Made by a program: the position numbers and the translations under genes
Origin: Candidatus Nomurabacteria bacterium
Lineage (GTDB): Bacteria > Patescibacteriota > Minisyncoccia > Phycocordibacterales > UBA9973
Length of the DNA: 64,000 bases
Direction of reading: 5' to 3'
Assembly: GCA_963832025.1 (NCBI GenBank)
Contig: CAWHSF010000003.1
Location: 143,665 to 207,664, forward strand
The notes under the pieces: generated by a model
The model's input: only the letters and a program-made list of their open reading frames with translations
Database searches by the model: none
What the model was told of the DNA's origin: nothing
Shown: one piece after another, positions 1 through 64,000 of the stretch
How positions within the stretch are numbered: position 1 is the stretch's first letter
Layout of the letters: each line of letters starts with the position of its first letter

Positions 1-1
1 T

Positions 2-1060
2 GTCACCATTGCTTCCACTGGAAATACTTCTGCCAATCCAAATGCAAAAAGAACCGTTACGGTAAAATACGGAGTTCCGTCTTTAGCTGTTTATTCTTTT
101 CTCAGCAATGACATTATTTGGATCGGTCCTTCGGAGACAGTCAATGGAGAAATGCAATCCAACAATGGAATTCGTTTTGACGGAGTTGGTAATGCTCCAA
201 TCATGTCTGCAAAATCTACCTACACTTGTTCTTCCGGACAAGGTAGCCCTTGCCCGCATACTGAAAACGGAGTGTGGGGTAGCGCAAGTCAGGCCGTGCA
301 AAGTTTTTGGCAATACCCTGTTCCATCAGTCGATTTTTCCGCACTTACTTCAAACTTGGCTAGCTTAAAAAGCTCAGCTCAAAGTGGAGGAATTTATTTA
401 CCACCTTCAAATACAAATGGTTATTCTTTAGTCTTTAATAGTAATGGAACGGTTTCAGTTTATAAAGTTACTTCTTTAGTAAATGATCCAACGGGCTGGG
501 ATGTATACAACAATGCTCATAATGAAAATATTGATTATGCTAATAGAACTTTACAATACACAGTCGCCATACCGAGTAATGGAATCATTTATATCGAAGA
601 CAACACTTGGGTAGAGGGAGTGGTAAATGGCCGAGTGATGTTGGCAGCAGCTAGTTTACCCTATGTCCCAAGTACCGCTCCGAATATTTACATCCAAAAT
701 AATTTAACCTATCAAGCAAAAGACGGCACAGATGTTTTGGGGCTACTCGCGCAAAACAGCATCGTGGTCAGTTATGGAGCGCCTTCAAATTTAGAAATTG
801 ACGGAGCCTTGATAGCGCAAAACGGAAGTGCGGAAATGTATTATTATCCAAGTGGCGCAATAAAAAATAATATTTCTATCTACGGAGCAATCATGACTTT
901 TGGACAATGGACTTGGAATTGGGTTGATGGAAACAACAATAATGTCTCGGGTTATGCAACAACCAGTGATACCTATGACAATAATCTCTTGTATGGCCCG
1001 CCTCCCGGCTTCCCTCTTTCTTCTTCCGGATACAAACAAATAAGCTGGATTAGTAATTAA
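2..1060 (+). CDS. 3' part of a large secreted/surface protein (5' end outside window), function unknown; neighbour of type IV pilus genes
   Basis: Frame is open from the window edge (VTIASTGNTSANPNAKRTVTVKYG...) into tracked ORF 152..1060. Asn/Ser/Thr/Gly-rich, no catalytic motif recognised. Confidence 0.5.
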   Translation, partial: VTIASTGNTSANPNAKRTVTVKYGVPSLAVYSFLSNDIIWIGPSETVNGEMQSNNGIRFDGVGNAPIMSAKSTYTCSSGQGSPCPHTENGVWGSASQAVQSFWQYPVPSVDFSALTSNLASLKSSAQSGGIYLPPSNTNGYSLVFNSNGTVSVYKVTSLVNDPTGWDVYNNAHNENIDYANRTLQYTVAIPSNGIIYIEDNTWVEGVVNGRVMLAAASLPYVPSTAPNIYIQNNLTYQAKDGTDVLGLLAQNSIVVSYGAPSNLEIDGALIAQNGSAEMYYYPSGAIKNNISIYGAIMTFGQWTWNWVDGNNNNVSGYATTSDTYDNNLLYGPPPGFPLSSSGYKQISWISN

Positions 1061-1072
1061 CCAAATAAATAT

Positions 1073-1342
1073 ATGAAAGCAATATTTCCAAATGCAAAAT
1101 CATTACAACCGATGCCGAGCCCGGACGTGCACGCAAACATTTCGGGCAACATAAACAGCAATACAACTGCGACACCCGACAACGCACCCGCACAAAATAT
1201 CTCAAGCACTCAAAATAGTACTCCAAACATTACACCACCAAGCACCAGCACAACAAGTAATTTTTTTATTTTTTACTTAATCGGCATCTTGGCAATTGTA
1301 ATAATAATTGTTATTACCTATAAAAAACTCAAGAAAAAATAA
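1073..1342 (+). CDS. small low-complexity protein with C-terminal membrane anchor
   Basis: 89 aa. Thr/Ser/Pro/Asn-rich N-part, hydrophobic stretch FFIFYLIGILAIVIIIVI followed by KKLKKK. Starts 12 nt after the previous stop. Confidence 0.4.
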   Translation: MKAIFPNAKSLQPMPSPDVHANISGNINSNTTATPDNAPAQNISSTQNSTPNITPPSTSTTSNFFIFYLIGILAIVIIIVITYKKLKKK

Positions 1343-1347
1343 AGTAT

Positions 1348-2568
1348 TTAATTGATGCTACCAAGTATTGTATAGAGCGGAGAAATCATGGAAATGGCAA
1401 AAAAGCCCACGCCGGCGCCGATAATGAGCATCAACACCGGCTCGATAATCGTAGACATATTTTTGGTTTTGTTTTCTACTTCTTCTTCGTAAAATAACGC
1501 AATTTGGAGCAACATGTCGGAAAGTTTTCCTGTTTCCTCTCCAACTTGAATCATTTCAGACATCATGATGGGGTAAAGGTTTGTATTCGCTTCAAAAACT
1601 TCCGAAAACGGAGCGCCTTTTTCGATCGCGATTTTTACCTGCTGTAAAACTTTTTTATAATAAATATTTTGAACGACATCTTCGGTAATTTCCACTGCTC
1701 TGGTGATAGAAACTCCGGAAAATAAAAGGGAAGAAACGGTGCGGGCGGTACGGGCAGTATTTAATTCTCTGGTCAAGTTGCTGATAACCGGGATTCTTAA
1801 AATAATAAAATCAATATATTTAGCCATAAATTTGGCGCGAAAAAGTAAAAACATCGAAGCGCCTGCGCCAAAAATAATCAAAAAGGATAAAATTAAATTA
1901 TGAGAGAAAAAATTACCGAAAAATATTAATAGTTGGGTGGACCAAGGGAGTGTTGCGCCAAGTGATTTGAAAGTATTTGCCAAGGTTGGCACTACGAAAG
2001 CAAAAAGCAAAACACCAATTACAATCATTGCCGACATGATTATCCCAGGATAAATAAGCGCACCGGTTATTCTTTTCGTTAAAGCATGTGATTTTTCCAA
2101 ATTTACCCCGATATCGGAGAGTGAATTGGCGAGATTTCCGGATTCTTCCCCTGCCCGCACCATTGAGACAAACAGGTTTGAAAATACTTCCGGAAATTTT
2201 GCAAGAGCAGCGGAAAAAGTTTCACCTGCATTTATGTCACTGGCGATAGATGTCAAAATCACACTGAGCCTGACGTTCTTCGTCTGTTTTTTTAATACTG
2301 ACAAAGCTCTAGAAAGTGGCAGACCTGCTTTCAACATTCCGCTTAAATTTTTTGTAAGAAGAATTTGTTCTGAGACTTTTACTTTGGAAAAAATGCTTGA
2401 AGAAAAATCCGCAAATCTATCGGAAAAATTTTTTCCTTTTTCTTCAATAGTTAAAGGAGTAAAACCGCGAGACCGCAAATCACGAGAAAGCGCAAAACGG
2501 TCCGTGGCTTCCAAAACACTCTCTACGACTTCTCCTTCCTTTGATTTTGCGCTGTATGAAAAAAGCAT
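1348..2568 (-). CDS. pilC: type II secretion / type IV pilus platform protein (GspF/PilC family)
   Basis: 406 aa, duplicated T2SS-F architecture with 3 TM segments. Immediately downstream of the pilB-type ATPase. Confidence 0.85.
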   Translation of the reverse strand: MLFSYSAKSKEGEVVESVLEATDRFALSRDLRSRGFTPLTIEEKGKNFSDRFADFSSSIFSKVKVSEQILLTKNLSGMLKAGLPLSRALSVLKKQTKNVRLSVILTSIASDINAGETFSAALAKFPEVFSNLFVSMVRAGEESGNLANSLSDIGVNLEKSHALTKRITGALIYPGIIMSAMIVIGVLLFAFVVPTLANTFKSLGATLPWSTQLLIFFGNFFSHNLILSFLIIFGAGASMFLLFRAKFMAKYIDFIILRIPVISNLTRELNTARTARTVSSLLFSGVSITRAVEITEDVVQNIYYKKVLQQVKIAIEKGAPFSEVFEANTNLYPIMMSEMIQVGEETGKLSDMLLQIALFYEEEVENKTKNMSTIIEPVLMLIIGAGVGFFAISMISPLYTILGSIN

Positions 2569-2686
2569 CCCGTTAGAAGCAGATCGCGATCAATTCACGT
2601 ACCTGATATTTTATATTATTAATTTTTTTAAAACTTAATTTCATTTTTTTGTTTCTATTTCAATTTGCGATGGGCTTCTAATGGGA

Positions 2687-4447
2687 TTACTCCGAAACTA
2701 CTCTAAATATTTCTTCCAAGGAAATCAAACCCAGAACTGCTTGAAATACCCCATCTTCCAACATCGTCATCATTCCTTCTTTTTTTGCTTGAATCTCTAT
2801 GTCGTCTTGTGAACTACTTTTTAAAATCATTTCTCGAATTGTTTGGGACACGGTCAAGACTTCGTGAATTCCAACTCGACCAGAATAACCATCTTCGGAT
2901 TCTGCAGATTTTACAGGTTTATAAAAAGGGATTTTTTCCCAAGTATCTTTTTCCCCTACAATTTTTTCTATTTTAAGAAAACTAAGAGCTCTATCCAGGT
3001 CAACAATTTTTGCTAAATTTTCTATTTCCGTCGGTGATAAAAAGTATTTTTCTTTACTGGAAGTAAGTCTACGTACCAATCTTTGCGCAATGATTGTCTT
3101 GACGGTGGCAGTTATTAAAAATGGCTCAACCCCCATATCTATAAGCCTGGGAATGGCTCCAGCAGCGGAGTTGGTATGGATGGTTGAAAGTACCAAGTGT
3201 CCGGTGAGCGAAGCGTTGATTGCCAGCGAAGCAGTTTCCCCGTCACGAATCTCTCCCACCATTATCACATCCGGGTCTTGACGTAAAAGTGAGCGAAGGC
3301 CGTTAGCGAAAGATAATCCAATTTCGGGTTTGACTTGAGTTTGGTTTACTCTCGGCATTTGATATTCAACCGGATCTTCCACGGTGGAAATATTTACTTC
3401 AGGTCTATTGAGAATATCCAACATTGTATAAAGAGTGGTCGTTTTTCCGCTTCCAGTCGGACCAGTCGCGAGGACCATGCCTGTTTTTAATTTTAGAGAG
3501 CTATGTATTCTTTCCAATCCTTCTCCATGAAAACCAAGAATTTCCAAAGAAAAACCGTGAGAATTTTCTTTCAAGACTCGAATAACTGTTTTTTCACCAA
3601 AGAAAGTCGGCAAAGTGGAAACACGAAAAGAAATCTTTTCTCCATTTTGTTCTATTTTAAATCTACCGTCTTGTGGTAGTCTTTTTTCATCCAGTTTTAG
3701 ATTGGACAAAACTTTAATGCGAGCCGTAATTCCGGCACAAGCATTTTTATCCAAAACCATCGCATCGTGTAAAATACCATCGATGCGATAACGCACAGTG
3801 AGTTCATTTTCTCCAGGTTCAATGTGAATATCGGATGCATTTTGTAGGATTGCATGAAAAATCAAAGAGTCTACAATTTTTACCACCGGCAAATCCTCCG
3901 CCATTTCTTTCAATTCGGATTCTGATTTTTCGCCATTTTTTTCCCCGTCTTCGGATGCGGAAACTTTAAGTGAGCTTGATTCCTTTTCGATAATATCTTT
4001 AAATTCCGCTTTTAAACTTTGACGATACTGGACCAGCACAAACTTCATCGAAGCAGTATCAGTAAGTCTGGGAAGTATTTTTAACCCTGAACGCTTTTTT
4101 ATAAAATCAATAACCGGTAAATCATCAACATCCAGCATGGCGACTTCTAAGGTATCTGCGTTTTTTTTGTAAGCAACGATATTGTAATTTCGCGCAATCG
4201 GTTCCGGAATGAGAGAAAGAACAGGGAAATCTATTTTCTGATTGATTAAACTTATAAAAGGTATGCCCAACACCGAAGCTTCTGTCTTTTTCAAGTCTGC
4301 TTCGGAAATTTTTCCATCGGAAAGCAAAATATTGCTGACTTTTTGTTTTTTTGCTTCAGCTTTTTTGACCGCATCTTCAAAATCTGTCTTGGAAATAATT
4401 CCGCTTTTTAAAATAAATTTCTTTAACTGTTCTTCATCGATTTGCAT
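2687..4447 (-). CDS. pilB: type IV pilus assembly ATPase (GspE/PilB family)
   Basis: Walker A GPTGSGKTTT, Walker B DPDVIMVGEIRD, His box TGHLVLSTIHTN, N-terminal T2SSE_N-like domain. Confidence 0.9.
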   Translation of the reverse strand: MQIDEEQLKKFILKSGIISKTDFEDAVKKAEAKKQKVSNILLSDGKISEADLKKTEASVLGIPFISLINQKIDFPVLSLIPEPIARNYNIVAYKKNADTLEVAMLDVDDLPVIDFIKKRSGLKILPRLTDTASMKFVLVQYRQSLKAEFKDIIEKESSSLKVSASEDGEKNGEKSESELKEMAEDLPVVKIVDSLIFHAILQNASDIHIEPGENELTVRYRIDGILHDAMVLDKNACAGITARIKVLSNLKLDEKRLPQDGRFKIEQNGEKISFRVSTLPTFFGEKTVIRVLKENSHGFSLEILGFHGEGLERIHSSLKLKTGMVLATGPTGSGKTTTLYTMLDILNRPEVNISTVEDPVEYQMPRVNQTQVKPEIGLSFANGLRSLLRQDPDVIMVGEIRDGETASLAINASLTGHLVLSTIHTNSAAGAIPRLIDMGVEPFLITATVKTIIAQRLVRRLTSSKEKYFLSPTEIENLAKIVDLDRALSFLKIEKIVGEKDTWEKIPFYKPVKSAESEDGYSGRVGIHEVLTVSQTIREMILKSSSQDDIEIQAKKEGMMTMLEDGVFQAVLGLISLEEIFRVVSE

Positions 4448-4460
4448 TAAATATAGTATA

Positions 4461-4490
4461 GCAAAAATTCCCCTGCGGGGGAATTTTTGC
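4461..4490 (-). terminator. 13-bp stem hairpin between the giant surface gene and pilB
   Basis: gcaaaaattcccc tgcg ggggaatttttgc. On the minus strand it is followed by TATACT (4455-4460) 7 nt before the pilB ATG. Confidence 0.5.
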
Positions 4491-4506
4491 TAATTATTTT
4501 TCTTTT

Positions 4507-7500
4507 CTACTGCTCTATATACGTAGGTTTCATCTTGAATATAGAACACGAAGCAGTTGAGCCACTTGGCACACTGTCACAAATCCAAGTCCATTGTGAA
4601 GAGGTACTACTCTCACTAGAAGCATCTAATGTTCCTTGAGTACAAGTATTAATGGTTGTAGTAGAGCAAGAAACACTTCCTCCAGAAGGAGCTGCGTCTT
4701 GGCTAGCTGAACATATGCTGTCTGTGCCACTAGTTACGTGTAAACATTCCCAGTTTGCAGTTCCCCCTGGTGCTGGGAAAGAAATAACTGAAGGACTTTG
4801 GGTTCCTGACTCACAGAAAGTGTCAGAACCATAGCCCGGCCAATTGTAAGGGTAAGTTGTATTGTCTGCTGAACCACAAACTCCGTTAATAGAAGTTGCA
4901 GTAACACAAGTGCTACCATTCCAACTTGTGCCCGAAGTACAAGTGGCAGTCGATAAACTTGTCGCCAGTGATACAGCATTGTTATAAAGATAGAATGTCC
5001 TACCAGCATATGGAACAGCTAAGCCGTTTGCTGTGCCTGATTGAAAACTAGGACTGATTGTATTGGTTACATTTACGTTGGTCATTCCTGTCGCCGTAAT
5101 CGCAGTCGGAGTTCCGATTGGGTTAGTTATACTCCAGTTTAAGTTTACCGTACAAGTACTTGCTCCGGATAAAATGATACAGGAGGTGATGGGTGGAGTG
5201 AGGGTGCCGGACATTCCGACATTCCATTCGGAGAAGAAGAGCAAATACTTCCATTCCAACTTGTTCCCGAAGTACAAGTGGCTGTAGCTGAACTTGTAGC
5301 CAGTGATAGTGCATCATTGTAAAGATAGAATGTCCTACCTAGATATGGCACAACTAAACCGTTTGCTGTGCCTGATTGAAAACTAGGACTGATTGTATTG
5401 GTTACATTTACGTTGGTCATTCCTACTGCTGCAATCGCAGTCGGAGTTCCGATTGGGTTAGTTATACTCCAATTTAAGTTTACCGTGCAAGTACTTGCTC
5501 CGGATAGAATGATACAGGAGGAGGTGGGTGGAGTGAGGGTGCCGGTCATTACTAACTGACTAAACGTCGCGGTAACTGCTTTAGCTGCAGTCATGGTAAG
5601 AGAACATGTGCCTGTTCCGGTGCAAGCTCCAGTCCATCCGGTGAAGGTTGAGCCAGTGGTTGGGGTGGCGGTCAAAACTACTGCTGTGTTGTAGTTGTAA
5701 CTTTGAGAACAGTCAGCACCGCAACTGATACCGGCAGGACTACTGGTGACTGTTCCGGTGCCGGTGCCGGCAGGAGTGACAGTGAGAGCTTCTTGATTTG
5801 GAGAGCAGATAGTTCCGTTCCAAGTTGTGTTGGCGGCACAAGTTGCTGTAGCAACGCTGCTGTCGAGTTGAATAGCATCGTTGTAAAGATAGAATGTTCT
5901 ACCAGGATATGGCACAACTAAACCGGTTGCTGTGCCTGATTGAGGACTAGTTAAAGTTGTTGTTACATTTACGTTGGTCATTCCTGTCGCCGTAATCGCA
6001 GTCGGAGTTCCGATTGGGTTAGTTATACTCCAATTTAAGTTTACCGTACAAGTACTTGCTCCGGATAAGATCGTGCAAGAAATAGTCGCTGGAGTGAGCG
6101 TGCCGGTCATTTGAGTGAAGTTTGCAATCACCGTACAGTTGGCGGTAATTGCTCCGGTGGTATAAGTACTTCCAGACAATGTACCTCCACAAGTGCCGGT
6201 AGTTGTACCGATGGAGTAACCGGTACTGGGGGTGAGGGTGAAAGCTTTGTTGGAATCGTAATTAACTACTTGCACGTTACTTGGAGAGATGGTTCCACTA
6301 CCGGTTCCGACAGAGGGGGTGACGTTGTAGGTGTTGATTGTGAAGTTTGCAATCACCGTACAGTTGGCGGTAATTGCTCCCGTGGTGTAAGTACTTCCAG
6401 ATAGTGTACCTGCAGGACAAGTACCGGTAGTTGTACCGATGGAGTAACCGGTGCTTGCGGTGAGGGTGAAAGCTTTGGTGGAACCGTAATTAACTACTTG
6501 TGCGTTATTTGGAGAAATTGTTCCTCCGGTTCCGGCAGAAGGAGTGACGTTGTAGGTGTTGATTGTGAAGTTTGCAATCACCGTACAGTTGGCGGTAATT
6601 GCTCCCGTGGTGTAAGTACTTCCAGATAGTGTACCTGCAGGACAAGTACCGGTAGTTGTACCGATGGAGTAACCGGTGCTTGCGGTGAGGGTGAAAGCTT
6701 TGGTGGAACCGTAATTAACTACTTGTGCGTTATTTGGAGAAATTGTTCCCTCCGGTTCCGGCAGAAGGGGTGACGGTGTAGGTGTTGATTGTGAAGTTTG
6801 CAATCACCGTACAGTTGGCGGTAATTGCTCCCGTGGTGTAAGTACTTCCAGATAGTGTACCTGCAGGACAAGTACCGGTAGTTGTACCGATGGAGTAACC
6901 GGTACTTGCGGTGAGGGTGAAAGCTTTGGTGGAACCGTAATTAACTACTTGTGCGTTATTTGGAGAAATTGTTCCTCCGGTTCCGGCAGAGGGGGTGACG
7001 TTGTAGGTGTTGATTGTGAAGTTTGCAATCACCGTACAGTTGGCGGTAATTGCTCCCGTGGTGTAAGTACTTCCAGATAGTGTACCTGCAGGACAAGTAC
7101 CGGTAGTTGTACCGATGGAGTAACCGGTACTTGGGGTGAGGGTGAAAGCTTTGGTGGAACCGTAATTAACTACTTGTGCGTTATTTGGAGAAATTGTTCC
7201 TCCGGTTCCGGCAGAAGGAGTGACGGTGTAGGTGTTTAGCGTAAACGTCGCGGTAACTGCTTTAGCTGCAGTCATGGTAAGAGAACATGTGCCTGTTCCG
7301 GTGCAAGCTCCAGTCCATCCGGTGAAGGTTGAGCCAGTGGTTGGGGTGGCGGTCAAAACTACTGCTGTGTTGTAGTTGTAACTTTGAGAACAGTCAGCAC
7401 CGCAACTGATACCGGCAGGACTACTGGTGACTGTTCCGGTGCCGGTGCCGGCAGGAGTGACAGTGAGAGCTTCTTGATTTGGAGAGCAGATAGTTCCGTT

Positions 7501-8985
7501 CCAAGTTGTGTTGGCGGCGCAGGTACAATTAACAGTTAGGCCAGAACCGTTGGGAGAAGTCGGAACAAGCGATTTGGCATTATTGTAAAGATAGAAAGTT
7601 TTACCAGCATATGGGACAGTCGTTGGCACACTAGTTCCAGAATCTCCCAAAAAGACGTTTACACCAGAACTAGTTATAGCAGAACCATTTGGAACTTCTG
7701 GATTTGTAACATTCCAAGTTAAATTTACAGTACCACTACCAGAATTAGCTGGAACAGTACAAGCCGTAGCACTCATCGTACCCGACATAGTACCAACAAT
7801 AATAGTAAATGGTATTTGTGGGCCAAAAGCAGTGCTTCCATTAAACATCTGCCATATTTCTGTGTATGTCTTAGCGGCAGATGGAGCAGTTAAAGAACTT
7901 AAGGAAAAAGTTGTTGTTGCGTTAGAAGCAACATCGGCGCTACCACTAGTAGATTCTGTATATACTGCACTACAGTTGGTATTGCTGTTCCACGTTCCAC
8001 CACATCCAGCCTGACAGACATTGGAACTTGTCCCGCAACCTACGCTTCCATTAACAGTACATGAATTTGCGAGACCATTCCAGCTTCCGCCACACATTCC
8101 ACAATTACTAGCGTTAGCACTACAGTTAAAAGAACCACTAGAAGAACACGAACCCAAACACGATTGAGAGTTATATTTACACGTCTGAGTGGTTGTCTGA
8201 CTATATGGTATGGGATTCGGACTAGAACTAAAGCCTCCAGTAATATCTTTCAGTTTGATTGTGCTTGAATAATTTGTGATCGTGGCTGTACATGTGTCTC
8301 CTAAAGTTGTAGGACAAGAATAGAGACCATCAGTTGCTCCACAGTCTGATGATTTAGAAATCGATTTTTGGTCTGACACCCAATTAGGAGTTGCGCCAGT
8401 GCTGGTATTTTTGATAGTAAATATGTAAGGCCCACTTACTTGGCTTGTGTTCATCTGAGTCGGCATACTCGGAGAAAGTGGAGATACAAAAGAATCATTT
8501 AAGGTAGTTGATGGAGAGCCAAAAGATGCAGTACCGTCTGAAAGATAAGTAACAGAACCCCAAGGCGCATAACCTGGATATGGATTAGAATTTAAAGTAA
8601 AAGAATATGTTCCCTGCTCAGGATGATCACTTGTGCCACAATTATTATAACTTGAATTATAAGCCGTTTGTGTAATGGTAATATTACTAGAAGGAATACT
8701 TCCAGATACTCCATCAATTGTATATGAAAGATAACCACCCGACTCGAAGATGTCTAGTGGAGGACTTAATCCGAGTGTATTATCACATGTGACAGTTTGA
8801 ACGTTATAGCCACTTGAGAAAGTTCCAGAAATGGTAATACTGCTACTAGTAGAACTGGCACCCACGGTGACATTGGAAGTACAGCCACTGCCAGTGCATG
8901 ATGCTTTTGTCGTGGAAACATTAAAGAGAGCAAATAGAGCAATAACTGCTATAAGCAAACCAGAAACAAAAATTTTCTTTTTCAT
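4507..8985 (-). CDS. giant repeat-rich secreted surface protein (adhesin-like, InlB-B-repeat-like modules); reading frame interrupted twice
   Basis: Signal peptide MKKKIFVSGLLIAVIALFALF. Three tracked ORFs (6730..9021, 5145..6803, 4507..5277) join at protein-repeat level. They are broken by an extra C at 6748-6750 and an 8-bp tandem duplication at 5210-5225. The first and third ORFs share a frame (9021-5277=3744). Confidence 0.75.
5210..5225. repeat. perfect 8-bp tandem duplication (gacattcc x2) causing a frameshift in the surface protein gene
   Basis: Read directly. Deleting one unit restores ...CSSSPNGMSGTLTPPITSC..., which matches the other module junctions. Confidence 0.85.
5561..5837. 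repeat. 277-bp direct repeat, copy 1 (partner at 7242-7518)
   Basis: taaacgtcgcggtaactgctttagctgcagtcatgg...ccaagttgtgttggcggc appears identical by eye in both places. Confidence 0.85.
6115..7240. repeat. tandem array, 5 x 225 bp (75-aa module FTINTYxVTPSAGTGGTISPNNAQVVNYGSTKAFTL...CTVIAN)
   Basis: The marker gtgaagtttgcaatcaccg recurs at 6115, 6340, 6565, 6791 and 7016. The single 226-bp period contains the extra C. Confidence 0.9.
7242..7518. repeat. 277-bp direct repeat, copy 2
   Basis: See the partner at 5561-5837. Encodes the same ...EALTVTPAGTGTGTVTSSPAGISCGADC... module. Confidence 0.85.
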
Positions 8986-9139
8986 ATTTATTTTTTGATT
9001 AGTAAAAAAGATTAACTCCAATAATTATAATATATATAACAACTTAAGTAAAATATTTTGGTGTGTATAACCCATCTATGAACTTTTTTGAGCACCTTGT
9101 CTTGAAATAATTTTTATGATAGACTGCTTTATGTATGGA

Positions 9140-9164
9140 GTCCTGTCAAAACAGGGCTTTTTTT
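9140..9164 (+). terminator. intrinsic terminator-like hairpin plus T7 run in the nusA leader
   Basis: gtcctgt caaa acagggc followed by ttttttt, ending 27 nt before the nusA ATG. No upstream plus-strand gene. Confidence 0.45.
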
Positions 9165-9190
9165 AATAAAAAACTTAATACAATAATTAT

Positions 9191-10408
9191 ATGTTGGACC
9201 TAAAAACATTTAAATCGGCCTTAGAGCAGTTAGAGGAAGAAAGGAAAATTCCAAAAGAAAAAATATTGGAAGCCATTGAGCAAGCGATGGCTGCAGCTTA
9301 TAAAAAAGATTACGGCAAGAAGGGGCAAATCATCCGCGCCAAGTTTGACCTGGACACAGGCAAAACAGATTTTTTTCAAGTCAAAATCGTGGTTGATGAA
9401 ACTATCGCTATTTTGGATCACGAAAATTCTCTCGGCCATAGCCAAATAGGCGAAACACAAAAAAAACACGAAGAAGAATATTCTGTAAAAGATGCGGGAG
9501 ATGAACGCGTACATTTTAATGCCGAACATCACATTCTGCTCGAAGACGCAAAAAAAATAAAAAAAGGGGTAGAACTCAATGATGAAATTATTTTTCCGTT
9601 GGAACAAAAAGATGATTACGGACGTATCGCTGCGCAAACTGCCAAGCAAGTCATCATTCAAAAAATCCGCGAAGCAGAACGCACTTCCATTATCGATGAA
9701 TATGGCACCAAAGAAGGTGAGATTATTTCCGGTGTCGTGCAAAAAGTTGAACGAGGAAATGTTTATGTCGATTTCAACCGAGCGACAGGTATTTTGCCGG
9801 CCGAAGAACAAATTCCCGGAGAATACTGGCAACGTGGTCAACGCATTAGAGCTTACCTATATAGCGTAGAAGATACACCGCGTGGCATAAATTTGCGCCT
9901 TTCTCGCACCCATCCGAAATTTATAGAACGTCTTTTTGCCATGGAAGCTCCAGAAATAGAAAATGGAGTCGTGGAAATAAAAGGAGTAGCCCGCGAAGCC
10001 GGAGCACGTTCAAAAATTTCAGTTTACTCCAGCGATGAGCATATTGATGCTGTCGGTTCTTGTGTCGGGCAAAAAGGCACCCGAGTAAATACTATCACCG
10101 GAGAACTGTCCGGAGAAAAAATTGATATCATCCCGTGGTCGGCAGATGCCAAACAATTTGTCGCAAGCGCTCTTTCTCCAGCCAAAGTTATTTCCATTGA
10201 AATGGATGAAGGCGAACACAAAGCAATAGTAGAAGTAGGAAACGACCAGCTTTCACTAGCCATCGGCAAGGGTGGACAAAATGTGCGCTTGGCGGCTAAA
10301 CTAACCGGATGGAGAATAGATATAAAAGGCGACGGAAAAGAAATGGCCACAACCAATGGAGATAAAGTAGAAGTGAAACCTGCCCACGCAGGTGAGAAAG
10401 AAGAATAA
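9191..10408 (+). CDS. nusA: transcription termination/antitermination factor NusA
   Basis: N-terminal domain, S1 and two KH regions (GxxGQNVRLAAKLTGW). Confidence 0.9.
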   Translation: MLDLKTFKSALEQLEEERKIPKEKILEAIEQAMAAAYKKDYGKKGQIIRAKFDLDTGKTDFFQVKIVVDETIAILDHENSLGHSQIGETQKKHEEEYSVKDAGDERVHFNAEHHILLEDAKKIKKGVELNDEIIFPLEQKDDYGRIAAQTAKQVIIQKIREAERTSIIDEYGTKEGEIISGVVQKVERGNVYVDFNRATGILPAEEQIPGEYWQRGQRIRAYLYSVEDTPRGINLRLSRTHPKFIERLFAMEAPEIENGVVEIKGVAREAGARSKISVYSSDEHIDAVGSCVGQKGTRVNTITGELSGEKIDIIPWSADAKQFVASALSPAKVISIEMDEGEHKAIVEVGNDQLSLAIGKGGQNVRLAAKLTGWRIDIKGDGKEMATTNGDKVEVKPAHAGEKEE

Positions 10409-10456
10409 AAAATTATTATTAAGTAATTTGTCCTGCCTTAGCGGGAAATAAAAAAT

Positions 10457-12481
10457 ATGAGTAACTTTTTATTGTTTGCAATGTTGAGTGCGGTGATAGC
10501 TATCGTTTACGGTTTATTTTTAGCGAAAACAATATTAAAAAAGAGCGCCGGTAATGCTCGTATGCAAGAAATCGCCAAAGCGATTCAAGAAGGCGCGAGT
10601 GCTTATTTAAATAAACAATATAAAACTATCGGCATGATTGCGGTAGTTCTTTTTTTTATCATCGGCTCGGTGCCAAAACTCGGCTGGACGATGGCTTGTG
10701 GATTTTTAGTTGGAGCAGTCTTTTCTGCTTTGGCTGGATACATCGGTATGAATGTTTCCGTTCGAGCAAATGTTCGCACCACCGAAGCCGCTCGCGGTGG
10801 AATCAATGAAGCTCTTTCTCTCGCTTTCAAGGGTGGCACAGTTACCGGACTTTTAGTCGTTGGCCTGGCTCTGCTTGGAGTAACCGTTTTTTATGCAATT
10901 ACCAAAGATGTGACAGCCCTTGTCGGACTTGGTTTTGGCGCTTCGCTCATCTCGGTTTTTGCCAGACTGGGTGGAGGAATTTTTACTAAAGCAGCGGATG
11001 TCGGCGCGGACCTCGTGGGAAAACTCGAAGCTGGAATTCCGGAAGATGATCCTAGAAATCCAGGGGTGATTGCGGACAATGTCGGAGACAACGTCGGAGA
11101 CTGTGCAGGAATGGCCGCTGACTTGTTTGAAACTTATGCGGTCACTTCCGTCGCCACAATGCTCTTGGGCTCACTTATTTTTGCCGGTTTTCAAAATGCA
11201 CTTGTCTACCCTCTCGTGATTGGTGGTATTGCAATTTTTGCATCCATCATCGGAACTTGGTTTGTTCGATTGAGTAAAAAAGGGAATCAGTCAGACAACA
11301 TCATGGGAGCTTTATATAAAGGACTAATCGCTGCTGGAGTAATCGCTGCTATAGCATTCTATCCTGTTACAAAACTATTGATGTCAGGCAACGGCAGATA
11401 CTCTGTAATGAATTTATTCATCTGCTCTCTGGTTGGTCTTTTTGTCACCGGAGCTCTCGTCGTAATCACCGAATATTTTACTTCTACAAAATATTCTCCT
11501 GTTAAATCCATTGCAAAGGCATCCGTCTCCGGACACGGAACAAATGTGATTCAAGGATTAGCTGTTTCCATGAAATCTACCGCGTTGCCATTAATCACGA
11601 TTGTTCTAGGGATCATCATAAGTTATTACTACGGCGGACTTTACGGTATTGCTGTCGCTGCCATGTCCATGCTTTCTATGACCGGTATTGTTGTGGCAAT
11701 TGATGCATATGGTCCAATTACCGATAACGCCGGAGGAATTGCCGAAATGGCTGAACTTCCAAAGGAAGTTCGTGATGTGACTGATCCACTCGATGCTGTC
11801 GGTAATACCACTAAAGCTGTTACTAAAGGTTATGCAATCGGTTCCGCAGGACTCGCATCTCTCGTGCTCTTTGCTTCTTACACCGAAGAAATTGTAAAAG
11901 CTGGAAAAAGTATTTCCTTTGATTTAAGTAATCCTTATGTAATTGTCGGTCTCTTCTTGGGTGGGTTATTACCATATTATTTCGGCGCACTCTGCATGGA
12001 AGCTGTCGGAAAAACTGCCGGCAAAGTAGTGGAAGAAATTCGCCGACAGTTTAGAGAAATAAAAGGAATCATGGAAGGTAGCGCAAAACCAGATTATGCA
12101 AAAGCTGTCTCCATTATCACAGGTGAAGCGATACACCAAATGATTCTGCCTGCATTGATTCCCGTTCTTGCGCCAATTTTAGTAATTTTAATTTTCGGAA
12201 AAACTAACGGTTTAATAGTTTTGGGTGGATTGTTGGTTGGTTCCATTATCACCGGACTATTCGTCGCAATCTCCATGACTTCCGGTGGAGGTGCTTGGGA
12301 TAATGCAAAAAAATATATTGAACAAGGAAATTTTGGCGGCAAAGGCAGTGAAGCGCACAAGGCCGCAGTCACCGGAGACACCGTGGGTGACCCCTACAAA
12401 GACACCGCCGGTCCGGCCATCAACCCGATGATTAAAATCTTGAACATCGTGGCCTTGCTTTTAGTCATCTTCTTAATCTAA
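10457..12481 (+). CDS. hppA: membrane-bound ion-translocating pyrophosphatase
   Basis: 674 aa polytopic. Motifs [18 protein letters not shown] and [17 protein letters not shown]. Confidence 0.9.
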
Positions 12482-12500
12482 ATAAAAATTGTCGAAGGTG

Positions 12501-12616
12501 TAGTTTTTATGAAACTTTGTGCAGGTCATTCGACTCTGAGAGTCTCAGACTCGATGAGCGGGTAGCCGAGCAAAGCAAAAATTCAGCAGAATTTTATGCG
12601 TGTTGAATAAAAACTA
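12501..12616. repeat. family-B palindromic element, 116 bp (inverted twin at 54417-54532)
   Basis: The reverse complement matches 54417-54532 at 114/116 positions. Core gcgggtagccgagca, outer arms tagtttttatgaaac / gttgaataaaaacta. Confidence 0.9.
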
Positions 12617-12646
12617 TACCGAGAAAGATTTTTATTTAAACAACAT

Positions 12647-13741
12647 ATGCAAATAAAAATAACAAAATTACCAAAAAGTGAAATAGAAATTGAAGGAGAG
12701 CTGGAAGCAGATATTTTTGAGACTTATTTTTCCAAAGCGGTAAAAAGAATCGGAGAAACAATAAAAATTGATGGCTTTCGCCCTGGAAAAATTCCAGAAA
12801 GCGTTTTGCTTTCCAAAGTCCCAGAATCTCAAATCTTAGAAGAGATGGCAGAGCTCGCTTTGAATGAACACTATCCTAAAATTATTGATGAAAATAAAAT
12901 TGACGCAATCAGTCGTCCGGAAATTTCTATCCTAAAACTAGCTAGAAAAAACCCGCTCGGTTTTAAAATCAAAACCGCAGTAATACCGGAGATGAAACTT
13001 CCTGACTACAAAAAAATTGCCAAGGAAATAATTTCTAAAATTACCGACGAAGAAAAAAATGTCGCAGTCACGGATGAAGATTTAGAAAATACTATAATGG
13101 ATATACGAAAATCTCGCGCTCCAAAAATACATATGGCAGAAGTGGCAGTCCAGACGTCCGACGTTAAAGATGCCCCAACGTCGGACGTCGAGAATACCGA
13201 AATCAAAACAGAAACCAAAGAAGAACTTCCCGAATTCAATGATGAATTTGTGCAGGCGCTCGGACCTTTTAAAGATGTTAAGGACTTTAAAGAAAAATTA
13301 AAGGAAAATCTTAAACTGGAAAAAGAAAATGCTCAAAAAGAAAAAACCAGAATAAAAATAATTGAAAAAATAATTGAGGAGAGCGCAATAGAGACGCCTG
13401 AAATTTTAATTGAAGTTGAGCTAGATAAAATTTTATATCGAATGGAATCAGATATTACCCAGATGGGTCTCAAGTTTGAAGATTATTTAAAACATCTTAA
13501 TAAAACAATTGATGATTTGAGAAAAGAATTTCGCGGAGATGCTGAGAAAAAAGCGAAACTTGCCCTTGTGTTAAATGAAATAGCAAAAGAGGAAAAAATT
13601 ACTGCCGATCCCGAACAAGTTGCACGCGAAGTCGCTGCCATTTTGGAACATTACAAGGAAGCGGACCCGGAACGCGCAGCAATGCACGCCGAGAACGTGC
13701 TCACCAACGAAAAAATCTTTCAGTTTTTGGAAAATCAATAA
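12647..13741 (+). CDS. tig: trigger factor
   Basis: N-terminal GFRPGKIP motif and overall TF architecture. PPIase region short or divergent. Confidence 0.8.
   Translation: MQIKITKLPKSEIEIEGELEADIFETYFSKAVKRIGETIKIDGFRPGKIPESVLLSKVPESQILEEMAELALNEHYPKIIDENKIDAISRPEISILKLARKNPLGFKIKTAVIPEMKLPDYKKIAKEIISKITDEEKNVAVTDEDLENTIMDIRKSRAPKIHMAEVAVQTSDVKDAPTSDVENTEIKTETKEELPEFNDEFVQALGPFKDVKDFKEKLKENLKLEKENAQKEKTRIKIIEKIIEESAIETPEILIEVELDKILYRMESDITQMGLKFEDYLKHLNKTIDDLRKEFRGDAEKKAKLALVLNEIAKEEKITADPEQVAREVAAILEHYKEADPERAAMHAENVLTNEKIFQFLENQ
13153..13189. repeat. family-A-like hairpin inside tig coding sequence
   Basis: Perfect 13-bp arms gacgtccgacgtt / aacgtcggacgtc, 11-nt loop. Translated as TSDVKDAPTSDV. 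Confidence 0.8.
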
Positions 13742-13744
13742 AGG

Positions 13745-14662
13745 TTATAAACCAAACACGTAAAGAAATAACGCCATGCGCACATAGAGACCGTTTTGCG
13801 CTTGACGGAAGTAATCAGCGCGTGGGTCAGCATCAACCTCCAATTCAATCTCGTTTATTTTCGGCAAGGGATGCATGATGATTGCATTATTTTTCAAGTT
13901 TTTTAAGTGAGATTTTTTCAAAATAAATAAATCTTTGACTTTTTCATAGTCGGCAAGGTTTGCAAAACGTTCTTTCTGCACTCTGGTCATATAAAGCACA
14001 TCCAGGTCCGGTAAGGCTTCTTCTAAACTTTGCATCTCTTTGAATTCAACATTGGCATCTTTCAGTTCTTGAATAAATTCTTTCGGCAATTTTAATTCTT
14101 TCGGTGAAATAAAGTAAAATTTATTACCTTCGTAAAATCGCAAAAACGGAACGAGAGATTTTAATGTTCGACTGTTTAACAAATCTCCACCAAAGCCAAT
14201 ATTTAAATTGGTGAGTCGTCCATGCTCTTTTTTGATAGTATAAAGATCCAAAAGTCCTTGTGATGGATGTTGATTGGCTCCATCGCCAGCGTTGATTAAA
14301 GGTTTAGTAGCTACTTTGGAGGCATTTTCTAGGATACCTTCTTTAGGATGACGCATCACAATAACATCCGCATAAGCACAAAGCATTCTAGTGGTGTCCT
14401 CAATGCTTTCACCTTTATAGGACGAAGAATTAGCCGTGGCATTTTCTGCGGAAATAACTTGCGCCCCGAGTTTTAAGGCAGCTGTCTCAAAAGACAAACG
14501 AGTGCGGGTTGAAGGCTCAAAAAAAATACATGCCACAATCTTATCTGTTAATAATTTTTGTACTTTATTGCTTTTGCATTCTTGTTCCATCTTTTCTGCT
14601 GTAGCTAGAATCTTTTCTACATCTTCTTTTTTAAATTGCCTGGCTGAAATAATGTTTTTCAT
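13745..14662 (-). CDS. pyrB: aspartate carbamoyltransferase catalytic subunit
   Basis: FFEPSTRTRLSFE and HPSQGLLD motifs. Confidence 0.9.
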   Translation of the reverse strand: MKNIISARQFKKEDVEKILATAEKMEQECKSNKVQKLLTDKIVACIFFEPSTRTRLSFETAALKLGAQVISAENATANSSSYKGESIEDTTRMLCAYADVIVMRHPKEGILENASKVATKPLINAGDGANQHPSQGLLDLYTIKKEHGRLTNLNIGFGGDLLNSRTLKSLVPFLRFYEGNKFYFISPKELKLPKEFIQELKDANVEFKEMQSLEEALPDLDVLYMTRVQKERFANLADYEKVKDLFILKKSHLKNLKNNAIIMHPLPKINEIELEVDADPRADYFRQAQNGLYVRMALFLYVFGL

Positions 14663-17600
14663 AAATATTCTTTGTAAGACTTAATTTCTAAATTTTCAAC
14701 CGGGTAATGCGCTAGGGCTTTAATAAAAGCGCGGGCTAGATGTAAATCGGTAAATAAAGGAATCTGGCTATCAACGGTGGCTCGACGGATATGGAAGCCG
14801 TCACTCTCCACATGCCCTCCTTTTTCTTTTCCATTTTCTATTGTATTTCCTGTCTTGCTCAAAGAAACAACAAAGGAAACTTTTTTGCTTTCTATTATAT
14901 TAATCGCATTCGGAAGTTGTTGATATGCTTTGCGAACTGTTTCACACTTTATATTATACTTCTTTAAAAACAGAGCAGTGGTGTCTGTCGCAAAAATATT
15001 ATAGCCCATGGAAATTAAAATATTGGCTGCTTCCAGAAATTTAGCTTTATTTAATTCTCCGCCCAGTGAAAGTAAGACATTTTTATTTTTAAAATCAAAT
15101 TTATTGGTACTCAAAATTGATTTTAATAAAGCTTCATCGTAATCTCTCCCAAAACAAGCCGCCTCGCCGGTTGAAGACATTTCCACTCGCAATATTGGGT
15201 CGGCGCCAAGCAATCTGGAAAAGGAAAATTGTGGACTTTTTACAATCACGCTTTTCGGATAGATAAATTGATGGGGCTTGGCTTTCCCAAAAAAACTATC
15301 AACGGCAAATTCCGCAAAGTTCGTATCCATGGCTTTTGATAAAAGCGGGAAAGTACGACTGGCTCGCACATTTACTTCAATCACAAAAGGACGATTGTCC
15401 TTTACTAAAAATTGAATATTAAATGGTCCGGTTATGGAAAGTTCCTGCGCAATTTTTTTGGCAATTTCTCTCAATTGAAACTCGGTGGAAGCATATACTC
15501 TCTGTGATGGATAGACAATTGTCGCATCTCCGGAGTGTACTCCGGCATTTTCAACATGTTCTGAAATACCATAAATCATCAATGCGCCGTTTTGCGCGAC
15601 CGCATCAAATTCAAGTTCCTTGGCACTTTCTATATATTTAGAAATAGTTACGGGATGAAGCGGAGAAAGCACGGCAGCTTTGTTTATAAAATTATATAAT
15701 TGTTCCTTGTTGTAACACACTCGCATGGCCGAACCGGAAAGAACATAAGAGGGCCTAACCAAAACCGGGAAACCTTCGCGCTCAGTAAATTTTTCGGCTT
15801 CTTGACGCGAGGTAAAACTCTGCCATTTTGGTTGCAAGATGTTCAGTTTGTCCAGTAAAGCAGAAAACAAATTGCGGTCTTCTGCCCTGTCAATATCTAC
15901 CGCCTTGGTTCCTAAAATATTAAAACCGGCTTCTGCAATTTGCTTGGCTAAATTATTTGGCCTTTGTCCGCCGACAGAAATAATTAGTCCATCCGCTTTC
16001 TCAAATTCAAAAATATCTGCGACCGTTTCAAAAGATAAGTTTTCGAAATACAATCTATCTGACATATCATAATCAGTCGAAACAGTTTCCGGATTGCAAT
16101 TTATGATGATGGATGCTTTTTTGTGTCTACGAAGTGCAAGCCCGGCATGTACACATGACCAATCAAATTCTACGGAAGAACCAATATGATATGGCCCACT
16201 ACCCAACACAACAATTGCATTCTTTCCTATTGGAGAGACATCATTGTGCATGCCGTGATATGTCAGATATAAATAATTGGTTTTAGCTGGCACCTCTCCC
16301 GCCAAAGTATCAATCGCAAAAATAAATGGTTTAACTCCCAAACTGATACGTAATTTACGAATTTCCAATTCTTTTTTACCACACAAAGTTCCAATTTTTT
16401 TATCCGAAAAACCATTCTGTTTTAAAAGGAGGATACTTTCTTTATTAAAAGAATGTAAACGATTTTTGATAAAATTTTTCTCTATATTTACGATATTTTC
16501 TATTCTATATAAAAACCACAAATCGATGCCTGTTATTTTATGAATTTCTTTCACTGTCATGCCTTTTTTTATACTTTCGGCCACTGCAAATATTCTCCTA
16601 GGGGTTGGCGTTTTCAGAAAGAAATTTAGTTCCTGCTTATTTTTAAAACCATTGTCAGTGACACTTTCGGTGTTGCCGGATTGCATGCGAATTGCTTTCC
16701 CTAGTGCCTCTTCAAAACTTCGCCCGATTCCCATCACTTCCCCGACGGATTTCATAGCACTACCTATCTTTTCCACTGCGCCGACAAATTTTACTAAATC
16801 CCATCGAGGTATTTTTACCACCACGTAGTCCAGCGCCGGTTCAAAAAAACTTTGGGTAACTTTTGTGATTTTGTTCTCTATCTCAAGCAGAGTTTTCCCC
16901 AAAGCAAGTTTTGCGGCAACATAAGCCAGCGGATATCCGGTAGCTTTGGATGCCAAAGCGCTTGAGCGAGAAAGACGCGCATTTACTTCAATCACAAAAT
17001 AATCTACTCCACCCTTCGCCCTCCCCTTATTAAGGGGAGGGTTGGGAGGGGTCGGATTTAAGGCAAATTGTACGTTGCACTCACCGACTATTTTTAAACT
17101 TTGCACAATTTTAATGCTTGCTTCTCGCAATCTATGATATTCTTCGTTGTTTAATGTTTGGCTCGGAGCAACAACAATCGAATCTCCGGTATGAATGCCA
17201 AGTGGGTCTAAGTTTTCCATATTACAAACCGTCACAGTGTTGCCAGAAGTATCACGCACCACCTCGTATTCAATTTCTTTAAAATGGTGCAAGTACTTTT
17301 CAATTAAAACCTGCGGGGAAACAGACAATGCTCCTTTGACGATTTCCTCCAGTTCTTTTTCGTCATGGGCAACTCCGGACTTTTGCCCACCCAAAGCAAA
17401 AGCCGCCCGCACCATCAGAGGAAAACCGATTTTTTTCGCAACAACTTGCGCTTCTTTTAAATTCACAGCGCTACCGGAAGGTGGCACCGGAACATCAATA
17501 CTTCTTAGGTGTCTCGCAAACTCTTCTCGGTCTTCGGTTAAAATGATGGAAGAAATGGGACTGCCTAAAACTTCTATCCCGTATTTTTTAAAAACACCTT

Positions 17601-17922
17601 TTTTGAAAAGCGCCAACCCGCAATTTAAAGCTGTTTGGCCACCGAAAGAAAGCATGATACCGTCTGGTCGTTCTTTTTCTATGACTTTTTCCACAAAATA
17701 TTCGTCCACCGGCAAAAAATAAACTTGGTCGGCCAGAGTTTTGGAAGTTTGAAAAGTGGCAATGTTTGGATTCACTAAAATAATCTCCTTCTTTTCTTCT
17801 TTCAAGGCTTTAATTGCTTGACTGCCGGAATAATCAAATTCACCGGCCTCGCCGATTTTCAAAGCGCCTGAACCCAGGATTAATATTTTTTTCATTAATT
17901 TTAATTTTTTATTTTTCTCCAT
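14659..17922 (-). CDS. carB: carbamoyl-phosphate synthase large subunit
   Basis: 1087 aa, duplicated ATP-grasp halves, SRSSALASKATGYP motif, C-terminal MGS-like domain. The start could also be 17895. Confidence 0.92.
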   Translation of the reverse strand: MEKNKKLKLMKKILILGSGALKIGEAGEFDYSGSQAIKALKEEKKEIILVNPNIATFQTSKTLADQVYFLPVDEYFVEKVIEKERPDGIMLSFGGQTALNCGLALFKKGVFKKYGIEVLGSPISSIILTEDREEFARHLRSIDVPVPPSGSAVNLKEAQVVAKKIGFPLMVRAAFALGGQKSGVAHDEKELEEIVKGALSVSPQVLIEKYLHHFKEIEYEVVRDTSGNTVTVCNMENLDPLGIHTGDSIVVAPSQTLNNEEYHRLREASIKIVQSLKIVGECNVQFALNPTPPNPPLNKGRAKGGVDYFVIEVNARLSRSSALASKATGYPLAYVAAKLALGKTLLEIENKITKVTQSFFEPALDYVVVKIPRWDLVKFVGAVEKIGSAMKSVGEVMGIGRSFEEALGKAIRMQSGNTESVTDNGFKNKQELNFFLKTPTPRRIFAVAESIKKGMTVKEIHKITGIDLWFLYRIENIVNIEKNFIKNRLHSFNKESILLLKQNGFSDKKIGTLCGKKELEIRKLRISLGVKPFIFAIDTLAGEVPAKTNYLYLTYHGMHNDVSPIGKNAIVVLGSGPYHIGSSVEFDWSCVHAGLALRRHKKASIIINCNPETVSTDYDMSDRLYFENLSFETVADIFEFEKADGLIISVGGQRPNNLAKQIAEAGFNILGTKAVDIDRAEDRNLFSALLDKLNILQPKWQSFTSRQEAEKFTEREGFPVLVRPSYVLSGSAMRVCYNKEQLYNFINKAAVLSPLHPVTISKYIESAKELEFDAVAQNGALMIYGISEHVENAGVHSGDATIVYPSQRVYASTEFQLREIAKKIAQELSITGPFNIQFLVKDNRPFVIEVNVRASRTFPLLSKAMDTNFAEFAVDSFFGKAKPHQFIYPKSVIVKSPQFSFSRLLGADPILRVEMSSTGEAACFGRDYDEALLKSILSTNKFDFKNKNVLLSLGGELNKAKFLEAANILISMGYNIFATDTTALFLKKYNIKCETVRKAYQQLPNAINIIESKKVSFVVSLSKTGNTIENGKEKGGHVESDGFHIRRATVDSQIPLFTDLHLARAFIKALAHYPVENLEIKSYKEYL
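17009..17055. repeat. family-C palindromic element inserted in frame in carB
   Basis: Contains cctcccctta t taaggggagg. The coding strand gives PTPPNPPLNKGRAKGG between the conserved NVQFALNP and VIEVNAR motifs. Confidence 0.8.
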
Positions 17923-17923
17923 A

Positions 17924-19003
17924 TTATTTTATAAGACCAGATTTTTTTAAAAAATAATCAAAAATCCAATCCGTATCAAGCGGTCCCGGGGAACTCTCAG
18001 GGTGAAATTGCACGGACATAAAAGGTAAATTTTTGTGGATAATGCCTTCATTTGTTTGATCATTCGCATTATAAAACCATTTATTGAAACCTTCTGGAAT
18101 TTTATCTACCGCAAATCCGTGATTTTGCGTTGTGAGATAACATTTATTTGTGCCCATCTCCACCACTGGTTGATTTTGACTACGATGACCAAATTTCATT
18201 TTGTAAGTCGTCCCTCCGCAGGCTAGCGTCAAAATTTGATTTCCTAAACAGATGCCAAGAGTTGGAATATTTTTAGCAATTATTTTTTTTACATTATTAA
18301 TGGTAATTTTTACTTTTTGGGGATCTCCGGGACCATTGGAGATTACCACGGCGGCAAAAGGGAAATTCAATTTTGTTATATCTGTATTAAATGGCACTAT
18401 GGCAACTCTAAAACCTTTCGCCACCAATCTCCTGATAATATTTTTCTTTACACCGCAATCTAAAAGGACTATGGTGTTCTCCCCTTTCCCGATAAAAGAT
18501 ATTTTTTTGGTACTAACTTCCGCTACCAAGTTTTTCAAATTTGGGTCAACAAAAACAGTATTTTTCCCCCCGATAATTAGCTTGCCCAGACTGACACCTT
18601 CGCTACGTAATTTTTGAGTTAACATCCTGGTATCTTTTATTTCAATTAACGGAACATTTTCTTTTTTAAACCATTCACCTAGTGTCATAACGCTCGCATG
18701 ATGTGAGGGTGTATCTATATAATTGCAAACGATTAGCCCGGACACTTGAATTTTTTCTGATTCCCATGAATCTTTCTTCGGCACACCATAATTCCCAATT
18801 AACGGAAAAGTTAAAACTAGTATTTGTCCTTTAAAAGAAGGGTCGGTCAGAGCTTCGGGATAGCCCACCATTCCTGTCGCGAAAACTACTTCTCCGGCAA
18901 CGGATTTTTCTCCACCAAAAGATTGCCCTTCAAATGAAGTACCATCTTTTAATATTAATTTTGCTTGCCCCGCCAATGCGTGGGCTATTTTCTTATTTGG
19001 CAT
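17924..19003 (-). CDS. carA: carbamoyl-phosphate synthase small (glutaminase) subunit
   Basis: GATase triad region GICLGNQIL and HPE near the C-terminus. Confidence 0.9.
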   Translation of the reverse strand: MPNKKIAHALAGQAKLILKDGTSFEGQSFGGEKSVAGEVVFATGMVGYPEALTDPSFKGQILVLTFPLIGNYGVPKKDSWESEKIQVSGLIVCNYIDTPSHHASVMTLGEWFKKENVPLIEIKDTRMLTQKLRSEGVSLGKLIIGGKNTVFVDPNLKNLVAEVSTKKISFIGKGENTIVLLDCGVKKNIIRRLVAKGFRVAIVPFNTDITKLNFPFAAVVISNGPGDPQKVKITINNVKKIIAKNIPTLGICLGNQILTLACGGTTYKMKFGHRSQNQPVVEMGTNKCYLTTQNHGFAVDKIPEGFNKWFYNANDQTNEGIIHKNLPFMSVQFHPESSPGPLDTDWIFDYFLKKSGLIK

Positions 19004-20240
19004 TGTAAATTTCCCCTTTAATTATGGTCATTGCGACACTGCCTGGAAAAGTCACTCCTTCAAAAGGTGACCATTTACATTTTGTTTTTAATTTTTCTTT
19101 TGTAATCGTTACTGGTTCATTCATATCAAGAACAGTTAAAGATCCAGCAAAACCTTCTTTAATTTCCCCATATTGATTGTCTGTGAATTGGTTTATAAAA
19201 TTACCTGCATTGCAACTACAAATTTTCGCAATAATTTCTGGAGTAAAATTTTTTTCTTTCATGAGCCAAGTCACAAAAGGTCCATAAGTATCCAGCTGGG
19301 GCGTGCCGGAAGTCCCTTTTATTTTTTCCTCTTTGGTGTGCGGAGCATGATCCGTGGCCAGAAAATCAATCGTTCCGTTCCTTAAAGATTCAATCAAAAA
19401 ATCTCTATCTTCTTTGCTTCGAAGTGGCGGATTCATTTGCAGCCATTTACGATTTTTCTCTGTTAACATTTCGGAATCATAATATAAATGATGTGGGGAA
19501 ACTTCTGCCACAACTTTAACTCCACGAATTTTCGCATTTCTTATTTTTTCGATTCCTTCTCTGGTGGAGCAATGACAAATTTTCCCTTGCAGATTGTATT
19601 TTTCAATCATTTGAAGCGCAAAATCTATGGCTTTGGTTTCTGCTTCTTTTGGTCGACGTTTTTCATGTAGAATTTCATTTTTATTTTCTTCTAATATTTT
19701 TGGGTCTTCACAATGAAAACTTACCGAACAATTTTTGTATTGAGCTAAAACTTTTTCTAAGTCCACAAGTGAGTGAAAAAATAAATCCCCAACGGAAGGC
19801 CCCATGAAAACTTTATAAGGCACGTTTTGAGACAACGGTTTAGTGTTTTCTCCAATCCCCGCATAAATCACAACTTCCACTTTAGCATTTTTAGTTAATT
19901 TTTTTTTGTTTTTATAACTTTCATCATCAACTGGTGGGATTGGATTGTTTGGCATTTCCATAAAAGCTATCACACCACCATTTATTGCTGCTTCACTTGC
20001 TGTCCTAAAATCTTCCTTGTAATCTTGGGTATGACTCGTGTCTTCTCTTGCATGCACATGTAAATCCACGAACCCCGGAAAAATTAATTCGCCTTTATTA
20101 AATACTAAATCGGCGACTCCTGTCGGCTCACCAATTTTGGTAATAATTCCAACCTCTTGGTCGATTTCAATTCGGCCTTTTTTACATTCTCGTGTATTCA
20201 CAATAATGCCTTCTATGCTAAGCATAAATTTTATATTCAC
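18993..20240 (-). CDS. pyrC: dihydroorotase (amidohydrolase family)
   Basis: DLHVHAR metal-binding motif and position in the pyr block. Start is GTG 20240 or ATG 20225. Confidence 0.8.
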   Translation of the reverse strand: MNIKFMLSIEGIIVNTRECKKGRIEIDQEVGIITKIGEPTGVADLVFNKGELIFPGFVDLHVHAREDTSHTQDYKEDFRTASEAAINGGVIAFMEMPNNPIPPVDDESYKNKKKLTKNAKVEVVIYAGIGENTKPLSQNVPYKVFMGPSVGDLFFHSLVDLEKVLAQYKNCSVSFHCEDPKILEENKNEILHEKRRPKEAETKAIDFALQMIEKYNLQGKICHCSTREGIEKIRNAKIRGVKVVAEVSPHHLYYDSEMLTEKNRKWLQMNPPLRSKEDRDFLIESLRNGTIDFLATDHAPHTKEEKIKGTSGTPQLDTYGPFVTWLMKEKNFTPEIIAKICSCNAGNFINQFTDNQYGEIKEGFAGSLTVLDMNEPVTITKEKLKTKCKWSPFEGVTFPGSVAMTIIKGEIYNAK

Positions 20241-20254
20241 CTACTCGTTTGGAC

Positions 20255-20280
20255 AAAAAAATAACCCCTCTAGGGGCTTT
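20255..20280 (-). terminator. short GC hairpin plus U7 directly upstream of pyrC (terminator or attenuator candidate)
   Basis: Minus strand reads aaagCCCCtagaGGGGttaTTTTTTT, ending about 15 nt before the pyrC start. Lies in the 175-nt pyrF-pyrC gap. Confidence 0.35.
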
Positions 20281-20415
20281 AATAACAGAAAGTATATTGG
20301 GAGTGCGAAAGAAGAAAATATAAAATAGAGAGTTTGTCAGGTTTTTAAAATTTTTCTTTATTCTTTGCATTAGGAGAAATGGTAGCATTTTAAAAACTAG
20401 AAGCAAGTGGATAAC

Positions 20416-21222
20416 TTAAAGGGAAATATTCATATCTTTTCTGATTCCCTCACAAAGTTTTTTCGCTTCATTTTTGGGATTTTTAGAAAAAATAATTCCG
20501 CGTGAAGAGTTTATGATTAGTCCAAGTCCGTTTTTATTTAATCCTGCTTTTATCACAGCTTTGAGGTCTCCCTGTTGTGCTCCAATTCCGGGAACCAAAA
20601 AAATCATCTCGCCCACGATAGAACGTATTTTTTTCATCTCTTTCGGATAAGTCGCTCCCACCACGAGCATGCAATTGTTATTTTTATTCCATTGTTTTGA
20701 AACTCTTTCTGCGACAATTTGCCAAAGTTTTTTCGTGCCAACGTCTAAATCCTGAAACTCTTTCGCTCCTTCGTTTGATGTTCGGCAAAGAATTATGCAA
20801 GCTTTATCTTTCCTCTCCAAAAATGGTTGTAACGCTTCTTGTCCTAAATATGGATGTAGCGTCACGGCGTCGAAGCCGAGCCAGTCAAAAATCGCAGTCA
20901 CATAACCGTTGTTTGTGTTTCCAATATCTGCTCTTTTTGCATCCAAAATAGTAAAAATTTCTGGATAATTTTTATTTAAAAAATCCATCGTCATTTTTAA
21001 TTCTCGTATTCCTTTTTCTCCACGCGCTTCGTAAAATGCGCTGTTTGGTTTATAAGCGGAAGCATATTCATGAGTTTCTTTTATAATCCATTTATTAAAC
21101 TCGAACTGTGGAAACTTTTTCTGCAAAAATCTTTTAGGAATTTTATTAAAATCAGTATCGAGCCCTACGCAAAGCAGGGATTCTATTTTTTTTGCTCTTT
21201 TGTTGTATTTATCAATAATCAT
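20416..21222 (-). CDS. pyrF: orotidine 5'-phosphate decarboxylase (type 2)
   Basis: DAKRADIGNT motif, 268 aa. Confidence 0.85.
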   Translation of the reverse strand: MIIDKYNKRAKKIESLLCVGLDTDFNKIPKRFLQKKFPQFEFNKWIIKETHEYASAYKPNSAFYEARGEKGIRELKMTMDFLNKNYPEIFTILDAKRADIGNTNNGYVTAIFDWLGFDAVTLHPYLGQEALQPFLERKDKACIILCRTSNEGAKEFQDLDVGTKKLWQIVAERVSKQWNKNNNCMLVVGATYPKEMKKIRSIVGEMIFLVPGIGAQQGDLKAVIKAGLNKNGLGLIINSSRGIIFSKNPKNEAKKLCEGIRKDMNISL

Positions 21223-21851
21223 TTTTTATTTTTCTGCTCTTCTAAAAATTTTTTACCGTGTCCAAATTGTGTGTTTACAGTTATTCCAGCCTTGCACAGC
21301 GGACAATTTTTTGCTTCATAGGAAGGAACTTTCAAAACTCCAAGTGAATAAAATGGAGCACCGATACTTTTTGTATTAACCAATTTGGGATCCCGATTTA
21401 TCATCACACCGACGGCAACAACTTTGCCTCCGGCTTTCTTCACACTTTGTATTAATTTTTTGACTGAGCTGCCAACGGTTGTGGTATCTTCCACCACCAA
21501 AACCCGCTTACCTTTCACAGCAAAGTCATAACCGCGTTTAAATATTTGATCATTTTCAGAAGTTTTTTCGGTAAATGCACTCAGAACTTCTTTTTTAGTA
21601 ACATTGCTTAGGTGATACGCAGTCCATTGAGAAAACGGAATACCTGCGACAGCAGGAGCTACAACAATTTCTATTTTTTTATTTTTAAATTTTTGGGCAA
21701 ACAATTTGCCGATTTTCGATACATCTTTCGTGTGGAGTAAAAGTGCATCTTTATTGACATATACCGACATGTGTCTGCCGGAAGTACCAACAAAATGACT
21801 TTCTCTCTTGATTGCGCCAACTTTTTCTAAAATATTTATTACATTTCGCAT
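21219..21851 (-). CDS. pyrE: orotate phosphoribosyltransferase
   Basis: PRPP-binding motif VLVVEDTTTVGSS. Overlaps pyrF by 4 nt. Confidence 0.8.
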   Translation of the reverse strand: MRNVINILEKVGAIKRESHFVGTSGRHMSVYVNKDALLLHTKDVSKIGKLFAQKFKNKKIEIVVAPAVAGIPFSQWTAYHLSNVTKKEVLSAFTEKTSENDQIFKRGYDFAVKGKRVLVVEDTTTVGSSVKKLIQSVKKAGGKVVAVGVMINRDPKLVNTKSIGAPFYSLGVLKVPSYEAKNCPLCKAGITVNTQFGHGKKFLEEQKNKK

Positions 21852-21855
21852 AAAT

Positions 21856-22929
21856 TTATCTTAACCTTTCTTTTATCTCCCGCGCAAGGTAAGGATTCCA
21901 CATCGCTCCGGTCGCCGACATGACGATATCCGCTCCGGCATTTCGGTATTCAAAAAAATCATCAGGAGTGGTTACTCCACCGACTCCTATAATAGTGTAT
22001 GAGTAGCCCAACTCCTCTCGTAGTTTTTTTAATCTTTTCACCATATCCAATCCAGCCCATTTCACTGCATGCCCACACAAACCGCTTATCAATCTACCCT
22101 CGCCTGGTAAAGCTTGTTCGTTGTTTTCATCCAAAACTTTAGCCGACATAGTATTTATAGAGGAAATTCCTTGAACTAAATCCCCCATTTCTTTTACTAG
22201 ATTCTTAAGACTTTCTGTATCTGAAAAATATGCAATTTTAGCGATTAACGGGATTAACCCAATTTCCTCTTTAATTGCTTTTATTATTTTTATGGTTTTT
22301 CCTGCATCAAAACAAAGCAAGTGGCTAGAACCTTCATTTGGACAACTCAAATTCACTTCCATAACTTTTACCCCTGTTTCTTTTAACAGCCTTGCGCACA
22401 ATACAAAATCCGCAATATATGCTTCTGTATTTCCTTTTTCCCAACTTGTCCCCTGGAAACTTCCAACTACGATTTGTCCCAAACGAGTATTTTGTATTAA
22501 TTTATTCAAATCTTTTTGCCAAAATTCTGGAGCAAAAGACGGCACCCCAAAAGAATTGGTAATAAGTTCGGGAATTTTTTCATTATTTTTATCTACAAAA
22601 ACACCATCTTTCATTTTCTGTAATGTTAGATCACCTTCAATTTTAATTGCTAGCACATTCGGCCAAGGATGGCATGGATACTTTTGCGTCCGGACAGTTT
22701 TATAAACACAAATATCAAAACCTTTATCCAATGCAGCTTGAACAAATTTACCGTTTATTAATGGACCAGCAGGAATCCCAAAAGGTGAAAAAACTTTGTG
22801 GCCAAAAAAATTGAACATCGGTTCGCCTTTATCTTCCAAAATTTCGCCGTCGGCAAAAGCGCCAAATGGTCCTTGTTCAAAATTTTCTTCGTAAGACTTT
22901 TCAGGGTCATAAAATGGCGTAAGAAGCAT
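21856..22929 (-). CDS. pyrD: dihydroorotate dehydrogenase (class 1-like, Cys active site)
   Basis: NLSCPN motif. Start trimmed to the ATG at 22929, because the tracked N-terminal extension runs into the clpP promoter. Confidence 0.8.
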   Translation of the reverse strand: MLLTPFYDPEKSYEENFEQGPFGAFADGEILEDKGEPMFNFFGHKVFSPFGIPAGPLINGKFVQAALDKGFDICVYKTVRTQKYPCHPWPNVLAIKIEGDLTLQKMKDGVFVDKNNEKIPELITNSFGVPSFAPEFWQKDLNKLIQNTRLGQIVVGSFQGTSWEKGNTEAYIADFVLCARLLKETGVKVMEVNLSCPNEGSSHLLCFDAGKTIKIIKAIKEEIGLIPLIAKIAYFSDTESLKNLVKEMGDLVQGISSINTMSAKVLDENNEQALPGEGRLISGLCGHAVKWAGLDMVKRLKKLREELGYSYTIIGVGGVTTPDDFFEYRNAGADIVMSATGAMWNPYLAREIKERLR

Positions 22930-22962
22930 GATTGTATAGTAGCAAAAATTTTTTCTAATGTC

Positions 22963-22991
22963 TTGATTTAATAAAAAAACGAGTGTATTAT
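22963..22991 (+). promoter_or_regulatory. clpP promoter, apparently leaderless
   Basis: TTGATT, 17-nt spacer, TATTAT; 6 nt separate the -10 box from the ATG at 22998. No SD. Confidence 0.5.
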
Positions 22992-22997
22992 AGACGC

Positions 22998-23603
22998 ATG
23001 TTAATCCCAACCGTAATTGAAAAAAGCCAGTTTGGCGAAAGAGCTTACGATATTTACTCTCGCCTTTTACGTGAGCGTATTGTCTTTTTAGCTGGGCCAA
23101 TAGACGATAACACTGCAAATATCATTATTGCTCAGCTTTTGTTTTTGGAATCCGAAGATTCAAAGAAAGATATTTCACTTTATATAAATTCTCCTGGTGG
23201 CTCTGTCACTTCTACGATGGCAATAGTAGACACCATGAACCATGTCCGCCCGGATGTATCTACTTTTTGCGTTGGCCTTGCCGCTTCTGGCGCAGCCATT
23301 GTTCTCTCTGCAGGAAAAAAGGGCAAGAGATTTATTTTACCGAATGCTGAAGTCATGATTCATCAACCGATGGGCGGAGTAGAAGGGCAAGCATCAGACA
23401 TAGCCATCACGGCCAAACACATTCTGAAAACGAGAGACAATCTAAATAAACTTTTGGCAAAAAATACTGGCAAATCTTTGGCGCAAGTAGAAAAAGATGT
23501 AGAAAGAGATTTCTTTATGGATTCCGACGAAGCGCAAAAATACGGAATCATTGACGAGATTGTCACCAAATCCAAAACTCCAACTACGAAAAGTCAGGAT
23601 TAA
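22998..23603 (+). CDS. clpP: ATP-dependent Clp protease proteolytic subunit
   Basis: [26 protein letters not shown] and MIHQP motifs. Confidence 0.92.
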
Positions 23604-23663
23604 TATTTATATTTAAAAGGCTTTTTTGCAATTCTAGCTCTTTAATTTTGACCGTTTTATCTA

Positions 23664-23692
23664 TTGACAGATAGACAATATTCTGCTATAAT
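23664..23692 (+). promoter_or_regulatory. perfect sigma70-consensus promoter of the GC-rich island gene
   Basis: TTGACA (23664-23669), 17-nt spacer, TATAAT (23687-23692). Confidence 0.65.
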
Positions 23693-23752
23693 TATATACG
23701 TAACGCGTTCCGTCAAAATTCAATAAGATGTATGCTCGGAGGAGCAAAGACA

Positions 23753-24643
23753 ATGAAGAAATGGGGTTCGTTCGCCACCAGACTTGCCGCAACGCTTCTA
23801 ATCGTTGTCTTGACTGCCTGCACTTCGCAGGTGTCGAGCAGCAAGACATTCACCGTCCTCCCCACACAAAGCTACGACCAGTACAAACAGATGGTCGTCG
23901 ATGGAACAACGTGGACGATCCCAATGGGCATTGATTTCGTGCCTGTCGGACATCCCTTGTCTGAACACGAAGCTCGCTTACTCAAGCTCCACAAGGAGAC
24001 GCTGAAGTATCGCGGCTTCTTCTACAACGAGCTCCGCAGCCGGCACACCTTCGAGGCTAAATATCTTGAGGTAGGTACTGAAGTGTGGGCCGATGAAACC
24101 GACAGACCCAGGTATCTGGTGTCTTGTGGGAATCAGATCTCGATTGTTCCAATGGGAGTAACCTGCCCCAACACAGTATCGTATCCTAAGACAGAAGGCG
24201 CAGGGACCTTTGACTTGCAAGAGAAATTACTCGCTTTCTTGTTGGCACTTGCAGCCTTGATTGCGATTGGAATGATGCTCTTTGCTGCTATCGTCTGGCT
24301 GGCAGGAGCAATAGCCAGATTGCTATCACCAACTCCGCCGGTTCAAGAAACGACACCAACTCCTGAGGCACCTCCAACGCCTGCCCCAGTTCCTGTTGCA
24401 CCAACATCTACGCCAGCTCAGGTGCCAGTAGCGCCAGCTACTTCTCAGGAAACCCCGGCTTCTACGGTAACAATGCGCAGGTTTGGTCCGTTCAAAACGA
24501 CCACGACAAGTGACCGTCAGGAGGACGGGTTTCATGTTGTCGGAGATGGTCGAGAACTTGGGGTGTTCACAACACCTGTGACCACCGAGGACGCGGGAGA
24601 ACGCGGACACTTCGTCGTGCACACCACGACTACTACATCTTAA
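23753..24643 (+). CDS. hypothetical lipoprotein with internal TM helix and Pro/Thr-rich region; compositionally foreign
   Basis: GGAGG SD 10 nt upstream. Lipobox LTAC in MKKWGSFATRLAATLLIVVLTAC. Visibly much higher GC than its flanks. Confidence 0.7.
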   Translation: MKKWGSFATRLAATLLIVVLTACTSQVSSSKTFTVLPTQSYDQYKQMVVDGTTWTIPMGIDFVPVGHPLSEHEARLLKLHKETLKYRGFFYNELRSRHTFEAKYLEVGTEVWADETDRPRYLVSCGNQISIVPMGVTCPNTVSYPKTEGAGTFDLQEKLLAFLLALAALIAIGMMLFAAIVWLAGAIARLLSPTPPVQETTPTPEAPPTPAPVPVAPTSTPAQVPVAPATSQETPASTVTMRRFGPFKTTTTSDRQEDGFHVVGDGRELGVFTTPVTTEDAGERGHFVVHTTTTTS

Positions 24644-24680
24644 ATCAATCCCCTCTTGGCCCCAAGCCAAGAGGAAAACC

Positions 24681-24712
24681 AAAGGGCGGACGCGCAATGC
24701 GTCCGCCCTTTT
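24681..24712. terminator. bidirectional intrinsic terminator
   Basis: aaagggcggacgc gcaat gcgtccgcccttt flanked by A/T runs. Lies between convergent genes. Confidence 0.75.
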
Positions 24713-24723
24713 AAAATTATTTT

Positions 24724-26613
24724 TTAAAGTATTTTTATACTGCCTCCGGTGTTGCCAGCCATGATGTATTCGGCTACTTTGTTTTCCACAATTTGTTCCA
24801 TCGCACGTTTGATTGGACGAGCGCCAAATTCCGGGTCATATCCCGCAGATGCGACTTTTTCAATCAAAGCGTCGGTAATCTCTAACGTAATTTTTTTATC
24901 ATTCAAAAGATTTTGCGCAAACTCATTCAGCAACAATGTGGTTATTTTTCTGGCTTCGTCTTGGTTGAGTGGTTTAAAAAGCACGATACTGTTAAATCTG
25001 TTTAAAAATTCCGGAGCAAATATTCCGTTTCTTATCAAATCGTTAATTAATATTTTTTTATCAATTTCTGGACTAGCGATAATTTCTGCACTCCCGGCAT
25101 TGGATGTGGCAATAATTATCGCGTCTTTAAAACTTGCCTCCCTGCCAGAAGAGCGAGTCAAGCGCCCCTCATCAAGCACTTGCAAAAGTAAGTTATGAAT
25201 TAAAGAATTTGCTTTCTCAAGCTCATCAAAGAAAATCAAAGAGAGTGGCGCTTCTTCAACAGCAGAAGTCAATCTTTCAGTAAAAGCAGTCATGGAACTT
25301 CCGCTTGAAAATTCACTCATATCAAAACGAATCATGGCGTTTTTTCTGCCGAAATAACTTTCCGCCAAAATTTTTGCCGTATAAGTTTTTCCAACTCCCG
25401 TCGGCCCCAAGAAAAGGAAGCTCCCGGCTGGCTTGGTGTGATCGGCAATACCGGTACGTAAACGTCGCAATGCCTCGGCCACATCTTTGACTGCTTCATC
25501 TTGGCCAATAATCTTTTTTTCCATTGAAGCTTCAAGTTCTACGAGTACTTTCTTTTCATCGGTACCGATATCTCCGATTGGTATGTTTGTCTTGTCAGAT
25601 ACGACTTGTCTCACATCGGAAATAGTTATTCTCTTTCTCATGGTTTGTAACTCTTCCAAGACGGAAATAGATTTCAAGGGTTCTGCTTGATTGCCAATCA
25701 AACGGTCAGTCAATTTTACTATTTCTTCTACCGCATCTTGGTCTATTCTCACATGCATTTTTTGAGCGTTATTTAAAAGAATTGCCACCGTATCTTCTTC
25801 GTCTGTTTCCAGAATGTCCACTTTTTCAAATTTTGAAAGAAATTCTGGATAATTTTTTAACACTTGGTCGTAATTTGATAAATCAGTCGTGACGATTATT
25901 CCCAAATGAGGCATGTGTAGATAAGGCATGAGCTTTTCATACAAGGCTTCATAAGAATGTATATTTTCTATCACGAGAATTACATTGCCCGCAGAGGCTG
26001 CCTCCTTTAAACATTTTTCAAAATCTATTAAATTAATTCCTTCGACAAACAATTCCACCACTCGATGTTGGCGAATCTCCGGAGAAGACAAGCCTGACTG
26101 GCCCAAACGTCCGAGATAAGCTATCAAAGTTGACTTACCAACCCCCGTATCTCCCACCAAAAGAACATTGCGGTTGCTTTCTTTGGAAAGTCCTCGTTCA
26201 ATCATGCGAAGCGCTTTTTCTTTGCCATAAATTTTTTGTGAACTGGGAGAAATTACATCTTTACTGTGCAGAAAGAGAGTATAAGTATCTCCATAGGAAA
26301 GCGATGAACCTACACTCCCCAAATTTTTTAGATATTCAATACTAATATTTATCGGCAAAATTAAAAATATTGGAAAAGTTAAAATAATCAGAATGGTAAA
26401 AATTAAACCAAAAACTATCAAAATTATTCGAGCAATTAACCCTAAAAACCGGGAGAAAATAGAAAAAATGATTTTTTCAAAAAAAGATAAGTGGTCGCCG
26501 GAACCTTTGTCCATTTTCCAGGGCGAGAAAAGAGTTTTGACGAGAAGAGGAATAGAAAAAGCATTAAACGCATAAATGACTAGGTTCTTCCACGAACGTA
26601 TTCCTGAGTGCAT
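24724..26613 (-). CDS. Clp/Hsp100-type double AAA+ ATPase with N-terminal membrane anchor
   Basis: TM region at the N-terminus. D1 has Walker A GDTGVGKS but Walker B VILVIENIH. D2 has GPTGVGKT and IFFDELEKA. C-terminal ClpB_D2-small-like FGARPIKR. Confidence 0.8.
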   Translation of the reverse strand: MHSGIRSWKNLVIYAFNAFSIPLLVKTLFSPWKMDKGSGDHLSFFEKIIFSIFSRFLGLIARIILIVFGLIFTILIILTFPIFLILPINISIEYLKNLGSVGSSLSYGDTYTLFLHSKDVISPSSQKIYGKEKALRMIERGLSKESNRNVLLVGDTGVGKSTLIAYLGRLGQSGLSSPEIRQHRVVELFVEGINLIDFEKCLKEAASAGNVILVIENIHSYEALYEKLMPYLHMPHLGIIVTTDLSNYDQVLKNYPEFLSKFEKVDILETDEEDTVAILLNNAQKMHVRIDQDAVEEIVKLTDRLIGNQAEPLKSISVLEELQTMRKRITISDVRQVVSDKTNIPIGDIGTDEKKVLVELEASMEKKIIGQDEAVKDVAEALRRLRTGIADHTKPAGSFLFLGPTGVGKTYTAKILAESYFGRKNAMIRFDMSEFSSGSSMTAFTERLTSAVEEAPLSLIFFDELEKANSLIHNLLLQVLDEGRLTRSSGREASFKDAIIIATSNAGSAEIIASPEIDKKILINDLIRNGIFAPEFLNRFNSIVLFKPLNQDEARKITTLLLNEFAQNLLNDKKITLEITDALIEKVASAGYDPEFGARPIKRAMEQIVENKVAEYIMAGNTGGSIKIL

Positions 26614-26974
26614 TTATATATTCTAGCATATATAGACAAAATTTCAGCAATCTGTTATACTGAAAAAGTTGAAATTTACAAATTTTTTCGCTTAATTTAA
26701 GTCGGTTCTCAGGAATATTCCATATATTATGAAGTTTCAAGAAAAAATGTTAAGAAGAAATTTTCAAATCTTTACTAGTGTTTTTGCTAAAGGAGAAGTA
26801 AGGCCAAAAATATAATGGTTTGTTCTTGTAAGCTGGCTATCTAGCTTATGAGCATAACAATAATAATTTTAATCGGAGTCGTAGTACTCCTTTTGGGCGT
26901 CGGGATCAGGATACTATCTTCGCCTAATCATCGCGCTGGGCAAGAGAAGGTCCATAGAAATAGACATCAAGCAA

Positions 26975-28378
26975 ATGATGGTCGGCGCAAAAGAAGAGGC
27001 GCAAAAAATTACCGATGAAGCCAAAAAGGCTTCGGAGGCCAAACTCACCGAGCTTCGCGAAGAAGAGAAAAAGAAAGAGAATGAGTTTAAGGAAACCGAA
27101 AAACGCCTCATAAAAAAGGATGAGTTTTTGGATGCGAGACAATTGGAAGTAGATAAGGAGGTTGAAAATATAAAAGTGAAAGTAGAGGAAGTAAAAAAGA
27201 TTCAGGAAAAAGTTTCCAAAATAGAAGAAGAAAAGAAAGTTGAATTGGAAAGAGTCGCAAAATTGACGGAGCTGGAAGCCAAAGATGAACTCTTGAAAGA
27301 TATTGAAAAAAAATACGAGGAAGATATTCTCATTAGAATTCAAAAACTGGAAAATACCAATGAGGAGAAATTGGACCGCCGAGCCAAAGACATTTTGGCT
27401 ACCACTATTCAACGTTTGGCTTCAAGTACAGCATCTGAATTGATGACAACCATCGTTTCCATTCCAAACAATGAAATCAAGGGTAAAATTATCGGAAAAG
27501 AAGGCCGAAATATCCGTGCTTTTGAAAGAGCGGCTGGCGTGGAATTGATTGTGGACGACACACCTGGCTCAATCGTTATCTCTTCATTTGACCCCATCCG
27601 AAGGCAAGTTGCTCGCTTGGCATTGGAGAACCTTATTTTAGACGGACGTATTCAACCAGCCAAGATTGAAGAGCTAGTAGAAAAAGCTAAAGAGGAAATC
27701 AATAAAATAATCAAAGAAAAAGGAGAGCAAGCTGTTTACGAATGCGGAATCTTTAACTTTGACCCGCGTATCGTGGCAATTATCGGACGATTGTATTTCC
27801 GCACCAGTTACGGACAAAATGTTCTTCAGCACTCCATCGAAATGGCACACATCGCTGGCATGCTCGCAGAAGAGCTCGGTGCAGATGTCGCCATCGCCAA
27901 AGCCGGAGCTTTGGTGCATGACATCGGTAAAGCTCTGGACCACGAAGTGCAAGGCACCCATATTGAAATCGGTATGCGCATCTTGCAAAAGTTCGGTGCG
28001 GATGAACGCATCGTGACTGCTATGAAGTCCCACCATGAAGATTATCCTTATGAAACGATTGAATCAGTCATCGTACAAACTGCCGACGCCATCTCTGGCG
28101 GCCGGCCTGGTGCACGCCGAGACTCAGTAGAGAACTACTTGAAGCGTTTACAAGAGCTTGAAGCACTGGTAAACACTTTCCCTGCTGTAGAAAAATCATA
28201 TGCATTGCAAGCTGGCCGTGAAATCCGCATCTTTGTAACCCCTGAAAAGATTTCCGACGCTGAAGCAAAGCTCATGGCTCGTGATATTGCTCTAAAAATA
28301 GAACAAGAACTCAAATATCCTGGAGAAATTAAAGTAACAATGATTCGCGAAACAAGAATTATTGAATACGCTAGATAA
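26975..28378 (+). CDS. rny: ribonuclease Y (KH + HD domains)
   Basis: KH GKEGRNIRAFE, HD HDIGKA. The expected N-terminal TM helix is encoded from the ATG at 26848 in another frame. Confidence 0.9.
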   Translation: MMVGAKEEAQKITDEAKKASEAKLTELREEEKKKENEFKETEKRLIKKDEFLDARQLEVDKEVENIKVKVEEVKKIQEKVSKIEEEKKVELERVAKLTELEAKDELLKDIEKKYEEDILIRIQKLENTNEEKLDRRAKDILATTIQRLASSTASELMTTIVSIPNNEIKGKIIGKEGRNIRAFERAAGVELIVDDTPGSIVISSFDPIRRQVARLALENLILDGRIQPAKIEELVEKAKEEINKIIKEKGEQAVYECGIFNFDPRIVAIIGRLYFRTSYGQNVLQHSIEMAHIAGMLAEELGADVAIAKAGALVHDIGKALDHEVQGTHIEIGMRILQKFGADERIVTAMKSHHEDYPYETIESVIVQTADAISGGRPGARRDSVENYLKRLQELEALVNTFPAVEKSYALQAGREIRIFVTPEKISDAEAKLMARDIALKIEQELKYPGEIKVTMIRETRIIEYAR

Positions 28379-28390
28379 AAATCACTCAGA

Positions 28391-28437
28391 AAAGGCGGGT
28401 TTGGTAAATATTATTACCAAACCCGCCTTTTCTTTTG
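28391..28437 (+). terminator. intrinsic terminator after rny
   Basis: aaaggcgggtttggtaa ... ttaccaaacccgccttt followed by tcttttg. Confidence 0.75.
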
Positions 28438-28553
28438 CTACTTGCCTTAAAAAACCCTTGATATATAATGTATAGGTAGTATTTATATAGGTTAAACGGT
28501 CGAAACATTACAAATTTTGTCTAACTTGTCCCGCGTTAGTGGGAAAATATCAT

Positions 28554-28826
28554 ATGAACAAACAAGCATTAGCTGAATGGGTACATGGAAAGCTCGGTGG
28601 CACAAAGGTGCAAGCAGAAGAAATCGTCGACGGATTGTTTGAAGCTATCATTTCAACTTTGAAAAAAGGTGGTGAAGTTTCAATCGCTGGCTTCGGAATC
28701 TTTTCCGTAAAGGCTCGCGCTGCTCGCATGGCTCGCAATCCAAAAACTGGTGAGCAAGTCAAAGTAGCTGCAAAGAAAGTTCCAAAATTCCGACCTGCAA
28801 AAGGTTTGAAGGACACTATTGCATAA
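28554..28826 (+). CDS. hup: HU/IHF-family DNA-binding protein
   Basis: FGIFSVKARAARMARNPKTGEQVKVAAKKVPKFRPAKGLK. Confidence 0.9.
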   Translation: MNKQALAEWVHGKLGGTKVQAEEIVDGLFEAIISTLKKGGEVSIAGFGIFSVKARAARMARNPKTGEQVKVAAKKVPKFRPAKGLKDTIA

Positions 28827-28845
28827 CTTTTAATCTCGAGATTAA

Positions 28846-28880
28846 AAAACAAAAACACCCTAATCGGGTGTTTTTGTTTT
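28846..28880. terminator. bidirectional hairpin between hup and lexA
   Basis: aaaacaaaaacaccc taatc gggtgtttttgtttt. Confidence 0.65.
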
Positions 28881-28885
28881 GGTAC

Positions 28886-29452
28886 TCAATATTTCCTTAT
28901 CACCGCCTTTAGTATAGCTATCACGTTCAAGGAATGTTCCGGATGAATAGGTTTGTAATTTTTGTTTGCGGGTTCGAGCCAACGTTTGCTTCCTTTCTCA
29001 CGAAGATATTTCATGGTGAATTCTCCATCCACTTCGGCAATGATTATCTGTCCGTCTTTCGCATGATTTGTTTTCTCTACCAGCACCATGTCTCCCTTTT
29101 CTATATGCGCATCTATCATGGAGTCACCATCAACCTCAAGCATGTAAGTCAGCGGTTTATTTTTGATCAGAAGATCATCCAAGTTTACCGTATCTGCGAG
29201 CTCTTCTTCAACGGTCGCCGGAAAGCCAGCTGTAACGTATCCAAGCATCGGTACTTCTCCAAATGTTTCGGATGGCATTAATCTGCCAAGATGGTCCTTG
29301 GCTACGAATCCTGCTTCTATAAGTTTTTCTACAATTTTAAAAACCGCATTCTTGGATTTGAAACCGAAAAGTTTCAGCATCTCAGAGTATGTCGGCATTC
29401 TTTTGTTGTCGCTGTAAAAGGATTCTATTTTTGTTTGATAAATGTTTTTCAT
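28886..29452 (-). CDS. lexA: LexA-type repressor (wHTH + S24 peptidase)
   Basis: GDSM serine motif and downstream Lys (FTMKYL). 188 aa. Confidence 0.8.
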   Translation of the reverse strand: MKNIYQTKIESFYSDNKRMPTYSEMLKLFGFKSKNAVFKIVEKLIEAGFVAKDHLGRLMPSETFGEVPMLGYVTAGFPATVEEELADTVNLDDLLIKNKPLTYMLEVDGDSMIDAHIEKGDMVLVEKTNHAKDGQIIIAEVDGEFTMKYLREKGSKRWLEPANKNYKPIHPEHSLNVIAILKAVIRKY

Positions 29453-29497
29453 TTGATTTTACGAAATCATGTCGCGCAACCGTCCTCTAAGCGCGAC

Positions 29498-29710
29498 CTA
29501 GAAGGAAAATTTCGTAACTGAAGAAGTGGGTCGGCTGAAAAACCGACTGAAAAAACTTCTTCTAGTATGATAACGAACTTTCTTCAAGAGCAACTTGTGC
29601 TCTCTTGCTTCCTTGGCATACTTTTCTCCCTCCAAAATCTTCAAGTCAATCTTCTTGTTAATCTTTTGTATTTCCCTCTCTAACATTTTTAAATATTGCG
29701 ATTGTGACAT
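29498..29710 (-). CDS. small basic coiled-coil protein, first gene of the lexA operon
   Basis: 70-aa ORF downstream of the SOS-box promoter. No homology recognised. Confidence 0.4.
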   Translation of the reverse strand: MSQSQYLKMLEREIQKINKKIDLKILEGEKYAKEAREHKLLLKKVRYHTRRSFFSRFFSRPTSSVTKFSF

Positions 29711-29759
29711 AAAATTTATTTATTATTTACTAATCCCGACCCGACTTGGTCTTACAGAT

Positions 29760-29788
29760 AGTATAAGTGAACGCTCGTTCACTGTCAA
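29760..29788 (-). promoter_or_regulatory. SOS-regulated promoter: -35 TTGACA, LexA (Cheo-type) box in the spacer, -10 TATACT
   Basis: Minus strand reads TTGACAgtGAACgagcGTTCacTTATACT. The GAAC-N4-GTTC box lies at 29769-29780. Confidence 0.6.
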
Positions 29789-29810
29789 CAACCCCACCTG
29801 TGGATAACTC

Positions 29811-29856
29811 TCCAGACGTTGGACGTCTGTGTTCTTACAGACGTCCAACGTCTGGA
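29811..29856. repeat. family-A nested palindrome
   Basis: Arms tccagacgttggacgtctg / cagacgtccaacgtctgga (19 bp, 8-nt loop). Each arm is itself palindromic (cagacgt tgg acgtctg). Confidence 0.9.
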
Positions 29857-29871
29857 ATTCTGTCGTTTATT

Positions 29872-30453
29872 TTAAGGTCTGAACAATTCTTTCAATTCTT
29901 CCATTTTTCGGGGGTCAAGTTTTGCCTCAAAAAAGTAATAAGCAATTTCCCTCTCGGAAAAATTTTTATCTAGTGCTATATTTATCAATTCATCAAACGT
30001 TACCGTAAATAATTTTATTTTTTCTCCAGCATCGAGGTTCATCTCGGCAACTTTTTTTAAACCCTTAGCAATAAAAGTGTACACCACCCAATCAATCTTG
30101 CCGACAGGCTGTGTAGTATCCCATAAAATAAACTCTTCTGCTTCGTAACCACTTTCTTCTAAAAGTTCACGTTTAGCAGCATCAAGTATTTCCTCCCCTT
30201 TATCAACCCTACCACCAGTAGTGCCGACAAAAGGTTCTTTAGCCGGTTGTTCTTGCTGTGTCAAGATAATTCTTCCGTCTGGTAAAACAGGAAAAACGAC
30301 GACGGTGTCTGGACGTTTTAATTTCTCAAAAGTTTCCTTAGTGTCGTCAAACATTTCTTGCTCCCACTGGTAAACATCAAAAAGCACACCCTCGAATACC
30401 TTCTTGGCATTCTCGGGAATCGGCTGTTTAGATTTTGGACGTTCGATTTTCAT
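29872..30453 (-). CDS. NUDIX hydrolase
   Basis: Nudix box GGRVDKGEEILDAAKRELLEESG. Confidence 0.85.
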   Translation of the reverse strand: MKIERPKSKQPIPENAKKVFEGVLFDVYQWEQEMFDDTKETFEKLKRPDTVVVFPVLPDGRIILTQQEQPAKEPFVGTTGGRVDKGEEILDAAKRELLEESGYEAEEFILWDTTQPVGKIDWVVYTFIAKGLKKVAEMNLDAGEKIKLFTVTFDELINIALDKNFSEREIAYYFFEAKLDPRKMEELKELFRP

Positions 30454-30540
30454 GAGCTAAGTATACCAACAAAAAGGTTATTCAAAAAACAGTTCCTGTG
30501 TGATGTTTTGCTCATCCACCGATTAACAGTTGTATTTGTT

Positions 30541-32133
30541 TTATGTATTCACTTTCGGCCGATATTGCAACGCTTCCAAAATGTGATTTTCCTCAATCTC
30601 CGGAGAGTTTTCTAGGTCGGCAATTGTGCGGGCAATTTTGATTACCCGATGATAAGCGCGAGCGGAGAGTCCAAGCCGTTCCGCACTGTCATCGAGCATA
30701 TCTCGCACCTTGCCGTTCAGATGTATCATACTTCCTAAGTCTTTTACATTCATTTCGCTATTACTTGTGATGTCTTTGCCAAATTTTTTAAATCTATTTT
30801 TTTGAACCTCTCGCGCTTTTTCTACTCTCTCTTTTATTTTTTCGCTTCGCTCACCGTTTCCTTCTCCGCCCAATTTTTTATAATCCACACTGCCGACGGA
30901 AACCCAAAGATCAATCCGATCAATAATCGGACCGGAAAGTTTTCTTTTATATCTATCCAAGTCGGACGGTTTACAGATGCAAGCTTTTTGTTTATTTCCA
31001 GCGTTGCCACAAGGGCAAGGATTCATCGCTGCCACTAAAATAAAATTTGAAGGAAAAATTGCGGTGCCCTTGGCACGAGAAATGGAGACAATATTGTCTT
31101 CGAGTGGTTGGCGCAAAGATTCAATTACTCTCTTTTCAAACTCTGGAAATTCATCCAGAAAAAGAACTCCCTTATGTGCCAGTGTAACCTCTCCGGGTTT
31201 CGGATAAGTTCCTCCGCCAATAATAGAAACATAAGATGAAGTATGATGCGGAGCGCGAAATGGTGGAAAGCAAACTAGCCCACCTTCTGTGTTTCCCGTC
31301 ACTGAATGAATCCCTGTTATTTCTAAAACTTCTTCAATCTCTAAATCCGGCAAGAGTTGCGAGAAAGCTCGAGCGAGCATCGTCTTGCCGGTTCCCGGCG
31401 GACCATACATCGCGATGTTGTGTCCGCCAGCCGCTGCGATTTCCAATCCACGTTTGGCACCTTCTTGCCCACGAATATCTCGAAAATCTGTCCGCGCCGG
31501 TTCTTTTTTATAGTTTACTTTGGTTTGTGGCTGGACTGGAATTTTCTTCTCTTGTCGGACAACAAAAGAATCCCCGTTGTCCGACAAGTCCGCGTTTTTG
31601 TTTAAGCGCTTTTTTGTTTCATCAATATGCTCCACCACTTCCTTTAAACTACCCGCTCCAAAAATTTTTATTCCTTCCACCAAAGCTGCTTCAACCGCAT
31701 TTTCTTTCGGCAAAAATATTTCTTCAAAACCCATACGCTTGGCTTCCTGGGCCAGCGGTAAAGCTCCACGAATTCTACGCAAAGTTCCGTCGAGTCCGAG
31801 CTCTCCTAAAAAAATCTTTTTCTCTGAATTAAATTTAATATCACCGGTGGCGAGCATATAAGAAATAGCAATCGCAAGATCAAAAAACGGCCCTTCTTTT
31901 TTTAAATCCGCCGGTGAAAGCGAAACAATTATTTTTTGATTTTTTGCTTTGGGAGATTTGAACCCGGAATTTTTTATCGCGCCACTTACTCGGTCTTTCG
32001 ATTCATCCACTGCTTTATCTGGAAGACCGACGATATTAAAAGAATGAAGACCTTTAGATAAATCTACTTCAATTGTGACTACTGCTCCCCGTAATAAATT
32101 AACTTGCGCTGAATAAACCTTAGCGAAGCTCAT
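30541..32133 (-). CDS. comM: Mg-chelatase-like AAA+ protein YifB/ComM
   Basis: Lon-like N-domain, GPPGTGKTMLA, C-terminal ChlI-type domain. Confidence 0.85.
   Translation of the reverse strand: MSFAKVYSAQVNLLRGAVVTIEVDLSKGLHSFNIVGLPDKAVDESKDRVSGAIKNSGFKSPKAKNQKIIVSLSPADLKKEGPFFDLAIAISYMLATGDIKFNSEKKIFLGELGLDGTLRRIRGALPLAQEAKRMGFEEIFLPKENAVEAALVEGIKIFGAGSLKEVVEHIDETKKRLNKNADLSDNGDSFVVRQEKKIPVQPQTKVNYKKEPARTDFRDIRGQEGAKRGLEIAAAGGHNIAMYGPPGTGKTMLARAFSQLLPDLEIEEVLEITGIHSVTGNTEGGLVCFPPFRAPHHTSSYVSIIGGGTYPKPGEVTLAHKGVLFLDEFPEFEKRVIESLRQPLEDNIVSISRAKGTAIFPSNFILVAAMNPCPCGNAGNKQKACICKPSDLDRYKRKLSGPIIDRIDLWVSVGSVDYKKLGGEGNGERSEKIKERVEKAREVQKNRFKKFGKDITSNSEMNVKDLGSMIHLNGKVRDMLDDSAERLGLSARAYHRVIKIARTIADLENSPEIEENHILEALQYRPKVNT
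31551..31588. repeat. family-A-like hairpin inside the comM linker
   Basis: Perfect 13-bp arms cttgtcggacaac / gttgtccgacaag, 12-nt loop. Translated as LSDNGDSFVVRQE. Confidence 0.8.
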
Positions 32134-32142
32134 AATTATTTT

Positions 32143-32499
32143 TTAATTTTCTAAATGTTTTTTACAAGTTTGCGCTGCTGGGTTTACTTCCAATCTCGCC
32201 ATTTCGATATCTTTTTTACAAACGATACATTTGCCAAAAGAATCTCTGTTCAATCCTTTGAGTGCTTTTAAAATAGTTTTTAATCTTGGTTCTAAGGTTC
32301 TCATCACAGAACTTCTCGCTTCAAAGTCTTCAAAGCGGTCCGCTTTGTCATTTTCATCCGATTCCGGAAAATCCAACTCCTCCGGAGTTGTTTCCCACTC
32401 GCCCGTGTCCGTGTTCAATTTACCCATACCTTTCATCTGTTCAAGCAAGCCATCTCTTTCTTTTTCTAATTTTTCTTTTATTTTTTTCTTGTCCAACAT
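32143..32499 (-). CDS. DksA/TraR-type zinc-finger protein
   Basis: C-terminal CIVCKKDIEMARLEVNPAAQTCKKH and an acidic coiled-coil N-part. Confidence 0.65.
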   Translation of the reverse strand: MLDKKKIKEKLEKERDGLLEQMKGMGKLNTDTGEWETTPEELDFPESDENDKADRFEDFEARSSVMRTLEPRLKTILKALKGLNRDSFGKCIVCKKDIEMARLEVNPAAQTCKKHLEN

Positions 32500-32542
32500 G
32501 ACCGCATGATAGCAATATTCTTTTTTTATAGCAAGGGATTAA

Positions 32543-32604
32543 CCTCCAGACGTCCAACGTCTGGAGGAGATGTTGGACACCTGCTTTGCAGATGTCCAAC
32601 ATCT
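32543..32604. repeat. two adjacent family-A hairpins upstream of metK
   Basis: cctccagacgt cca acgtctggagg (32543-32567). agatgttggaca ... tgtccaacatct (32568-32604); the latter is an inverted relative of 43673-43709. Confidence 0.9.
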
Positions 32605-32622
32605 AGTGTTATACTCAAAACT

Positions 32623-33693
32623 ATGTTTTACAAGCACAACAACAACTATACTGTTGAGAGCGTTACGTCAGGCCATCCTGATAAAATCTGCGACCAAATT
32701 TCAGATGCTATTTTAGATGCTTATTTAAAGGTAGATCCAAAAAGCCGAGTTGCGGTAGAAACATTTGGTGGACATGGCAAGCTCGTCATCGGAGGAGAAG
32801 TCACGTCAACAGGGAAAGTAGACTATGTGAAAATTGCCAGAAAAGTCTACGAAAAAATTGGCTACAAAGACAAACTAGAAATTTCTGCGCATATCGTGAC
32901 TCAATCGCCCGAAATAGCCATGGGGGTGGACATTGGTGGAGCCGGAGATCAGGGAATAATGTATGGTTTCGCTACCGATGAAACTCCGGAATTTTTACCG
33001 AAGGGAGTTGTTTTGGCGCATAAACTGGCAAAAAAATTAGAAGAAACCAGAAAAAATGGAAAAATAAAATGGCTCAAGCCGGACGGCAAAACACAAGTGA
33101 CGTATGTAAATGGAAAATTACACACTGTGCTCATAAGTACACAACATTCTCAAAATATAAAAATTGAAGAAATAAAAAAAGAAATTACAAAAAAAATAAT
33201 CGACCCTTTACTCTCCCCTTCCGAAAGAAAAACGGTAAAAATATTGGTAAATCCTACCGGTAAATTTATTACCGGCGGTTTTGCCGCAGATACAGGACTG
33301 ACTGGGCGCAAGATTATGGTAGACACTTATGGTGGCTTGATTCCACATGGAGGCGGATGTTTTTCTGGGAAAGATGCGACAAAGGTAGACCGTTCTGGCG
33401 CATACATGGCACGTTTTGTAGCAAAGAATTTAGTGGCCAAAAGATATGGTAAGGAAGTTTTGGTTTCCGTTGCCTATGCTATCGGCATGGCTGAGCCTTT
33501 AATGATAGAAGCAATCAACGAAAAAGGAGAGGATTTGTCAAAAATTGTCCGCAAAAATTTTGATTTTAGTCCACTCGCCATCATTAAACGTTTAAATCTT
33601 CGCAAACCGATTTTTGAGCAAACAGCCACTTATGGACACTTCGGTAAAAAAAATCTCCCATGGGAGAAAATTGAAAAAAACTTTAAAAAATAA
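32623..33693 (+). CDS. metK: S-adenosylmethionine synthetase
   Basis: GHPDKICDQISDAILD motif. Start trimmed to the ATG at 32623, because the tracked N-extension translates the palindromes. Confidence 0.9.
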   Translation: MFYKHNNNYTVESVTSGHPDKICDQISDAILDAYLKVDPKSRVAVETFGGHGKLVIGGEVTSTGKVDYVKIARKVYEKIGYKDKLEISAHIVTQSPEIAMGVDIGGAGDQGIMYGFATDETPEFLPKGVVLAHKLAKKLEETRKNGKIKWLKPDGKTQVTYVNGKLHTVLISTQHSQNIKIEEIKKEITKKIIDPLLSPSERKTVKILVNPTGKFITGGFAADTGLTGRKIMVDTYGGLIPHGGGCFSGKDATKVDRSGAYMARFVAKNLVAKRYGKEVLVSVAYAIGMAEPLMIEAINEKGEDLSKIVRKNFDFSPLAIIKRLNLRKPIFEQTATYGHFGKKNLPWEKIEKNFKK

Positions 33694-33704
33694 AAGTTAA
33701 AAAT

Positions 33705-34620
33705 TTATTGTTGCAATTGACTAGCAGCCAGACGTAAGATTATTTCTTTAGCAGCATTTTGCGAATCGGTGATCACGACAGAATTATCGTCTGCAAAGAC
33801 ATACATCAAAACAATATTTCCATTTTGATCATAGAGAATGCGTGCATTTTTATTATCTATAATACCGTCCGTAAAATTTTTCGTAAAAAGATAATTGCTG
33901 GCACTGGAAATATTTAATCCCAAAAATCCATGTAGGTCGGTCAACATGTTTGGCTCCCAAGAACGTAAACTATTAAATACATCGGTAATTGAACGGACTT
34001 TAATTAAAATAAAAAATCCCGTGCCCGAATTGGCAAGAGCATTCGGCTGGTTTTTGACTACTCCCATTAGAAAATTATCACTAACTAAAAGAGGGTTACT
34101 GTCCGGAACAAAATGACCGTCAATTAAAGCGATAAACCTGCGCAGTCCTATTGCTTGTTTATTTTCCGTCGGATAAATTCCCTCCATGCCACCAGGGATT
34201 TACCGTAGTATTGTTAATTTCGCTCAATACCGCCCCTGCAATGTCATCCGGTTTCATCCCTCCGATTTCCAACGAAGTGCTTTTGTCGGTAAAGACCAAA
34301 GGAATAAATTGTGGTTGCACTTGGACCGTATCTGTTTTTTTTGTAGAAATTAAGAAAACTGTAACTGCTAAAGCAATGATTAAAAGCAAGAAGCTGCTAA
34401 ACAGAAACAGCTTATTTTTTTTTGACTGGGGAGATAAATTTTTTTTCTCCAATTCATGTTCTTCTTCGGAATGAATTATTTTTTTTACTATTCCTCCGGC
34501 ATCAGCTCCGATAGCTTCTGCCATGTCTTCAGCATAAGTTTCCACCAGCACACCGTGTGTTGGTTTGGGAACAGGGATTGTCGTTGGTTTTATTTCTTTT
34601 TTTTTATTGTCCTCCTCCAT
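33705..34620 (-). CDS. hypothetical single-pass membrane protein, split by a frameshift
   Basis: ORFs 34159..34620 and 33705..34187 join as ...EINNTTVN/PGGMEGIYPTENK at the G3/C3 run 34195-34197. Confidence 0.5.
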
Positions 34621-36742
34621 GATTATTTTTGAAGAAATCTTTATCGGCTTCTTTAATAGATAATCCTATTCTCCCTTTTTCAGTATCAATGTTTATGATT
34701 TTTACCGGCACAATCATTCCTTCCTTTATTATATCGCTAACTCTCTCTACGCGAAATGGTGCAATTTCAGAAATGTGAACCATCCCATCGGTAAAAGGAT
34801 TTAAGCGCACGAAGGCTCCAAAGTCAGCAACTTTGACGATTTCCCCTTTCAACATTTCTCCAACTTTAAATTCATGGGTCATTTCTTCTACGACAGCTTT
34901 TGCGATATTCACCGAATCTCCTTTTCCGGTAAAGTAAACTGTTCCATCATCTTCAATCGTTATTTCCGCACCAGATTTTTCTTTTATTTCTTTGATGGTT
35001 TTTCCACCACCACCGATCACCAAACCAATTTTTTCCGGATTGATTTTGATAATTAAAATTTTCGGAGCATTTGCGGAAATGTTTGCTCTGGGTTTTGGAA
35101 TCTCTTTTTCAATTCTATCAAGAATAGAAACTCTGGCGGTTTTTGATTGTCTCATAGCTTCACCCAATATTTTAACTGGCACACCTTCCACTTTTACATC
35201 TAGCTGTATTGCGGTCACCCCTTCTCTCGTACCGGCAATTTTAAAATCCATATCGCCATGATGGTCTTCCGGTCCTTGAATGTCTGTCAAAATTTTATAT
35301 CTAGTTTCATCTTCGTACATCAGTCCCATTGCGATACCCGCCACCGGCGCTTTGATTGGCACTCCACCATCCATCAAGGCCAAAATTGACGCACAAATAG
35401 AAGCTTGAGAAGTTGAACCATTTGAAGCCATTGATTCGGAAACAATTCTCATAGTATATGGAAAATCTATTTTTTTCGGCAACACCATCGCAAGCGCTTT
35501 TTCGGCTAGTGCTCCATGCCCGACTTCTCGACGATTCGTAAAACCCGCTCGGCCGACTTCTCCGGCAGAATAAGGAGGAAAATTGTAATGGTGCATAAAC
35601 CTTTTTTCTATTTTCAACTGTAAACCATCGACTAAATTTCTTTCTTCTGGACCTCCCAAAGTCAAAACAGAAAGAACATGCGTTCCTCCACGATAAAAAA
35701 TTCCCGAACCATGTAAGATAGTTGAAATTCCTCCGGCTTGCGCAAATAAGTCGCGAAGCTCGTCCATTTTTCTGCCATCAGCTCTTTTATTTTCCTTGAT
35801 TGCTTTTTGGTGTAAAATTTCATTTTCTGTTTCATCAAACAAATCGTCCTCCAGCGCAAAATCTTCTCTGTCCGGAAAATTATCTTTGACTAAATTATTC
35901 CAAACGTTATGTAAAGCGTCTATTTTTTCTTTTCCAGCTCCAGAGAAAAGCGCATCTTCTATTTTCGGCAAAATATTTTCTTTAAATAATTTTACGGACT
36001 CTGCGGAAATTTTTTCTTTTTCAATAATTCTCTTTTCTTTGCCTATTTCAACCACAATTTTTTTCTGAAAATCTTCTAATTTGGTTATCTCCAGGCTGGC
36101 AACCTTGAGCGCTTCTTCCAATTCATCTTCTTTTACTTCTCGAGCAGAAGCTTCAATCATGTTTATATTTCCGTCTTTACCACAAACAGTTAAATCAAAT
36201 TTGTATTCTGCATCTTCATCCAAGCGCAAACTCTGCGCAGGATTTACTGTGAGTTTTTCATTGTTTGTATCTGTGTATTTCCCGATACGTACCGCACCGA
36301 CGGGACCGGCCCATGGGATATTGGAAACTGCCAAAGCAAGTGATGCTGCATTTATAGCCAAAACGGTCGGATCATTTTCATCCACCGAAAGAACCGTGAC
36401 AATTAATTGCACCGCGTGTCGCATGGATTGGTCAAAAAGCGGACGCAAGGTGCGGTCGATTACTCGGCTCGCCAAAATTGCTTCTTCAGAAGGCTTTCCC
36501 TCTCTTCGCACAAAACGAGAACCCAAGATTTTTCCAGCTGCGTAAAATTTTTCTACATAATCAACCGTCAAATTAAAAAATCCCAAGCCTTTTTGTTTGT
36601 CGTGAGACATGCAAGCAGTCGCAAGCACTATCGTCTCACCATATTTTAAGATTACTGAACCTTGTGCTTGTTCTGCTAAGTCAGTAAAAATAGCAGTTAA
36701 TGTCTTCCCACCAATCTCTACACTATATTCTTTTTTTTGCAT
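34604..36742 (-). CDS. pnp: polyribonucleotide nucleotidyltransferase (PNPase)
   Basis: Two RNase PH domains, KH (GGGGKTIKEI) and S1 (GEIVKVADFGAFV). Confidence 0.93.
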   Translation of the reverse strand: MQKKEYSVEIGGKTLTAIFTDLAEQAQGSVILKYGETIVLATACMSHDKQKGLGFFNLTVDYVEKFYAAGKILGSRFVRREGKPSEEAILASRVIDRTLRPLFDQSMRHAVQLIVTVLSVDENDPTVLAINAASLALAVSNIPWAGPVGAVRIGKYTDTNNEKLTVNPAQSLRLDEDAEYKFDLTVCGKDGNINMIEASAREVKEDELEEALKVASLEITKLEDFQKKIVVEIGKEKRIIEKEKISAESVKLFKENILPKIEDALFSGAGKEKIDALHNVWNNLVKDNFPDREDFALEDDLFDETENEILHQKAIKENKRADGRKMDELRDLFAQAGGISTILHGSGIFYRGGTHVLSVLTLGGPEERNLVDGLQLKIEKRFMHHYNFPPYSAGEVGRAGFTNRREVGHGALAEKALAMVLPKKIDFPYTMRIVSESMASNGSTSQASICASILALMDGGVPIKAPVAGIAMGLMYEDETRYKILTDIQGPEDHHGDMDFKIAGTREGVTAIQLDVKVEGVPVKILGEAMRQSKTARVSILDRIEKEIPKPRANISANAPKILIIKINPEKIGLVIGGGGKTIKEIKEKSGAEITIEDDGTVYFTGKGDSVNIAKAVVEEMTHEFKVGEMLKGEIVKVADFGAFVRLNPFTDGMVHISEIAPFRVERVSDIIKEGMIVPVKIINIDTEKGRIGLSIKEADKDFFKNNHGGGQ

Positions 36743-36752
36743 ATGATTTCTT

Positions 36753-36773
36753 GCGTTAGGTCTTGCCTAACGC
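36753..36773 (-). promoter_or_regulatory. 8-bp stem hairpin in the pnp 5' leader
   Basis: gcgttagg tcttg cctaacgc, ending about 10 nt upstream of the pnp ATG. Confidence 0.35.
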
Positions 36774-36903
36774 TAGTTCCCCTTCAGAATAAAGTATTGT
36801 TCCACTCAAAAGTGATACATTATCTCTATCTAAAGGCGAACTTTTTATTAATTGATAAACCTGAGTTTATCCTAGCATTTTACGGCTAAAATGCAAAAAA
36901 TAT

Positions 36904-37416
36904 TTAGAACTTGCCACGCATTAAATATTTCTCTGGGTCCAAAGATAAATCCACAAAATCATCCACCGCTTCGCGAAGTTTTCCAGAAGTTGATTTGCCG
37001 AAAGAAACTACTTCCACTTGCACACCATTGGTCTGTAAATATTCCACCAGCGGAACAAAATCTCCATCACCGGAAACTATCACGACAGAATCCAATCGAG
37101 GTGACATTTTGATTGCATCCACAGCTAGGCCCACATCCCAATCTGCCTTTTTCGCACCACCGGCAAATATTTGCAAGTCTTTGGTTTTTGTTTCAATTCC
37201 TAATTTTGCCAAAGCTTCAAAAAAGTTTTTTTCATCTCCTGCTTCTGTGGTGATCACATAAGCTACCGCACGAACGAGCTTTCTGCCAGCGACTGCATCT
37301 TTCAAAACCGCGCCGAAATTCACTCGCGCCTGATAAAGGTTGCGAGCTGAGTGATATAAATTTTGAGTATCGATAAAAACACCTACTCTCTGTTCTTTAT
37401 GTTTTATAACTGTCAT
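36904..37416 (-). CDS. NYN/LabA-like domain protein (predicted RNase)
   Basis: RVGVFIDTQNLYHSAR ... VIVSGDGDFVPLVEYLQ. Confidence 0.75.
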   Translation of the reverse strand: MTVIKHKEQRVGVFIDTQNLYHSARNLYQARVNFGAVLKDAVAGRKLVRAVAYVITTEAGDEKNFFEALAKLGIETKTKDLQIFAGGAKKADWDVGLAVDAIKMSPRLDSVVIVSGDGDFVPLVEYLQTNGVQVEVVSFGKSTSGKLREAVDDFVDLSLDPEKYLMRGKF

Positions 37417-37450
37417 ATATATATTGTAGCAGATTTTTAAACTTGTTGCA

Positions 37451-37543
37451 GGCGTGCTTTTTAGAAAGCCTTGCGTAGGCGGACGCGCCGAGCAGTTCGC
37501 TGGCGTAGCAACGCCAGATAGATTGCTTTATAAAAAGCACGCC
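37451..37543. repeat. family-B palindromic element (diverged copy)
   Basis: Outer arms ggcgtgctttttagaaagc / gctttataaaaagcacgcc, core ccttgcgtaggcgg..gccgagcagttcgc, inner hairpin ctggcgt agca acgccag. Confidence 0.85.
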
Positions 37544-37568
37544 AAGAAAGAGTTTATAAATCTTCCTC

Positions 37569-37832
37569 TTATGCGAGATCCATTTTCTTCATCAAGGCAA
37601 GGTAACGAGGCTTACTTTTTCGTTCCAAATATTTCAAATGAGTACGTCGGTCTGCCACCATTTTGATAAGCCCTCGGCGAGAATGATTATCTTTTTTGTG
37701 TTTTTTTAAATGTTTGGCCAAGGCATCAATTTGGCTGGACAAAACAGCCACTTGAACTTCCGGAGAACCTGTATCTTTCTCGTGAATTTGGCTTTTCTTT
37801 ATAATTGCTTGCTTTTTCTTAGTTGCTAACAT
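37569..37832 (-). CDS. rpsO: 30S ribosomal protein S15
   Basis: [38 protein letters not shown]. Confidence 0.93.
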
Positions 37833-37890
37833 GCTTCAAATATTAGCATAAATAAGGGAAAAATGCAAGTCCTAAGGGCCATCAAGGGAA

Positions 37891-37980
37891 ATTGTTGTTT
37901 TAGAAAGCCTTGCGCAGGCGGGTAGCCGAGCAGTTCGCTCCGCAAGCTTGCGGAGATAGATTGCTTTATAAAATAACAAT
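37891..37980. repeat. family-B palindromic element (diverged copy)
   Basis: Arms attgttgttttagaaagc / gctttataaaataacaat, core ccttgcgcaggcgggtagccgagcagttcgc, inner perfect palindrome ctccgcaagcttgcggag. Confidence 0.85.
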
Positions 37981-38023
37981 TCCCGAAGATGGAAAATATT
38001 GTGCGACATGCTAAAATGAACAG

Positions 38024-38977
38024 ATGGTCACGGAAATGGACAAACTGAAGCGTGAATTTTTGGAATACATTGAAATTGAAAAAGGTAGAGCTATCCGCAC
38101 GGTGGAAAATTATGAACATTATCTCACTGTCTTTTTTGAATTTGCAAAAATTAAAAGTCCAAGTGATATTACCGATGCCTCGGTACGAGAATTTCGTCTG
38201 TGGCTAAACAGACAATCCACTGGCAATAATAGGTTGACTGGGAACACTGTTTCCAAAAAAACTCAAAATTATTACATGATAGCTCTGCGAGTTTTTTTGA
38301 AGTATTTAAACAAACGTGGTATTAAATCCATGCCGAGAGACCAAATAGAATTGGCCAAAACTCCAGAGCGTTCGCTCGACCTCATCTCCCCCGAAGAACT
38401 GACTAGATTACTAAAATCCCCTAGCGGAAATGATATAAAAGACCTACGCGACAAGGCTATTCTTGAGTTGCTTTTCTCTACTGGCCTGCGCGTATCCGAA
38501 CTCTGTTCACTAACCAATGATTTTGATTTTAAAAGAGACGAAATTTCTATCCGCGGAAAAGGTGGCAAGGTACGCGTCGTTTTTATTTCCGACGAAGCAA
38601 AAACCGCTGTAAGAAAATATCTGGACGCGCGGAAGGATATGAATGATGCGCTATTTGTTCAAGTAGATACTGAAAAGTTTCCCCAAAAAGAGAATATGAG
38701 AAACAAAAAAGAACTAAAGGATAAAAACGGAGCACTGACCAGAAGATCGATCGAAAGAATTGTGAAACAACACGCAATCAAAGCTGGCATCACAAAAAAA
38801 GTCACTCCGCACGTCATTCGCCACTCTTTTGCCACCGATTTATTAAACAACGGAGCCGACATTCGTTCGGTGCAAGTAATGCTTGGCCATTCAAGTATTT
38901 CCACTACACAAATTTATACCCACGTGACCGACAAACAGTTACGTGAAATACATAAAAAATTTCACAACAAAAACTAG
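38024..38977 (+). CDS. tyrosine recombinase XerC/XerD family
   Basis: RHSFATDLL and LGHSSISTTQIYTH catalytic motifs. The start may be the ATG at 38036. Confidence 0.85.
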   Translation: MVTEMDKLKREFLEYIEIEKGRAIRTVENYEHYLTVFFEFAKIKSPSDITDASVREFRLWLNRQSTGNNRLTGNTVSKKTQNYYMIALRVFLKYLNKRGIKSMPRDQIELAKTPERSLDLISPEELTRLLKSPSGNDIKDLRDKAILELLFSTGLRVSELCSLTNDFDFKRDEISIRGKGGKVRVVFISDEAKTAVRKYLDARKDMNDALFVQVDTEKFPQKENMRNKKELKDKNGALTRRSIERIVKQHAIKAGITKKVTPHVIRHSFATDLLNNGADIRSVQVMLGHSSISTTQIYTHVTDKQLREIHKKFHNKN

Positions 38978-39025
38978 GAGAAATTTTTTATTAATTATCA
39001 TAATTTCGTGTTATGATTAATTATC

Positions 39026-39814
39026 ATGAAAATCATAAGTTGGAACGTAAATGGAATACGCGCAGTGCATAAAAAGGGGTTTTTCGTGCCATTCATTGAA
39101 AAATACAAACCCGATATTTTGTGTCTACAAGAAACGAAAGCCGAACAACACCAAAACGAAGTGGTTTTAGATGATTATGAAGAATATTGGAACTCCGCCA
39201 TCAAAAAAGGTTACAGTGGAACTGCAATTTTCACCAAAGAAAAACCTATCGCGGTAATGTTAAATATTCCAGAGAGAATTCTAAAAAAGTACAACCTAAA
39301 AGATAGATACGGAGACCCAAACACTGAAGGAAGAATTGTTTCCGCTGAGTTTAAACATTTCTATGTAGTAAGTGTTTACACTCCGAATGCCAAAGACGAT
39401 CTTACGAGAATTCCTCTTCGTCACAAGCAATGGGATCCGGCATTTTTGGAGTATGTAAAAGAATTGGAAAAAAATAAACCTGTAATATTTTGCGGGGATT
39501 TAAACGTTGCGCATACTGCAGATGACCTCGCAAATCCAAAGCCAAATGAAGGGAAAAAGGGGTTCACGGTTGAAGAGCGTGAAGGAATAGACAACATTAT
39601 AAAAGCCGGTTTTGTTGATACTTTTCGCATGTTTACCAAGGGAAATGGACATTATACTTGGTGGAGTCATTTTGCCAATTCAAGAGCGCGAAACGTCGGC
39701 TGGAGAATTGATTATTTTTTCGTCAGTCAAAAACTCGACAAAAAAGTGAAGAAAGCCGAAATTTTGCCAGAAGTTTTAGGCTCAGACCATTGTCCAATTT
39801 TATTAGAACTTTAG
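39026..39814 (+). CDS. xth: exodeoxyribonuclease III
   Basis: MKIISWNVNGIR and the C-terminal SDHCP motif. Confidence 0.9.
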   Translation: MKIISWNVNGIRAVHKKGFFVPFIEKYKPDILCLQETKAEQHQNEVVLDDYEEYWNSAIKKGYSGTAIFTKEKPIAVMLNIPERILKKYNLKDRYGDPNTEGRIVSAEFKHFYVVSVYTPNAKDDLTRIPLRHKQWDPAFLEYVKELEKNKPVIFCGDLNVAHTADDLANPKPNEGKKGFTVEEREGIDNIIKAGFVDTFRMFTKGNGHYTWWSHFANSRARNVGWRIDYFFVSQKLDKKVKKAEILPEVLGSDHCPILLEL

Positions 39815-39933
39815 AAGCTTTGTGAATTATAATTTTTAAGAGACTTTGCGCAGGCGGGTAGCCGAGCAGGAACAAATTTTCAACAGAAAATTATGTGTGT
39901 CGATTAAAAATTGATAATTCATGAAGCTTTGTG
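39814..39933. mobile_element. family-B MITE-like element with terminal inverted repeats and an 11-bp flanking direct repeat
   Basis: The direct repeat gaagctttgtg at 39814-39824 and 39923-39933 flanks TIRs gaattataatttttaagagac / gtcgattaaaaattgataattc and the core gcgcaggcgggtagccgagca. Confidence 0.7.
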
Positions 39934-39946
39934 TTAAAATTTAGAC

Positions 39947-40609
39947 ATGAACCACAATAGATTAGATCAATTAGCTGATGGAATTTTTGCCATCGTGATG
40001 ACGATTCTCGTTTTTGAGATTAAAGTGCCGATCATTTGGGGGCCAATAGACAACGCAGGCCTTTGGCTCCAGATCAAACAACTTGCTCCGGTTTTCTTGA
40101 GTTATCTTTTGAGTTTCTCGCTTCTTTTCACTTACTGGCGCGCTCATCATTTTTTTATTTCCATCTACGCAAAAAACATCGACGCCATGCTCACCAATAT
40201 CAATGCTTTGTTTTTCATGCTGATTAGCTTAATTCCTTTTTCCGCCAGCTTGCTCGGCCAATATAGCAGAAATGAATTATCGGTGGTGATTTTTAGCATT
40301 CACACAATTTTAATCGGACTTACCTTGTACTGGATGCGCCGATATGTTTTCTATTCCCCATCAATTAAAAATCCCGAAATTACCAAACGGGAAATCCGCG
40401 GAAGTGTGATTCGCACCCTGGTTCCCGTCTTTTTCGCGCTCGTCGCCATTCTCCTTTGCTTCTGGAGTATAAAAGTTTCTATCGTAATGCTTACCTTGGC
40501 GGTACTCTTCAATCTTTCCACTTATAGCACTCGCCTCTTTGAGAATATCTTAAAATTTCTCCACAAATTCTTTTTTGGAGAAGATGTAAAAGGCCACTTT
40601 GCGGACTAG
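39947..40609 (+). CDS. TMEM175/DUF1211-family membrane protein (putative K+ channel)
   Basis: RLDQLADGIFAIVMTILVFEI signature, 6 predicted TM segments. Confidence 0.7.
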   Translation: MNHNRLDQLADGIFAIVMTILVFEIKVPIIWGPIDNAGLWLQIKQLAPVFLSYLLSFSLLFTYWRAHHFFISIYAKNIDAMLTNINALFFMLISLIPFSASLLGQYSRNELSVVIFSIHTILIGLTLYWMRRYVFYSPSIKNPEITKREIRGSVIRTLVPVFFALVAILLCFWSIKVSIVMLTLAVLFNLSTYSTRLFENILKFLHKFFFGEDVKGHFAD

Positions 40610-41385
40610 GGTTTAATTTCCTTTAAACTTTTTGCTCCGAGCCAAGCTAGTTCGTAGATCTTTTTCATCGCATCGGCAATTTCCGCGCTTTCAATAATGA
40701 TTCCGAGTTTTTCTCGCCAAGAAGCAATCATAATTTTATTGTCATAGATATTTACTTCCGGGATAAAGTTATATTTATCTATTGGAACAAGAATGGTTGT
40801 TCTTTTTTCTTTCTCATCCTCGCCAGCCCGAAATCTTCCAATCGGTGAATCGGGAATAATTGCTCTGATTGAAATTCCCTTACCCGCTCTCCTTTCATAA
40901 TATTTAGGGAAATATCCTGTGAGTCCTTGGTGCATCTGATCCACATTCGCAAAGGCTAAAATTTCTTCATGAGAAGTAAGCGTATCTTCATAAACATCCC
41001 TGAGCCCATCTACTCCTTCGTAAAATCGAACCCTTGGTCTGCCCGCAACGTTGTGAATTGATTTTAATGTAGGAATAATTTTTTTTATATCAGAAATTTT
41101 TTTAGTAGTTTCGTCTAACTCATCTTCAAACATAGTTAAAATTTTATCTGGAGATTCTACCAAGTATTCTTGTTTGGGTTCTTTCCCGGAAACACTGGCT
41201 AAACCTTTTGAAACCAAAGAATCTAAAATATCATAACCGGTAGTTCTGTTGAGTCCTGCCTTTCTGGTAATCTGGCTGACCGTGCCCTTCCCCAATTCAA
41301 ACAATGCCAACAAGACAGCTGATTCATTTTTTGAGAATCCAGCTTTGATTAGAACTTCGCTAATTTCTTGTGTCTCTTTATTCAT
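40606..41385 (-). CDS. TrmB-family transcriptional regulator
   Basis: N-terminal wHTH (LFELGKGTVSQITRKAGLNRTTGYDILDSLVSKGL) plus a C-terminal TrmB-type domain. Confidence 0.6.
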   Translation of the reverse strand: MNKETQEISEVLIKAGFSKNESAVLLALFELGKGTVSQITRKAGLNRTTGYDILDSLVSKGLASVSGKEPKQEYLVESPDKILTMFEDELDETTKKISDIKKIIPTLKSIHNVAGRPRVRFYEGVDGLRDVYEDTLTSHEEILAFANVDQMHQGLTGYFPKYYERRAGKGISIRAIIPDSPIGRFRAGEDEKEKRTTILVPIDKYNFIPEVNIYDNKIMIASWREKLGIIIESAEIADAMKKIYELAWLGAKSLKEIKP

Positions 41386-41479
41386 AAAACCATTATATTC
41401 CTTAATTAAAATTGTGTCAAACTACCTCCACAATTTTTATATTAAATAGAAAATATAAGGCTTTTTTAGTAATATATGC

Positions 41480-41507
41480 TTGACAATATTTTTACAATTG
41501 CTATAAT
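41480..41507 (+). promoter_or_regulatory. consensus promoter upstream of ORF 41598
   Basis: TTGACA (41480-41485), 16-nt spacer, TATAAT (41502-41507). Confidence 0.55.
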
Positions 41508-41557
41508 GTACGAGTAAATTTAAGTTCCTTGGCAACAAGTCTGTAAAACCGAAAGGT

Positions 41558-41582
41558 TCCCTCATCCGAAAGGAGAGGTTGG
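41558..41582. repeat. family-C palindromic element, non-coding copy in a 5' leader
   Basis: ccctcatcc gaa aggagagg ttggg. Compare carB ccctcccctt..aaggggagggttggg. Confidence 0.6.
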
Positions 41583-41597
41583 GCTGGAGAAAAGACA

Positions 41598-41897
41598 GTG
41601 AAGATCATCTTGTGTGGTCTAGACAATAATAGTTTTAATGAACCAGAAACTGATGTTGTTAGAGTCATTGAGATCTCTGGCTGCTGCTATGCAACTTTTT
41701 TGGCAGACGGTGAAGCAGAGAAAAAAATGGCCGAACATGGGCTAGAGTGGAATTTTAATTTCCCCTCTCCAGCAAGCATGCTAGGTAAGTTTGTAATAAG
41801 AGGTCTTGAGTTGAAGGGTCATTATGAGTCAGCTATTGAAATTCTTAAAAAGGCCCTGGGCGAAGACACAAAAGTCGATCTATCTCGTGTCGAGTAG
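41598..41897 (+). CDS. hypothetical protein (99 aa, GTG start)
   Basis: ORF between a consensus promoter and a terminator-like hairpin. No motif recognised. Confidence 0.45.
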   Translation: MKIILCGLDNNSFNEPETDVVRVIEISGCCYATFLADGEAEKKMAEHGLEWNFNFPSPASMLGKFVIRGLELKGHYESAIEILKKALGEDTKVDLSRVE

Positions 41898-41926
41898 ACT
41901 TCGAGAACATTCACAGTTACCAACAA

Positions 41927-41975
41927 TAGCCAGCAGACCGAAGGGAGGAAAAGTGCTGGCTATATAATTTTTTGA
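41927..41975 (+). terminator. hairpin plus T-run after ORF 41598
   Basis: tagccagca ...18 nt... tgctggcta followed by tataatttttt. Confidence 0.45.
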
Positions 41976-42014
41976 TTATGCTTGCTATAATTATTATTAA
42001 TATATTAAATAAAT

Positions 42015-43667
42015 ATGCAAAAAGTTTGTAAAACCTGCGAAAAAGATTTTGAAATAAGAAAAGAAGATCTGATTTTTTACGAACAGGTAAAAACTATTCC
42101 CCCAGTTGATTGTCCGGATTGTCGCGCAATGAAACGCCTCGCGTTTAGAAACGAACGGACTTTTTACAAGAGGCCGTGTGACATGTGCAAAAAAGACATG
42201 GTATCTTTATACCCGGCTGATTCTCCATACCAAATTTACTGCAACGAATGTTGGTGGAGTGATAAGTGGGACCCCAAAGATTTTGGACAAGAATATGATT
42301 TGAGTAAAACATTTTTTGAACAATACGCAGAGTTACAAAAAAAAGTACCCCGATTATCATTGATGAACCTTAATGCGGTGAGAACTGAGTATGCAAACGG
42401 GACATCGGACAACAAAGACAGTTATTTGATTTTTGCCGGAGAATATAACGAAGATTGCATGTATAGTAGGCTGGTTCAAAAATGCAAAGGCTGCGTCGAT
42501 TGCGCTTTTATTCACCAATCAGAATTATGTTACGAGTGCATAGACACTCGAGAGTGTTTTAAATGCATGTACTGCGAACAATGTCAGACTTCTACTGACC
42601 TTATTTTTTGTTACAATATGCGCAATTCAAACAATTGTATTTTTTGTACGAATGGAAGAAATGTTTCAAATTCAATACTGAACGTAAAATACAACAAAGA
42701 GGAATTTGAAAAGAAAAAAGCAGAAATTTTTTCTAGTTACGAAAATATTGAAAAAGCAAAAGAAGATTTTAAGAAATTAAAAGACAGTATAGTTGTAAAA
42801 TTTTCCGCGCAAACAAAATGCAACAATGTGACCGGTGACTATTTACATAATTGTTATGATGGTGTAAGGGTTTTTGATACAACAGGAGCTAAAAATTGTT
42901 CTTATGTGGCAGACACTGAAGAATCGATAGATAGCCAGGATTGTAATAATTTTTATTACAAAAATGAACTTTGTTACAACATTATGGGCGTATTACAGTG
43001 CAGTAAATCAAAAAATTGCGCCTTCGTTTTTTATTCTAATGAAGTAGAATATTCTGAAAATTGTCATAATCTCACCAGCGGTCTCGGCTGCAATGCCATA
43101 CGCAAGGGTGAATATATGATTTTAAATAAAGAATATTCCAAAGAAGAATATTATGCCTTAAAGGAAAAAATCAAAGAACAAATGAAAAGAGATGGTGTTT
43201 TTGATCAGTTTTTTCCTCCAAAACTTTCTCCATTTGGATTTAATGAATCCCTCGGATATGATTATTATCCTATAACCAAAGAATGGGCAACACAAAAAAG
43301 CTTTAATTGGCAAGATAAAACAACCGGGACATACGGAAAGGAAACAATTAAAGAAGCAGAAATACCGAAAACTATCGACGAAGTTACCGAAGACATTTTA
43401 AATCAGATTTTAGTTTGTAAGGAATGTAAAAAGAACTTTCGTATTACAAAAGGAGAATTAGATTTTTATAAAAAGATGGGTATTCCTTTGCCCCATAAAG
43501 ATTTCGAATGCAGATACCAAGAAAAAATGTCTGAAAGAAATCCTCGCAAACTTTGGCATCGCAAATGCATGAATGATGGATGCAAAAACGAATTTGAAAC
43601 AGCCTACTCCCCCGATCGACCAGAAATAGTTTACTGCGAAACTTGTTACAACCAAGAAGTATATTAG
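42015..43667 (+). CDS. cysteine-rich protein with near-duplicate N- and C-terminal zinc ribbons
   Basis: CKTCEKDFEIRKEDLIFYEQVKTIPPVDCPDCR at the N-terminus and CKECKKNFRITKGELDFYKKMGIPLPHKDFECR near the C-terminus. Two central blocks of regularly spaced Cys. Confidence 0.7.
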   Translation: MQKVCKTCEKDFEIRKEDLIFYEQVKTIPPVDCPDCRAMKRLAFRNERTFYKRPCDMCKKDMVSLYPADSPYQIYCNECWWSDKWDPKDFGQEYDLSKTFFEQYAELQKKVPRLSLMNLNAVRTEYANGTSDNKDSYLIFAGEYNEDCMYSRLVQKCKGCVDCAFIHQSELCYECIDTRECFKCMYCEQCQTSTDLIFCYNMRNSNNCIFCTNGRNVSNSILNVKYNKEEFEKKKAEIFSSYENIEKAKEDFKKLKDSIVVKFSAQTKCNNVTGDYLHNCYDGVRVFDTTGAKNCSYVADTEESIDSQDCNNFYYKNELCYNIMGVLQCSKSKNCAFVFYSNEVEYSENCHNLTSGLGCNAIRKGEYMILNKEYSKEEYYALKEKIKEQMKRDGVFDQFFPPKLSPFGFNESLGYDYYPITKEWATQKSFNWQDKTTGTYGKETIKEAEIPKTIDEVTEDILNQILVCKECKKNFRITKGELDFYKKMGIPLPHKDFECRYQEKMSERNPRKLWHRKCMNDGCKNEFETAYSPDRPEIVYCETCYNQEVY

Positions 43668-43672
43668 CAACC

Positions 43673-43709
43673 AGACGTTGGACATCTGCAAAGCAGGTGT
43701 CCAACGTCT
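43673..43709. repeat. family-A hairpin just after the Cys-rich gene stop
   Basis: agacgttggaca tctgcaaagcagg tgtccaacgtct. The loop is the reverse complement of the 32580-32592 loop. Confidence 0.9.
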
Positions 43710-43713
43710 CAAA

Positions 43714-45360
43714 TTAGTTTACTCCGTGTTTTTGGTGAAGTTTGGCAACTTCTTCTTCCTCAAGCTCTTCTTTTTTTTCTTTCCCTCGCTCGCCGAGAGT
43801 TTTTAGCTCATCGTCTCCGAGCATATTTAGAGATTTTACCAAGTGCTGAAAGATGTTCTACGGTATTTTTCTCTGGCGCATCCAAAACTTCTTCAAGTAA
43901 AGCGTGTAAAATCCATCCCATGCGTGGTCCAGGCGTAATTCCGAGTTCTTTTATCATAAATTCTCCATTTATTTTCAATTGTCCGACAGAAATTGGGTCG
44001 CGAAGTGCTTCTTCGATCATTGCAAAATATTTTCGCAATCGATAGGTGCTTCTTTTTTCTTCATCCCCACCCTGTCACACTCACGGACATTCATCAGAGC
44101 CCAAATATTTTCTTTTCCGACTTTGGCAATAATTCTTCGCACAGCGGAAAGCGTAATCAGTTCTGTATCGGAAAAAAACATATGATTATGAACAAGTTTT
44201 TCCACCAACTCAATTTCTTTTTTGGGAAATTTTAATCTCTCCATTATTTTTTTTGTCATCCGCGCACCGATAACTTCATGACCGTAAAAAGTATATTGCT
44301 TTTTTGGCTGTCGAGATGTAGGAGAATTCTGCTGGCGGAAGGTTCCGGCCGAAGGCTGGAGAAAAGCCGAAGAATTTTTCTGCATCTCGACAGCCTCACG
44401 TCTACTTCTTGGCTTTCCAATATCATGAAAAAGTGCTGCGAGCCTTATTTCCAAAGGCCAATTTTTGTCTGCTGCATGTTGCACCGCGTGTAATAAATGA
44501 TTCCAAACATCATAAATATGTTCCCCCGATTGTTCGCAATTTATTCCCTCTTCCAATTCCGGAATTATATTTTTTAGCAAACCAAATTTTTGCAACATCA
44601 AAATTCCACTCGCAGGATTTTTTGATAAAATTATTTTTTCAAATTCATCACGAATTCTTTCTTCCGATATTTTTTTTATTAATTCAGAATTTTTTAAAAT
44701 ACTTTCCATTGTTTCATACGACACAGAAAAATCTAGTTGGCAAGCAAAGCGCACAGCTCGCAACATACGTAGTGCATCTTCTTTAAATCTATCATCTGGA
44801 TTTCCTACCGCTCTAATGGTTTTGTTTTCAATGTCCTTTATCCCGTTATATAAATCTACAATATGTCTTTTATCTTGTCCTTTATACTTGCCTGCCAAAG
44901 CTTTAGCGTCGGCAGGTCCAAAGCCATCGCATTAACTGTGAAATCACGTCTTTTAAGATCATCTTCAAGCTTATCACTGAAAATTACTTCATCTGGATGC
45001 CTAAAATCAGTATATTTTGTTTCAATTCTATAAGGAGTGACTTCAATGATCATATATTCTGATGTTTCACGAGAAACATCTTCAATTTGTGTTACATGTG
45101 GAACATCAGTCTGTTTAGGCAGGCACAACTCCAACAGTTCCAAAGTTATTTTCATATATAGTTTTTTCAAATAAATCAATAATTTGTTCTGGCTTAGCAT
45201 CAGTGGTAACATCCCAATCCTTTGGCTCTCTACCATTAACAAGATCACGAACACATCCACCGACTAGGTACGCCTCAAAACCAGCTTCTTCTAATCTATC
45301 TGTTACTTGTGAAACTTCTTTGGGGATTTTCGATATTAAATTTTTTACGTCTTTTTCCAC
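43714..45360 (-). pseudogene. cca: CCA-adding tRNA nucleotidyltransferase with HD domain; frame broken about 4 times (error versus pseudogene unresolved)
   Basis: Segments [20 protein letters not shown]..., [11 protein letters not shown], ...RFKEDALRMLRAVRFACQL, LAALFHDIGKP and the C-terminal tail lie in different frames. Breaks are near 45120, 44930, the T6 run at 44052-44057 and the T4 run at 43834-43837. The GTG start at 45360 is tentative. Confidence 0.75.
44306..44395. repeat. family-B-like element, exactly 90 nt, in frame inside cca
   Basis: Perfect 13-bp terminal inverted repeats ggctgtcgagatg / catctcgacagcc. Interior has gaattctgctg and gccgaag. Encodes AVEMQKNSSAFLQPSAGTFRQQNSPTSRQP. 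Confidence 0.8.
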
Positions 45361-45372
45361 TTTGGAAATATG

Positions 45373-45443
45373 TGCGGCTAGGGAGAATCGAACTCCCGTC
45401 TCATCCTTGGCAAGGACGTGTTCTACCACTAAACCATAACCGC
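45373..45443 (-). tRNA. tRNA-Gly (GCC)
   Basis: GCGGTTA acceptor, anticodon loop TTGCCAA, GTTCGATTC T-loop. No encoded CCA. Confidence 0.85.
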
Positions 45444-45562
45444 TAATTTATGATTAATAAAACAATTATATATTATATTCAGGATATTGCAATTTATACG
45501 AATAGTGCTTAAAAATAAGGACATTTTGCAAATACTAAATAAGGTGTATAATAAAGTTTATT

Positions 45563-45634
45563 GCACCCGTAGTGAAATGGATATCACAACAGTCTTCGGA
45601 ACTGTCGTTGGGGGTTCGAATCCCTCCGGGTGCA
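45563..45634 (+). tRNA. tRNA-Arg (TCG)
   Basis: GCACCCG acceptor, anticodon loop CTTCGGA, GGTTCGAATCC T-arm. Extended -10 promoter TGtATAAT at 45545-45552. No encoded CCA. Confidence 0.85.
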
Positions 45635-45901
45635 CAAAAGATCAACAATCAGCTGTCCTTGATGCTTTAGCTTTGTTTATAAGGATTTTTGTTAAAAATG
45701 TGGATAACTATGTTAGTAATGTTTATAAAGGACACAATAAATTTCTGTCTTTAAGGCACTTTTTTTCAAAATATCATTATAAAATAAGGATATTATGTTA
45801 AAAGACACCTAATTATTGATTTTTGTTTCATGTGAAACAAAAATGAATAATGTTATTTATGAAACGTTAAAAAATCAGTATAAATAAGCCTACTTTCAAT
45901 T

Positions 45902-46291
45902 ATGCCTAAAGTATTTACATCAGAAAAACAAAAAATAGGAGAACTTGGAGAAAACATAGCAGTCAAATTTCTCACGAAAAAAGGTTTTTTTATATCAGAG
46001 AGAAATTATACTAAAAAATGGGGTGAGATAGATATTATAGCTGAGAAAAATAATAAGTTATATTTTATAGAAGTAAAATCTTGTTAACATATGTCCAAAC
46101 CTCATAACTATCGACCGGAAGACAACATGCACCCATGGAAATTAAAAAGACTCTCAAGGACAATCCAAACATATCTTTTATCTAAAAACGTACCGGATGA
46201 AAAAGAGTGGCAAATGGATTTATTGCTAGTTTTTCTTGATATAAAAAACAAAAAGGCAAAAATAAAAGTAGTCAGTGATATTATACTGTGA
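45902..46291 (+). pseudogene. yraN: YraN/UPF0102-family endonuclease-like protein interrupted by an in-frame TAA
   Basis: WGEIDIIAEKNNKLYFIEVKSC-TAA-HMSKPHNYRPEDNMHPWKLKRL. Both tracked ORFs are in the same frame; the stop is at 46085-46087. Confidence 0.65.
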
Positions 46292-46315
46292 ATATGACTA
46301 GCGCTATTATTCTAG

Positions 46316-46386
46316 TGCGGGATGGGAGAATCGAACTCCCAACCTCAGTTTGGAAAACTGACGTTTTACCATTAAACTAATCCCGC
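46316..46386 (-). tRNA. tRNA-Gly (TCC)
   Basis: GCGGGAT acceptor, anticodon loop TTTCCAA, GTTCGATTC T-loop. No encoded CCA. Confidence 0.85.
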
Positions 46387-46416
46387 AATGTTAAAAATCC
46401 TGAATTTACTGAAGGG

Positions 46417-46487
46417 TCGGGCTGCTGGGAGTCGAACCCAGCCTAAATGCTCCCAAAGCACTTGTACAACCGATATACTACAGCCCG
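46417..46487 (-). tRNA. tRNA-Pro (TGG)
   Basis: CGGGCTG acceptor, anticodon loop TTTGGGA with G37, GGTTCGACTCC T-arm. No encoded CCA. Confidence 0.8.
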
Positions 46488-46524
46488 TTGTTTTGACAAC
46501 TGAGTTTTATCTTAACATAACAAA

Positions 46525-47604
46525 TTAGTAATTCCAAGGTTTCCAGGAATCATTTGCTCCTGGATTTTGAGCACCATGGACTTCAAAGTGTAGATGAGGG
46601 CCGGTTGCATGACCGGTTTCTCCGACAAGACCTATGACATCTCCCTGAGAGACTTCTGCCCCTGTTTCGGTGAGTATTTTTGACTGGTGAGCATATAAAG
46701 TCTGTGTTCCATTTGAATGATCAATAATTACAACATTTCCAAAACCTCCATTATATCCATATCTAGCAAGGATAACTTTCCCGTCAGCGGCGGCGTGGAT
46801 TGGAGTTCCAGTTGGTACTGCCAAGTCTACTGCGTTGTTGTCGTGAATACCTTGACTTAACCTGTAACCAGGTACAGGGTCAATATAATAGTCAGCAAAA
46901 TTTTGCGTAGGATGCTGTTCATAATACAACTTATCTTTAGCAATACTTGCGCCCAATTCTTTCTCTGGGATAGGCGTACCACTTTCCGCAGAAGATTCTT
47001 CGGCATTTGGAATAATAAGAGTTTCACCGGCAATTAGGGGGGTATCTAAGGTTATGTCGTTGGATTGAACAATATCACTTACATTAACTTTATAAATTTT
47101 TGCAATACTTTGTAAAGTGTCCTTTGTTTTAACGGTATATTCAAGTCCAGAACATGGGAGAATCAAAAGAACTTCGCCGGTGGTGATAGTGTCTCCTTTT
47201 TTCATATCGTTAGCCCAAAGAATAGTATTCACTGATACATTAAAAGTCTTAGCTATCCAGGCTAGAGAATCACCACTTTTTACTACATAGTTAGAATCAT
47301 TTCCGGAACAATCGAGTGTATCTGCTCCATTTGAAACGCCCATTGGTCCAGTGGGAGCAGCAATAGCCGTACCTGTACTGTCAATGGTTGTAGGAGAAAA
47401 GTCGTCATTGACATCTTGACTATCACTGACCTGAGAAGAATCGCTAACTTGAAGAGCTAAATCCGAACTTTGAGAATTACTACCGACTTGGAGGGTAGTA
47501 GTGGCTGTTGAACTAGAATCAGCAAAGGCTGGACCTCCGATAAATAAGGAAGAAAAAATATTAGCTTGAGCTACCCCTACGGGCACAAAAAGTGTTCCAA
47601 ACAA
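46525..47604 (-). CDS. secreted peptidoglycan hydrolase, 2 x LysM + M23 peptidase
   Basis: YVVKSGDSLAWIAKTFNVSVNTILWAN and YTVKTKDTLQSIAKIYKVNVSDIVQSN (LysM). GHATGPHLHFEV (M23). The signal-peptide region continues upstream without an in-frame ATG. Confidence 0.85.
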   Translation of the reverse strand: MFGTLFVPVGVAQANIFSSLFIGGPAFADSSSTATTTLQVGSNSQSSDLALQVSDSSQVSDSQDVNDDFSPTTIDSTGTAIAAPTGPMGVSNGADTLDCSGNDSNYVVKSGDSLAWIAKTFNVSVNTILWANDMKKGDTITTGEVLLILPCSGLEYTVKTKDTLQSIAKIYKVNVSDIVQSNDITLDTPLIAGETLIIPNAEESSAESGTPIPEKELGASIAKDKLYYEQHPTQNFADYYIDPVPGYRLSQGIHDNNAVDLAVPTGTPIHAAADGKVILARYGYNGGFGNVVIIDHSNGTQTLYAHQSKILTETGAEVSQGDVIGLVGETGHATGPHLHFEVHGAQNPGANDSWKPWNY

Positions 47605-47900
47605 CAGGAAAAAAGAGACAAGAGATCTTAATTTTTTAAATTTAGGCTTTATATAACAAACTAAATACCATGAGATTTCCTTTTCTGTCCTTATTTTATA
47701 AGGCTAGAATGACAGGACGACCTATAAGGTACTGTATCCGCCGAAGGCGGAGAAGGTTTCTCACGATGTTACTGTCTACTCTATAATTCGGTCAGCTAGT
47801 ACCATACTTCTGTTCAGGACTATACAGAAATGGTATCTCAAAAACACCTAAAAGTCAATTTAGTAAGAGGTGGGTGTGGAAAAGTATTTTGGACTAAAAT

Positions 47901-47929
47901 TTGACAAACTTTGTAAAATATTTGATAAT
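47901..47929 (+). promoter_or_regulatory. promoter upstream of gene 47988
   Basis: TTGACA, 17-nt spacer, GATAAT. A second TATAAT at 47975-47980 lies 7 nt before the ATG. Confidence 0.45.
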
Positions 47930-47987
47930 ATATGAAATTTTCAATAAAAATTAGTCTTAAAAACTAAAAAGAAATATAATAAAGGAC

Positions 47988-49415
47988 ATGAGAGAACGAA
48001 AATTGCCCAGGAGAGTACAAGAAAAAATAGACAGAGGGGGCTTTAGTCATCCAGATATTGATGCCGCTAATTATCCAGTCTCCACGCAAGATATAAATCC
48101 AGAACCACACACAGGACTAGAGAAAACGCCAGGAACAAAAACCTTTGGAACTAAATTTATAAGTCAGCAAATTAAAACCTTGCTTGAAAGCCAAGAAAAG
48201 ATACAAGAAATAAAGAGTTTAAATGTTGTGGGTTCTGGCGGTGAGATAAGATTAGATACTTTTGTAAAGGCCAAAGATATAATAACAGCCACTGTCGGTA
48301 TACAAGCAGTTCTTGAAAACAAGAATGGTTCCTTGGCTGTAAAAAGTTATGAAATTGATGCTCCAATTTACGCAAAAGGGACAGTGGAAAAAATTATAGC
48401 CCCAAAGCTTGGTGAAGTTTCAGAATTATTAAAATCATACGTAGAAAAACAAGAGGGTAGGAAGGTAGCAAAAATTGAAATTGAAAACGGAGAGTTAAAA
48501 GTAACTTTTGCCAAACAAACAACAGTTCCTGTGGCAAAAAAGGAGGCGCCGGTTTTAGAAGCAACACAAGCAATACCTAAAGATCAGGTTGCACCAATCA
48601 CAGCAGAAACTATTGCAACACTTAAAAAAACAATAGAACACACTCAGGAGACACTTGAAAAAATTAAGGAAGAAAGAGCAGCATATAAAAAATTAATGGA
48701 AGATATGCGTAGAGAATTGGAAACACTGGAAAAAGAAGAGGGGACCACCGAGTCTGAAGCTCAACAAGTTGCTGTTCAAACACACAAAGAGATTTCAAAT
48801 GCTGATAAAACAAAAGTTGAACAGAGCAAAGATTCTACTGGATCTTTCACAAAAGAAGAAAAAGATAAAGAGGCTGATCCTATATATGAAGAGGCTAAGG
48901 CTTTAGTCCTAGAATTTGGAATAGCTTCTACTTTACTTCTACAAGGAAGATTAAGAATTAGATACAGTAGAGCTGCCAACCTGATAGAGATGATGGAAGA
49001 ACGCGGAGTTATAGGTCCAACGGATGGCATTAAGCCAAGAGAAATTTTAGAAAAAGTCACTCAAGCTAAGAACCCTACTAAATCCTTAGGAAAAGAACAA
49101 AAAATAACGGAGATTGGAAGAAAGTGGAAAGCAGAAATAGACAGCATGGAGGAAATTAAAAAAGAAAAAAGTTATTTAACAAGGAAAATTGAATCTGCAA
49201 TAGGAATCGAAAAAAAATACGCAGCCGAGTATCTTGAGATGCTTAACAATTCACCACTGGAATTTTATACAAAAAGATTAGGACACGCTACAATAACATT
49301 TTCTCAACAATGGGCTAAGGAAGAAGTTGAAAAAATTCAGAAAACAATTGATGAAATCAACACAATAAATACAAGGTACAGCAACATGCTTGAAAATTTA
49401 GAAAAAGAATCTTAA
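47988..49415 (+). CDS. coiled-coil protein with a stand-alone FtsK-gamma (KOPS-type winged-helix) domain
   Basis: DPIYEEAKALVLEFGIASTLLLQGRLRIRYSRAANLIEMMEERGVIGPTDGIKPREIL (nt about 48876-49056). No translocase motor motifs. Confidence 0.7.
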   Translation: MRERKLPRRVQEKIDRGGFSHPDIDAANYPVSTQDINPEPHTGLEKTPGTKTFGTKFISQQIKTLLESQEKIQEIKSLNVVGSGGEIRLDTFVKAKDIITATVGIQAVLENKNGSLAVKSYEIDAPIYAKGTVEKIIAPKLGEVSELLKSYVEKQEGRKVAKIEIENGELKVTFAKQTTVPVAKKEAPVLEATQAIPKDQVAPITAETIATLKKTIEHTQETLEKIKEERAAYKKLMEDMRRELETLEKEEGTTESEAQQVAVQTHKEISNADKTKVEQSKDSTGSFTKEEKDKEADPIYEEAKALVLEFGIASTLLLQGRLRIRYSRAANLIEMMEERGVIGPTDGIKPREILEKVTQAKNPTKSLGKEQKITEIGRKWKAEIDSMEEIKKEKSYLTRKIESAIGIEKKYAAEYLEMLNNSPLEFYTKRLGHATITFSQQWAKEEVEKIQKTIDEINTINTRYSNMLENLEKES

Positions 49416-49438
49416 ATTATTAATAATCTGTAAATTTT

Positions 49439-50050
49439 ATGGATAGACCACTAAAACCAGAAGAGAGAAGTGAAAAACAAAAAAGAATAGAGGCTATAAG
49501 AGCAACACTTCTCGAGGCAAAAGAAAGAGATAGACAAGCAGAAAACAGAGAGCTGGAAATACAAGAAAACTTAAGAATAGCTACTGATGCTTTAAATGCT
49601 GCTACCAGCAAAAAACCTGAAGTCTCCCTACAGGAACCAGTACCAAAACCAGAAGAAGGATACAAAGTCATTACACATCCAGACGGAACTCAAGAAATAT
49701 TTTCAAAAAGAGATGGGGAACCAATAAAAAGAGTATTTCCTGATGGCCAAGAGTATTATCCTCAGGAAAAAATAATCAAACATCCAAGTGGAGTTATAGA
49801 CTATCTTTACTACGCTGATGAAAAAAAGATTGTAAGAAGAGAATATCCCTCTGGGGTCATAGACTATGCGGGCTCGGGCCCTGAGGATAAATTTTTCAGT
49901 AGGAGGGTATATCCTGACCAAACAGAAGATAGGTTCAACCCGCAAACCGGAGAGTCATGGGGTAGTTTTGATAAAGACGGTAACAAAATAGGAATTCCCC
50001 CTCGAGCAACCGGTAAAAGCCGAAGAGCAATCACCGAAAAAGGAAATTGA
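49439..50050 (+). CDS. hypothetical protein with MORN/YwqK-like short repeats; probably fused to the next ORF
   Basis: Repeats of the type HPDGTQEIFSKRDGEPIKRVFPDGQEYY / HPSGVIDYLYY / YPSGVIDYAG. The downstream frame is open from 49992. Confidence 0.55.
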   Translation: MDRPLKPEERSEKQKRIEAIRATLLEAKERDRQAENRELEIQENLRIATDALNAATSKKPEVSLQEPVPKPEEGYKVITHPDGTQEIFSKRDGEPIKRVFPDGQEYYPQEKIIKHPSGVIDYLYYADEKKIVRREYPSGVIDYAGSGPEDKFFSRRVYPDQTEDRFNPQTGESWGSFDKDGNKIGIPPRATGKSRRAITEKGN

Positions 50051-50108
50051 ACAAGAAATAAAAAATCTTCCAGAGAAAGACAAAAAAAGGCTTGGTCATG
50101 GACTGAAA

Positions 50109-52247
50109 TTGTGGGGACTGGCGGTGGAAGAAATGAAGAACAATTTTTGGGCTGTGGCATTAACGCCATTAGCAAAAAATAAGAAAGAAAATCTTACAGG
50201 AAAAGGGAAATTCTTTACAGAGCTAAGAGATTCTTTTATCAGAGATAGAGATGAGGCAATAAAAAAACAGTGGGAAATTCAGGAAGGGAAAGACGCCGGC
50301 AAATTAGCCAAAACAAAAGGCGTTGTTTCAATTGTAGGAAATGTCGCAAAGTATGGAAGAATTGTCGCGGATGTAACAGGCGCTTCAATAGCAAATCCGT
50401 TTAGATACGTAATGATGTCGGGAATGGCAGCTGGCCGTATGGCTGAAGCCGGCAAAGAAACACGATTCAAAAATGCAAAACTTATAGAAAAAACTAGAAT
50501 TCAAGATGCTGAAAAAGCAGCCGAAGAAGCTTGGAAGATATATGAGAGAGCAGGCGGAAAAATTGATGAAAGTGGAAATATAAGTGGCGCTTCTGTTGAA
50601 GATATAAGTAAGGCTTATTTAGCAAGTATGCCAGAAGATCTTAAAAAGAGATTAGAAAGTCCAAAAGTGGCCTTAAACTTTGTACAAAAAGCATTAATAA
50701 AAAATATTGATATCAGGATTTCTAGGTTAAACAAGAAAATAGAAGAAATAGAAAATAGTGTAGGAGGCTCTAATTTTGATGCTTGGCAAAAAATAGAAAA
50801 AGAAAAACTTTTAAAAAAATGGGGAAAAGAATTAAAGGACTATGACCGTGTACTTGATCAATATGGAGCTGTTGACCAGATAGCGATGGGAGCTAGATAT
50901 GCACAGGTAATAAGTAAGGCAGTCGTAGTTGGAATGCAAATTGAAACAATTGCGGTTTCTTTGCCCCACCTACTTCATGGATTGCATATAATTTCTAGCC
51001 ATCATGACACAACAAATCACCACACAGAAAGTATTGACCTAAAAATACAACCACACCACACCCCAGAAATACCAAAAGACTATGCCACAAATCCTGCATA
51101 TTCCGCGCATGATATTTTGAATGAACCGGATTCTGCCCTTGTAAATAATTTTCCAGAAACACATATAACTATCGACCACGGACATGGTTTGATTTGGGGA
51201 ATCAGACACGCCCAAGAAGATTATTTGAAACATCTGCAAGCAAATCATATAGACCCATCCAAGGCGCCGGCTTGGACGCATGAAGACCCGACAAAACTGG
51301 CGAGAGACTTGGGAGGATATGACCCCAATGCGACAGATGGGAAAGAAAGTTTATTGGTTGGCAACGGTTCGATTTTAAATATAGATGCTCATGGACAACT
51401 TTCCTTGCACGATGCATTGACGGGAAAAGATAATATTTTAATCCATGGAGACACTTTTCAAGAGGAACAAATTCACGGAACGATGTTTCATTCAGAGTTT
51501 GGTCAGGCGGGAGGAGAACATGTTGCAGGACCTGCTCATTCTCTTACAGAATCTTCAGTTGGGCAAACACCTGAAGGAATCTCACATTTAGGCCCGACAA
51601 AAATAGAGTCAGATTTGAATGCATTACATGCATCGGATATGCACAGAGAACACGCCGAACAATTGGCAAAAATACAGGAAAACATACGACAAAAAATGGC
51701 GACAATGGAAGCACACAAACCAAAAACTAATACTACTCCTGGACCAGGACATACGAACCCTGCAGGGGAAAATTCTCATTCTGACTTAAAAACAACAGAA
51801 ATTTATAAACACACCACCATGGGACATGGACATATGCCTATTTTCCCGGACATCACCCCTGAACAAAATGAATATTTAAGTCATTATCCGGAAATTGTTG
51901 GAAACAATTCTTTTCACCTGTCAGGAGTAAAATTGCTTGAAGTTTGCGAGGCAAGCCAAAAGGATAGAACTTTTCTATTTGGCAACCAATCAGCAAGTTT
52001 ATGGGAAGGTTTGAGTAAATTAAAAGCTGGCACAGTATTGGAACATGCAAGTTCAGTTAGAAATGTTCCTGGCTCTGATGGCTTAAGTAAATATTTAGAA
52101 GTATTGAGAAATTTCTCAAAAATAAAACCAGGAAAGGGATTATTTGGAATAGGTGGTGAAAAAACTGGACAATACATGGGACGCGCTTTGCAAAAACTGG
52201 CATATGAAGGAAAATTAAGAGATTTTGAAGAGAGCATAAGAAAATAA
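50109..52247 (+). CDS. large hypothetical protein with a histidine-rich central region
   Basis: 712-aa ORF (TTG 50109 or ATG 50133). HLLHGLHIISSHHDTTNHHTESIDLKIQPHHTP... No motif recognised. Confidence 0.6.
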   Translation: MWGLAVEEMKNNFWAVALTPLAKNKKENLTGKGKFFTELRDSFIRDRDEAIKKQWEIQEGKDAGKLAKTKGVVSIVGNVAKYGRIVADVTGASIANPFRYVMMSGMAAGRMAEAGKETRFKNAKLIEKTRIQDAEKAAEEAWKIYERAGGKIDESGNISGASVEDISKAYLASMPEDLKKRLESPKVALNFVQKALIKNIDIRISRLNKKIEEIENSVGGSNFDAWQKIEKEKLLKKWGKELKDYDRVLDQYGAVDQIAMGARYAQVISKAVVVGMQIETIAVSLPHLLHGLHIISSHHDTTNHHTESIDLKIQPHHTPEIPKDYATNPAYSAHDILNEPDSALVNNFPETHITIDHGHGLIWGIRHAQEDYLKHLQANHIDPSKAPAWTHEDPTKLARDLGGYDPNATDGKESLLVGNGSILNIDAHGQLSLHDALTGKDNILIHGDTFQEEQIHGTMFHSEFGQAGGEHVAGPAHSLTESSVGQTPEGISHLGPTKIESDLNALHASDMHREHAEQLAKIQENIRQKMATMEAHKPKTNTTPGPGHTNPAGENSHSDLKTTEIYKHTTMGHGHMPIFPDITPEQNEYLSHYPEIVGNNSFHLSGVKLLEVCEASQKDRTFLFGNQSASLWEGLSKLKAGTVLEHASSVRNVPGSDGLSKYLEVLRNFSKIKPGKGLFGIGGEKTGQYMGRALQKLAYEGKLRDFEESIRK

Positions 52248-52267
52248 ATCTGTGTTATATTGGACAG

Positions 52268-54391
52268 GTGACAGATGAGACAAAACATTTGGAAGGATTA
52301 AACCCTGAGCAAAAAGAGGCGGCGCTTCATATGAAGGGTCCGCTTCTTATTGTGGCTGGAGCGGGAGCGGGCAAGACTAAAACTATTACGCACAGAATTG
52401 TGAATCTGATAAAGAATGGCGTTCCTCCAGAAAAAATATTGGCGGTGACATTTACCAACAAGGCTGCGAAGGAAATGCGAGAGAGAGTCATTGCAGAAAT
52501 TAATAAAAACTTCGTCGGCAATGCCTTTTCTCAGGTCCTCGGTTCTCCGGGTCCCTATCCCGGCCAGACCATTCCAAAAGGCCTTGCCGACTTCGTAAAT
52601 AAGGCACCTTTTGTCAGCACCTTTCATTCTTTGGGAGTTTTTATTATAAAAGAAAACGCCAGATTGCTTGGGCTGACTAGGTATTTCACGATTTTGGATG
52701 AGGGAGATTCGACAGGAATGATAAAAGAAATAATGAAAAGCTTGGGGATAGACCCAAAACAATACGATCCGAAAAAAATAAAAAATATTATTTCGCGCGA
52801 GAAAGGAAAATTTGTTTATTTAACGGAATACACGGAAAGAGAAAATAGCAGTCTGGGAAGAATTGTAGCCCAAATCTGGAATTTATATGAGAAACAAAAA
52901 ATGAAGGAAAATTCTTTGGATTTTGACGATTTACTTTTAAAAGCGACAAAATTGTTAAAAGACAACAAGGAAATTAGGGAACTTTATCAAGATAAATGGG
53001 AATATATTCATATAGACGAATATCAAGACACCAATGAAGTGCAATATTTGATGACCAAATTGCTTTCCGAAAAATACAAAAATATTTGCGTGGTCGGGGA
53101 TGCAGACCAGAATATTTATTCTTGGCGCGGAGCAAATTTAAAAAATATTTTGAGTTTTGAGAAAGATTATCCGAATGCAAAAATAATTTTATTGGAGCAA
53201 AATTATCGCTCGACCAAAAATATTCTGGAAGCGGCAAATGAAATCATTAAAAAAAATAAATATAGACCGGATAAAAATTTATTTACAAAAAATGTTGTCG
53301 GAGAAAAAATCGGCTTGTATGAAGCATTGGATGAAACCGACGAAGCGGATTTTGTAGCGACAAAAATTTTAGAACTAATGGACAAGGGAAAAGATTTGTT
53401 TTTGCGGGGTCTCTCGCAGGCCGACGGGCCGAGAGGGAACGCTGTGCGAGCACGCACAGACAGTGACCTCGCAAAAACAGAATCTTTTTCTTTGTCCGAA
53501 ATCGCCCTGTTATATCGCGCAAATTTTCAATCGCGCGCGCTGGAAGAAGCCATGCTTCGCTACAACATTCCATACCAAGTTTTGGGTGTTAAGTTTTTTG
53601 AAAGAAAAGAAATCAAAGACACTTTGGCATATCTGCGCGCAGCGCTGAATCCGGAAAGTTTGTCCGACATAAAAAGAATAATAAATTTCCCGGCGCAGAG
53701 GCATCGGCAAGGTTACATTATTGAAAATATTTGCCGGAGAACGGGAAACTTTACCGATAAAAGTAAGAATTAAAGTTGATAATTTTTATACAACATTGGA
53801 AGAAATAAAAGAAAAAATATTAAAAGTGAAAAAACGAGCGAGGTAATAAAATTTGTAGTGAAAAAATCCGGCATTGAACAAGAATTGAGTAGCGGGGGAG
53901 ATGAAGATATTGAAAGATTGGAAAACATAAAAGAGCTTGCGACCTTGGCATTAAAATATGATAATTTAGAAAATGGAGCCGGTGTAGAAAAACTTTTAGA
54001 AGATGCATCATTGGCATCGGACCAAGATTCACTGATGATAAATCAAGAGAAGAAAGAAAGAAAAGAAGTAAATGCAGTGAAATTAATGACCGTGCATGCG
54101 TCAAAAGGCCTTGAATTCAAATACGTTTTTGTCACTGGTTTGGAAGATGGACTTTTCCCGCACGAAAGACAAAATGAAGGACAGAGTGGTGAAGACAGAG
54201 AAGAAGAACGCAGACTTTTTTACGTGGCGCTGACCAGAGCTAAAGAAAAATTATTTTTATCTTTAGCAAATTTCCGTACAATTTTCGGCTCACGCAACAT
54301 AAACGCACCATCAGAATTTATTAGCGACATACCGGCAGATTTATTAGAAAAAGAAGGAGAGGGGCACGGCATAAAAACAATTTATTTATGA
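52268..54391 (+). CDS. pcrA: UvrD/PcrA-family superfamily-1 DNA helicase; a 140-nt internal segment lies in a shifted frame
   Basis: AGAGAGKTKTITHR, TFTNKAAKEM, HIDEYQDTN, VGDADQNIYSWRGA, YRSTKNIL, LLYRANFQSR and VKLMTVHASKGLEF motifs. The motif RGIGKVTLLKIF is readable only in the +1 frame between about 53696 and 53834. Confidence 0.88.
53391..53487. repeat. family-B-like element in frame inside pcrA
   Basis: Arms agatttgtttttgcg / cgcaaaaacagaatct. Interior tcgcaggccgacgggccgagag resembles the core gcgcaggcgggtagccgagca. Encodes DLFLRGLSQADGPRGNAVRARTDSDLAKTESF. Confidence 0.7.
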
Positions 54392-54416
54392 TGGAGAACA
54401 AAATTCTTTCTTGGTA

Positions 54417-54532
54417 TAGTTTTTATTCAACACACATAAAATTCTGCTGAATTTTTGCTTTGCTCGGCTACCCGCTCATCGAGTCTGAGACTCTCAGAGT
54501 CGAATGACCTGCGCAAAGTTTCATAAAAACTA
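54417..54532. repeat. family-B palindromic element, 116 bp (inverted twin of 12501-12616)
   Basis: 114/116 identical to the reverse complement of 12501-12616. Confidence 0.9.
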
Positions 54533-54563
54533 CACCTGCAACGAATTTTGTTTAACAAAGAAG

Positions 54564-55508
54564 ATGCAACATAAAGCAAAAAAAACATTGGGGCAAAACT
54601 TTTTAAAATCGGAGCTAGCTCTGCGAAAGATTATTGAAGTCGGTGAAATAAAACCTGATGATATTATTTTAGAAATTGGTCCAGGAAAAGGTGCGCTGAC
54701 AAAAAAAATTTTAGAAAAAGCTGGAACGGTAATCGCTGTTGAAAAAGACCGTGAGTTGATAGAATTTTTGAAAACAAAATTTGCAAAAGAAATCACGACA
54801 AAAAAAATAATTTTGGTTGAAGATGATATTTTAAAATTTAATCTGGAGCAAGATATTCTCGAGCGAACCCTTGGTAGGAGCGACGGCGACGGACAGAGAA
54901 AATTTTCAGCAGAAAATTTTCGTGGTGAGTCCGAGAATATTTTGCTCCCGATTTCCTATAAAATTATTGCAAACATTCCATACAATATTACCGGCGCAAT
55001 CTTGAAAAGATTTTTGACAGAAAAAAACCAGCCGGAGCGCATGGTCTTGATGGTCCAAAACGAAGTGGCAAAAAGAATCGTGGCTTCCGACAAAAAAGAA
55101 AGTGTTCTTTCCATCTCCGTGAAAGCTTACGGTGAACCAAAAATGGTGATGAAGGTGCCAGCTCGATATTTTTCTCCAGAACCCAAGGTGGACTCCGCCA
55201 TAATTATTATAAAAAATATTTCTCGCAGACTTTTTGAAAAAAATAATACCTCACCCCAACCCTCTCCTTGCCAAGGAGAGGGGGGCAACGGGACTGTCCA
55301 AAATAAAATTTTGGACAGTCAGGCATTTGAAGAAAAATTTTGGGAAATAGTAAAAACCGGGTTTGCTCATAAGAGAAAAAAACTATCTGGCAACTTAAAA
55401 TCTCTCAAAAATTACGAAGTTTTAACAAAAAATGACTTTATGCAAACTTTGGGGAATAAAAGAGCGGAAGATTTGACGCTGGAGGATTGGATTTCGTTGA
55501 CTAAATAG
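54564..55508 (+). CDS. rsmA: 16S rRNA (adenine1518/1519-N6)-dimethyltransferase
   Basis: LGQNFL, EIGPGKGALT and ANIPYNIT motifs. Start trimmed to the ATG at 54564. Confidence 0.9.
   Translation: MQHKAKKTLGQNFLKSELALRKIIEVGEIKPDDIILEIGPGKGALTKKILEKAGTVIAVEKDRELIEFLKTKFAKEITTKKIILVEDDILKFNLEQDILERTLGRSDGDGQRKFSAENFRGESENILLPISYKIIANIPYNITGAILKRFLTEKNQPERMVLMVQNEVAKRIVASDKKESVLSISVKAYGEPKMVMKVPARYFSPEPKVDSAIIIIKNISRRLFEKNNTSPQPSPCQGEGGNGTVQNKILDSQAFEEKFWEIVKTGFAHKRKKLSGNLKSLKNYEVLTKNDFMQTLGNKRAEDLTLEDWISLTK
54853..54940. repeat. family-B-like element in frame inside rsmA/ksgA
   Basis: Terminal inverted repeats atattctcg / cgagaatat. Interior aaaattttcagcagaaaattttc matches the cagcagaa(a)tt signature of the intergenic copies. 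Encodes ILERTLGRSDGDGQRKFSAENFRGESENI. Confidence 0.7.
55248..55320. repeat. compound insertion in rsmA/ksgA: family-C palindrome plus a 13-bp-stem hairpin
   Basis: ccctctccttg c caaggagaggg (55260-55282) and gactgtccaaaat aaa attttggacagtc (55292-55320). Encodes TSPQPSPCQGEGGNGTVQNKILDSQ. Confidence 0.8.
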
Positions 55509-55510
55509 CT

Positions 55511-55556
55511 TCCAGACGTTGGACGTCTGTATCCGTCCAGACGTCCAACGTCTGGA
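55511..55556. repeat. family-A nested palindrome just after the ksgA stop
   Basis: Arms are identical to 29811-29856 (tccagacgttggacgtctg / cagacgtccaacgtctgga); the loop differs. Confidence 0.9.
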
Positions 55557-55638
55557 GATGCTCATAAACCTTGTTGGACTTGTTTTTTATTGATATAATC
55601 AAGCTATAAATAAATTATTTTGGTCAAAACACAAGAGG

Positions 55639-56556
55639 GTGGTTTGGGTTGCTGCTGCAATCGTGTGTATCGTCGTAATTTTTTTTATAAAAAACAAAAA
55701 TCTGTTTGAAGGGACTATAAAATATCTAGGAGGCACTCAAAAAACCGGACTGACTTATAATCCCAATGATACAGTGGCAGATTTGATAAACAAAAGCACG
55801 ACAGGGGACGGCATCCCGGATTGGGAAAAGATTTTATTAGGACTTGACCCCACCAAAACAGAAAATGTTCCAGGTGTTCCAGACAGTGTCACAATCCAAA
55901 AGATGATGCAGGCCAACACAGCAAGTGGGCAAACAGCAACAGACAACTCTAACTTATCTCAAACTGATCAAGTGTCCAGGGAATTCTTTGCCACCGTCAC
56001 CAGCCTAGAAGAAAGTGGCGCGATAGATGCAAATGGAAATATGGATCAGGACACGCAAGATCAACTTACCAATTCTCTGATAAACAATATTCAAAATTCT
56101 CCACAAAGAAAAATATACCAACTTTCTGATATCAACATAATAAATGACAACAGCATCGCAGCCATAAAAGATTATAATACGACCTTAAATATTATTTTCC
56201 CAAAAACAACTCTTAATTATAGTGTTGTGGATGTATTACAAAAATTTGCTCCTGACGATACTGGCAATAATACCGACCCATCTGTGTTGCCAGAACTTAC
56301 ACCAATTATCAGACAAATGAATGCTTCTTTATTTGGACTGCTAGCAATACCCGTGCCACAATCTTTAGCCACACTACATTTGGATGCCATAAACTCGACC
56401 GAGAGCGTAATTGAAAATTTAAATGATATACAACTTTACACTACTGATTCTATTGTTGCTTTTAGTGGAATGAGTAAATACGGACAAAATTCCACTGCCA
56501 TGTCGACCGCTTTTCAGAACCTTGCTAGTGCAATCGATCAGAAATTGAGTAATTAA
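55639..56556 (+). CDS. hypothetical N-terminally anchored membrane protein, first gene of the T4SS-like cluster
   Basis: TM VWVAAAIVCIVVIFFI, DGIPDWEKILLGLDP motif. GTG start. Confidence 0.55.
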   Translation: MVWVAAAIVCIVVIFFIKNKNLFEGTIKYLGGTQKTGLTYNPNDTVADLINKSTTGDGIPDWEKILLGLDPTKTENVPGVPDSVTIQKMMQANTASGQTATDNSNLSQTDQVSREFFATVTSLEESGAIDANGNMDQDTQDQLTNSLINNIQNSPQRKIYQLSDINIINDNSIAAIKDYNTTLNIIFPKTTLNYSVVDVLQKFAPDDTGNNTDPSVLPELTPIIRQMNASLFGLLAIPVPQSLATLHLDAINSTESVIENLNDIQLYTTDSIVAFSGMSKYGQNSTAMSTAFQNLASAIDQKLSN

Positions 56557-56587
56557 AAGATAAATTGTATAATACTACTATAAAAAA

Positions 56588-59488
56588 ATGAGGGGGAATA
56601 AAAAAACAACAAAATTTATTTTATATTTCTTAATTATCTTAGTAATCATACCAACTGTCATATTTTCTGCACCTCAAAAAACATATGCGGATCCAGCCTG
56701 TAGTGAAATTGTTGCTGCGGTGGATGTAGAGTTGGCTGAAGTAAAAGCAGATGCATTAACAGTGGCAGTCTCAGCAGAGAATGGGTGTTCTTTTGACGCT
56801 GGTTGTGCTCAGTCAGCCAGAAATATTTATGATGCTGCTGTTTCAACAGCAACGATAGGGGCAAGTGACGAGAAGAAGTCTATCTTAGCGACATGTAAAG
56901 ACCCACCCGCATCTGGTTGGATAGCAAGAACTGCTGCGTGGATAAATAATGTTAATACGCACTTAATCGCAGTATATGATGGGCAAGATCTTGGAATCGA
57001 TCTTGCAAGGGTAGGTAAAGAAGTTCTGAGACAGGCCTTAATCGCTCTCGGGCATCAACTTTTATCTCAGATGACCCAAAGCACTGTAAACTGGATCAAT
57101 TCCGGTTTTCATGGCTCGCCACTTTTCGTGCAAAATCCGGACCAATTTTTTAGTAACATCGCAGAGTCTGAAGTAAAAAATATTATCAACGAAGTGGGCT
57201 ATGATCCGAGGCAACCTTTTGGTCAACAATATGCTTTAAATTTGATAAATCAGTATAAAGCTAGTTCTGCTAGAGATGAGCAATACAGCTTAAGCCAAGT
57301 TACCAATAATCCTACTCTTTTGAATAGTTATATGAATAATTTTAGTAGCGGTGGCTGGAATGCATTTTTATTAAATACTCAGTATCCGCAAAATAATTAT
57401 ATTGGGTATACCATGATGATGAATCAAAACCTGGCTGCACAACTGGCAGGTAGTCCTGTTCAAAACACCATACAAAAAGCCACAACATTACTCAGCCAGG
57501 GTAATGGATTTTTGTCTCCGACAATGTGTCCAGCAAGTATAAATCCGAATTACAATACTGTTACGAATGAATTCAATCCTCCAGTCTTTAATGCCTCTGC
57601 AGCAAACGAAAAGGATTATAGCAACATACCTGATTGTATCCCTGCTTGTTCCAACCAAGCAGCAATAGACAATGAGCAGAAAAATGGTCTTATAGTAGAA
57701 CAATGTATTCAGGAGTTTGGAGTGTGTTCTAACCAAGCAGCCATAGATGCAGCTAATGCTGCTGGTGATACTGCATATGCTGCCGACCAAGCTGCTTTCA
57801 ACAAAACAAGTGCTTGTATCAATCCTGCAACTGGTAAAAGCGCTTTAGTTGCTACAACTCCTGGTGCAGTGGTTGGTAATCAAATAATGACAGCTCTGAA
57901 TTTAAAAACTGGGGTAGCCGGTTTGGATGCAGCTTTAGGAAATAGCATGTCGGCAATTCTAAATACATTGATGAATCATTTCTTGAGCGAGGGTTTGAGC
58001 GGACTTTCTACTGCAGTTCAATCTGAACCTCCGCTAGACAACTGGAGTTACAACGGGCAAAGTCTGGACGGCACAAATACTTTAGGAGCTTTAAATATCC
58101 CGACAAATGTTTCTTTGAATGCTGGAGACACGACAAGTACCGCTATTTCTGGAGGCACTGCGCCGTATAGTGTAGAAACACAATCTGCTGCTAGTTTGCA
58201 AATAGCCACAGCCACAATTTCTGGTAGCACTCTTAGCGTCACTGGAATCTCACAAGGGACGACTTCGATCACAGTGCAAGATTCTACTTCAGCAAACCAA
58301 GTCACGACTCCGGTTCCGATAGCGCAAGTAAGCACGATCACTATAGGGGGCGCCATCGGCACAGCGGGAACACTGAGCGCCACTATCAACAGCGTAGTGA
58401 CGAGTGTGTTAGTAACTTCAAATGACACTCCTATTACTGCAACTACCAGCTTGGCAAACGCCATTAATGCAAATAGTAAGATCAATGCTACCGTCATTGC
58501 GGCAAACAACACTCCCGGCACAATCACCATAACTTCAAAAGTTGCCGGCACAGCTGGAGTATTTTCTCTAACGTCTGCAAACACTACCACGTTGCTCACT
58601 GCGACTTCTGCTATCACCACTCCAGCTTCAGACGGACAAACCAACCAAAATCAAACTGCCATCGTCACGATAACGGTCGGAACAAATGGAAACATACTTC
58701 TAAATTTCAACAACCTTGCAAGCAATCCAAAAAATATTTCTGCCAGTGTCGGAAATTCAATGAACTTGACTCTCTCTGGTGGCACACAACCTTACAATGT
58801 ACAAACTGAACCAGACTCCACTATCGCGCTAGCTCTCATAAATAACAACACTCTCACTGTCGTCGGAGTAGGCCCTGGAATCACTTCGCTCTCGCTTCAA
58901 GATTCAAATGGAATCACAATAAATCTAGGCGTTACAGTGGGGAACGAAACGCCACTCGTCGCTTCACCTAGTTCTGTCTCTACAAATGTTTCCGGTACTA
59001 GTACTGCAACTATATCAGGAGGCACGCCACCTTACAACATAACCACAAATTCTTCCGACATAGCATCAGTAAGTGTTTCTGGTAACACCATCACGACTAC
59101 AGGTTCTGTAGAAGGAAATACTTCAGTAACAATCCAAGATTCTTATTCGCCAGCAGAAAGTATTACTGTGCCAATAAATATCGGCGCTACTACTGTTACA
59201 CTAAATAATACCAACGGCATATCTCCACAAAGTGTAACAATAAATACTGGTGGTTCAACAAATATAACAATGTCTTCAGTGATGTCTAACGGTACAGCAC
59301 CATATAGTATACAAACACCACCAAACAGTTCAGTGGCAAATGCTAGTATTTCAAATGGTGTTCTCACAATCACCGGCGTTGGAGCAGGGGCTACTACAGT
59401 AGTAGTCCAAGATTCTTCAACTCCCGCGCAAACAACCACTTTCAACATCACCATCACACAACCAGCCGGAGTAAATACGACGTTTTAG
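56588..59488 (+). CDS. large secreted protein with four Ig-like (Big-type) repeats
   Basis: Signal/TM at the N-terminus. Repeats of the type SGGTxPYxxxTxxxSxAxxxISGNTLTxTGxxxGxTxxxxQDSxxP occur four times. Confidence 0.65.
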   Translation: MRGNKKTTKFILYFLIILVIIPTVIFSAPQKTYADPACSEIVAAVDVELAEVKADALTVAVSAENGCSFDAGCAQSARNIYDAAVSTATIGASDEKKSILATCKDPPASGWIARTAAWINNVNTHLIAVYDGQDLGIDLARVGKEVLRQALIALGHQLLSQMTQSTVNWINSGFHGSPLFVQNPDQFFSNIAESEVKNIINEVGYDPRQPFGQQYALNLINQYKASSARDEQYSLSQVTNNPTLLNSYMNNFSSGGWNAFLLNTQYPQNNYIGYTMMMNQNLAAQLAGSPVQNTIQKATTLLSQGNGFLSPTMCPASINPNYNTVTNEFNPPVFNASAANEKDYSNIPDCIPACSNQAAIDNEQKNGLIVEQCIQEFGVCSNQAAIDAANAAGDTAYAADQAAFNKTSACINPATGKSALVATTPGAVVGNQIMTALNLKTGVAGLDAALGNSMSAILNTLMNHFLSEGLSGLSTAVQSEPPLDNWSYNGQSLDGTNTLGALNIPTNVSLNAGDTTSTAISGGTAPYSVETQSAASLQIATATISGSTLSVTGISQGTTSITVQDSTSANQVTTPVPIAQVSTITIGGAIGTAGTLSATINSVVTSVLVTSNDTPITATTSLANAINANSKINATVIAANNTPGTITITSKVAGTAGVFSLTSANTTTLLTATSAITTPASDGQTNQNQTAIVTITVGTNGNILLNFNNLASNPKNISASVGNSMNLTLSGGTQPYNVQTEPDSTIALALINNNTLTVVGVGPGITSLSLQDSNGITINLGVTVGNETPLVASPSSVSTNVSGTSTATISGGTPPYNITTNSSDIASVSVSGNTITTTGSVEGNTSVTIQDSYSPAESITVPINIGATTVTLNNTNGISPQSVTINTGGSTNITMSSVMSNGTAPYSIQTPPNSSVANASISNGVLTITGVGAGATTVVVQDSSTPAQTTTFNITITQPAGVNTTF

Positions 59489-59502
59489 TTTTACAAAAAT
59501 AA

Positions 59503-61965
59503 ATGAACACAAAAATAAAAAAAATAATTCCGTATTTCTTGACACTGATAATTTTAGTTGGAATTTTTGTTTTTGTGCCAACAAAGCAAGCGAAGGCAGA
59601 TAATCCAGGAGACAAGGGAACGTGTGTTTTAAATTGGTCATATAAATCTTGTACTGCCAAAAATGGCGCATCTACCTTACCACCAACTTCACCAGACAAC
59701 ATAAATGGACAATGTACCATGTCTGGATGGACGCGCAGTTCTTGTACTTCAAATTCTGCTCCTGCTGCGCCCAATTTCACCTTAACACAGTCATTAGTCA
59801 CAGGTTGTGTTAATCAAAGTGATGTTCTTGATCCCACAATAACAAGTAGCCCAAATTGCGTTTCCCCAAATGTCTGGGGACCAACTTATACAGATCCAGG
59901 AACGGCAGCAGCGCTTGCATCAAATACCCCACCACCTTCTGGGCAAACAGGGAATCAAGCAATTGATGGATATTTGCAAAAAAATACTTGCAATAATTTG
60001 TCGAATTTTTCTTTTTCAGGATGCATGGTGTTGGCTAGTTATTATTTATTTATTCCAATTCCAGCTTTACTGCTCACTGGCACTGCTTACTTTTTTAATT
60101 TCCTAGCGTCCATCACACTGTATAGCAATATATATTCTGGTTCCACTTTTATCCCCACAGCTTGGGGAGTGGTGCGAGACTTGTCTAATATTTTCTTTAT
60201 ACTCATTTTACTTTACATCTCCATTAGGTTGATTTTGGGAATAGACAGTCATGGGGTAAAACAAATGATAGGAAAAGTTGTAATTATTGCCCTCTTGATA
60301 AACTTTTCTATGTTTTTCACAGAAGTGATTATTGATTCTTCAAATATTTTGGCTTTGATTTTTTATAATAAAATGAGTGTGAGCACCACTGTGAACGGAG
60401 CGTCTACGCCGTATCAATCCGCAAACGGAGAAAAAGATATTGCTGGTGGAATGACAGCTGCTTTCAATCCTTTGTCATTATTAAAACCTGATTTTTTTTC
60501 ACCAATAACCGTGCCGGGACAGCCGCCGATACCAGGACAAACAGCATCACCATCAACAATAATGGGTATATTGATAATAGCAGGAGCACTGATGTGCTTT
60601 GCCGCCTATGCATTTTTTATCGCTGGTTTAAGCTTTGTCGGCCGCATGATTGAGCTTTTCATTTTAATTATATTTTCTCCTTTTGCTTTTATGTCCTCAA
60701 CTGTTCCTCTGTTAAATGGCATAGAAGACATAGGATGGAAAAGCTGGAGTCATAAATTGATAACATCGTCTTTCATGGCGCCAATTTTTATGTTCTTTAT
60801 GTATTTCATATTTCTTTTGATTCACGCAAATATGTTTAACACCTTATTGTCAAATACAAATCCAGGCTTCATGGTAAATTTGTTATATGTATTAATTCCC
60901 GCAATATTTATTTTAGTCCTACTCCTCAAAGCAACAAAATATGCCAAAAAGGGTTCTGGAGCATTCGGAGAATATGTGATGAAGGGCGCAAGTATGGTGG
61001 GTGGACTTGCCTTGGGGGCAGCGACGGGTGGTGCATCTGTTGTGGGCACAGCTACTTTAGGTAGAGCTGGTTCTGCCTTGGCAAACTCCGAGTGGGCAAA
61101 AACACACGGTGCAGTCGGAAGAGGATTGCAAAATGTTGGTAAGTTCGCTGGTTCTAGTAACTTTGACATTCGTGGTGTAAAAATTGGAGGAAAAACTCTC
61201 GCTTCGGCAACGGGTATGAATCTTGGTGAGGCAAAGAAGGGTGGATTCACCGAAAGAAGAAAGGAAGACGTAGAAAAAAGGAGAAAGAGGGCAGACGAAT
61301 TGAAGGTTGGAGAAGATGAAGAATTAACACAAACATTACACACACACGAAAACGCATTGCAAGATTTAAGAGCAGAAGGTTCACATGAAATTGAAGAAAT
61401 AGATAAGAGAATTGAGGGTGCAATTAAAGCAGATAAGGCAGCTCAATCTGCCCTAAATGCAGCACGGGGAACACCAGCTGAGGCAGCTGCACGAGCAGTA
61501 GCTTTAACAGCATCAAATAGGGTAAATGATTTAAGAGGACAAAGGGGTGCCATCAAAAACGCAACTGGTGATCAAGCAAACATGACAGATCTAAACACAA
61601 ATTTGACCAACAGGCAAAATTTCCTTCAATTAGCACAACAAGCTGGAAACCCAAGAGATATTGCCCAAGCTGAAGCTGACTTGCACAGCGCTCAAGTGGC
61701 ACTGAACGTAGCTGCAGTAGCTGCCCAAAATGGCAATAGGTCAATGAATAACTACGAAGATACTATTATTCCAGAAGCACACCACGCAATAGAAAATGAA
61801 AGCAGGAGAAGAAAAAGAATTTATGCCGATTCAGTAGAAGGTGGTGCTAGTAGAGTAAAAAACTTTATATTAAGTGGAGGACAATCTAGCCATAAAGGTT
61901 CAGTGGAGGCTGCGCATAAAATAAGAATGGAGGCAAAAATAGAAGAAAAGGGTAGTGGACATTAA
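59503..61965 (+). CDS. polytopic membrane protein, VirB6/TrbL-like topology, with a long charged C-terminal tail
   Basis: Signal plus Cys-rich ectodomain, at least 6 hydrophobic helices (aa about 180-480), Gly-rich segment, coiled-coil tail. Assignment by architecture and context only. Confidence 0.5.
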   Translation: MNTKIKKIIPYFLTLIILVGIFVFVPTKQAKADNPGDKGTCVLNWSYKSCTAKNGASTLPPTSPDNINGQCTMSGWTRSSCTSNSAPAAPNFTLTQSLVTGCVNQSDVLDPTITSSPNCVSPNVWGPTYTDPGTAAALASNTPPPSGQTGNQAIDGYLQKNTCNNLSNFSFSGCMVLASYYLFIPIPALLLTGTAYFFNFLASITLYSNIYSGSTFIPTAWGVVRDLSNIFFILILLYISIRLILGIDSHGVKQMIGKVVIIALLINFSMFFTEVIIDSSNILALIFYNKMSVSTTVNGASTPYQSANGEKDIAGGMTAAFNPLSLLKPDFFSPITVPGQPPIPGQTASPSTIMGILIIAGALMCFAAYAFFIAGLSFVGRMIELFILIIFSPFAFMSSTVPLLNGIEDIGWKSWSHKLITSSFMAPIFMFFMYFIFLLIHANMFNTLLSNTNPGFMVNLLYVLIPAIFILVLLLKATKYAKKGSGAFGEYVMKGASMVGGLALGAATGGASVVGTATLGRAGSALANSEWAKTHGAVGRGLQNVGKFAGSSNFDIRGVKIGGKTLASATGMNLGEAKKGGFTERRKEDVEKRRKRADELKVGEDEELTQTLHTHENALQDLRAEGSHEIEEIDKRIEGAIKADKAAQSALNAARGTPAEAAARAVALTASNRVNDLRGQRGAIKNATGDQANMTDLNTNLTNRQNFLQLAQQAGNPRDIAQAEADLHSAQVALNVAAVAAQNGNRSMNNYEDTIIPEAHHAIENESRRRKRIYADSVEGGASRVKNFILSGGQSSHKGSVEAAHKIRMEAKIEEKGSGH

Positions 61966-61977
61966 AATAAAAAATTT

Positions 61978-62478
61978 ATGACTGATAAATTAAAACAAAT
62001 AATTAAAGAAGAAACAGAGAAACTCCCAAAAGAAAACCAAGAAGCAATCAGCGCTTTGGATTGGGTAAAAATTGTGGAAGAGATAGGAAAAAAATATTCT
62101 TTGGAAGAAAACCAAATAAATGATTTAGAGACAGAAACACTTTTGGTTTTAGTCGGAATAAATGACCCACAATTTTTTGCAGTCAATGTTGAAAATCAAG
62201 TAGAAACTATCAAAGATTATGCCAAAAAAATTTCTGAGGAAATTACTAAGAAAATATTTATACCAGTCAATGAAGCTCTAGTAGAAAAAATTAAAAAAAG
62301 CGACAAGGTAAAAAAAGCAGGGGCAGAACAAAATCTTAATTTCATTTTATCAGGCGGGGATTATTCTGCTTTTCTAGATGAAAGTGATAATGCAAACATG
62401 CAAGAATCAACAGCCGAAGACGCAGTTGTTCCAGTTTTTTCTATCACGGAAGAAAATTTAAAAAAATCTAGTGTATAA
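61978..62478 (+). CDS. hypothetical protein, paralog of 62809..63456
   Basis: Shared N-domain: AISALDWVKIV...LETETLLVLVGINDP versus AINAVDWKDAI...LETETELVLCGLLNP. Confidence 0.55.
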   Translation: MTDKLKQIIKEETEKLPKENQEAISALDWVKIVEEIGKKYSLEENQINDLETETLLVLVGINDPQFFAVNVENQVETIKDYAKKISEEITKKIFIPVNEALVEKIKKSDKVKKAGAEQNLNFILSGGDYSAFLDESDNANMQESTAEDAVVPVFSITEENLKKSSV

Positions 62479-62794
62479 CCCCGTAGTAGAATTTTGATTT
62501 AATTATGTTCTATATATATTGTTTAGAAAGTTTAAAAAATAAAGAATTGTATATAGGTTTTACTAAAGACTTAAGAAAAAGATTGTTGGAACATAATCAG
62601 GGATTAAATTTTTCTACAAAAAGATATCTGCCGTGGAAAGTGATATACTATGAGGGATGTATTGAAGAAAGTGATGCGAAAAGAAGGGAAAAATATTTAA
62701 AAACGACACAAAGTGGAAGATTGTTAAAAAGAAGAATGAAAGATTATTTATATAAGAGTCGAAAAATTTAATTAATTAAAATTTCACTACAGGG
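62479..62794 (+). mobile_element. GIY-YIG gene cassette bounded by imperfect 17-bp inverted repeats
   Basis: ccccgtagtagaatttt (62479-62495) versus aaaatttcactacaggg (62778-62794), 14/17 complementary. Sits between two paralogous genes. Confidence 0.45.
62505..62771 (+). CDS. GIY-YIG nuclease-domain protein (UPF0213/YhbQ-like)
   Basis: FYIYCLES...ELYIGFTKDLRKRLLEHN. Confidence 0.8.
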   Translation: MFYIYCLESLKNKELYIGFTKDLRKRLLEHNQGLNFSTKRYLPWKVIYYEGCIEESDAKRREKYLKTTQSGRLLKRRMKDYLYKSRKI

Positions 62795-62808
62795 TATAAT
62801 AAAGGAAT

Positions 62809-63456
62809 ATGGAAGAGACAACTATAGACTTGTTACAAATAAAAATAGAAAAAGCAAAATCTCAACTTACAGATGAGACGTTGAATGCTATAAATGCCGT
62901 AGATTGGAAAGATGCCATTTTGAAAATGAGAACGAGCAAGGGTTACAGCTTTGAGCAATTGGGTGTCCTTGAGACAGAAACAGAATTAGTACTTTGTGGA
63001 CTTTTAAATCCCAGAGATTATTCCAAAGAACTAGAAAACAGAATGGGGATTTCAAAACAAGAAACGAATGAATTGGTGAACAAGATGAACGAACAAGTTT
63101 TTTCAAAAATTAAAGAAGAATTGATTAAATCTAGTGAAAGAAAGAGCACACCCCTGCCAACACAAATACCGTCAGCGATAGAAAAACCTGCAGAACAAAA
63201 AAACGATAACAACATACTAAGCAACGCTGGCATTGAAATACTACCAGAAGAAAATAATTTACCCGTTCCGGAAAAATTGGAAATTAATACTGCTCCAAAG
63301 ACAATAACTCAAACTCCTTCCATCTCGGCACAAAAATTGTCCGCCCCTGTGCAAACACCGGCAGTTCAGACAAATCATACTTTGGAAAATATTACAAAAA
63401 CCGTTCCCACTACCTATCCAAAAAATGGCGATCCGTATCGTTTGCCACCAGAGTAA
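62809..63456 (+). CDS. hypothetical protein, paralog of 61978..62478, with a Pro/Thr/Gln-rich tail
   Basis: See the paralog. TATAAT lies 8 nt upstream of the ATG. Confidence 0.55.
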   Translation: MEETTIDLLQIKIEKAKSQLTDETLNAINAVDWKDAILKMRTSKGYSFEQLGVLETETELVLCGLLNPRDYSKELENRMGISKQETNELVNKMNEQVFSKIKEELIKSSERKSTPLPTQIPSAIEKPAEQKNDNNILSNAGIEILPEENNLPVPEKLEINTAPKTITQTPSISAQKLSAPVQTPAVQTNHTLENITKTVPTTYPKNGDPYRLPPE

Positions 63457-63539
63457 AGAAAACAACACTTTAAAGTTATGAAAAACATAATTTTAAGGTT
63501 ATAATTAAATTGGCTTTTCTTGGTTTTAAGGCCGACCTT

Positions 63540-63975
63540 ATGCAATTTAAAGTTCCACAATTTTTAGACATAGAAGATAAAATTTTCGGACCCTTTACTT
63601 TTAGGGAATTTGTCTATTTAGCTGGCGCGGCTGGTCTGTGTTATGTATTTTACAAATGGTTCGGTTTGCTTCTCGGCATCGTGCCCATGCTCATCATGGC
63701 TGGCATTTGCATTGCTCTTAACTTTTTATCGCCCCAACAATAAGCCTTTGATTTTTATGCTGGAAGCGGGATTTAAATATTTCACCCAAAATAAGCTTTA
63801 CATTTGGAAAAAAGACAGTAAGAAAATTACTAATAATAAATCAAAAACTGCAAGTGAAGATAAAAATACAACAAAGCAGGAATATGGAAATAGGGTAAGC
63901 GGAAGCAAGCTACGAGATTTGGCTTGGAGTTTGGATGTTTTGGATTTAAGTAAAAATAAAAATAGTAATTCGTAA
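63540..63975 (+). CDS. PrgI-family (VirB3-like) small membrane protein, frameshifted at a T5 run
   Basis: MQFKVPQFLDIEDKIFGPFTFREFVYLAGAAGL is the typical PrgI N-terminus. It continues in another frame (...YRPNNKPLIFMLEAGFKYFTQNKLYIWKK) after 63723-63727. Confidence 0.6.
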
Positions 63976-63982
63976 AAATATT

Positions 63983-64000
63983 ATGGCTTTAAAAGCAAAA
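63983..64000 (+). CDS. start of the next gene (truncated by the window edge)
   Basis: ATG 8 nt after the previous stop (MALKAK...). By synteny a VirB4-type ATPase would be expected, but this cannot be seen. Confidence 0.3.

What the first reader, a model, noticed from the sequence alone, without database searches (positions are those of the whole stretch)
12501..12616. 116-bp long-hairpin element present as two almost identical inverted copies 42 kb apart
The reverse complement of 12501-12616 equals 54417-54532 except for two substitutions. Both copies are intergenic (hppA|tig and pcrA|ksgA).

The element is an imperfect long palindrome with core gcgggtagccgagca.

Three diverged relatives (37451-37543, 37891-37980, 39825-39920) keep the core. 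Their outer and inner stems change in a base-pair-preserving way: ggcgtgcttttt.../...aaaaagcacgcc versus attgttgtttt.../...aaaataacaat, and ctggcgt/acgccag versus ctccgcaag/cttgcggag. Such compensatory changes suggest selection on a DNA or RNA fold.
Basis: seen in the sequence. Interest (0 to 1): 0.65.

Follow-up and report, generated by a model that had tools for sequence, protein, structure and literature searches.

The report
Palindromic repeat that also invades genes
The 116-bp hairpin is one copy of a widespread, structurally conserved palindromic repeat of tiny groundwater (CPR/Paceibacteria) bacteria that sits between genes and also, in frame, inside essential protein genes, much like the selfish "palindromic elements" known so far mainly from Rickettsia.

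Summary
The two inverted copies differ by two substitutions, and both substitutions keep a G·U pair on one strand. The three relatives share the core and show compensatory stem changes.

A covariance model found two more copies in the window. Both lie in frame inside genes, one in pcrA and one in ksgA.

The exact 23-nt core occurs at 61 loci in CPR/Paceibacteria genomes. A variant occurs at 102 metagenome loci. Of 107 variant copies, 67 lie inside long ORFs in one reading frame. They interrupt at least 11 unrelated housekeeping genes: PcrA, KsgA, MetK, Fmt, Dus, PolA, TsaD, RecG, UvrC, CCA enzyme and PGM/PMM. Orthologous genes exist both with and without the insert.

The fold is a long rod ending in a three-way junction. 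It is strongly supported by covariation. G·U pairs far outnumber A·C mismatches, so one strand is constrained.

No Rfam family matches, and no paper was found describing it in CPR.

Best reading: a new family of non-autonomous, structure-constrained palindromic repeats, like Rickettsia RPEs or enterobacterial ERIC. It is neither a discrete sRNA gene nor a terminator. How it spreads, and which protein recognises its core, remain unknown.

The parts
12479..12638 (+). Copy 1, canonical type A. It fills the hppA|tig spacer.
   Evidence: I1, I10; CM hit of 65 bits.
12525..12557 (+). Private 33-nt extra hairpin (GTCATTCGACTCTGAGAGTCTCAGACTCGATGA). It is inserted in the apex between GCAG and GCGGGTAGCC and is shared only with copy 2.
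   Evidence: The near-identical element L012 in a related genome lacks it.
54397..54554 (-). Copy 2. Its inner 116 nt are almost identical to copy 1. It fills the pcrA|ksgA spacer. Its outer loop differs from copy 1 (GUUGCA/AAGAAA).
   Evidence: CM hit of 68 bits.
37431..37563 (+). Copy 3, type B, with the outer motif and apex GGCG GACG CGCC. It sits in the rpsO|NYN spacer, antisense to both genes.
   Evidence: (I5). The orthologous spacer in L062 instead holds a plain terminator hairpin.
37886..37984 (+). Copy 4, type B. It sits in the divergent spacer between rpsO and a Xer-type recombinase gene. Orthologous copies occur in L062, L052 and L036.
39815..39929 (+). Copy 5, type A, between xth and a TMEM175-like gene. 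Its 3' arm supplies a TTGATA -35-like box.
   Evidence: Orthologous spacers in L036, L037 and L052 hold a copy, and the copy in L056 is in the opposite orientation.
53386..53491 (+). Copy 6, a diverged type B copy inserted in frame in pcrA. It encodes ~LFLRGLSQADGPRGNAVRARTDSDLAKTESF. P1, P2, the apex and P3 all show compensatory changes.
   Evidence: CM hit of 32.5 bits, E 3.8e-6. Fold of -57.4 kcal/mol, z -7.1. PcrA alignment shows the insert at query aa 377-410 against 350-352.
54840..54953 (+). Copy 7, the intragenic variant, inserted in frame in ksgA. It encodes ILERTLGRSDGDGQRKFSAENFRGESENIL.
   Evidence: CM hit of 32.6 bits, E 3.5e-6. Fold z -5.8. KsgA alignments show 12 orthologues with an empty site.

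Best explanation
**What it is.** The hairpin is a member of a previously undescribed family of short (about 90-160 bp), non-coding-by-origin palindromic repeats of Paceibacteria (Candidate Phyla Radiation).

**Architecture.** Each copy is a long imperfect inverted repeat (the rod, helices P0/P1). At its tip is an asymmetric, conserved three-way junction made of two parts:
- P2 is xUUGC-GCA-[hairpin]-GA-GCAx'.
- P3 is a variable hairpin of two types.

**Behaviour that is shown.**
- Copies are duplicated or copied to new places, and exchange parts with one another. The inner part of copy 1 equals that of copy 2, while their outer parts differ.
- They land in intergenic spacers in either orientation.
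- They also land in frame in loops of housekeeping proteins, where one hydrophilic reading frame is retained and translated. This parallels Rickettsia palindromic elements (RPEs).

**What is inferred.**
- The fold of one strand (the 'sense' strand) is under purifying selection, as RNA or as single-stranded DNA. The evidence is compensatory change, tolerated G·U pairs and purged A·C mismatches.
- Most likely the folded single strand, with its conserved junction, is what an unidentified trans-acting protein recognises for copying or conversion.
- A secondary contributor may be the harmless or mildly useful effects of the transcript hairpin, such as spacer structure or promoter -35 boxes.

**What is unknown.** The enzyme and the chemistry of movement are not known. 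No transposase and no target-site duplication were found.
For: **Family and structure.**
- The 23-mer core occurs at 61 loci in CPR genomes.
- The CM found 83 hits in 464 kb of those loci and 114 hits in 701 kb of metagenome loci. It found 7 copies in this 64-kb window.
- Covariation is strong.
- Diverged copies show compensation in P2 and the apex.
- The sense strand folds better in 52 of 63 copies.
- G·U versus A·C is 17:3 and 113:42.
- Both substitutions between the two window copies are C/U opposite G.

**Mobility or copying.**
- Near-identical copies sit at non-orthologous sites. Examples are copy 1 versus copy 2, and copy 1 versus L012 in another genome.
- Filled and empty orthologous sites exist for the rpsO|NYN spacer, for metK (window empty, L011 filled, 84% aa identity) and for ksgA (11 filled, 12 empty).
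- The copy in one orthologous spacer, in L056, is in the opposite orientation.
- A public assembly contig breaks inside the element.

**Intragenic behaviour.**
- In-frame inserts occur in pcrA and ksgA.
- They also occur in pepN (antisense), Dus and MetK.
- 67 of 107 variant copies lie in long ORFs, all in one frame.
- Hosts confirmed by Pfam are Fmt, MetK, PGM/PMM, CCA/polyA polymerase, Dus, PolA, TsaD, RecG and UvrC. PcrA and KsgA add to these.

**Not a UTR element.** Flanking-gene orientations are 14/12/10/10.

**Not a known family.** Rfam gives no match. Literature searches found nothing for CPR.
Against: - No transposase, reverse transcriptase or other mobilising gene was identified. The search for one was limited.
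- No target-site duplication is visible in the one clean filled/empty pair.
- The termini are not uniformly conserved, unlike classical MITEs.
- The 23-nt core is identical across class-level CPR lineages and at orthologous spacers whose neighbouring proteins are only 60-85% identical. This is more conservation than selfish repeats usually show and hints at an in-situ function.
- No copy was found in viral contigs that could explain horizontal spread.
- Copy counts are inflated by shared ancestry, and the variant set was ascertained with an exact 26-mer.
- No phylogeny-aware covariation test such as R-scape was run.
Confidence: 0.6

Rival explanations
1. It is a functional structured RNA module: a protein-binding three-way junction with a K-turn-like GCA/GA loop. 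It would act in cis on transcripts (stability, processing, localisation) or in trans as a multicopy sRNA. Dispersal and the intragenic copies would be secondary.
For: - The core is identical in about 50 species and at orthologous spacers with diverged neighbours.
- Covariation is strong and one strand shows a G·U bias.
- Apex hairpins vary in length and sequence while the loop nucleotides GCAG...CGAGCA stay fixed.
- 67 of 70 intragenic copies are in mRNA sense.
Against: - Orientation relative to neighbouring genes is random.
- There is no consistent promoter or terminator.
- The intragenic variant has lost the conserved core yet still occupies many genes.
- Only one of the two open sense frames is used, which is the signature of selection on the peptide rather than on the RNA alone.
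- The element is absent from orthologous sites in relatives without obvious compensation.
Confidence: 0.2
2. The compensatory pattern is a mutational by-product. Replication template switching in quasi-palindromes, and arm-to-arm or copy-to-copy conversion, would keep the arms complementary without any selection on a fold.
For: - Compensated indels occur in arms of orthologous MetK copies (GGGAGAAU..AUUCUCCC versus GGGCAGAAU..GUUCUGCCC).
- The inner part of copies 1 and 2 is homogenised while their outer parts differ.
- Template switching is known to create and maintain hairpins (PMC8794818, PMC7202029).
Against: - Template switching predicts perfect Watson-Crick arms and no strand asymmetry. 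Observed G·U greatly exceeds A·C.
- It cannot explain the conserved, non-palindromic junction (P2/P3) or its covariation.
Confidence: 0.08
3. It is a DNA-level site, a hairpin or cruciform recognised by a recombinase, nucleoid or replication protein. For example, it could be linked to the Xer recombinase or FtsK genes that neighbour several copies.
For: - Copies sit next to a Xer-type recombinase gene in the window and in 6 loci, and next to ftsK in 6 loci.
- Insensitivity to orientation fits a DNA site.
Against: - Those neighbourhoods are simply syntenic regions of related genomes. Most copies are elsewhere.
- The strand-specific G·U bias argues against a symmetric duplex or cruciform site.
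- There is no orientation bias along contigs (8 same-strand pairs against 7 opposite).
Confidence: 0.06
4. It is a bidirectional intrinsic transcription terminator or mRNA 3'-end protector.
For: - Many copies have AAAACUC...GAGUUUU outer ends.
- Copy 3 occupies the place of a plain terminator hairpin seen in a relative.
Against: - No terminator-like site was called at any window copy.
- 12 of 46 copies lie in divergent spacers where no terminator is needed.
- Copies lie inside ORFs in mRNA sense, where termination would be lethal.
Confidence: 0.05

Closest known systems
Rickettsia palindromic elements (RPE-1 to RPE-10; Ogata et al. 2000, as summarised in PMC2229807 and PMC10969869)
   Same: - Imperfect palindromes of about 100-150 bp that fold into long stem-loops.
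- Many dispersed copies in a reduced genome.
- Found in spacers and fused in frame into unrelated, conserved housekeeping genes, with one conserved peptide frame.
- No associated transposase and unclear target-site duplication.
- Conserved at orthologous positions between species.
   Different: - A different phylum (CPR/Paceibacteria).
- The tip is a branched three-way junction with a 23-nt core that is invariant across many genera.
- Modular subtypes exist: two P3 types, several apex types and an optional outer loop.
- A strand-specific G·U bias is documented here.
- Sequence relationship to RPEs could not be tested with these tools.
ERIC/IRU (127-bp enterobacterial repetitive intergenic consensus)
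   Same: - An imperfect palindrome found in either orientation in spacers.
- Conserved across genera.
- Size variants arise from internal insertions, like the 33-nt and roughly 40-nt apex inserts here.
- Occasionally intragenic.
   Different: - ERIC is a simple hairpin of Gammaproteobacteria with short conserved terminal repeats and TA duplication.
- Here there is a branched apex, no target-site duplication seen, and far more intragenic copies.
Classical bacterial MITEs (Correia/NEMIS, RUP, BOX)
   Same: Small, non-autonomous, multicopy and hairpin-forming. They can donate promoter elements (here a -35-like box in the 3' arm of copy 5).
   Different: - In MITEs the terminal inverted repeats are the conserved part and match a parent IS.
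- Here the centre is the most conserved part, and no parent IS or target-site duplication was found.
REP/BIME elements with RAYT transposases; integron attC sites
   Same: Recognition is thought to depend on a folded single strand rather than on sequence. Stems covary.
   Different: - REPs are 20-40 bp with GTAG/CGTC tags and lie next to RAYT genes.
- attC sites have R''/R' core sites and sit in one orientation in cassette arrays next to intI.
- None of these features is present here.

Membership tests
RPE-like protein-coding palindromic repeats (kind) | Imperfect palindrome of about 100-150 bp predicted to form a long stem-loop | tested here: met
   Folds of -41 to -57 kcal/mol, z -4.2 to -7.3.
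RPE-like protein-coding palindromic repeats (kind) | Many dispersed copies per genome, in spacers and in genes | tested here: met
   7 copies in 64 kb. 83 hits in 464 kb and 114 hits in 701 kb of related loci.
RPE-like protein-coding palindromic repeats (kind) | In-frame fusion into unrelated conserved protein genes, with one conserved peptide frame | tested here: met
   - pcrA and ksgA.
- 67 of 70 intragenic variant copies are in one frame.
- At least 11 host families.
- Empty orthologous sites exist.
RPE sequence families of Rickettsia (membership proper) | Sequence similarity to RPE-1..10 and occurrence in Rickettsiales | not testable with these tools
   No Rickettsia sequence collection is available. 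All hosts here are CPR/Patescibacteria MAGs, so this would be an independent family.
Classical MITE | Conserved terminal inverted repeats matching a parent insertion sequence | tested here: not met
   The arms differ between subfamilies while the centre is conserved. No parent IS was seen in the flanks of the 61 genome loci by ORF clustering. That search was not exhaustive.
Classical MITE | Target-site duplication | tested here: inconclusive
   In one clean filled/empty pair (metK), the junctions TCTAAA|AGGGAG and CTCCCT|GACGGA show no duplication. In the rpsO spacer the whole terminator is replaced.
Described structured RNA families (Rfam 15) | Match to a covariance model | tested here: not met
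   No hit at the elements at gathering score or at E<=10.
Independent sRNA gene | Own promoter and terminator, and a consistent transcription unit | tested here: inconclusive
   Promoter-like hits are at chance level and there are no terminator-like sites. Transcription itself cannot be tested here.
Cis-regulatory UTR element | Fixed orientation and position relative to a regulated gene class | tested here: not met
   Flank orientations are (+,-)14, (-,+)12, (+,+)10 and (-,-)10. The neighbouring genes are diverse.
Intrinsic terminator | GC-rich stem directly followed by a U-tract, located after genes | tested here: not met
   0 sites at the window copies. 12 of 46 copies are in divergent spacers. 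Sense copies lie inside ORFs.
Integron attC | R''/R' core sites (RYYYAAC/GTTRRRY), same-orientation arrays next to intI | tested here: not met
   Read directly from the sequences: the ends lack these cores. Orientation is mixed. The neighbouring recombinase is a syntenic Xer-type gene.
REP/BIME | 20-40 bp palindromes with a GTAG or CGTC tag, linked to RAYT genes | tested here: not met
   The size is 90-160 bp and the apex is branched. No RAYT was seen among the recurrent neighbours.
Kink-turn motif (for the P2 internal loop) | C-stem, 3-nt bulge, then tandem G·A / A·G pairs | tested here: inconclusive
   The sequence UUGC-GCA-GG...CC-GA-GCA has the 3-nt bulge and one possible G·A, but position 2b is G rather than A (read). 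No 3D test was possible.

The most novel reading that the evidence does not exclude
The conserved three-way junction may be the recognition module of a so far unknown, structure-guided copying system of CPR bacteria. It could work through an RNA or single-stranded-DNA intermediate, possibly with copy-to-copy 'homing' into existing elements. If so, this family would be a new class of mobile element. Its presence in sense orientation in many essential mRNAs would also give those mRNAs a shared structured RNA tag with a cellular role.
Probability: 0.15. Interest if true: 0.85.

Novelty: new variant of a known kind. Interest (0 to 1): 0.64.

Why it matters
**Why it is unusual.** In-frame 'protein-coding palindromes' have been treated as a peculiarity of Rickettsia and Wolbachia. 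Their mode of spread has stayed unknown for 25 years.

**What this family adds.** An independent and much larger family exists in the Candidate Phyla Radiation, another lineage with tiny genomes and a symbiotic lifestyle. This suggests the phenomenon is a recurrent outcome of genome reduction.

**How it helps find the mechanism.** The family offers several handles:
- thousands of metagenomic copies
- a sharply conserved structured core
- filled and empty orthologous sites

**Practical consequences.**
- The elements break assemblies.
- They create false start codons. The longest ORF for ksgA begins at an ATG (54504) inside copy 2.
- They add 30-40 residue loops to core enzymes. CPR protein annotation and structure prediction should take this into account.

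Tried and rejected
- **Rfam.** Searches at gathering score and at E<=10 found nothing at the elements.
- **tRNA or tmRNA origin.** Nothing was found at the elements.
- **Viral contigs.** A scan for the core gave 0 hits.
- **Protein word search with the inserted peptide.** The second found only 5 short ORFs and was uninformative.
- **The outer motif (CGTYGMAGG...CCRAGAAAG) as a separate target hairpin.** No 'empty' outer motif exists in the loci.
- **Arms as inverted duplications of host flanks.** The empty metK site holds neither arm, and subtype arms share a consensus across host genes. Rejected.
- **The 33-nt apex insert as its own mobile hairpin.** It is found only in the two window copies.
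- **A regex census of the outer-loop covariation (GCA/AAG versus GAA/GAG).** It captured too few copies. The association read by eye involves only two lineages, so it is not claimed as structural covariation.
- **Recurrent neighbour genes (PNPase, NYN, Xer, FtsK).** They reflect synteny among related genomes, not a dedicated partner.
- **Papers.** Two could not be opened.

Full report
**1. The observation**

The segment 12501-12616 and the reverse complement of 54417-54532 differ at two positions only, 12520 T/C and 12600 C/T. The inverted similarity runs further, over 12479-12636 and 54397-54554: 158 nt, 94%.

The 15-mer GCGGGTAGCCGAGCA occurs four times in the window against 0.33 expected. 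The fifth relative has GCGGACGCGCCGAGCA.

The three shorter relatives (37451, 37891, 39825) are all on the + strand. They lack a 33-nt hairpin (12525-12557) that the two long copies carry in the apex. That insert occurs nowhere else in the data fetched.

All copies fold far better than shuffled sequence, and the + (sense) strand folds better than its complement.

- H+-pyrophosphatase
- trigger factor
- the C-terminal part of PcrA, and KsgA

**2. Anatomy**

Every copy is a rod closed by its two ends (helix P1). In a subfamily the rod is extended by an outer helix P0, such as AAACUC/GAGUUU, and a conserved internal loop, 5' GUYGMA / 3' RAGAAA. At the tip is a three-way junction.

- P2 reads x-UUGC | GCA | hairpin | GA | GCA-x'. 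The hairpin is usually GGC-GGGUA-GCC.
- P3 is a hairpin of two types:
  - type A is AGCAA-stem-AGCA-stem-UAUGCGUG
  - type B is GUUCG-CUCCGCA-AGCU-UGCGGAG-AUAGAUUGC

These features are read.

**3. The family outside the window**

The exact 23-mer TTGYGYAGGCGGGTAGCCGAGCA occurs in 61 stretches of the species-representative genome collection. All are Patescibacteria/CPR MAGs: Paceibacterota, Nomurabacteria, Taylorbacteria and others. There are typically one to three per genome at this stringency. No viral contig has it.

A public assembly contig of the window's own organism breaks inside copy 1, as expected for a repeat.

Rfam has no matching family, either at gathering score or at E<=10. Full-text searches found nothing on such elements in CPR.

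**4. Covariation**

In a gapless alignment of 48 type-A copies:
- The proposed 20 pairs are 97.9% paired, against 77.1% when partners are shuffled and 31-47% when they are slid.
- There are 183 double-change cells against 48.
- The pair closing P2 (x-x') is C-G 24 times, A-U 22 times and U-A once.

RNAalifold on 64 copies gives 7 P3 pairs with no broken cell and 12-35 double changes each.

A covariance model built on this structure recovers diverged copies. Their P2 and apex also change compensatorily:
- UUGC/GCA becomes UCGC/GCG or UUAC/GUA.
- GGC/GCC becomes GCC/GGC, GGCC-GACG-GGCC or GCGC...GCGC.
- In some copies the apex is replaced by a hairpin of about 40 nt.

What stays fixed is the loop GCAG...CGAGCA, not the apex.

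**5. Which strand**

- The sense strand folds better in 52 of 63 copies, by 5.5 kcal/mol on average.
- Over the annotated pairs, G·U versus A·C is 17:3 in canonical copies and 113:42 in the variant family. 27 of those 42 A·C sit at one fixed position.
- The two substitutions separating the window's twin copies are both C/U opposite G.

A neutral palindrome, or one kept by template switching, should show no such asymmetry. So one strand is constrained, as RNA or as single-stranded DNA.

**6. Not a UTR element, terminator or obvious sRNA gene**

- Relative to the nearest long ORFs, the 46 scorable copies are convergent 14, divergent 12, co-directional 10 and anti-directional 10.
- No terminator-like site is called at any window copy, and promoter-like hits are at chance frequency.
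- Orientation of neighbouring copies on one contig is mixed: 8 same-strand pairs against 7 opposite.

**7. Copies inside genes**

The model found two further copies in the window, both in gene sense:
- 53400-53486, inside pcrA
- 54859-54944, inside ksgA

Alignment to solved structures shows that each coincides with an insertion:
- PcrA query residues 377-410 stand against residues 350-352 of the Geobacillus enzyme.
- KsgA query residues 100-132 stand against 114-122.

Both still fold as rod plus junction, with z -7.1 and -5.8. Both are read in the same frame relative to the element.

Related genomes add more cases:
- an M1 aminopeptidase carries a complete type-B copy in antisense orientation
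- Dus carries a sense copy
- MetK carries the same peptide variant as the window's KsgA

**8. The intragenic variant is common**

The variant's 26-mer occurs in 102 metagenome stretches.

| Class of copy (of 107) | Number |
|---|---|
| Inside long ORFs, one sense frame | 67 |
| Inside long ORFs, antisense frames | 3 |
| Outside long ORFs | 22 |
| At contig ends | 15 |

By my own reading of the consensus, four of its six frames are free of stop codons.

The hosts fall into at least 10 clusters. Pfam identifies them as Fmt, MetK, PGM/PMM, CCA/poly(A) polymerase, Dus, PolA, TsaD, RecG and UvrC. PcrA and KsgA add to these.

The arms of these copies still covary: 12 of 13 P1 pairs show double changes, and 89.2% of cells are paired against 76.8%.

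**9. Filled and empty sites**

- *KsgA.* Orthologues in the fetched loci are 11 filled and 12 empty at the same loop. The filled ones carry different inner-arm subtypes. This implies replacement by conversion or repeated insertion.
- *MetK.* The window's own metK is empty where L011's (84% identical) carries 102-123 extra nucleotides. No target-site duplication is visible.
- *rpsO|NYN spacer.* A close relative (PNPase 89% identical) holds a plain terminator hairpin where the window has copy 3.
- *xth|TMEM175 spacer.* It holds a copy in several relatives, and the copy in L056 is in the opposite orientation.
- *The twin copies.* Copies 1 and 2 share their inner 116 nt and a private insert, but differ in the outer loop and P0. 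L012, in another genome, is nearly identical to copy 1 but lacks the insert and sits elsewhere.

Together these results show copying between loci and exchange between copies.

**10. Interpretation**

The features match the kind of element described for Rickettsia as RPEs. Those are 105-146-bp palindromes found in spacers and fused in frame into conserved genes, with a conserved peptide and an unknown mechanism (PMC2229807, PMC10969869). They resemble ERIC less closely.

The differences are:
- the host phylum
- the branched junction
- the exceptional conservation of the core across many genera
- the modular subtypes
- the documented one-strand constraint

I therefore file it as a new, independent family of RPE-like structured palindromic repeats. 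It is not a member of any described family.

The mechanism of spread is inferred, not shown. The folded sense strand, with its conserved junction, is the most plausible recognition target.

Three rivals cannot be excluded:
- a true in-situ RNA function
- a DNA site
- mutational maintenance of palindromes by template switching (PMC8794818, PMC7202029)

They are weighed in the rival explanations.

**11. Limits**

- Counts of cells are not independent events, because many copies share ancestry.
- The variant set was ascertained with an exact 26-mer.
- No whole genomes, transcriptomes or proteomes were available.
- No phylogeny-aware covariation statistic was run.
- The search for a mobilising gene was limited to recurrent neighbours in 8-kb flanks.

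Noticed in passing
window 29809-29857, 32545-32608, 43670-43710, 55510-55558: A second, unrelated repeat family. It consists of paired short palindromes TCCAGACGTTGGACGTCTG...CAGACGTCCAACGTCTGGA (REP-like double hairpins), mostly just outside genes. One pair lies at the 5' end of the metK ORF as listed (D7, D8, I2, I3).
   Followed up: no
window 52485-52615 (pcrA, about aa 76-113): A further insertion of about 29 aa relative to solved PcrA. It folds as a long hairpin GUCGGCAAUGCCUUUU...AAAAGGCCUUGCCGAC, z -3.5. Its peptide VGNAFSQVLGSPGP..GQTIPKGLADF recurs in the KsgA of L073. It is probably a second family of in-frame palindromic elements.
   Followed up: partly
window 55260-55282 (ksgA, about aa 230-250): A perfect 10-bp palindrome CCCTCTCCTTGCCAAGGAGAGGG inside ksgA, encoding SPQPSPCQGEGG. 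A similar SPQPSPLQGEG occurs in the CCA enzyme of L088. It is probably a third small in-frame palindrome family.
   Followed up: partly
window about 53700-53860: pcrA appears to be split. ORF 52268-53773 loses similarity to PcrA after RIINFPA (aa 477). The C-terminal UvrD_C part continues in another frame, in ORF 53858-54391. This could be a frameshift, an assembly error or a pseudogene.
   Followed up: no
window 54504-54563: The longest ORF for ksgA starts at an ATG inside copy 2 of the element. Similarity to KsgA begins only after the Met at 54564. The element's conserved UAUGCGUG also supplies spurious ATG starts in other loci.
   Followed up: partly
window 39911-39940: The 3' arm of copy 5 provides a TTGATA -35-like box 18 nt upstream of TG-TAAAAT, just before the TMEM175-like gene. 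The TTGATA is conserved in the orthologous arms of L036, L037 and L056.
   Followed up: no
window 4900-7620: Large tandem repeats with periods of about 225 and 335 nt lie inside two adjacent long ORFs that carry InlB B-repeat-like domains. These are probably surface proteins.
   Followed up: no
L059 892-976 (-) and 1133-1217 (+): Two canonical copies lie back-to-back within 330 nt in one spacer.
   Followed up: no
L009 3538-6258 (-): The M1 aminopeptidase that hosts an antisense copy also contains other odd low-complexity inserts (PNPSSKRRGGFPLPLRRGSAKGEGVRV, SKLARRGGDKTT). These may be further decayed repeats.
   Followed up: no
L001 1-40 (Logan contig ERR11523672_1822885): A public assembly of the same organism ends inside copy 1. 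This shows that the repeat breaks short-read assemblies.
   Followed up: yes

What the first reader, a model, noticed from the sequence alone, without database searches (positions are those of the whole stretch)
17009..17055. A palindromic element sits in frame inside carB, with the same element in ksgA and in a non-coding leader (RPE-like behaviour)
The carB coding strand reads ccgacccctcccaaccctccccttaataaggggagggcgaagggtgg, giving PTPPNPPLNKGRAKGG. This lies where CarB proteins have only a few residues, between the conserved NVQFA.NP and IE.N.R motifs.

ksgA carries the related acctcaccccaaccctctccttgccaaggagaggggggcaacggg at 55248-55292, in the same orientation relative to its coding strand but in a different codon phase.

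A third copy (ccctcatccgaaaggagaggttggg, 41558-41582) is non-coding.

Both host ORFs stay open, so each insertion length is a multiple of 3. In-frame spread of a selfish palindromic repeat through essential genes is established for Rickettsia palindromic elements. I know of no description for this kind of genome.
Basis: partly seen in the sequence, partly recalled or inferred. Interest (0 to 1): 0.75.

Follow-up and report, generated by a model that had tools for sequence, protein, structure and literature searches.

The report
Triplex-motif mini-repeats inside CPR genes
Two essential genes of a tiny-genome (CPR/Paceibacteria) bacterium each carry, in frame, a copy of a short GC-rich hairpin repeat of the old 'BoxC / intrastrand-triplex motif' kind; that repeat is strictly intergenic in E. 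coli, but in this clade it sits mostly inside genes, at loops that have been hit again and again.

Summary
Two of the three reported copies are real; the third is not. carB (17008-17052) and ksgA (55248-55328) each hold a perfect 10-bp C/T-arm and G/A-arm hairpin, CCCTCYCCTT-NNN-AAGGRGAGGG. About 0 are expected by chance. The reading frames stay open. The '41558' copy fails a profile search and a folding test.

These are lineage-specific insertions. The closest CarB ortholog (88% identity) has the ancestral 10-aa loop, and 48 of 121 KsgA orthologs have the empty site.

The element itself is not new. With its matched third arm (GGGAGGGG / GGGGTGAGG) it has the architecture of the BoxC / PIT / 'TM' intrastrand-triplex repeats (Holder 2015). 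The same core with conserved flanks occurs in cyanobacteria, Bacteroidota, Chloroflexota, Proteobacteria, CPR and viral contigs.

What is new is where it sits. In Paceibacteria, 33 of 49 copies lie deep inside ORFs, which matches coding density. In cyanobacteria the figure is 8 of 77, and E. coli copies are reported as always intergenic. The CarB loop carries at least 16 different insertion alleles and needs at least 28 gain/loss events. KsgA, trigger factor, the CarA tail, NusA, TopA and Dus are also hosts. Other mini-repeat families behave the same way.

So the behaviour is RPE-like, but the element is not an RPE. It is a new variant of a known kind. How it moves is unresolved: there is no target duplication and no transposase nearby.

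The parts
14659..17922 (-). carB, the carbamoyl-phosphate synthase large subunit (1087 aa); host gene
   Evidence: ORF list. Pfam CPSase_L_D2 at 1e-98 and further CPSase domains. 76-88% identical to 120 Paceibacteria CarB proteins.
17008..17052 (-). Lineage-specific segment in carB: 15 codons (TPPNPPLNKGRAKGG) that replace 6 ancestral loop codons, net +9 aa. This is the triplex-motif-type element.
   Evidence: Alignment to human CPS1 and E. coli CarB. The closest ortholog P0001/L003 has AATCCAGAATCCGAAAATGGGAAAGTAGAT at this place. The ancestral 10-aa loop is present in about 35 loci.
17019..17041 (.). Inner perfect hairpin CCCTCCCCTT-ATT-AAGGGGAGGG (10-bp stem; one arm C/T only, the other G/A only)
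   Evidence: DNA fold -16.5 kcal/mol, z = -3.6.
17044..17051 (+). Third arm GGGAGGGG on the template strand of carB. It is a perfect mirror of the G arm, giving 8 G.G:C or A.A:T triads.
   Evidence: Three-block scan, 0 mismatches.
17007..17014 (-). Second third-arm-like block, GGGTGGAG on the coding strand (1 mismatch). This element therefore has an arm on both sides, which is rare elsewhere (1 of 135 copies).
54564..55508 (+). ksgA/rsmA, the 16S rRNA dimethyladenosine transferase; host gene. The ORF is open from 54504, and the database protein P0121 starts at Met21.
   Evidence: Pfam RrnaAD at 3e-53. PDB KsgA matches. P0121 is 100% identical.
55248..55328 (+). Inserted segment in ksgA: 27 codons (TSPQPSPCQGEGGNGTVQNKILDSQAF), net +25 aa. 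It lies in the linker between the Rossmann domain and the C-terminal helical domain.
   Evidence: The baseline is 30 aa in 48 of 121 orthologs. The empty-site DNA is seen in L207. In the AF2 model residues 226-249 are coil with pLDDT < 50.
55249..55257 (-). Third arm GGGGTGAGG, read on the template strand of ksgA (CCTCACCCC on the coding strand). It matches the G arm through T.A:T and A.A:T triads.
   Evidence: Three-block scan, 0 mismatches. nhmmer E = 1.3e-11 on the minus strand.
55260..55282 (.). Inner perfect hairpin CCCTCTCCTT-GCC-AAGGAGAGGG. Compared with the carB copy it has a compensated C-G to T-A change in the stem.
55292..55320 (.). Second perfect hairpin in the same insert: GACTGTCCAAAAT-AAA-ATTTTGGACAGTC (13-bp stem)
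   Evidence: A degraded homologue is present in ksgA of another species (L206).

Best explanation
What it is. Each site holds a copy of a short (about 45 nt), non-coding-type, GC-rich repeat of the BoxC / PIT / 'TM' class. The repeat has a homopyrimidine arm, a loop, the complementary homopurine arm, and then a second G-rich arm that mirrors the first. A single strand of it can fold into a hairpin and possibly an intrastrand triplex.

What is shown. Copies of this family have entered protein-coding DNA of a Paceibacteria (CPR) genome. They persist where three conditions hold: the length change is a multiple of three, the loop carries no in-frame stop, and the site is a surface turn or an inter-domain linker. 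In carB the site is the beta-hairpin turn between NVQFALNP and DYFVIEVN. In ksgA it is the linker before the C-terminal domain.

What is inferred. The element is transcribed and translated with the gene, and adds a Pro/Ser/Gly/Glu/Arg-rich, probably disordered, peptide with no function of its own.

Hotspots. The same permissive sites have been hit many times independently in related lineages, so they look like hotspots. I read this mainly as a filter of purifying selection acting on a high insertion rate.

Mobility (inferred, least certain). Copies are most likely made by replication- or repair-associated template switching or gene conversion at hairpin or triplex-prone DNA, or by a trans-acting single-strand (HUH-type) enzyme encoded elsewhere. 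A classical DDE transposase is unlikely. The reasons are that there is no target-site duplication, the junctions vary, target codons are replaced rather than just split, copies form arrays and hybrids, and no transposase lies nearby.

The confidence of 0.75 applies to the identity of the element and to its being a tolerated in-frame insertion. For the proposed mode of copying alone I would give about 0.35.
For: Identity and significance: exactly 2 hits against 0 expected. The three-block triplex rule is met only at these two sites. The profile HMM gives E = 1e-11 and 1e-9.

Family: the published TM-ECO copies (CCCTCTCCC-loop-GGGAGAGGG-TTA-GGGTGAGGG) have the same architecture (PMC4666352). The third arm covaries with the stem: C/G stems go with GGG[TA]GGGG in 58 cases, with GGGTGAGG in 1, and have no arm in 7. 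T/A stems go with GGGTGAGG in 42 cases, with the other arm type in 0, and have no arm in 27.

Insertion rather than ancestral loop: the closest CarB (88% identity) and most orthologs keep the 10-aa loop. An empty ksgA site is seen in L207 and in 48 of 121 orthologs.

DNA element rather than peptide: the two copies are read in different codon phases.

Repeated independent events: at least 16 alleles at 3 positions within the loop. Fitch parsimony needs at least 28 changes with an insert-free root. Insert-bearing P0067 has insert-free neighbours at distance 0.059.

Coding residence in the clade: 33 of 49 copies lie in long ORFs. With carB excluded it is 18 of 26, which does not differ from the 75% coding density (p = 0.50). 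In cyanobacteria it is 8 of 77 (p = 2e-20). Fisher's test between the clades gives 2e-8. Other hosts are trigger factor, NusA, TopA, Dus and CarA.

Permissive sites: the ksgA inserts are coil with pLDDT < 50 in an otherwise confident model. The carB insert is coil between two strands and aligns to a 6-7 residue turn in solved CPS structures.

Mobility of mini-elements in the clade: a different 55-nt element in the window's uvrD is 96% identical to one inside ksgA of another species and 90% identical to an intergenic copy.

No TSD. No transposase in the window. Copies are present on viral contigs.
Against: Only two copies lie in the 64-kb window, and they differ from each other in the stem variant, the loop and the flanks. 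Recent mobility in this particular genome is therefore not shown, and I could not read the rest of the genome.

Translation of the inserts is inferred from open frames only.

The strict TM-ECO consensus (9-nt blocks) is not met.

Triplex formation is untested here, and Holder et al. found no in vivo evidence for it.

My idea that the arms make the element intrinsically ORF-compatible is only weakly borne out: 3.39 versus 3.14 open frames of 6.

The ksgA insert is shared, in degraded form, by about 25 orthologs. It is therefore old and vertically inherited, yet both of its hairpins are still perfect here. That could hint at maintenance by selection or by conversion.

The CarB AF2 model is poor overall (mean pLDDT 61).

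The Paceibacteria census comes from loci chosen around carB and uses a crude ORF criterion.
Confidence: 0.75

Rival explanations
1. Local de novo origin. The hairpins were not inserted from a pre-existing repeat. They grew in place from the Pro/Gly-rich turn (CCN...GGN codons) by slippage and quasi-palindrome correction, and converged on a low-complexity homopyrimidine/homopurine palindrome.
For: The ancestral loop AAY-CCN-AAY-CCN-AAA-AAT-GGN-GAR is itself a weak C-rich / A-loop / G-rich proto-hairpin. The new segment replaces it rather than splitting it. The sequence is of low complexity. There is no TSD and no transposase.
Against: The ksgA, trigger-factor, NusA, TopA and Dus sites have no such proto-hairpin; the empty ksgA site is AT-rich. 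The flanking arms (ACCTCACCCC-AA- and -TT-GGGGTGAGG) and loop spacing match copies in distant phyla base for base. The same 22 nt (CCGACCCCTCCCAACCCTCCCC) occur in the CarB of a non-sister lineage (L002). Other mini-elements are 90-96% identical between different genes of different species.
Confidence: 0.1
2. A selected nucleic-acid signal. The hairpin or triplex is kept inside the genes because it does something at the DNA or RNA level, such as transcription pausing, mRNA stability, translation pacing, or a recombination or replication signal.
For: Both hairpins in the old ksgA insert are still perfect here, while a relative's copy has decayed. The two window copies differ by a compensated stem change (C-G to T-A). 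A conserved hairpin recurs at the carA/carB junction in 5 loci. The ksgA region-1 insert is 94% identical at the DNA level between genomes whose KsgA proteins are 68% identical.
Against: Presence and absence are polymorphic among close relatives, with very different sequences, numbers and lengths at the same loop. No function was found for the family in E. coli: no promoter, terminator or polymerase effects (PMC4666352). The host genes are functionally unrelated.
Confidence: 0.1
3. An ancestral or functionally selected protein loop, that is, not an insertion of a DNA repeat at all.
For: Pro/Gly-rich loops can be functional. About 30% of CarB orthologs have an enlarged loop here.
Against: The root state is the 10-aa loop, which is conserved down to relatives at 55-60% identity and resembles the E. 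coli loop. The enlarged loops are unrelated in length and sequence. The same DNA is read in different frames in carB and ksgA. The models give low confidence and coil there.
Confidence: 0.03
4. The segment is removed or bypassed and not translated, by an intron-like or translational-hop mechanism.
For: CPR genomes are known for introns in rRNA and tRNA genes (titles). The inserts are strongly structured.
Against: At 45-81 nt they are far too small for group I or II introns. Every loop allele recovered is a multiple of three and free of stops, which removal would not require. This set is biased towards intact genes, because it was found by in-frame translation and in protein databases.
Confidence: 0.03
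5. An assembly or sequencing artefact.
For: The uvrD gene in the same window has two frameshifts at A-runs that could be assembly errors.
Against: The identical CarB protein with the insert is on a Logan assembly of run ERR11523672 (L001). I do not know whether that run is the window's own read set, so its independence is not established. The identical KsgA is in NCBI/ENA (P0121). Dozens of other assemblies show the same kind of insert.
Confidence: 0.01

Closest known systems
BoxC / PIT elements / TM-ECO intrastrand triplex motifs (Bergler and Bachellier, 1990s; Hoyne & Maher 2000, 2002; Holder et al. 2015, PMC4666352)
   Same: Same three-block architecture and nearly the same sequence. E. coli type A is CCCTCTCCC-TTGA-GGGAGAGGG-TTA-GGGTGAGGG. 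The ksgA copy on the minus strand is CCCTCTCC-TTGGCAA-GGAGAGGG-TT-GGGGTGAGG. The third arm obeys the purine-motif rule. Both are multi-copy, occur across phyla, have no associated transposase, have no known function, and lie in loci that vary between relatives.
   Different: The blocks are 8 nt, not 9, and the strict TM-ECO pattern is not matched. The E. coli copies are reported as always intergenic, whereas here and in related Paceibacteria most copies are inside ORFs and in frame. The carB copy has an arm on both sides. The hosts are CPR bacteria, which that literature does not cover.
Rickettsia palindromic elements (RPE; Ogata et al. 2000; also Wolbachia). Recalled from my own knowledge and cited in papers returned.
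   Same: Selfish-looking palindromic repeats inserted in frame into housekeeping genes of a reduced genome. They are lineage-specific, sit at permissive surface positions, and are also found in non-coding DNA.
   Different: RPEs are roughly 100-150 bp, AT-richer, and specific to Rickettsiales. These elements are about 45 nt, GC-rich homopurine/homopyrimidine, and shared across phyla. No sequence relationship was tested.
Intragenic GTAG/CGTC-tagged REPs (Di Nocera et al. 2013, PMC3733652)
   Same: Palindromes of 20-40 bp, normally intergenic, that in some species lie entirely within ORFs of known proteins, singly or as dimers, and encode 20-30 extra residues. CGTC REPs likewise lack a dedicated transposase.
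   Different: The triplex-motif element has no GTAG or CGTC tag. The window's second palindrome family (CAGACGTCCAACGTCTG, in frame in trigger factor) contains CGTC, but I did not compare it with the published CGTC family consensi. The fraction of copies inside genes is far higher here.
Cyanobacterial small dispersed repeats and MITEs such as Nezha (Elhai et al. 2008; Zhou et al. 2008). Recalled from memory; the Elhai paper was not in the searchable library.
   Same: Very small (21-27 nt or more), highly repeated, nested elements. Cyanobacteria hold very many copies of exactly this core.
   Different: Whether the cyanobacterial copies found here correspond to a named SDR family was not tested. 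There they are almost all intergenic (8 of 77 in ORFs).

Membership tests
BoxC / PIT / TM intrastrand-triplex repeats (broad class) | Three consecutive blocks on one strand: a C-rich arm, the complementary G-rich arm, and a second G-rich arm that mirrors the first (G.G:C, A.A:T and T.A:T triads), separated by short loops | tested here: met
   carB plus strand: CCCTCCCC-7-GGGGAGGG-2-GGGAGGGG, 0 mismatches. ksgA minus strand: CCCTCTCC-7-GGAGAGGG-3-GGGTGAGG, 0 mismatches. 0 hits in 30 shuffles.
BoxC / PIT / TM intrastrand-triplex repeats (broad class) | The third arm covaries with the stem, as the triplex rule predicts | tested here: met
   Across 135 cross-phylum copies: C/G stems have GGG[TA]GGGG in 58, GGGTGAGG in 1, no arm in 7. 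T/A stems have GGGTGAGG in 42, the other arm type in 0, no arm in 27.
TM-ECO (enterobacterial subfamily, strict pattern of Holder et al.) | CCCTCNCCC N3-6 GGGNGAGGG N3 GGGNGAGGG (9-nt blocks) | tested here: not met
   The regex finds 0 matches in the window and 0 in the Paceibacteria loci. The blocks here are 8 nt.
BoxC / PIT / TM intrastrand-triplex repeats (broad class) | Intergenic location (reported as 'always' in E. coli K-12) | tested here: not met
   Both window copies are inside ORFs. 33 of 49 Paceibacteria copies are deep in long ORFs.
BoxC / PIT / TM intrastrand-triplex repeats (broad class) | Many dispersed copies within one genome | tested here: inconclusive
   2 copies in this 64-kb window. 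49 distinct copies in 955 kb from many related genomes. The rest of this genome could not be read.
BoxC / PIT / TM intrastrand-triplex repeats (broad class) | The single strand forms a stable triplex in vitro (CD/NMR) | not testable with these tools
   Only hairpin folding could be computed.
Rickettsia palindromic elements (RPE) | In-frame, lineage-specific insertion into conserved protein genes | tested here: met
Rickettsia palindromic elements (RPE) | Element of about 100-150 bp belonging to one of the RPE sequence families | tested here: not met
   The measured size is 45 nt in carB and 81 nt (a composite) in ksgA. The RPE size comes from established knowledge. Sequence comparison with RPE consensi was not done.
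REP / REPIN (RAYT-mobilised) | A GTAG (or CGTC) tetranucleotide tag at one end of the palindrome | tested here: not met
   No tag belongs to either TM copy. The GTAG 3' of the carB copy is the native Val-Asp codons, which are also present in the empty allele.
REP / REPIN (RAYT-mobilised) | An associated Y1 (RAYT / IS200-like) transposase gene | tested here: inconclusive
   None among the 42 of about 45 window ORFs of at least 150 aa that I scanned. The last three, at 59503-63456, were not scanned, and the rest of the genome was not available.
MITE (DDE-transposase dependent) | Terminal inverted repeats flanked by a target-site duplication | tested here: not met
   Comparing empty and filled sites at carB, ksgA and L170 shows no duplication. 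Target codons are replaced.

The most novel reading that the evidence does not exclude
Paceibacteria (and perhaps CPR bacteria generally) carry an active, horizontally circulating set of structured mini-elements of 25-90 nt. The set includes the BoxC/triplex-motif family, GACGTC-type palindromes, and at least two further families seen in uvrD and ksgA. These elements insert into coding DNA as readily as into spacers, by a hairpin- or triplex-dependent mechanism that leaves no target duplication and needs no cis-encoded transposase. If so, they would be a main source of loop and linker evolution in the proteins of these minimal genomes. The many empty/filled site pairs in metagenomes would then make the 30-year-old question of how BoxC-type repeats spread directly testable.
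Probability: 0.3. Interest if true: 0.8.

Novelty: new variant of a known kind. Interest (0 to 1): 0.6.

Why it matters
BoxC / PIT / TM repeats have been known for about 30 years, yet they have no known function or mode of spread, and they are described as intergenic.

Here the same kind of element is tolerated, and apparently keeps arriving, inside essential genes of ultra-small CPR genomes. That gives three things:
1. A natural map of insertion-tolerant loops in conserved enzymes such as CarB, KsgA, trigger factor, NusA and TopA.
2. Many independent pairs of empty and filled sites, from which junction rules and hence the insertion mechanism could be worked out.
3. A possible explanation for part of the odd length variation and low-complexity 'PSPxxGEG'-type segments in CPR proteins, which can confuse annotation, alignment and structure prediction.

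The conceptual precedent already exists (RPEs and intragenic REPs). This extends a known phenomenon to a new element family and a new clade. It is not a new principle.

Tried and rejected
1. First pattern search used a 4-nt loop and found nothing, because the loop is 3 nt. Corrected.
2. Rfam on the whole window found only 4 tRNAs. No known RNA family covers any of the sites or the 41.5-kb leader.
3. The 'third copy' at 41558-41582 is rejected.
4. The idea that homopyrimidine/homopurine arms make the element intrinsically stop-free and so pre-adapted to ORFs: the stems cannot encode stops, but whole 45-nt elements are barely more open than random 45-mers (3.39 versus 3.14 of 6 frames). It is at most a minor factor.
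5. The idea that CCN/GGN (Pro/Gly) codons give microhomology for targeting fits the CarB loop but not the AT-rich ksgA empty site or the trigger-factor linker. I keep it only as speculation.
6. A transposase in the neighbourhood: none among the 42 window ORFs scanned. There is only a Xer-type integrase at 38024-38977.
7. Exact look-up of the source contig through P0121 failed. The CarB look-up returned only a 9-kb Logan contig, so a whole-genome copy count was not possible.
8. The full-length CarB AF2 model is of low quality (pLDDT 61). I used it only for the local strand-coil-strand topology and ran no fold searches.
9. Literature searches for CPR plus in-frame palindromes, and the 2024 pan-prokaryote MITE survey, returned nothing relevant. 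The Elhai 2008 SDR paper is not in the searchable library.
Full report
**1. What is in the sequence**

The window is 39% GC. It comes from a Patescibacteria (CPR) genome of the Paceibacteria/Nomurabacteria type: CarB is 76-88% identical to 120 proteins that carry such names.

carB is the 1087-aa ORF 14659-17922 on the minus strand. ksgA is the ORF 54504-55508 on the plus strand, and database entry P0121 starts at Met21.

The quoted sequences are present at the stated coordinates. Each contains a perfect 10-bp hairpin in which one arm is C/T only and the other is G/A only:
- carB: CCCTCCCCTT-ATT-AAGGGGAGGG at 17019-17041
- ksgA: CCCTCTCCTT-GCC-AAGGAGAGGG at 55260-55282

The degenerate pattern has exactly these two hits in 64 kb and none in 100 shuffles. 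The hairpins fold far better than shuffled sequence, with z = -3.6 for carB and -6.7 to -7.0 for ksgA.

The core starts at codon position 3 in carB and at position 1 in ksgA. The same DNA therefore gives NPPLNKGR in one gene and PSPCQGEG in the other. This is a nucleic-acid element, not a conserved peptide.

- A profile HMM built from 101 oriented elements recovers the carB and ksgA sites (E = 1e-9 and 1e-11) but not this one, even at E <= 100.
- Its fold is indistinguishable from shuffles.
- It lies in the leader between a TTGACA-17-TATAAT site and a 99-aa ORF.

**2. These are insertions**

*carB.* Against human CPS1 and E. coli CarB, the segment falls in a turn of 6-7 residues between the NVQFA strand and the IEVN strand. 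Within the clade the ancestral state is a 10-aa loop, L-N-P-x-P-K-N-G-x-L. It is kept in about 35 of the 80 orthologous loci I fetched, down to relatives at 55-60% identity. The closest ortholog (P0001, 88% identity) reads AATCCAGAATCCGAAAATGGGAAAGTAGAT at this place. In the window, 15 new codons (17008-17052) replace 6 ancestral ones, for a net gain of 9 aa.

*ksgA.* The baseline between NISRKxF and EEKFWEI is 30 aa in 48 of 121 orthologs. L207 shows the AT-rich empty site. The window has 81 extra nucleotides (55248-55328). They hold the triplex-motif element plus a second perfect 13-bp hairpin at 55292-55320. About 25 orthologs share a related insert (TSPQPSPYKGEGGNGTVQNK), and the DNA of one of them (L206) is a decayed version of both hairpins. 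The ksgA insertion is therefore older than the carB one.

*Structure.* AlphaFold models place the ksgA inserts in coil with pLDDT < 50 within an otherwise confident fold; the second one lies in the inter-domain linker. The carB insert is coil between two strands, but that model is poor overall.

**3. What the element is**

These came from Cyanobacteria, Bacteroidota/Ignavibacteria, Armatimonadota, Chloroflexota, Proteobacteria, a leptospire, several Patescibacteria and one archaeon.

The flanks are conserved too, in two forms:
- ACCTCACCCC-NN-core-NN-GGGGTGAGGT
- ACCCCACCC-TAA-core-TTA-GGGTGGGGT

The flanking arm is normally on one side only, and it covaries with the stem variant. C/G stems have GGG[TA]GGGG in 58 cases, GGGTGAGG in 1, and no arm in 7. 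T/A stems have GGGTGAGG in 42 cases, the other arm type in 0, and no arm in 27.

A full-text search for the arm sequence led to Holder et al. 2015 (PMC4666352). This is the architecture of BoxC / PIT / 'TM-ECO' repeats: a C-rich arm, a loop, a G-rich arm, a short loop, and a second G-rich arm able to form G.G:C, T.A:T and A.A:T triads.

According to that paper:
- E. coli K-12 has 23 copies, always intergenic, and not on transposons, phages or plasmids.
- They have no promoter or terminator activity.
- They form a triplex in vitro but without in vivo evidence.
- Their loci vary between strains.
- Related G/C-rich motifs are abundant in cyanobacteria.

The window's elements satisfy the three-block rule perfectly:
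- carB plus strand: CCCTCCCC-7-GGGGAGGG-2-GGGAGGGG
- ksgA minus strand: CCCTCTCC-7-GGAGAGGG-3-GGGTGAGG

They do not match the strict 9-nt TM-ECO pattern. In both genes the G-rich three-block reading is on the template strand.

The core also occurs on 34 viral-contig stretches, and 31 of those 39 copies have the third arm.

**4. What is unusual: where it sits in this clade**

*The CarB loop.* At the DNA level, the CarB loop of relatives carries arrays of one to four such hairpins. They begin right after the Asn-Pro codons, or a few codons later in some alleles. I count at least 16 distinct alleles. On a tree built with the loop masked, 36 of 121 proteins have an enlarged loop. Parsimony needs at least 28 changes with an insert-free root, and some insert-bearing proteins have insert-free neighbours at about 94% identity. 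More distant CPR relatives carry other palindrome families at the same loop.

*Other recurrent sites.* These include:
- the last ~15 codons of carA;
- the trigger-factor linker;
- the KsgA linker, which holds several unrelated insert types;
- single cases in NusA, topoisomerase I and Dus, and one inside CarA.

*Census.* The table counts perfect C/T-arm hairpins with a stem of at least 7 bp. 'In a long ORF' means a stop-free frame extends at least 120 nt on both sides.

| Data set | Copies in a long ORF | Share of bases so covered | Test |
|---|---|---|---|
| Paceibacteria, 955 kb | 33 of 49 | 75% | - |
| Paceibacteria, excluding carB +/- 200 nt | 18 of 26 | 75% | p = 0.50 against density |
| Cyanobacteria, exact-core copies | 8 of 77 | 61% | p = 2e-20 against density |
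| Other phyla | 10 of 41 | 76% | - |

Fisher's test between Paceibacteria (carB excluded) and cyanobacteria gives p = 2e-8.

In this clade the element therefore shows no avoidance of coding DNA, unlike everywhere else it has been described.

**5. The phenomenon is wider than this family**

- The window's trigger factor carries, in frame, a 13-bp perfect hairpin of a second family (GACGTC-type). That family otherwise occurs as intergenic pairs downstream of genes.
- Compared with its L207 ortholog, the window's UvrD has two more in-frame inserts of 25 and 32 aa. Similar peptides occur as inserts in KsgA of other species.
- The DNA of the first uvrD insert is 96% identical over 54 nt to a segment inside ksgA of another species (L206), and 90% identical to an intergenic copy in L169. 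The host proteins are only about 67% identical. This is direct evidence that mini-elements move between genes and genomes in this clade.

**6. How it most likely works**

*Shown.* These are lineage-specific, frame-preserving insertions of a dispersed triplex-motif-type repeat. They sit at a turn and at a linker. Comparable events recur independently at the same permissive sites. There is no target-site duplication, and target codons are replaced. No transposase is encoded among the 42 window ORFs I scanned.

*Inferred.*
- The insert is translated as a flexible Pro/Ser/Gly/Glu/Arg-rich loop and is nearly neutral.
- The 'hotspots' are mostly what purifying selection leaves behind from a high rate of insertion into a genome with very little spacer DNA.
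- Copies arise either by template switching or gene conversion at stalled forks or during repair at hairpin/triplex-prone DNA, or through a trans-acting single-strand DNA enzyme encoded elsewhere.

I cannot tell these last two apart with the data in hand.

*Rivals.* De novo local growth, a selected DNA/RNA signal, a functional protein loop, removal before translation, and an assembly artefact are each given their evidence in the rival-explanations section of this report. The perfectly preserved hairpins in the old ksgA insert are the main point in favour of some maintenance by selection or conversion.

**7. Comparison with what is known, and verdict**

In behaviour this resembles Rickettsia palindromic elements and the intragenic GTAG/CGTC REPs of Di Nocera et al. 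2013. In sequence and architecture it belongs to the broad BoxC / PIT / TM class, though not to the strict enterobacterial subfamily.

I found no report of this family inside genes, nor of in-frame palindromic repeats in CPR bacteria. The searchable library is incomplete.

Verdict:
- Novelty: a new variant of a known kind.
- Interest: moderate to high (0.6). It rests mainly on the clade-wide coding residence, the multi-allele hotspots, and the chance they give to work out how these old, enigmatic repeats spread.

Noticed in passing
window 13153-13189 (inside trigger factor, 12647-13741 +): A perfect 13-bp hairpin, GACGTCCGACGTT-N11-AACGTCGGACGTC, lies in frame in the trigger-factor linker (peptide VQTSDVKDAPTSDVE). 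Orthologs carry either this palindrome type (L145, L134) or triplex-motif-type inserts (L200, L129, L147, L140, L166) at the same linker.
   Followed up: partly
window 29811-29856, 32544-32605, 43672-43710, 55511-55556: A second palindrome family (CAGACGTCCAACGTCTG) occurs as inverted pairs just downstream of genes. 13 matches are found against 0.04 expected. It contains CGTC and may be a REP- or terminator-like family. Its function and mobility are unknown.
   Followed up: partly
window about 54860-54945 (ksgA codons about 119-148): A further insert of about 87 nt (29 aa) in ksgA (LERTLGRSDGDGQRKFSAENFRGESENIL) is present in about 90 of 121 orthologs and absent in about 30. It has an outer stem (ATATTCTCG / CGAGAATAT) and two GAAAATTTTC palindromes. 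Its DNA is 94% identical to L207, although the two KsgA proteins are only 68% identical. The conservation is unexplained.
   Followed up: partly
window about 52511-52590 and about 53393-53490 (uvrD/pcrA): There are two in-frame inserts relative to the L207 ortholog, of +25 aa and +32 aa. Insert 1 DNA is 96% identical to a segment inside ksgA of another species (L206 493-546) and 90% identical to an intergenic copy (L169 7509-7567). Insert 2 looks like an ~80-nt element closed by the stem TTTTTGCGGGGTC / GACCTCGCAAAAA with two inner hairpins. Similar peptides occur as inserts in KsgA of other species (P0159, P0224).
   Followed up: partly
window 53690-53860: uvrD/pcrA is split into two ORFs (52268-53773 and 53858-54391) by two apparent frameshifts, one of them at an A-run. 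The L207 ortholog is an intact 647-aa gene. This is either a pseudogene or an assembly error.
   Followed up: partly
L003 2097-2118; L127 2620-2641; L160 7826-7847; L162 726-747; L200 9934-9956 (also L004 17, L005 1373, L152 33, L162 9924, L168 1343): The extreme 3' end of carA, at the carA/carB junction, is a second recurrent site. Several loci share nearly the same hairpin, CCTCCCCCT-ACGT-AGGGGGAGG, followed by AGGAGGGGG. The window's own carA has no such copy.
   Followed up: no
L005 759-809: In the Nomurabacteria genome GCA_000997645.1, carA is called as two genes (273-809 and 803-1423). The break is next to a small C/G-arm hairpin at 759-775, so an insertion may have split the gene at the domain boundary.
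   Followed up: no
L208-L241 (IMG/VR contigs): The exact 23-nt core occurs on 34 viral-contig stretches, up to 5 copies in 7.3 kb (L209). 31 of the 39 copies have the matching third arm. Viruses could carry the family between hosts. The hosts of these contigs are not known.
   Followed up: partly
window 9191-10408 (nusA): The NusA N-terminal domain spans residues 7-164 but matches only 118 profile positions, which suggests an extra segment of about 40 aa. NusA orthologs in L169 and L200 carry triplex-motif-type hairpins.
   Followed up: no
window 5632-5795 and 7313-7476: Identical GC-rich stretches occur in two adjacent large genes (5145-6803 and 6730-9021, both with a divergent InlB B-repeat domain). 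This looks like a recent tandem duplication or gene conversion.
   Followed up: no
window 37463-37521 and 37902-37957: Two similar GC-rich segments (AGAAAGCCTTGCG.AGGCGG...GCCGAGCAGTTCGCT...) lie in the spacer between the NYN-domain gene and the Xer-type integrase gene (38024-38977). Their nature is unknown.
   Followed up: no
window 41480-41897: A strong sigma-70-like promoter (TTGACA-17-TATAAT) is followed by a leader of about 90 nt and a 99-aa ORF (41598-41897) with no family assigned. The 550-aa Cys-rich ORF downstream (42015-43667) has no Pfam match.
   Followed up: no

What the first reader, a model, noticed from the sequence alone, without database searches (positions are those of the whole stretch)
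23640..24715. Self-contained GC-rich single-gene island between clpP and the Clp ATPase gene
A roughly 1-kb block is conspicuously GC-richer than everything around it. It carries its own expression signals:
- A perfect TTGACA-17-TATAAT promoter.
- A strong GGAGG Shine-Dalgarno, unlike the many apparently leaderless native genes.
- A strong bidirectional terminator at 24681-24712.

The promoter is enclosed by an inverted repeat, aattttgaccg (23644-23654) / ccgtcaaaatt (23710-23720).

The product is a lipobox protein (LTAC) with a TM helix and a Pro/Thr-rich spacer. I recognise no similar protein. This pattern fits recent horizontal acquisition of a surface lipoprotein. A chimeric assembly is the alternative.
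Basis: partly seen in the sequence, partly recalled or inferred. Interest (0 to 1): 0.55.

Follow-up and report, generated by a model that had tools for sequence, protein, structure and literature searches.

The report
Acquired GC-rich membrane lipoprotein gene cassette
A self-contained, GC-rich gene for an uncharacterised membrane-anchored lipoprotein sits in the gap between clpP and a Clp ATPase gene of a low-GC Paceibacterota (CPR) genome, a gap that is only 6-10 bases long in two close relatives; it is a genuine but old horizontal acquisition at an insertion hot spot, which is an ordinary kind of event.

Summary
Window 23753-24643 (+) encodes a 296-aa protein at 53% GC and GC3 0.54. The window averages 39% GC, with a median GC3 of 0.33. 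The gene has a 12/12 TTGACA-17-TATAAT promoter, the only GGAG-type Shine-Dalgarno among 29 window genes checked, and a perfect 13-bp terminator hairpin.

It is not a chimera. An independent Logan contig crosses both junctions at 99.9% identity. A diverged relative (L004) carries an ortholog in front of the same Clp ATPase gene.

Two close relatives have an empty site of 6-10 nt. Two others carry different cargo there: a toxin-antitoxin pair, and an unrelated GC-rich ORFan cassette. The junction is therefore a hot spot.

The protein belongs to an unannotated family, with 132 clusters at E<=1e-3. The six members whose source organism is known are all Patescibacteria. It has no Pfam match and no fold match. 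The layout is signal peptide or lipobox, ectodomain with an invariant Y-x3-C-G-N motif, TM helix, Pro-rich linker and a small beta domain.

Family genes match their host's composition in 50% and 63% GC hosts and stand out in every low-GC host. This points to transfer from GC-richer genomes.

The acquisition is probably not recent. dS between the window and L004 is 1.4 for the island and 1.9 for the flank, and third positions are partly ameliorated. Function is unknown.

The parts
22998..23603 (+). clpP, the left flanking core gene (201 aa counted from the ATG at 22998; the ORF list starts at the GTG at 22983)
   Evidence: Pfam CLP_protease, E=9e-81. The start is inferred from the 201-aa clpP genes of relatives L013 and L015.
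23604..23663 (+). Left junction: AT-rich spacer between the clpP stop codon and the cassette promoter
   Evidence: Similarity to the empty site of L015 ends at the clpP stop codon. GC is 0.24-0.31.
23664..23692 (+). Sigma-70 promoter TTGACA-17-(TGc)TATAAT
   Evidence: 12/12 match with TG extension. One of two perfect matches in the window. The same TTGACA(A)...TGCTAnnnT design lies upstream of every family member examined.
23641..23723 (.). Inverted repeat that encloses the promoter (arms 23641-23652 and 23712-23723); probably chance
   Evidence: 11 of 12 complementary. An equal or better repeat occurs in 4% of shuffles and 8% of window tiles. Conservation could not be tested because the L004 contig starts inside the promoter.
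23699..23752 (+). Predicted 5' UTR of about 53 nt, with the Shine-Dalgarno GGAGGAG at 23738-23744
   Evidence: Read from the sequence. It is the only GGAG/GAGG core among 29 window genes. The transcription start is inferred from the position of the -10 box.
23753..24643 (+). CDS of the 296-aa bitopic lipoprotein. Residues 1-23: signal peptide with lipobox LTAC. Residues 24-146: ectodomain with invariant N92, Y121, C125 and N127. Residues 153-191: TM helix. Residues 192-236: Pro/Thr-rich linker. Residues 237-296: C-terminal beta domain (RRFGPF...).
   Evidence: ORF. Identical protein P0001 and homologs. Alignments A1 and A2. AF2 model with mean pLDDT 84. dN/dS of about 0.2 against L004.
24649..24677 (.). 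First hairpin downstream of the stop codon
   Evidence: 13-pair stem. The perfect 9-nt core is 24652-24660 / 24666-24674. It is conserved in L004.
24681..24711 (.). Intrinsic terminator hairpin: perfect 13-bp G+C-rich stem, T-run on the + strand and a weaker T-run on the - strand. It lies 13 nt beyond the stop codon of the Clp ATPase gene.
   Evidence: The stem and the GCAATGC loop are conserved in L004, and also in L005, which lies in a different genomic context.
24724..26613 (-). Clp-family AAA+ ATPase with an N-terminal membrane segment; the right flanking core gene, convergent with clpP
   Evidence: Pfam AAA_2 (E=2e-35) and ClpB_D2-small (E=5e-21). Homologs at 70-88% identity are named Paceibacterota, Nomurabacteria or Pacebacteria where a source names them.

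Best explanation
The block is a horizontally acquired, autonomously expressed single-gene cassette: promoter, leader with Shine-Dalgarno, ORF and terminator. It lies in the tiny spacer between the convergent core genes clpP and a Clp ATPase gene of a low-GC Paceibacterota (Patescibacteria/CPR) bacterium.

That junction is a hot spot for accessory DNA in this lineage. The gene belongs to an unannotated family found mainly in Patescibacteria. The family matches its host's composition in mid- and high-GC genomes, so the donor was most likely a GC-richer relative. Entry was probably by DNA uptake followed by recombination, because no recombinase or repeat signature is present.

The acquisition is probably old. 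It most likely predates the split of the window lineage from the L004 lineage, and third codon positions are part-way through amelioration.

The product is kept under purifying selection. It is predicted to be strongly and constitutively expressed as a bitopic envelope protein. An N-terminal lipid anchor and a beta-rich ectodomain (invariant Y-x3-C-G-N) sit on the outer face of the membrane. One TM helix follows, then a Pro-rich linker and a small beta domain in the cytoplasm.

Shown: the composition, the signals, continuity across assemblies, presence or absence in relatives, family membership, and purifying selection.

Inferred: the donor, the route of entry, the topology, the lipidation, high expression, and any role at the cell surface.
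For: Foreign signals:
- GC3 is 0.54 against a host median of 0.33, and 6 SD above the value expected from the amino-acid sequence with host codon usage.
- The gene has the only SD among 29 window genes, in a largely leaderless genome.

Real junctions:
- Logan contig L003 matches window 23472-29827 at 99.92%.
- L004 has a 55-61% identical ortholog in front of the same Clp ATPase gene, with a conserved promoter and terminator.

Presence and absence at the junction in relatives (Clp ATPase 80-88% identical):
- L015 is empty, with a 10-nt gap.
- The contig that carries P0139 is empty, with a 6-nt gap and otherwise the same gene order.
- L013 carries a HigB/HigA-like pair plus a 162-aa gene, all low-GC.
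- L017 carries an unrelated GC-rich 179-aa ORFan with the same promoter, SD and terminator design.

Family:
- 132 clusters at E<=1e-3 share the same architecture.
- The four members that a source names are Nomurabacteria, Parcubacteria (two) and Paceibacterota. Two genome loci come from Saccharibacteria and Paceibacterota MAGs.
- Genomic contexts differ: RmuC/ExoX, LysM-M23, a DEAD-box helicase, MOSC/ExoX, and secY|adk.

Composition by host (gene GC3 against host median GC3):
- Seven low-GC loci: gene 0.54-0.77, host 0.28-0.38.
- L008, a 50% GC host: gene 0.63, host 0.62.
- L018, a 63% GC Paceibacterota host: gene 0.79, with neighbouring genes at 0.77-0.93.
- L009, a 53% GC host: gene 0.82, host 0.63, so the gene still stands out there.

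Age and selection:
- Window against L004: island dN 0.28 and dS 1.39; Clp ATPase dN 0.10 and dS 1.90.
- A two-state decay from GC3 0.75-0.80 over that dS predicts 0.42-0.51 now, against 0.54 observed.

The unit that moves:
- The terminator hairpin and its loop are conserved between the window, L004 and L005, although L005 is in another genomic context.
Against: - No integrase, transposase, tRNA gene, direct repeats or target-site duplication mark the borders. The insertion mechanism is therefore undemonstrated.
- No donor genome was identified for the close subfamily. Every close homolog for which DNA was obtained lies in a low-GC host.
- L001 and L007 carry 39-45% identical copies at the same RmuC-adjacent site. 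Both are still at GC3 0.69-0.76, although their flanking genes are saturated at 4-fold sites. Under this explanation that requires independent insertions, or replacement, at a second hot spot.
- L013 and L015 are at least as close to the window as L004 in the Clp ATPase C-terminus. Shared ancestry of the window and L004 copies therefore implies later loss or replacement in L013 and L015. The alternative is an exchange of the cassette between the window and L004 lineages.
- No phage or plasmid vehicle was found.
- Function rests on architecture alone. There is no Pfam, NCBIfam, PHROG, PADLOC, PDB or BFVD match.
Confidence: 0.6

Rival explanations
1. The gene is an old, vertically inherited Patescibacteria family gene. 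Its GC-richness is a property of the family that is actively maintained, for example by selection on mRNA stability or structure, by codon selection, or by recombination-associated biased gene conversion. Its patchy distribution would then reflect repeated loss, not gain.
For: - The gene is GC-rich in all seven low-GC loci examined and in one mid-GC host, L009.
- L001 and L007 keep GC4 at 0.79 and 0.65 at a syntenic position, although 4-fold sites of the flanking genes are at chance identity.
- Every source-named or genome-located member is from Patescibacteria.
- dS of the island between the window and L004 is similar to dS of the flank.
- Amino-acid composition (GC2 0.50 against about 0.34) is GC-type even in the folded domains.
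Against: - In the window/L004 lineage GC3 has dropped to 0.54-0.55, and 4-fold sites (0.44-0.48) are close to the host value of about 0.38. That is what neutral amelioration predicts and not what a held set-point predicts.
- In the 50% and 63% GC hosts the gene matches its host and is not offset from it.
- The same junction is empty in two relatives and holds unrelated cargo in two others.
- Genomic contexts differ widely between family members.
- The cassette's terminator travels with the gene into a different context.
Confidence: 0.22
2. The high GC3 is codon adaptation of a very highly expressed native gene (translational selection), and not a sign of foreign origin.
For: - The gene has a perfect consensus promoter, a strong SD and a strong terminator.
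- The excess is strongest in 2-fold codons. C-ending codons are favoured for Phe, His, Asp and Asn.
Against: - G-ending AAG, CAG and GAG are enriched as well, at 0.47-0.70 against 0.17-0.22 in the host. That is a GC shift and not the usual tRNA-matching pattern.
- No other window gene exceeds GC3 0.50, including those for RNase Y, PNPase and the H+-pyrophosphatase.
- Homologs reach GC3 0.75-0.82 at all classes of site.
- The gene is absent from close relatives.
Confidence: 0.05
3. The block is a remnant or cargo of a recognised mobile system: a prophage moron, an integron cassette, a transposon passenger or a defence islet.
For: - The promoter-ORF-terminator unit with deviant GC is laid out like a phage moron.
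- The same junction holds a toxin-antitoxin pair in L013.
- Weak PHROG hits exist, to a Zot-like toxin and an Rz-like spanin, at E 0.07-0.5.
Against: - The flanks are core genes with a conserved order.
- There is no tblastn hit in 50,697 phage records, no relative in the IMG/VR viral contigs, and no hit in 72,556 plasmids.
- There is no PADLOC hit.
- The downstream hairpins show no attC-like GTTRRRY core site, and no integrase gene lies nearby.
- The PHROG hits fall on the TM and Pro-rich low-complexity parts of the protein.
Confidence: 0.08
4. The block is an assembly chimera: a GC-rich fragment from another organism joined into a low-GC contig.
For: The compositional step is sharp at both borders.
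Against: - The independent Logan assembly of run ERR11523672 crosses both borders. It differs from the window by 4 mismatches and 1 gap over 6356 nt.
- A JGI contig from another sample (L004) has the orthologous gene next to the orthologous Clp ATPase gene at 71-75% nucleotide identity.
- The same kind of GC step recurs in seven low-GC loci drawn from JGI, ENA, Logan and NCBI assemblies.
Confidence: 0.01

Closest known systems
Single-gene genomic islet or 'moron'-type autonomous cassette acquired by horizontal transfer at a hot spot between core genes
   Same: It has its own promoter and terminator and a deviant base composition and codon usage. It is present or absent among close relatives. 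The same junction holds alternative cargo in different strains.
   Different: It is not inside a prophage. It has no integrase, tRNA gene or repeat borders. Its translation-initiation mode (leader plus SD) also differs from that of the mostly leaderless host genes.
Pfam DUF6777 (PF20568), a domain of unknown function
   Same: 9 of 49 family members give weak hits (best E=3.8e-6, at most about 22 bits). The hits cover the core of the ectodomain, profile positions 55-118.
   Different: All hits are below the 27-bit gathering score. The window protein itself gives no hit. The match carries no functional information.
Bacterial lipoproteins (substrates of Lgt and LspA)
   Same: The protein has a basic n-region, a hydrophobic h-region and the lipobox L-T-A-C, with Cys at residue 23. 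The Ala-Cys pair is invariant in the close subfamily.
   Different: Many distant family members have a signal-peptidase-I type AxA site instead. The protein also has a C-terminal TM helix, so the ectodomain would be tethered at both ends.
TonB or IcmG/DotF-like 'TM helix - Pro-rich spacer - small C-terminal domain' envelope proteins
   Same: It has a TM helix followed by a Pro-rich spacer and a compact beta domain. There are weak NCBIfam and PDB hits to TonB and IcmG/DotF over that region.
   Different: Scores are far below the cut-offs (13 bits against 265) and come from the low-complexity segment. The predicted topology puts the Pro-rich part in the cytoplasm, not in the periplasm. There is an additional N-terminal ectodomain.

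Membership tests
Horizontally acquired genomic islet | Base composition and codon usage deviate from the host genome | tested here: met
   GC3 is 0.54 against a host median of 0.33 and a maximum of 0.50. It is 6 SD above the expectation from the amino-acid sequence with host codon usage.
Horizontally acquired genomic islet | Absent from the orthologous site in close relatives | tested here: met
   L015 has a 10-nt gap and the contig that carries P0139 has a 6-nt gap. L013 and L017 carry other cargo.
Horizontally acquired genomic islet | Mobility signature: integrase or transposase, a tRNA target, or flanking direct repeats | tested here: not met
   No such gene lies in 20-28.5 kb. The nearest tRNA genes are at 45-46 kb. 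Only one AT-rich 21-nt inverted repeat, 76% complementary, spans the block. No duplication is visible against the empty site.
Horizontally acquired genomic islet | An identifiable donor lineage in which the gene matches host composition | tested here: inconclusive
   A distant family member matches its host in a 63% GC Paceibacterota contig (L018) and another in a 50% GC genome (L008). No GC-rich host was found for the close subfamily.
Bacterial lipoprotein | Signal peptide that ends in a lipobox [LVI][ASTVI][GAS]C | tested here: met
   MKKWGSFATRLAATLLIVVLTAC. A22 and C23 are invariant in alignment A1.
Bacterial lipoprotein | Lgt and LspA encoded by the genome, and lipidation demonstrated | not tested
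   The window ORFs were not scanned for Lgt or LspA, and the rest of the genome is not available here. Lipidation needs an experiment.
Pfam DUF6777 (PF20568) | Score at or above the 27-bit gathering threshold | tested here: not met
   The window protein gives no hit. Relatives score at most about 22 bits.
Prophage moron | Located within a prophage, or has homologs in phage genomes | tested here: not met
   The flanks are clpP and the Clp ATPase gene. There is no hit in the phage records or in the viral contigs. No BFVD fold match has E<0.1.
Integron gene cassette | attC recombination site at the 3' end, and an intI integrase with attI nearby | tested here: not met
   The 3' hairpins are perfect G+C stems followed by T-runs, which is the terminator type, and they lack R'/R'' core sites. 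No integrase ORF is nearby.
TonB family | A significant match to the TonB C-terminal domain or to the NCBIfam TonB model | tested here: not met
   NF008082 gives E=0.065 and 13 bits against a cut-off of 265. The hit lies over the TM and Pro-rich segment only.

The most novel reading that the evidence does not exclude
Low-GC, largely leaderless Patescibacteria genomes may host a circulating pool of autonomous single-gene expression cassettes. Each has a consensus TTGACA-17-TGnTATAAT promoter, a 5' leader with SD, a GC-rich ORFan and a hairpin terminator. They would insert into near-zero-length junctions between core genes (clpP|Clp ATPase, next to RmuC, secY|adk) without any recognisable recombinase. 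The lipoprotein family found here would be one widespread cargo, possibly a surface factor of the episymbiotic lifestyle.

The support is preliminary:
- A second, unrelated GC-rich cassette sits at the same junction in L017.
- Several GC-rich ORFans that carry an SD occur in L001, L006, L007 and L012.
- The terminator is conserved across different genomic contexts.
- GC-rich genes are associated with an SD (4 of 6, against 2 of 42 native genes; Fisher p=0.001).
Probability: 0.2. Interest if true: 0.6.

Novelty: new member of a known kind. Interest (0 to 1): 0.35.

Why it matters
On its own this is an ordinary event: an accessory gene picked up at a hot spot. It gives three useful results.

1. 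It defines an unannotated family, found mainly in Patescibacteria, of bitopic envelope proteins. The family has 132 clusters, a confidently predicted fold with no PDB match, and an invariant Y-x3-C-G-N motif. Such proteins are candidates for the poorly understood cell-surface biology of CPR bacteria.

2. It documents a gene-exchange hot spot between two convergent core genes that are otherwise 6-10 nt apart. This gives a clean natural before-and-after pair for studying how ultra-compact CPR genomes take up DNA without recognisable recombinases.

3. It shows that foreign genes in these genomes can be recognised by their translation-initiation mode (leader plus SD in a leaderless background) as well as by GC content. 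That may help HGT detection in CPR MAGs.

Tried and rejected
Function and fold searches that gave nothing usable:
- Pfam, NCBIfam, PHROGs and PADLOC scans of the protein gave nothing, or only low-complexity noise.
- An AF2 model from 4 sequences was poor (pLDDT 50). A model from 49 sequences was good (pLDDT 84). Foldseek against the PDB and BFVD still gave no hit with E<0.1.
- A profile search of PDB sequences hit only TM and Pro-rich segments.

Searches for a vehicle:
- tblastn against phages and plasmids found nothing. A scan of viral contigs found no relative.

Searches limited by the tools:
- A word-indexed search with the 49-sequence profile saturated on Pro-rich words and returned only 7 proteins.

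Features examined and set aside:
- Rfam found only tRNAs in the window. In the island it found only sub-threshold matches on the terminator hairpin.
- The inverted repeat around the promoter was tested and judged compatible with chance.
- The 21-nt AT-rich inverted repeat that spans the whole block (23600-23620 / 24707-24727, 76% complementary) was considered as a possible cassette border. It is low-complexity, overlaps both stop codons, and has no counterpart at the empty site.
- An attC or integron reading was rejected.
- Translational selection was considered and rejected as the main cause.
- The small GC-rich genes between RmuC and ExoX in L001 and L007 are not homologous to each other.

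Literature:
- Searches found general reports of HGT in Patescibacteria (PMC12455944). Nothing was found on this family or on DUF6777.
Full report
OBSERVATION

The block is real. In 400-nt windows GC rises to 52-55% between about 23800 and 24800, against 33-43% on both sides. The window as a whole is 39% GC.

The ORF 23753-24643 (+) encodes 296 aa. Its GC is 0.532 and its GC3 is 0.539. The two neighbours have GC3 of 0.37 (clpP) and 0.35 (Clp ATPase). Among 43 other ORFs of at least 150 aa the median GC3 is 0.327 and the maximum is 0.498.

I re-encoded the same protein 2000 times with the window's own codon frequencies. This gives GC 0.469 +/- 0.010 and GC3 0.366 +/- 0.027. The Pro/Thr/Ala-rich composition therefore explains about half of the excess. 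The rest, about 6 SD at third positions, is codon choice.

The other GC-richer part of the window is 4.5-9 kb, a repeat-rich Thr/Ser/Gly surface-protein gene. Its excess is purely an amino-acid effect (GC2 0.61, GC3 0.32-0.37).

- The promoter TTGACA-17-TATAAT lies at 23664-23692 and scores 12/12, with a TG extension. It is one of two perfect matches in 64 kb.
- GGAGGAG lies at 23738-23744, before the ATG.
- A perfect 13-bp G+C-rich hairpin lies at 24681-24711, and a second hairpin at 24649-24677.

Only 1 of 29 window genes has a GGAG/GAGG core upstream, and that gene is this one. Many others have a TGnTAnAAT box that ends a few nt before the start codon.

The inverted repeat around the promoter exists (11 of 12 complementary) but is not remarkable. 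An equally good repeat appears in 4% of shuffles and in 8% of real 149-nt tiles. The flanking genes are clpP and an AAA_2/ClpB_D2-small ATPase.

NOT A CHIMERA

The identical protein (P0001) is encoded on a Logan contig from run ERR11523672. That contig aligns to window 23472-29827 with 4 mismatches and 1 gap over 6356 nt. It therefore crosses both borders in an independent assembly.

A JGI contig from another sample (L004) carries a 55-61% identical ortholog directly in front of the orthologous Clp ATPase gene. The ATPase is 84% identical in amino acids over its last 221 residues. The promoter and both downstream hairpins are recognisably conserved.

WHOSE GENOME, AND WHAT THE SITE LOOKS LIKE IN RELATIVES

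The Clp ATPase has hundreds of homologs at 70-88% identity. Where a source names them, they are Candidatus Pacebacteria, Paceibacterota, Nomurabacteria, Minisyncoccia or Patescibacteria. The window is therefore from a Paceibacterota (CPR) bacterium.

I examined the same junction in four relatives:
- L015 (ATPase 82% identical; GCA_031291825.1). The two stop codons are 10 nt apart.
- The contig that carries P0139 (80%). The gap is 6 nt, and the gene order around it is the same as in the window: S24 peptidase, HU, RNase Y, ATPase, clpP, then the pyrimidine-synthesis genes.
- L013 (88%). It holds a Gp49/HigB-like plus HTH (HigA-like) pair and a 162-aa gene, all at 31-34% GC.
- L017 (81%). It holds an unrelated 179-aa ORFan at 52% GC and GC3 0.59, in a 43% GC background. 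This gene has its own TTGACA-17-(TGC)TATTCT promoter, an AAAGGAG SD and a G+C hairpin.

The junction is thus a hot spot with at least four states. In the window, similarity to the empty site stops exactly at the two stop codons. There is no duplication, no repeat pair of note, and no recombinase gene.

THE PROTEIN

Pfam, NCBIfam, PHROGs and PADLOC give nothing meaningful. A word-indexed search found only 4 proteins. A profile search of 1.84 billion cluster representatives found 132 at E<=1e-3, 44 at E<=1e-10 and 17 at E<=1e-30.

The members share one architecture:
- an N-terminal signal peptide, with a lipobox in the close subfamily and an AxA-type site in many others;
- an ectodomain of about 120 aa, with N92, Y121, C125 and N127 invariant across 49 diverse members (the motif RY[LK]xxCGN);
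- a TM helix followed by basic residues;
- a Pro-rich linker;
- a C-terminal domain of about 55 aa (RxGPF...).

Shorter forms that contain only the ectodomain also exist (P0017-P0019, L006). These still keep C125 although they lack the second cysteine. This suggests a functional cysteine and not merely a structural one, which is an inference.

The four members that a source names are all CPR: Nomurabacteria OGI82790.1, Parcubacteria MDB5194810.1 and RJQ14337.1, and Paceibacterota HVN26087.1. Two genome loci come from a Saccharibacteria MAG and a Paceibacterota MAG. One member, L008, lies on a 50% GC contig that encodes an aa3-type cytochrome oxidase. That gene content is not CPR-like.

With 49 sequences AlphaFold gives a mean pLDDT of 84, and above 93 in both domains. 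The ectodomain is beta-rich, the helix spans residues 153-191, and the C-terminal domain has six strands. Foldseek finds no PDB or BFVD match with E<0.1. A profile search of PDB sequences hits only the TM and Pro-rich segment. Nine of 49 members give sub-threshold hits to DUF6777 over the core of the ectodomain. This domain has no known function, and I found no paper that mentions it.

Against L004 the gene has dN 0.28 and dS 1.39, so dN/dS is about 0.2. The domains are more conserved (69-72% identity) than the TM helix and linker (36-57%). It is a functional gene under purifying selection.

WHY IT IS GC-RICH

I obtained DNA for ten distinct family loci.

In the seven low-GC loci (38-42% GC, median GC3 0.28-0.38) the gene always stands out, at GC 53-62% and GC3 0.54-0.77.

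In two of the three higher-GC hosts it matches its host:
- L008, 50% GC: gene GC3 0.63, host median 0.62.
- L018, a 63% GC Paceibacterota contig: the gene lies between secY and adk, with GC3 0.79. Neighbouring genes are at 0.77-0.93.

In L009, a 53% GC host, the gene still stands out, with GC3 0.82 against a host median of 0.63.

Genomic contexts are unrelated:
- clpP|ATPase in the window and L004;
- next to RmuC/ExoX in L001, L002 and L007;
- after a LysM-M23 peptidase gene in L005;
- after a DEAD-box helicase gene in L006, L010 and L011;
- next to MOSC/ExoX in L008 and on the contig that carries P0055;
- secY|adk in L018.

Every copy has its own TTGACA(A)-N17-(TGC)TAnnnT promoter and a hairpin terminator. 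All except L006 also have a leader with an SD. The terminator stem and its GCAATGC loop are conserved between the window, L004 and L005, although L005 lies elsewhere in its genome. The unit that moves is therefore the whole cassette.

The simplest reading is that the family is at home in mid- to high-GC genomes, including GC-rich Paceibacterota, and is repeatedly transferred into low-GC relatives. This agrees with a published survey of aquifer Patescibacteria, which found that most detected gene transfers occurred within the phylum (PMC12455944).

AGE

The window and L004 copies are the least GC-rich of the family (GC3 0.54-0.55). Their 4-fold sites (GC 0.44-0.48) are already near the host level of about 0.38. 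The excess is now concentrated in 2-fold codons.

Their dS of 1.39 is close to that of the flanking ATPase gene, 1.90. The cassette was therefore probably present before the two lineages split. An alternative is that it was exchanged between them not long afterwards.

A two-state decay from GC3 0.75-0.80 over that divergence predicts 0.42-0.51 today. This is near the observed 0.54 (a rough model). So 'recent acquisition' is not supported, and the gene is part-way through amelioration.

One complication remains. L013 and L015 are at least as close to the window as L004 in the ATPase C-terminus. Either they lost or replaced the cassette, or the cassette moved between lineages by recombination through the conserved flanks. 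Such recombination is plausible for bacteria thought to take up DNA, but it is not shown here.

WHAT DOES NOT FIT

L001 and L007 carry 39-45% identical copies at the same RmuC-adjacent position. Both are still at GC4 0.65-0.79. Yet their flanking genes (RmuC, 83% amino-acid identity) are at chance identity at 4-fold sites.

Under the transfer model this needs independent insertion or allele replacement at a second hot spot. Under the rival model it means that GC-richness is actively maintained. I give the rival about 0.2. The window/L004 lineage shows decay and not maintenance, and the L008 and L018 copies match their hosts.

Translational selection is unlikely to be the main cause:
- AAG, CAG and GAG are enriched as much as the C-ending codons.
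- No other window gene exceeds GC3 0.50.

A phage, plasmid, integron or defence origin has no support.

MECHANISM I COMMIT TO

Shown:
- The cassette is autonomous and compositionally foreign.
- It lies at a hot spot between convergent core genes.
- It is conserved under purifying selection.
- It encodes a member of a family known mainly from Patescibacteria.

Inferred, at about 0.6 for the overall scenario:
- It came from a GC-richer genome, probably a GC-rich Paceibacterota relative.
- It entered through DNA uptake and recombination.
- It entered before the window and L004 lineages split.

Inferred, at lower confidence (about 0.3):
- The product is an abundant bitopic envelope protein.
- Its ectodomain is lipid-anchored, is held at the outer membrane face, and acts on or binds an envelope or host-surface ligand through the invariant Y-x3-C-G-N site.
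- Its cytoplasmic Pro-rich tether and beta domain contact an intracellular partner.

NOVELTY AND SCORE

The event is a new member of a known kind, a horizontally acquired single-gene islet. The protein family is unannotated and has no structural relatives, which gives it modest interest.

The broader pattern could be more interesting. GC-rich, SD-led ORFan cassettes appear to sit in tight core-gene junctions of leaderless, AT-rich Patescibacteria genomes. Four of 6 GC-rich genes have an SD, against 2 of 42 native genes (Fisher p=0.001). This rests on a handful of loci.

Overall interest is 0.35.

Noticed in passing
window 1-64000 (examples: upstream of 2687-4447(-), 24724-26613(-), 36904-37416(-)): Native genes almost never have a Shine-Dalgarno: 1 of 29 does, and that one is the island gene. 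Many have a TGnTAnAAT -10 box that ends about 6-10 nt before the start codon. The genome therefore seems to use mostly leaderless mRNAs.
   Followed up: partly
L017:3535-4074(-), at the same clpP|Clp ATPase junction in a relative: An unrelated 179-aa ORFan with GC 52% and GC3 0.59 sits in a 43% GC background. It has no Pfam or PADLOC hit. It has the same design as the island: a TTGACA-17-TGCTATTCT promoter, an SD and a G+C hairpin. It occupies the site that holds the lipoprotein cassette in the window.
   Followed up: partly
L013:3696-4876, at the same junction in the closest relative (ATPase 88% identical): The junction holds a Gp49/HigB-like plus HTH (HigA-like) toxin-antitoxin pair and a 162-aa hypothetical gene. 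All three are low-GC (31-34%).
   Followed up: partly
L018:6001-6777: A distant family member (P0029, Paceibacterota HVN26087.1) sits between secY and adk, inside the otherwise conserved ribosomal-protein/secY/adk/map gene string of a 63% GC genome. It has its own promoter, SD and terminator.
   Followed up: partly
L018:370-5859: The ribosomal-protein genes of this GC-rich Paceibacterota contig are preceded by ACCAC-like motifs (for example aaccacgagcc) in place of an SD.
   Followed up: no
L001 7848-8225(-), 11307-11681(+), 12992-13225(-), 16553-17041(+); L007 2736-3170(+), 11702-12061(-); L012 4758-5027(-); L006 3468-4340(+): Several other small GC-rich ORFan genes (GC3 0.54-0.69) are scattered between low-GC housekeeping genes of Patescibacteria contigs. 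The seven that were scanned have no Pfam hit. Many have an SD and a G+C hairpin terminator.
   Followed up: partly
window 4507-9021 (-): A giant Thr/Ser/Gly-rich secreted repeat protein is split into three overlapping ORFs. It has 225-nt tandem repeats at 6115-7236 and a 335-nt repeat at 4916-5550. The split suggests frameshifts or repeat mis-assembly. Its raised GC comes from amino-acid composition only.
   Followed up: partly
window 39947-40609 (+): A 220-aa multi-pass membrane protein has the second-highest GC3 in the window (0.50), although its overall GC is ordinary (0.41). It may be another, older acquisition.
   Followed up: no
the contig that carries P0139 (ENA ERZ1426829; no DNA held), locus coordinates 228-1829: A restriction-modification pair (N6_N4_Mtase plus RE_EcoO109I) lies between the S24 (LexA-like) gene and the HU gene in this relative. 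It is absent from the window. This is another variable junction in the same neighbourhood.
   Followed up: no
window 23600-23620 and 24707-24727: A 21-nt AT-rich inverted repeat, 76% complementary, brackets the whole cassette and overlaps the stop codons of both flanking genes. It is low-complexity and has no counterpart at the empty site, so it is probably chance.
   Followed up: partly
L009:4995-5873: A family member in a 53% GC contig combines the ectodomain type of the short Saccharibacteria forms with the TM helix, linker and C-terminal domain of another subfamily (FHRYGPYDH type). This suggests domain shuffling within the family. Its GC3 of 0.82 exceeds the host median of 0.63.
   Followed up: no
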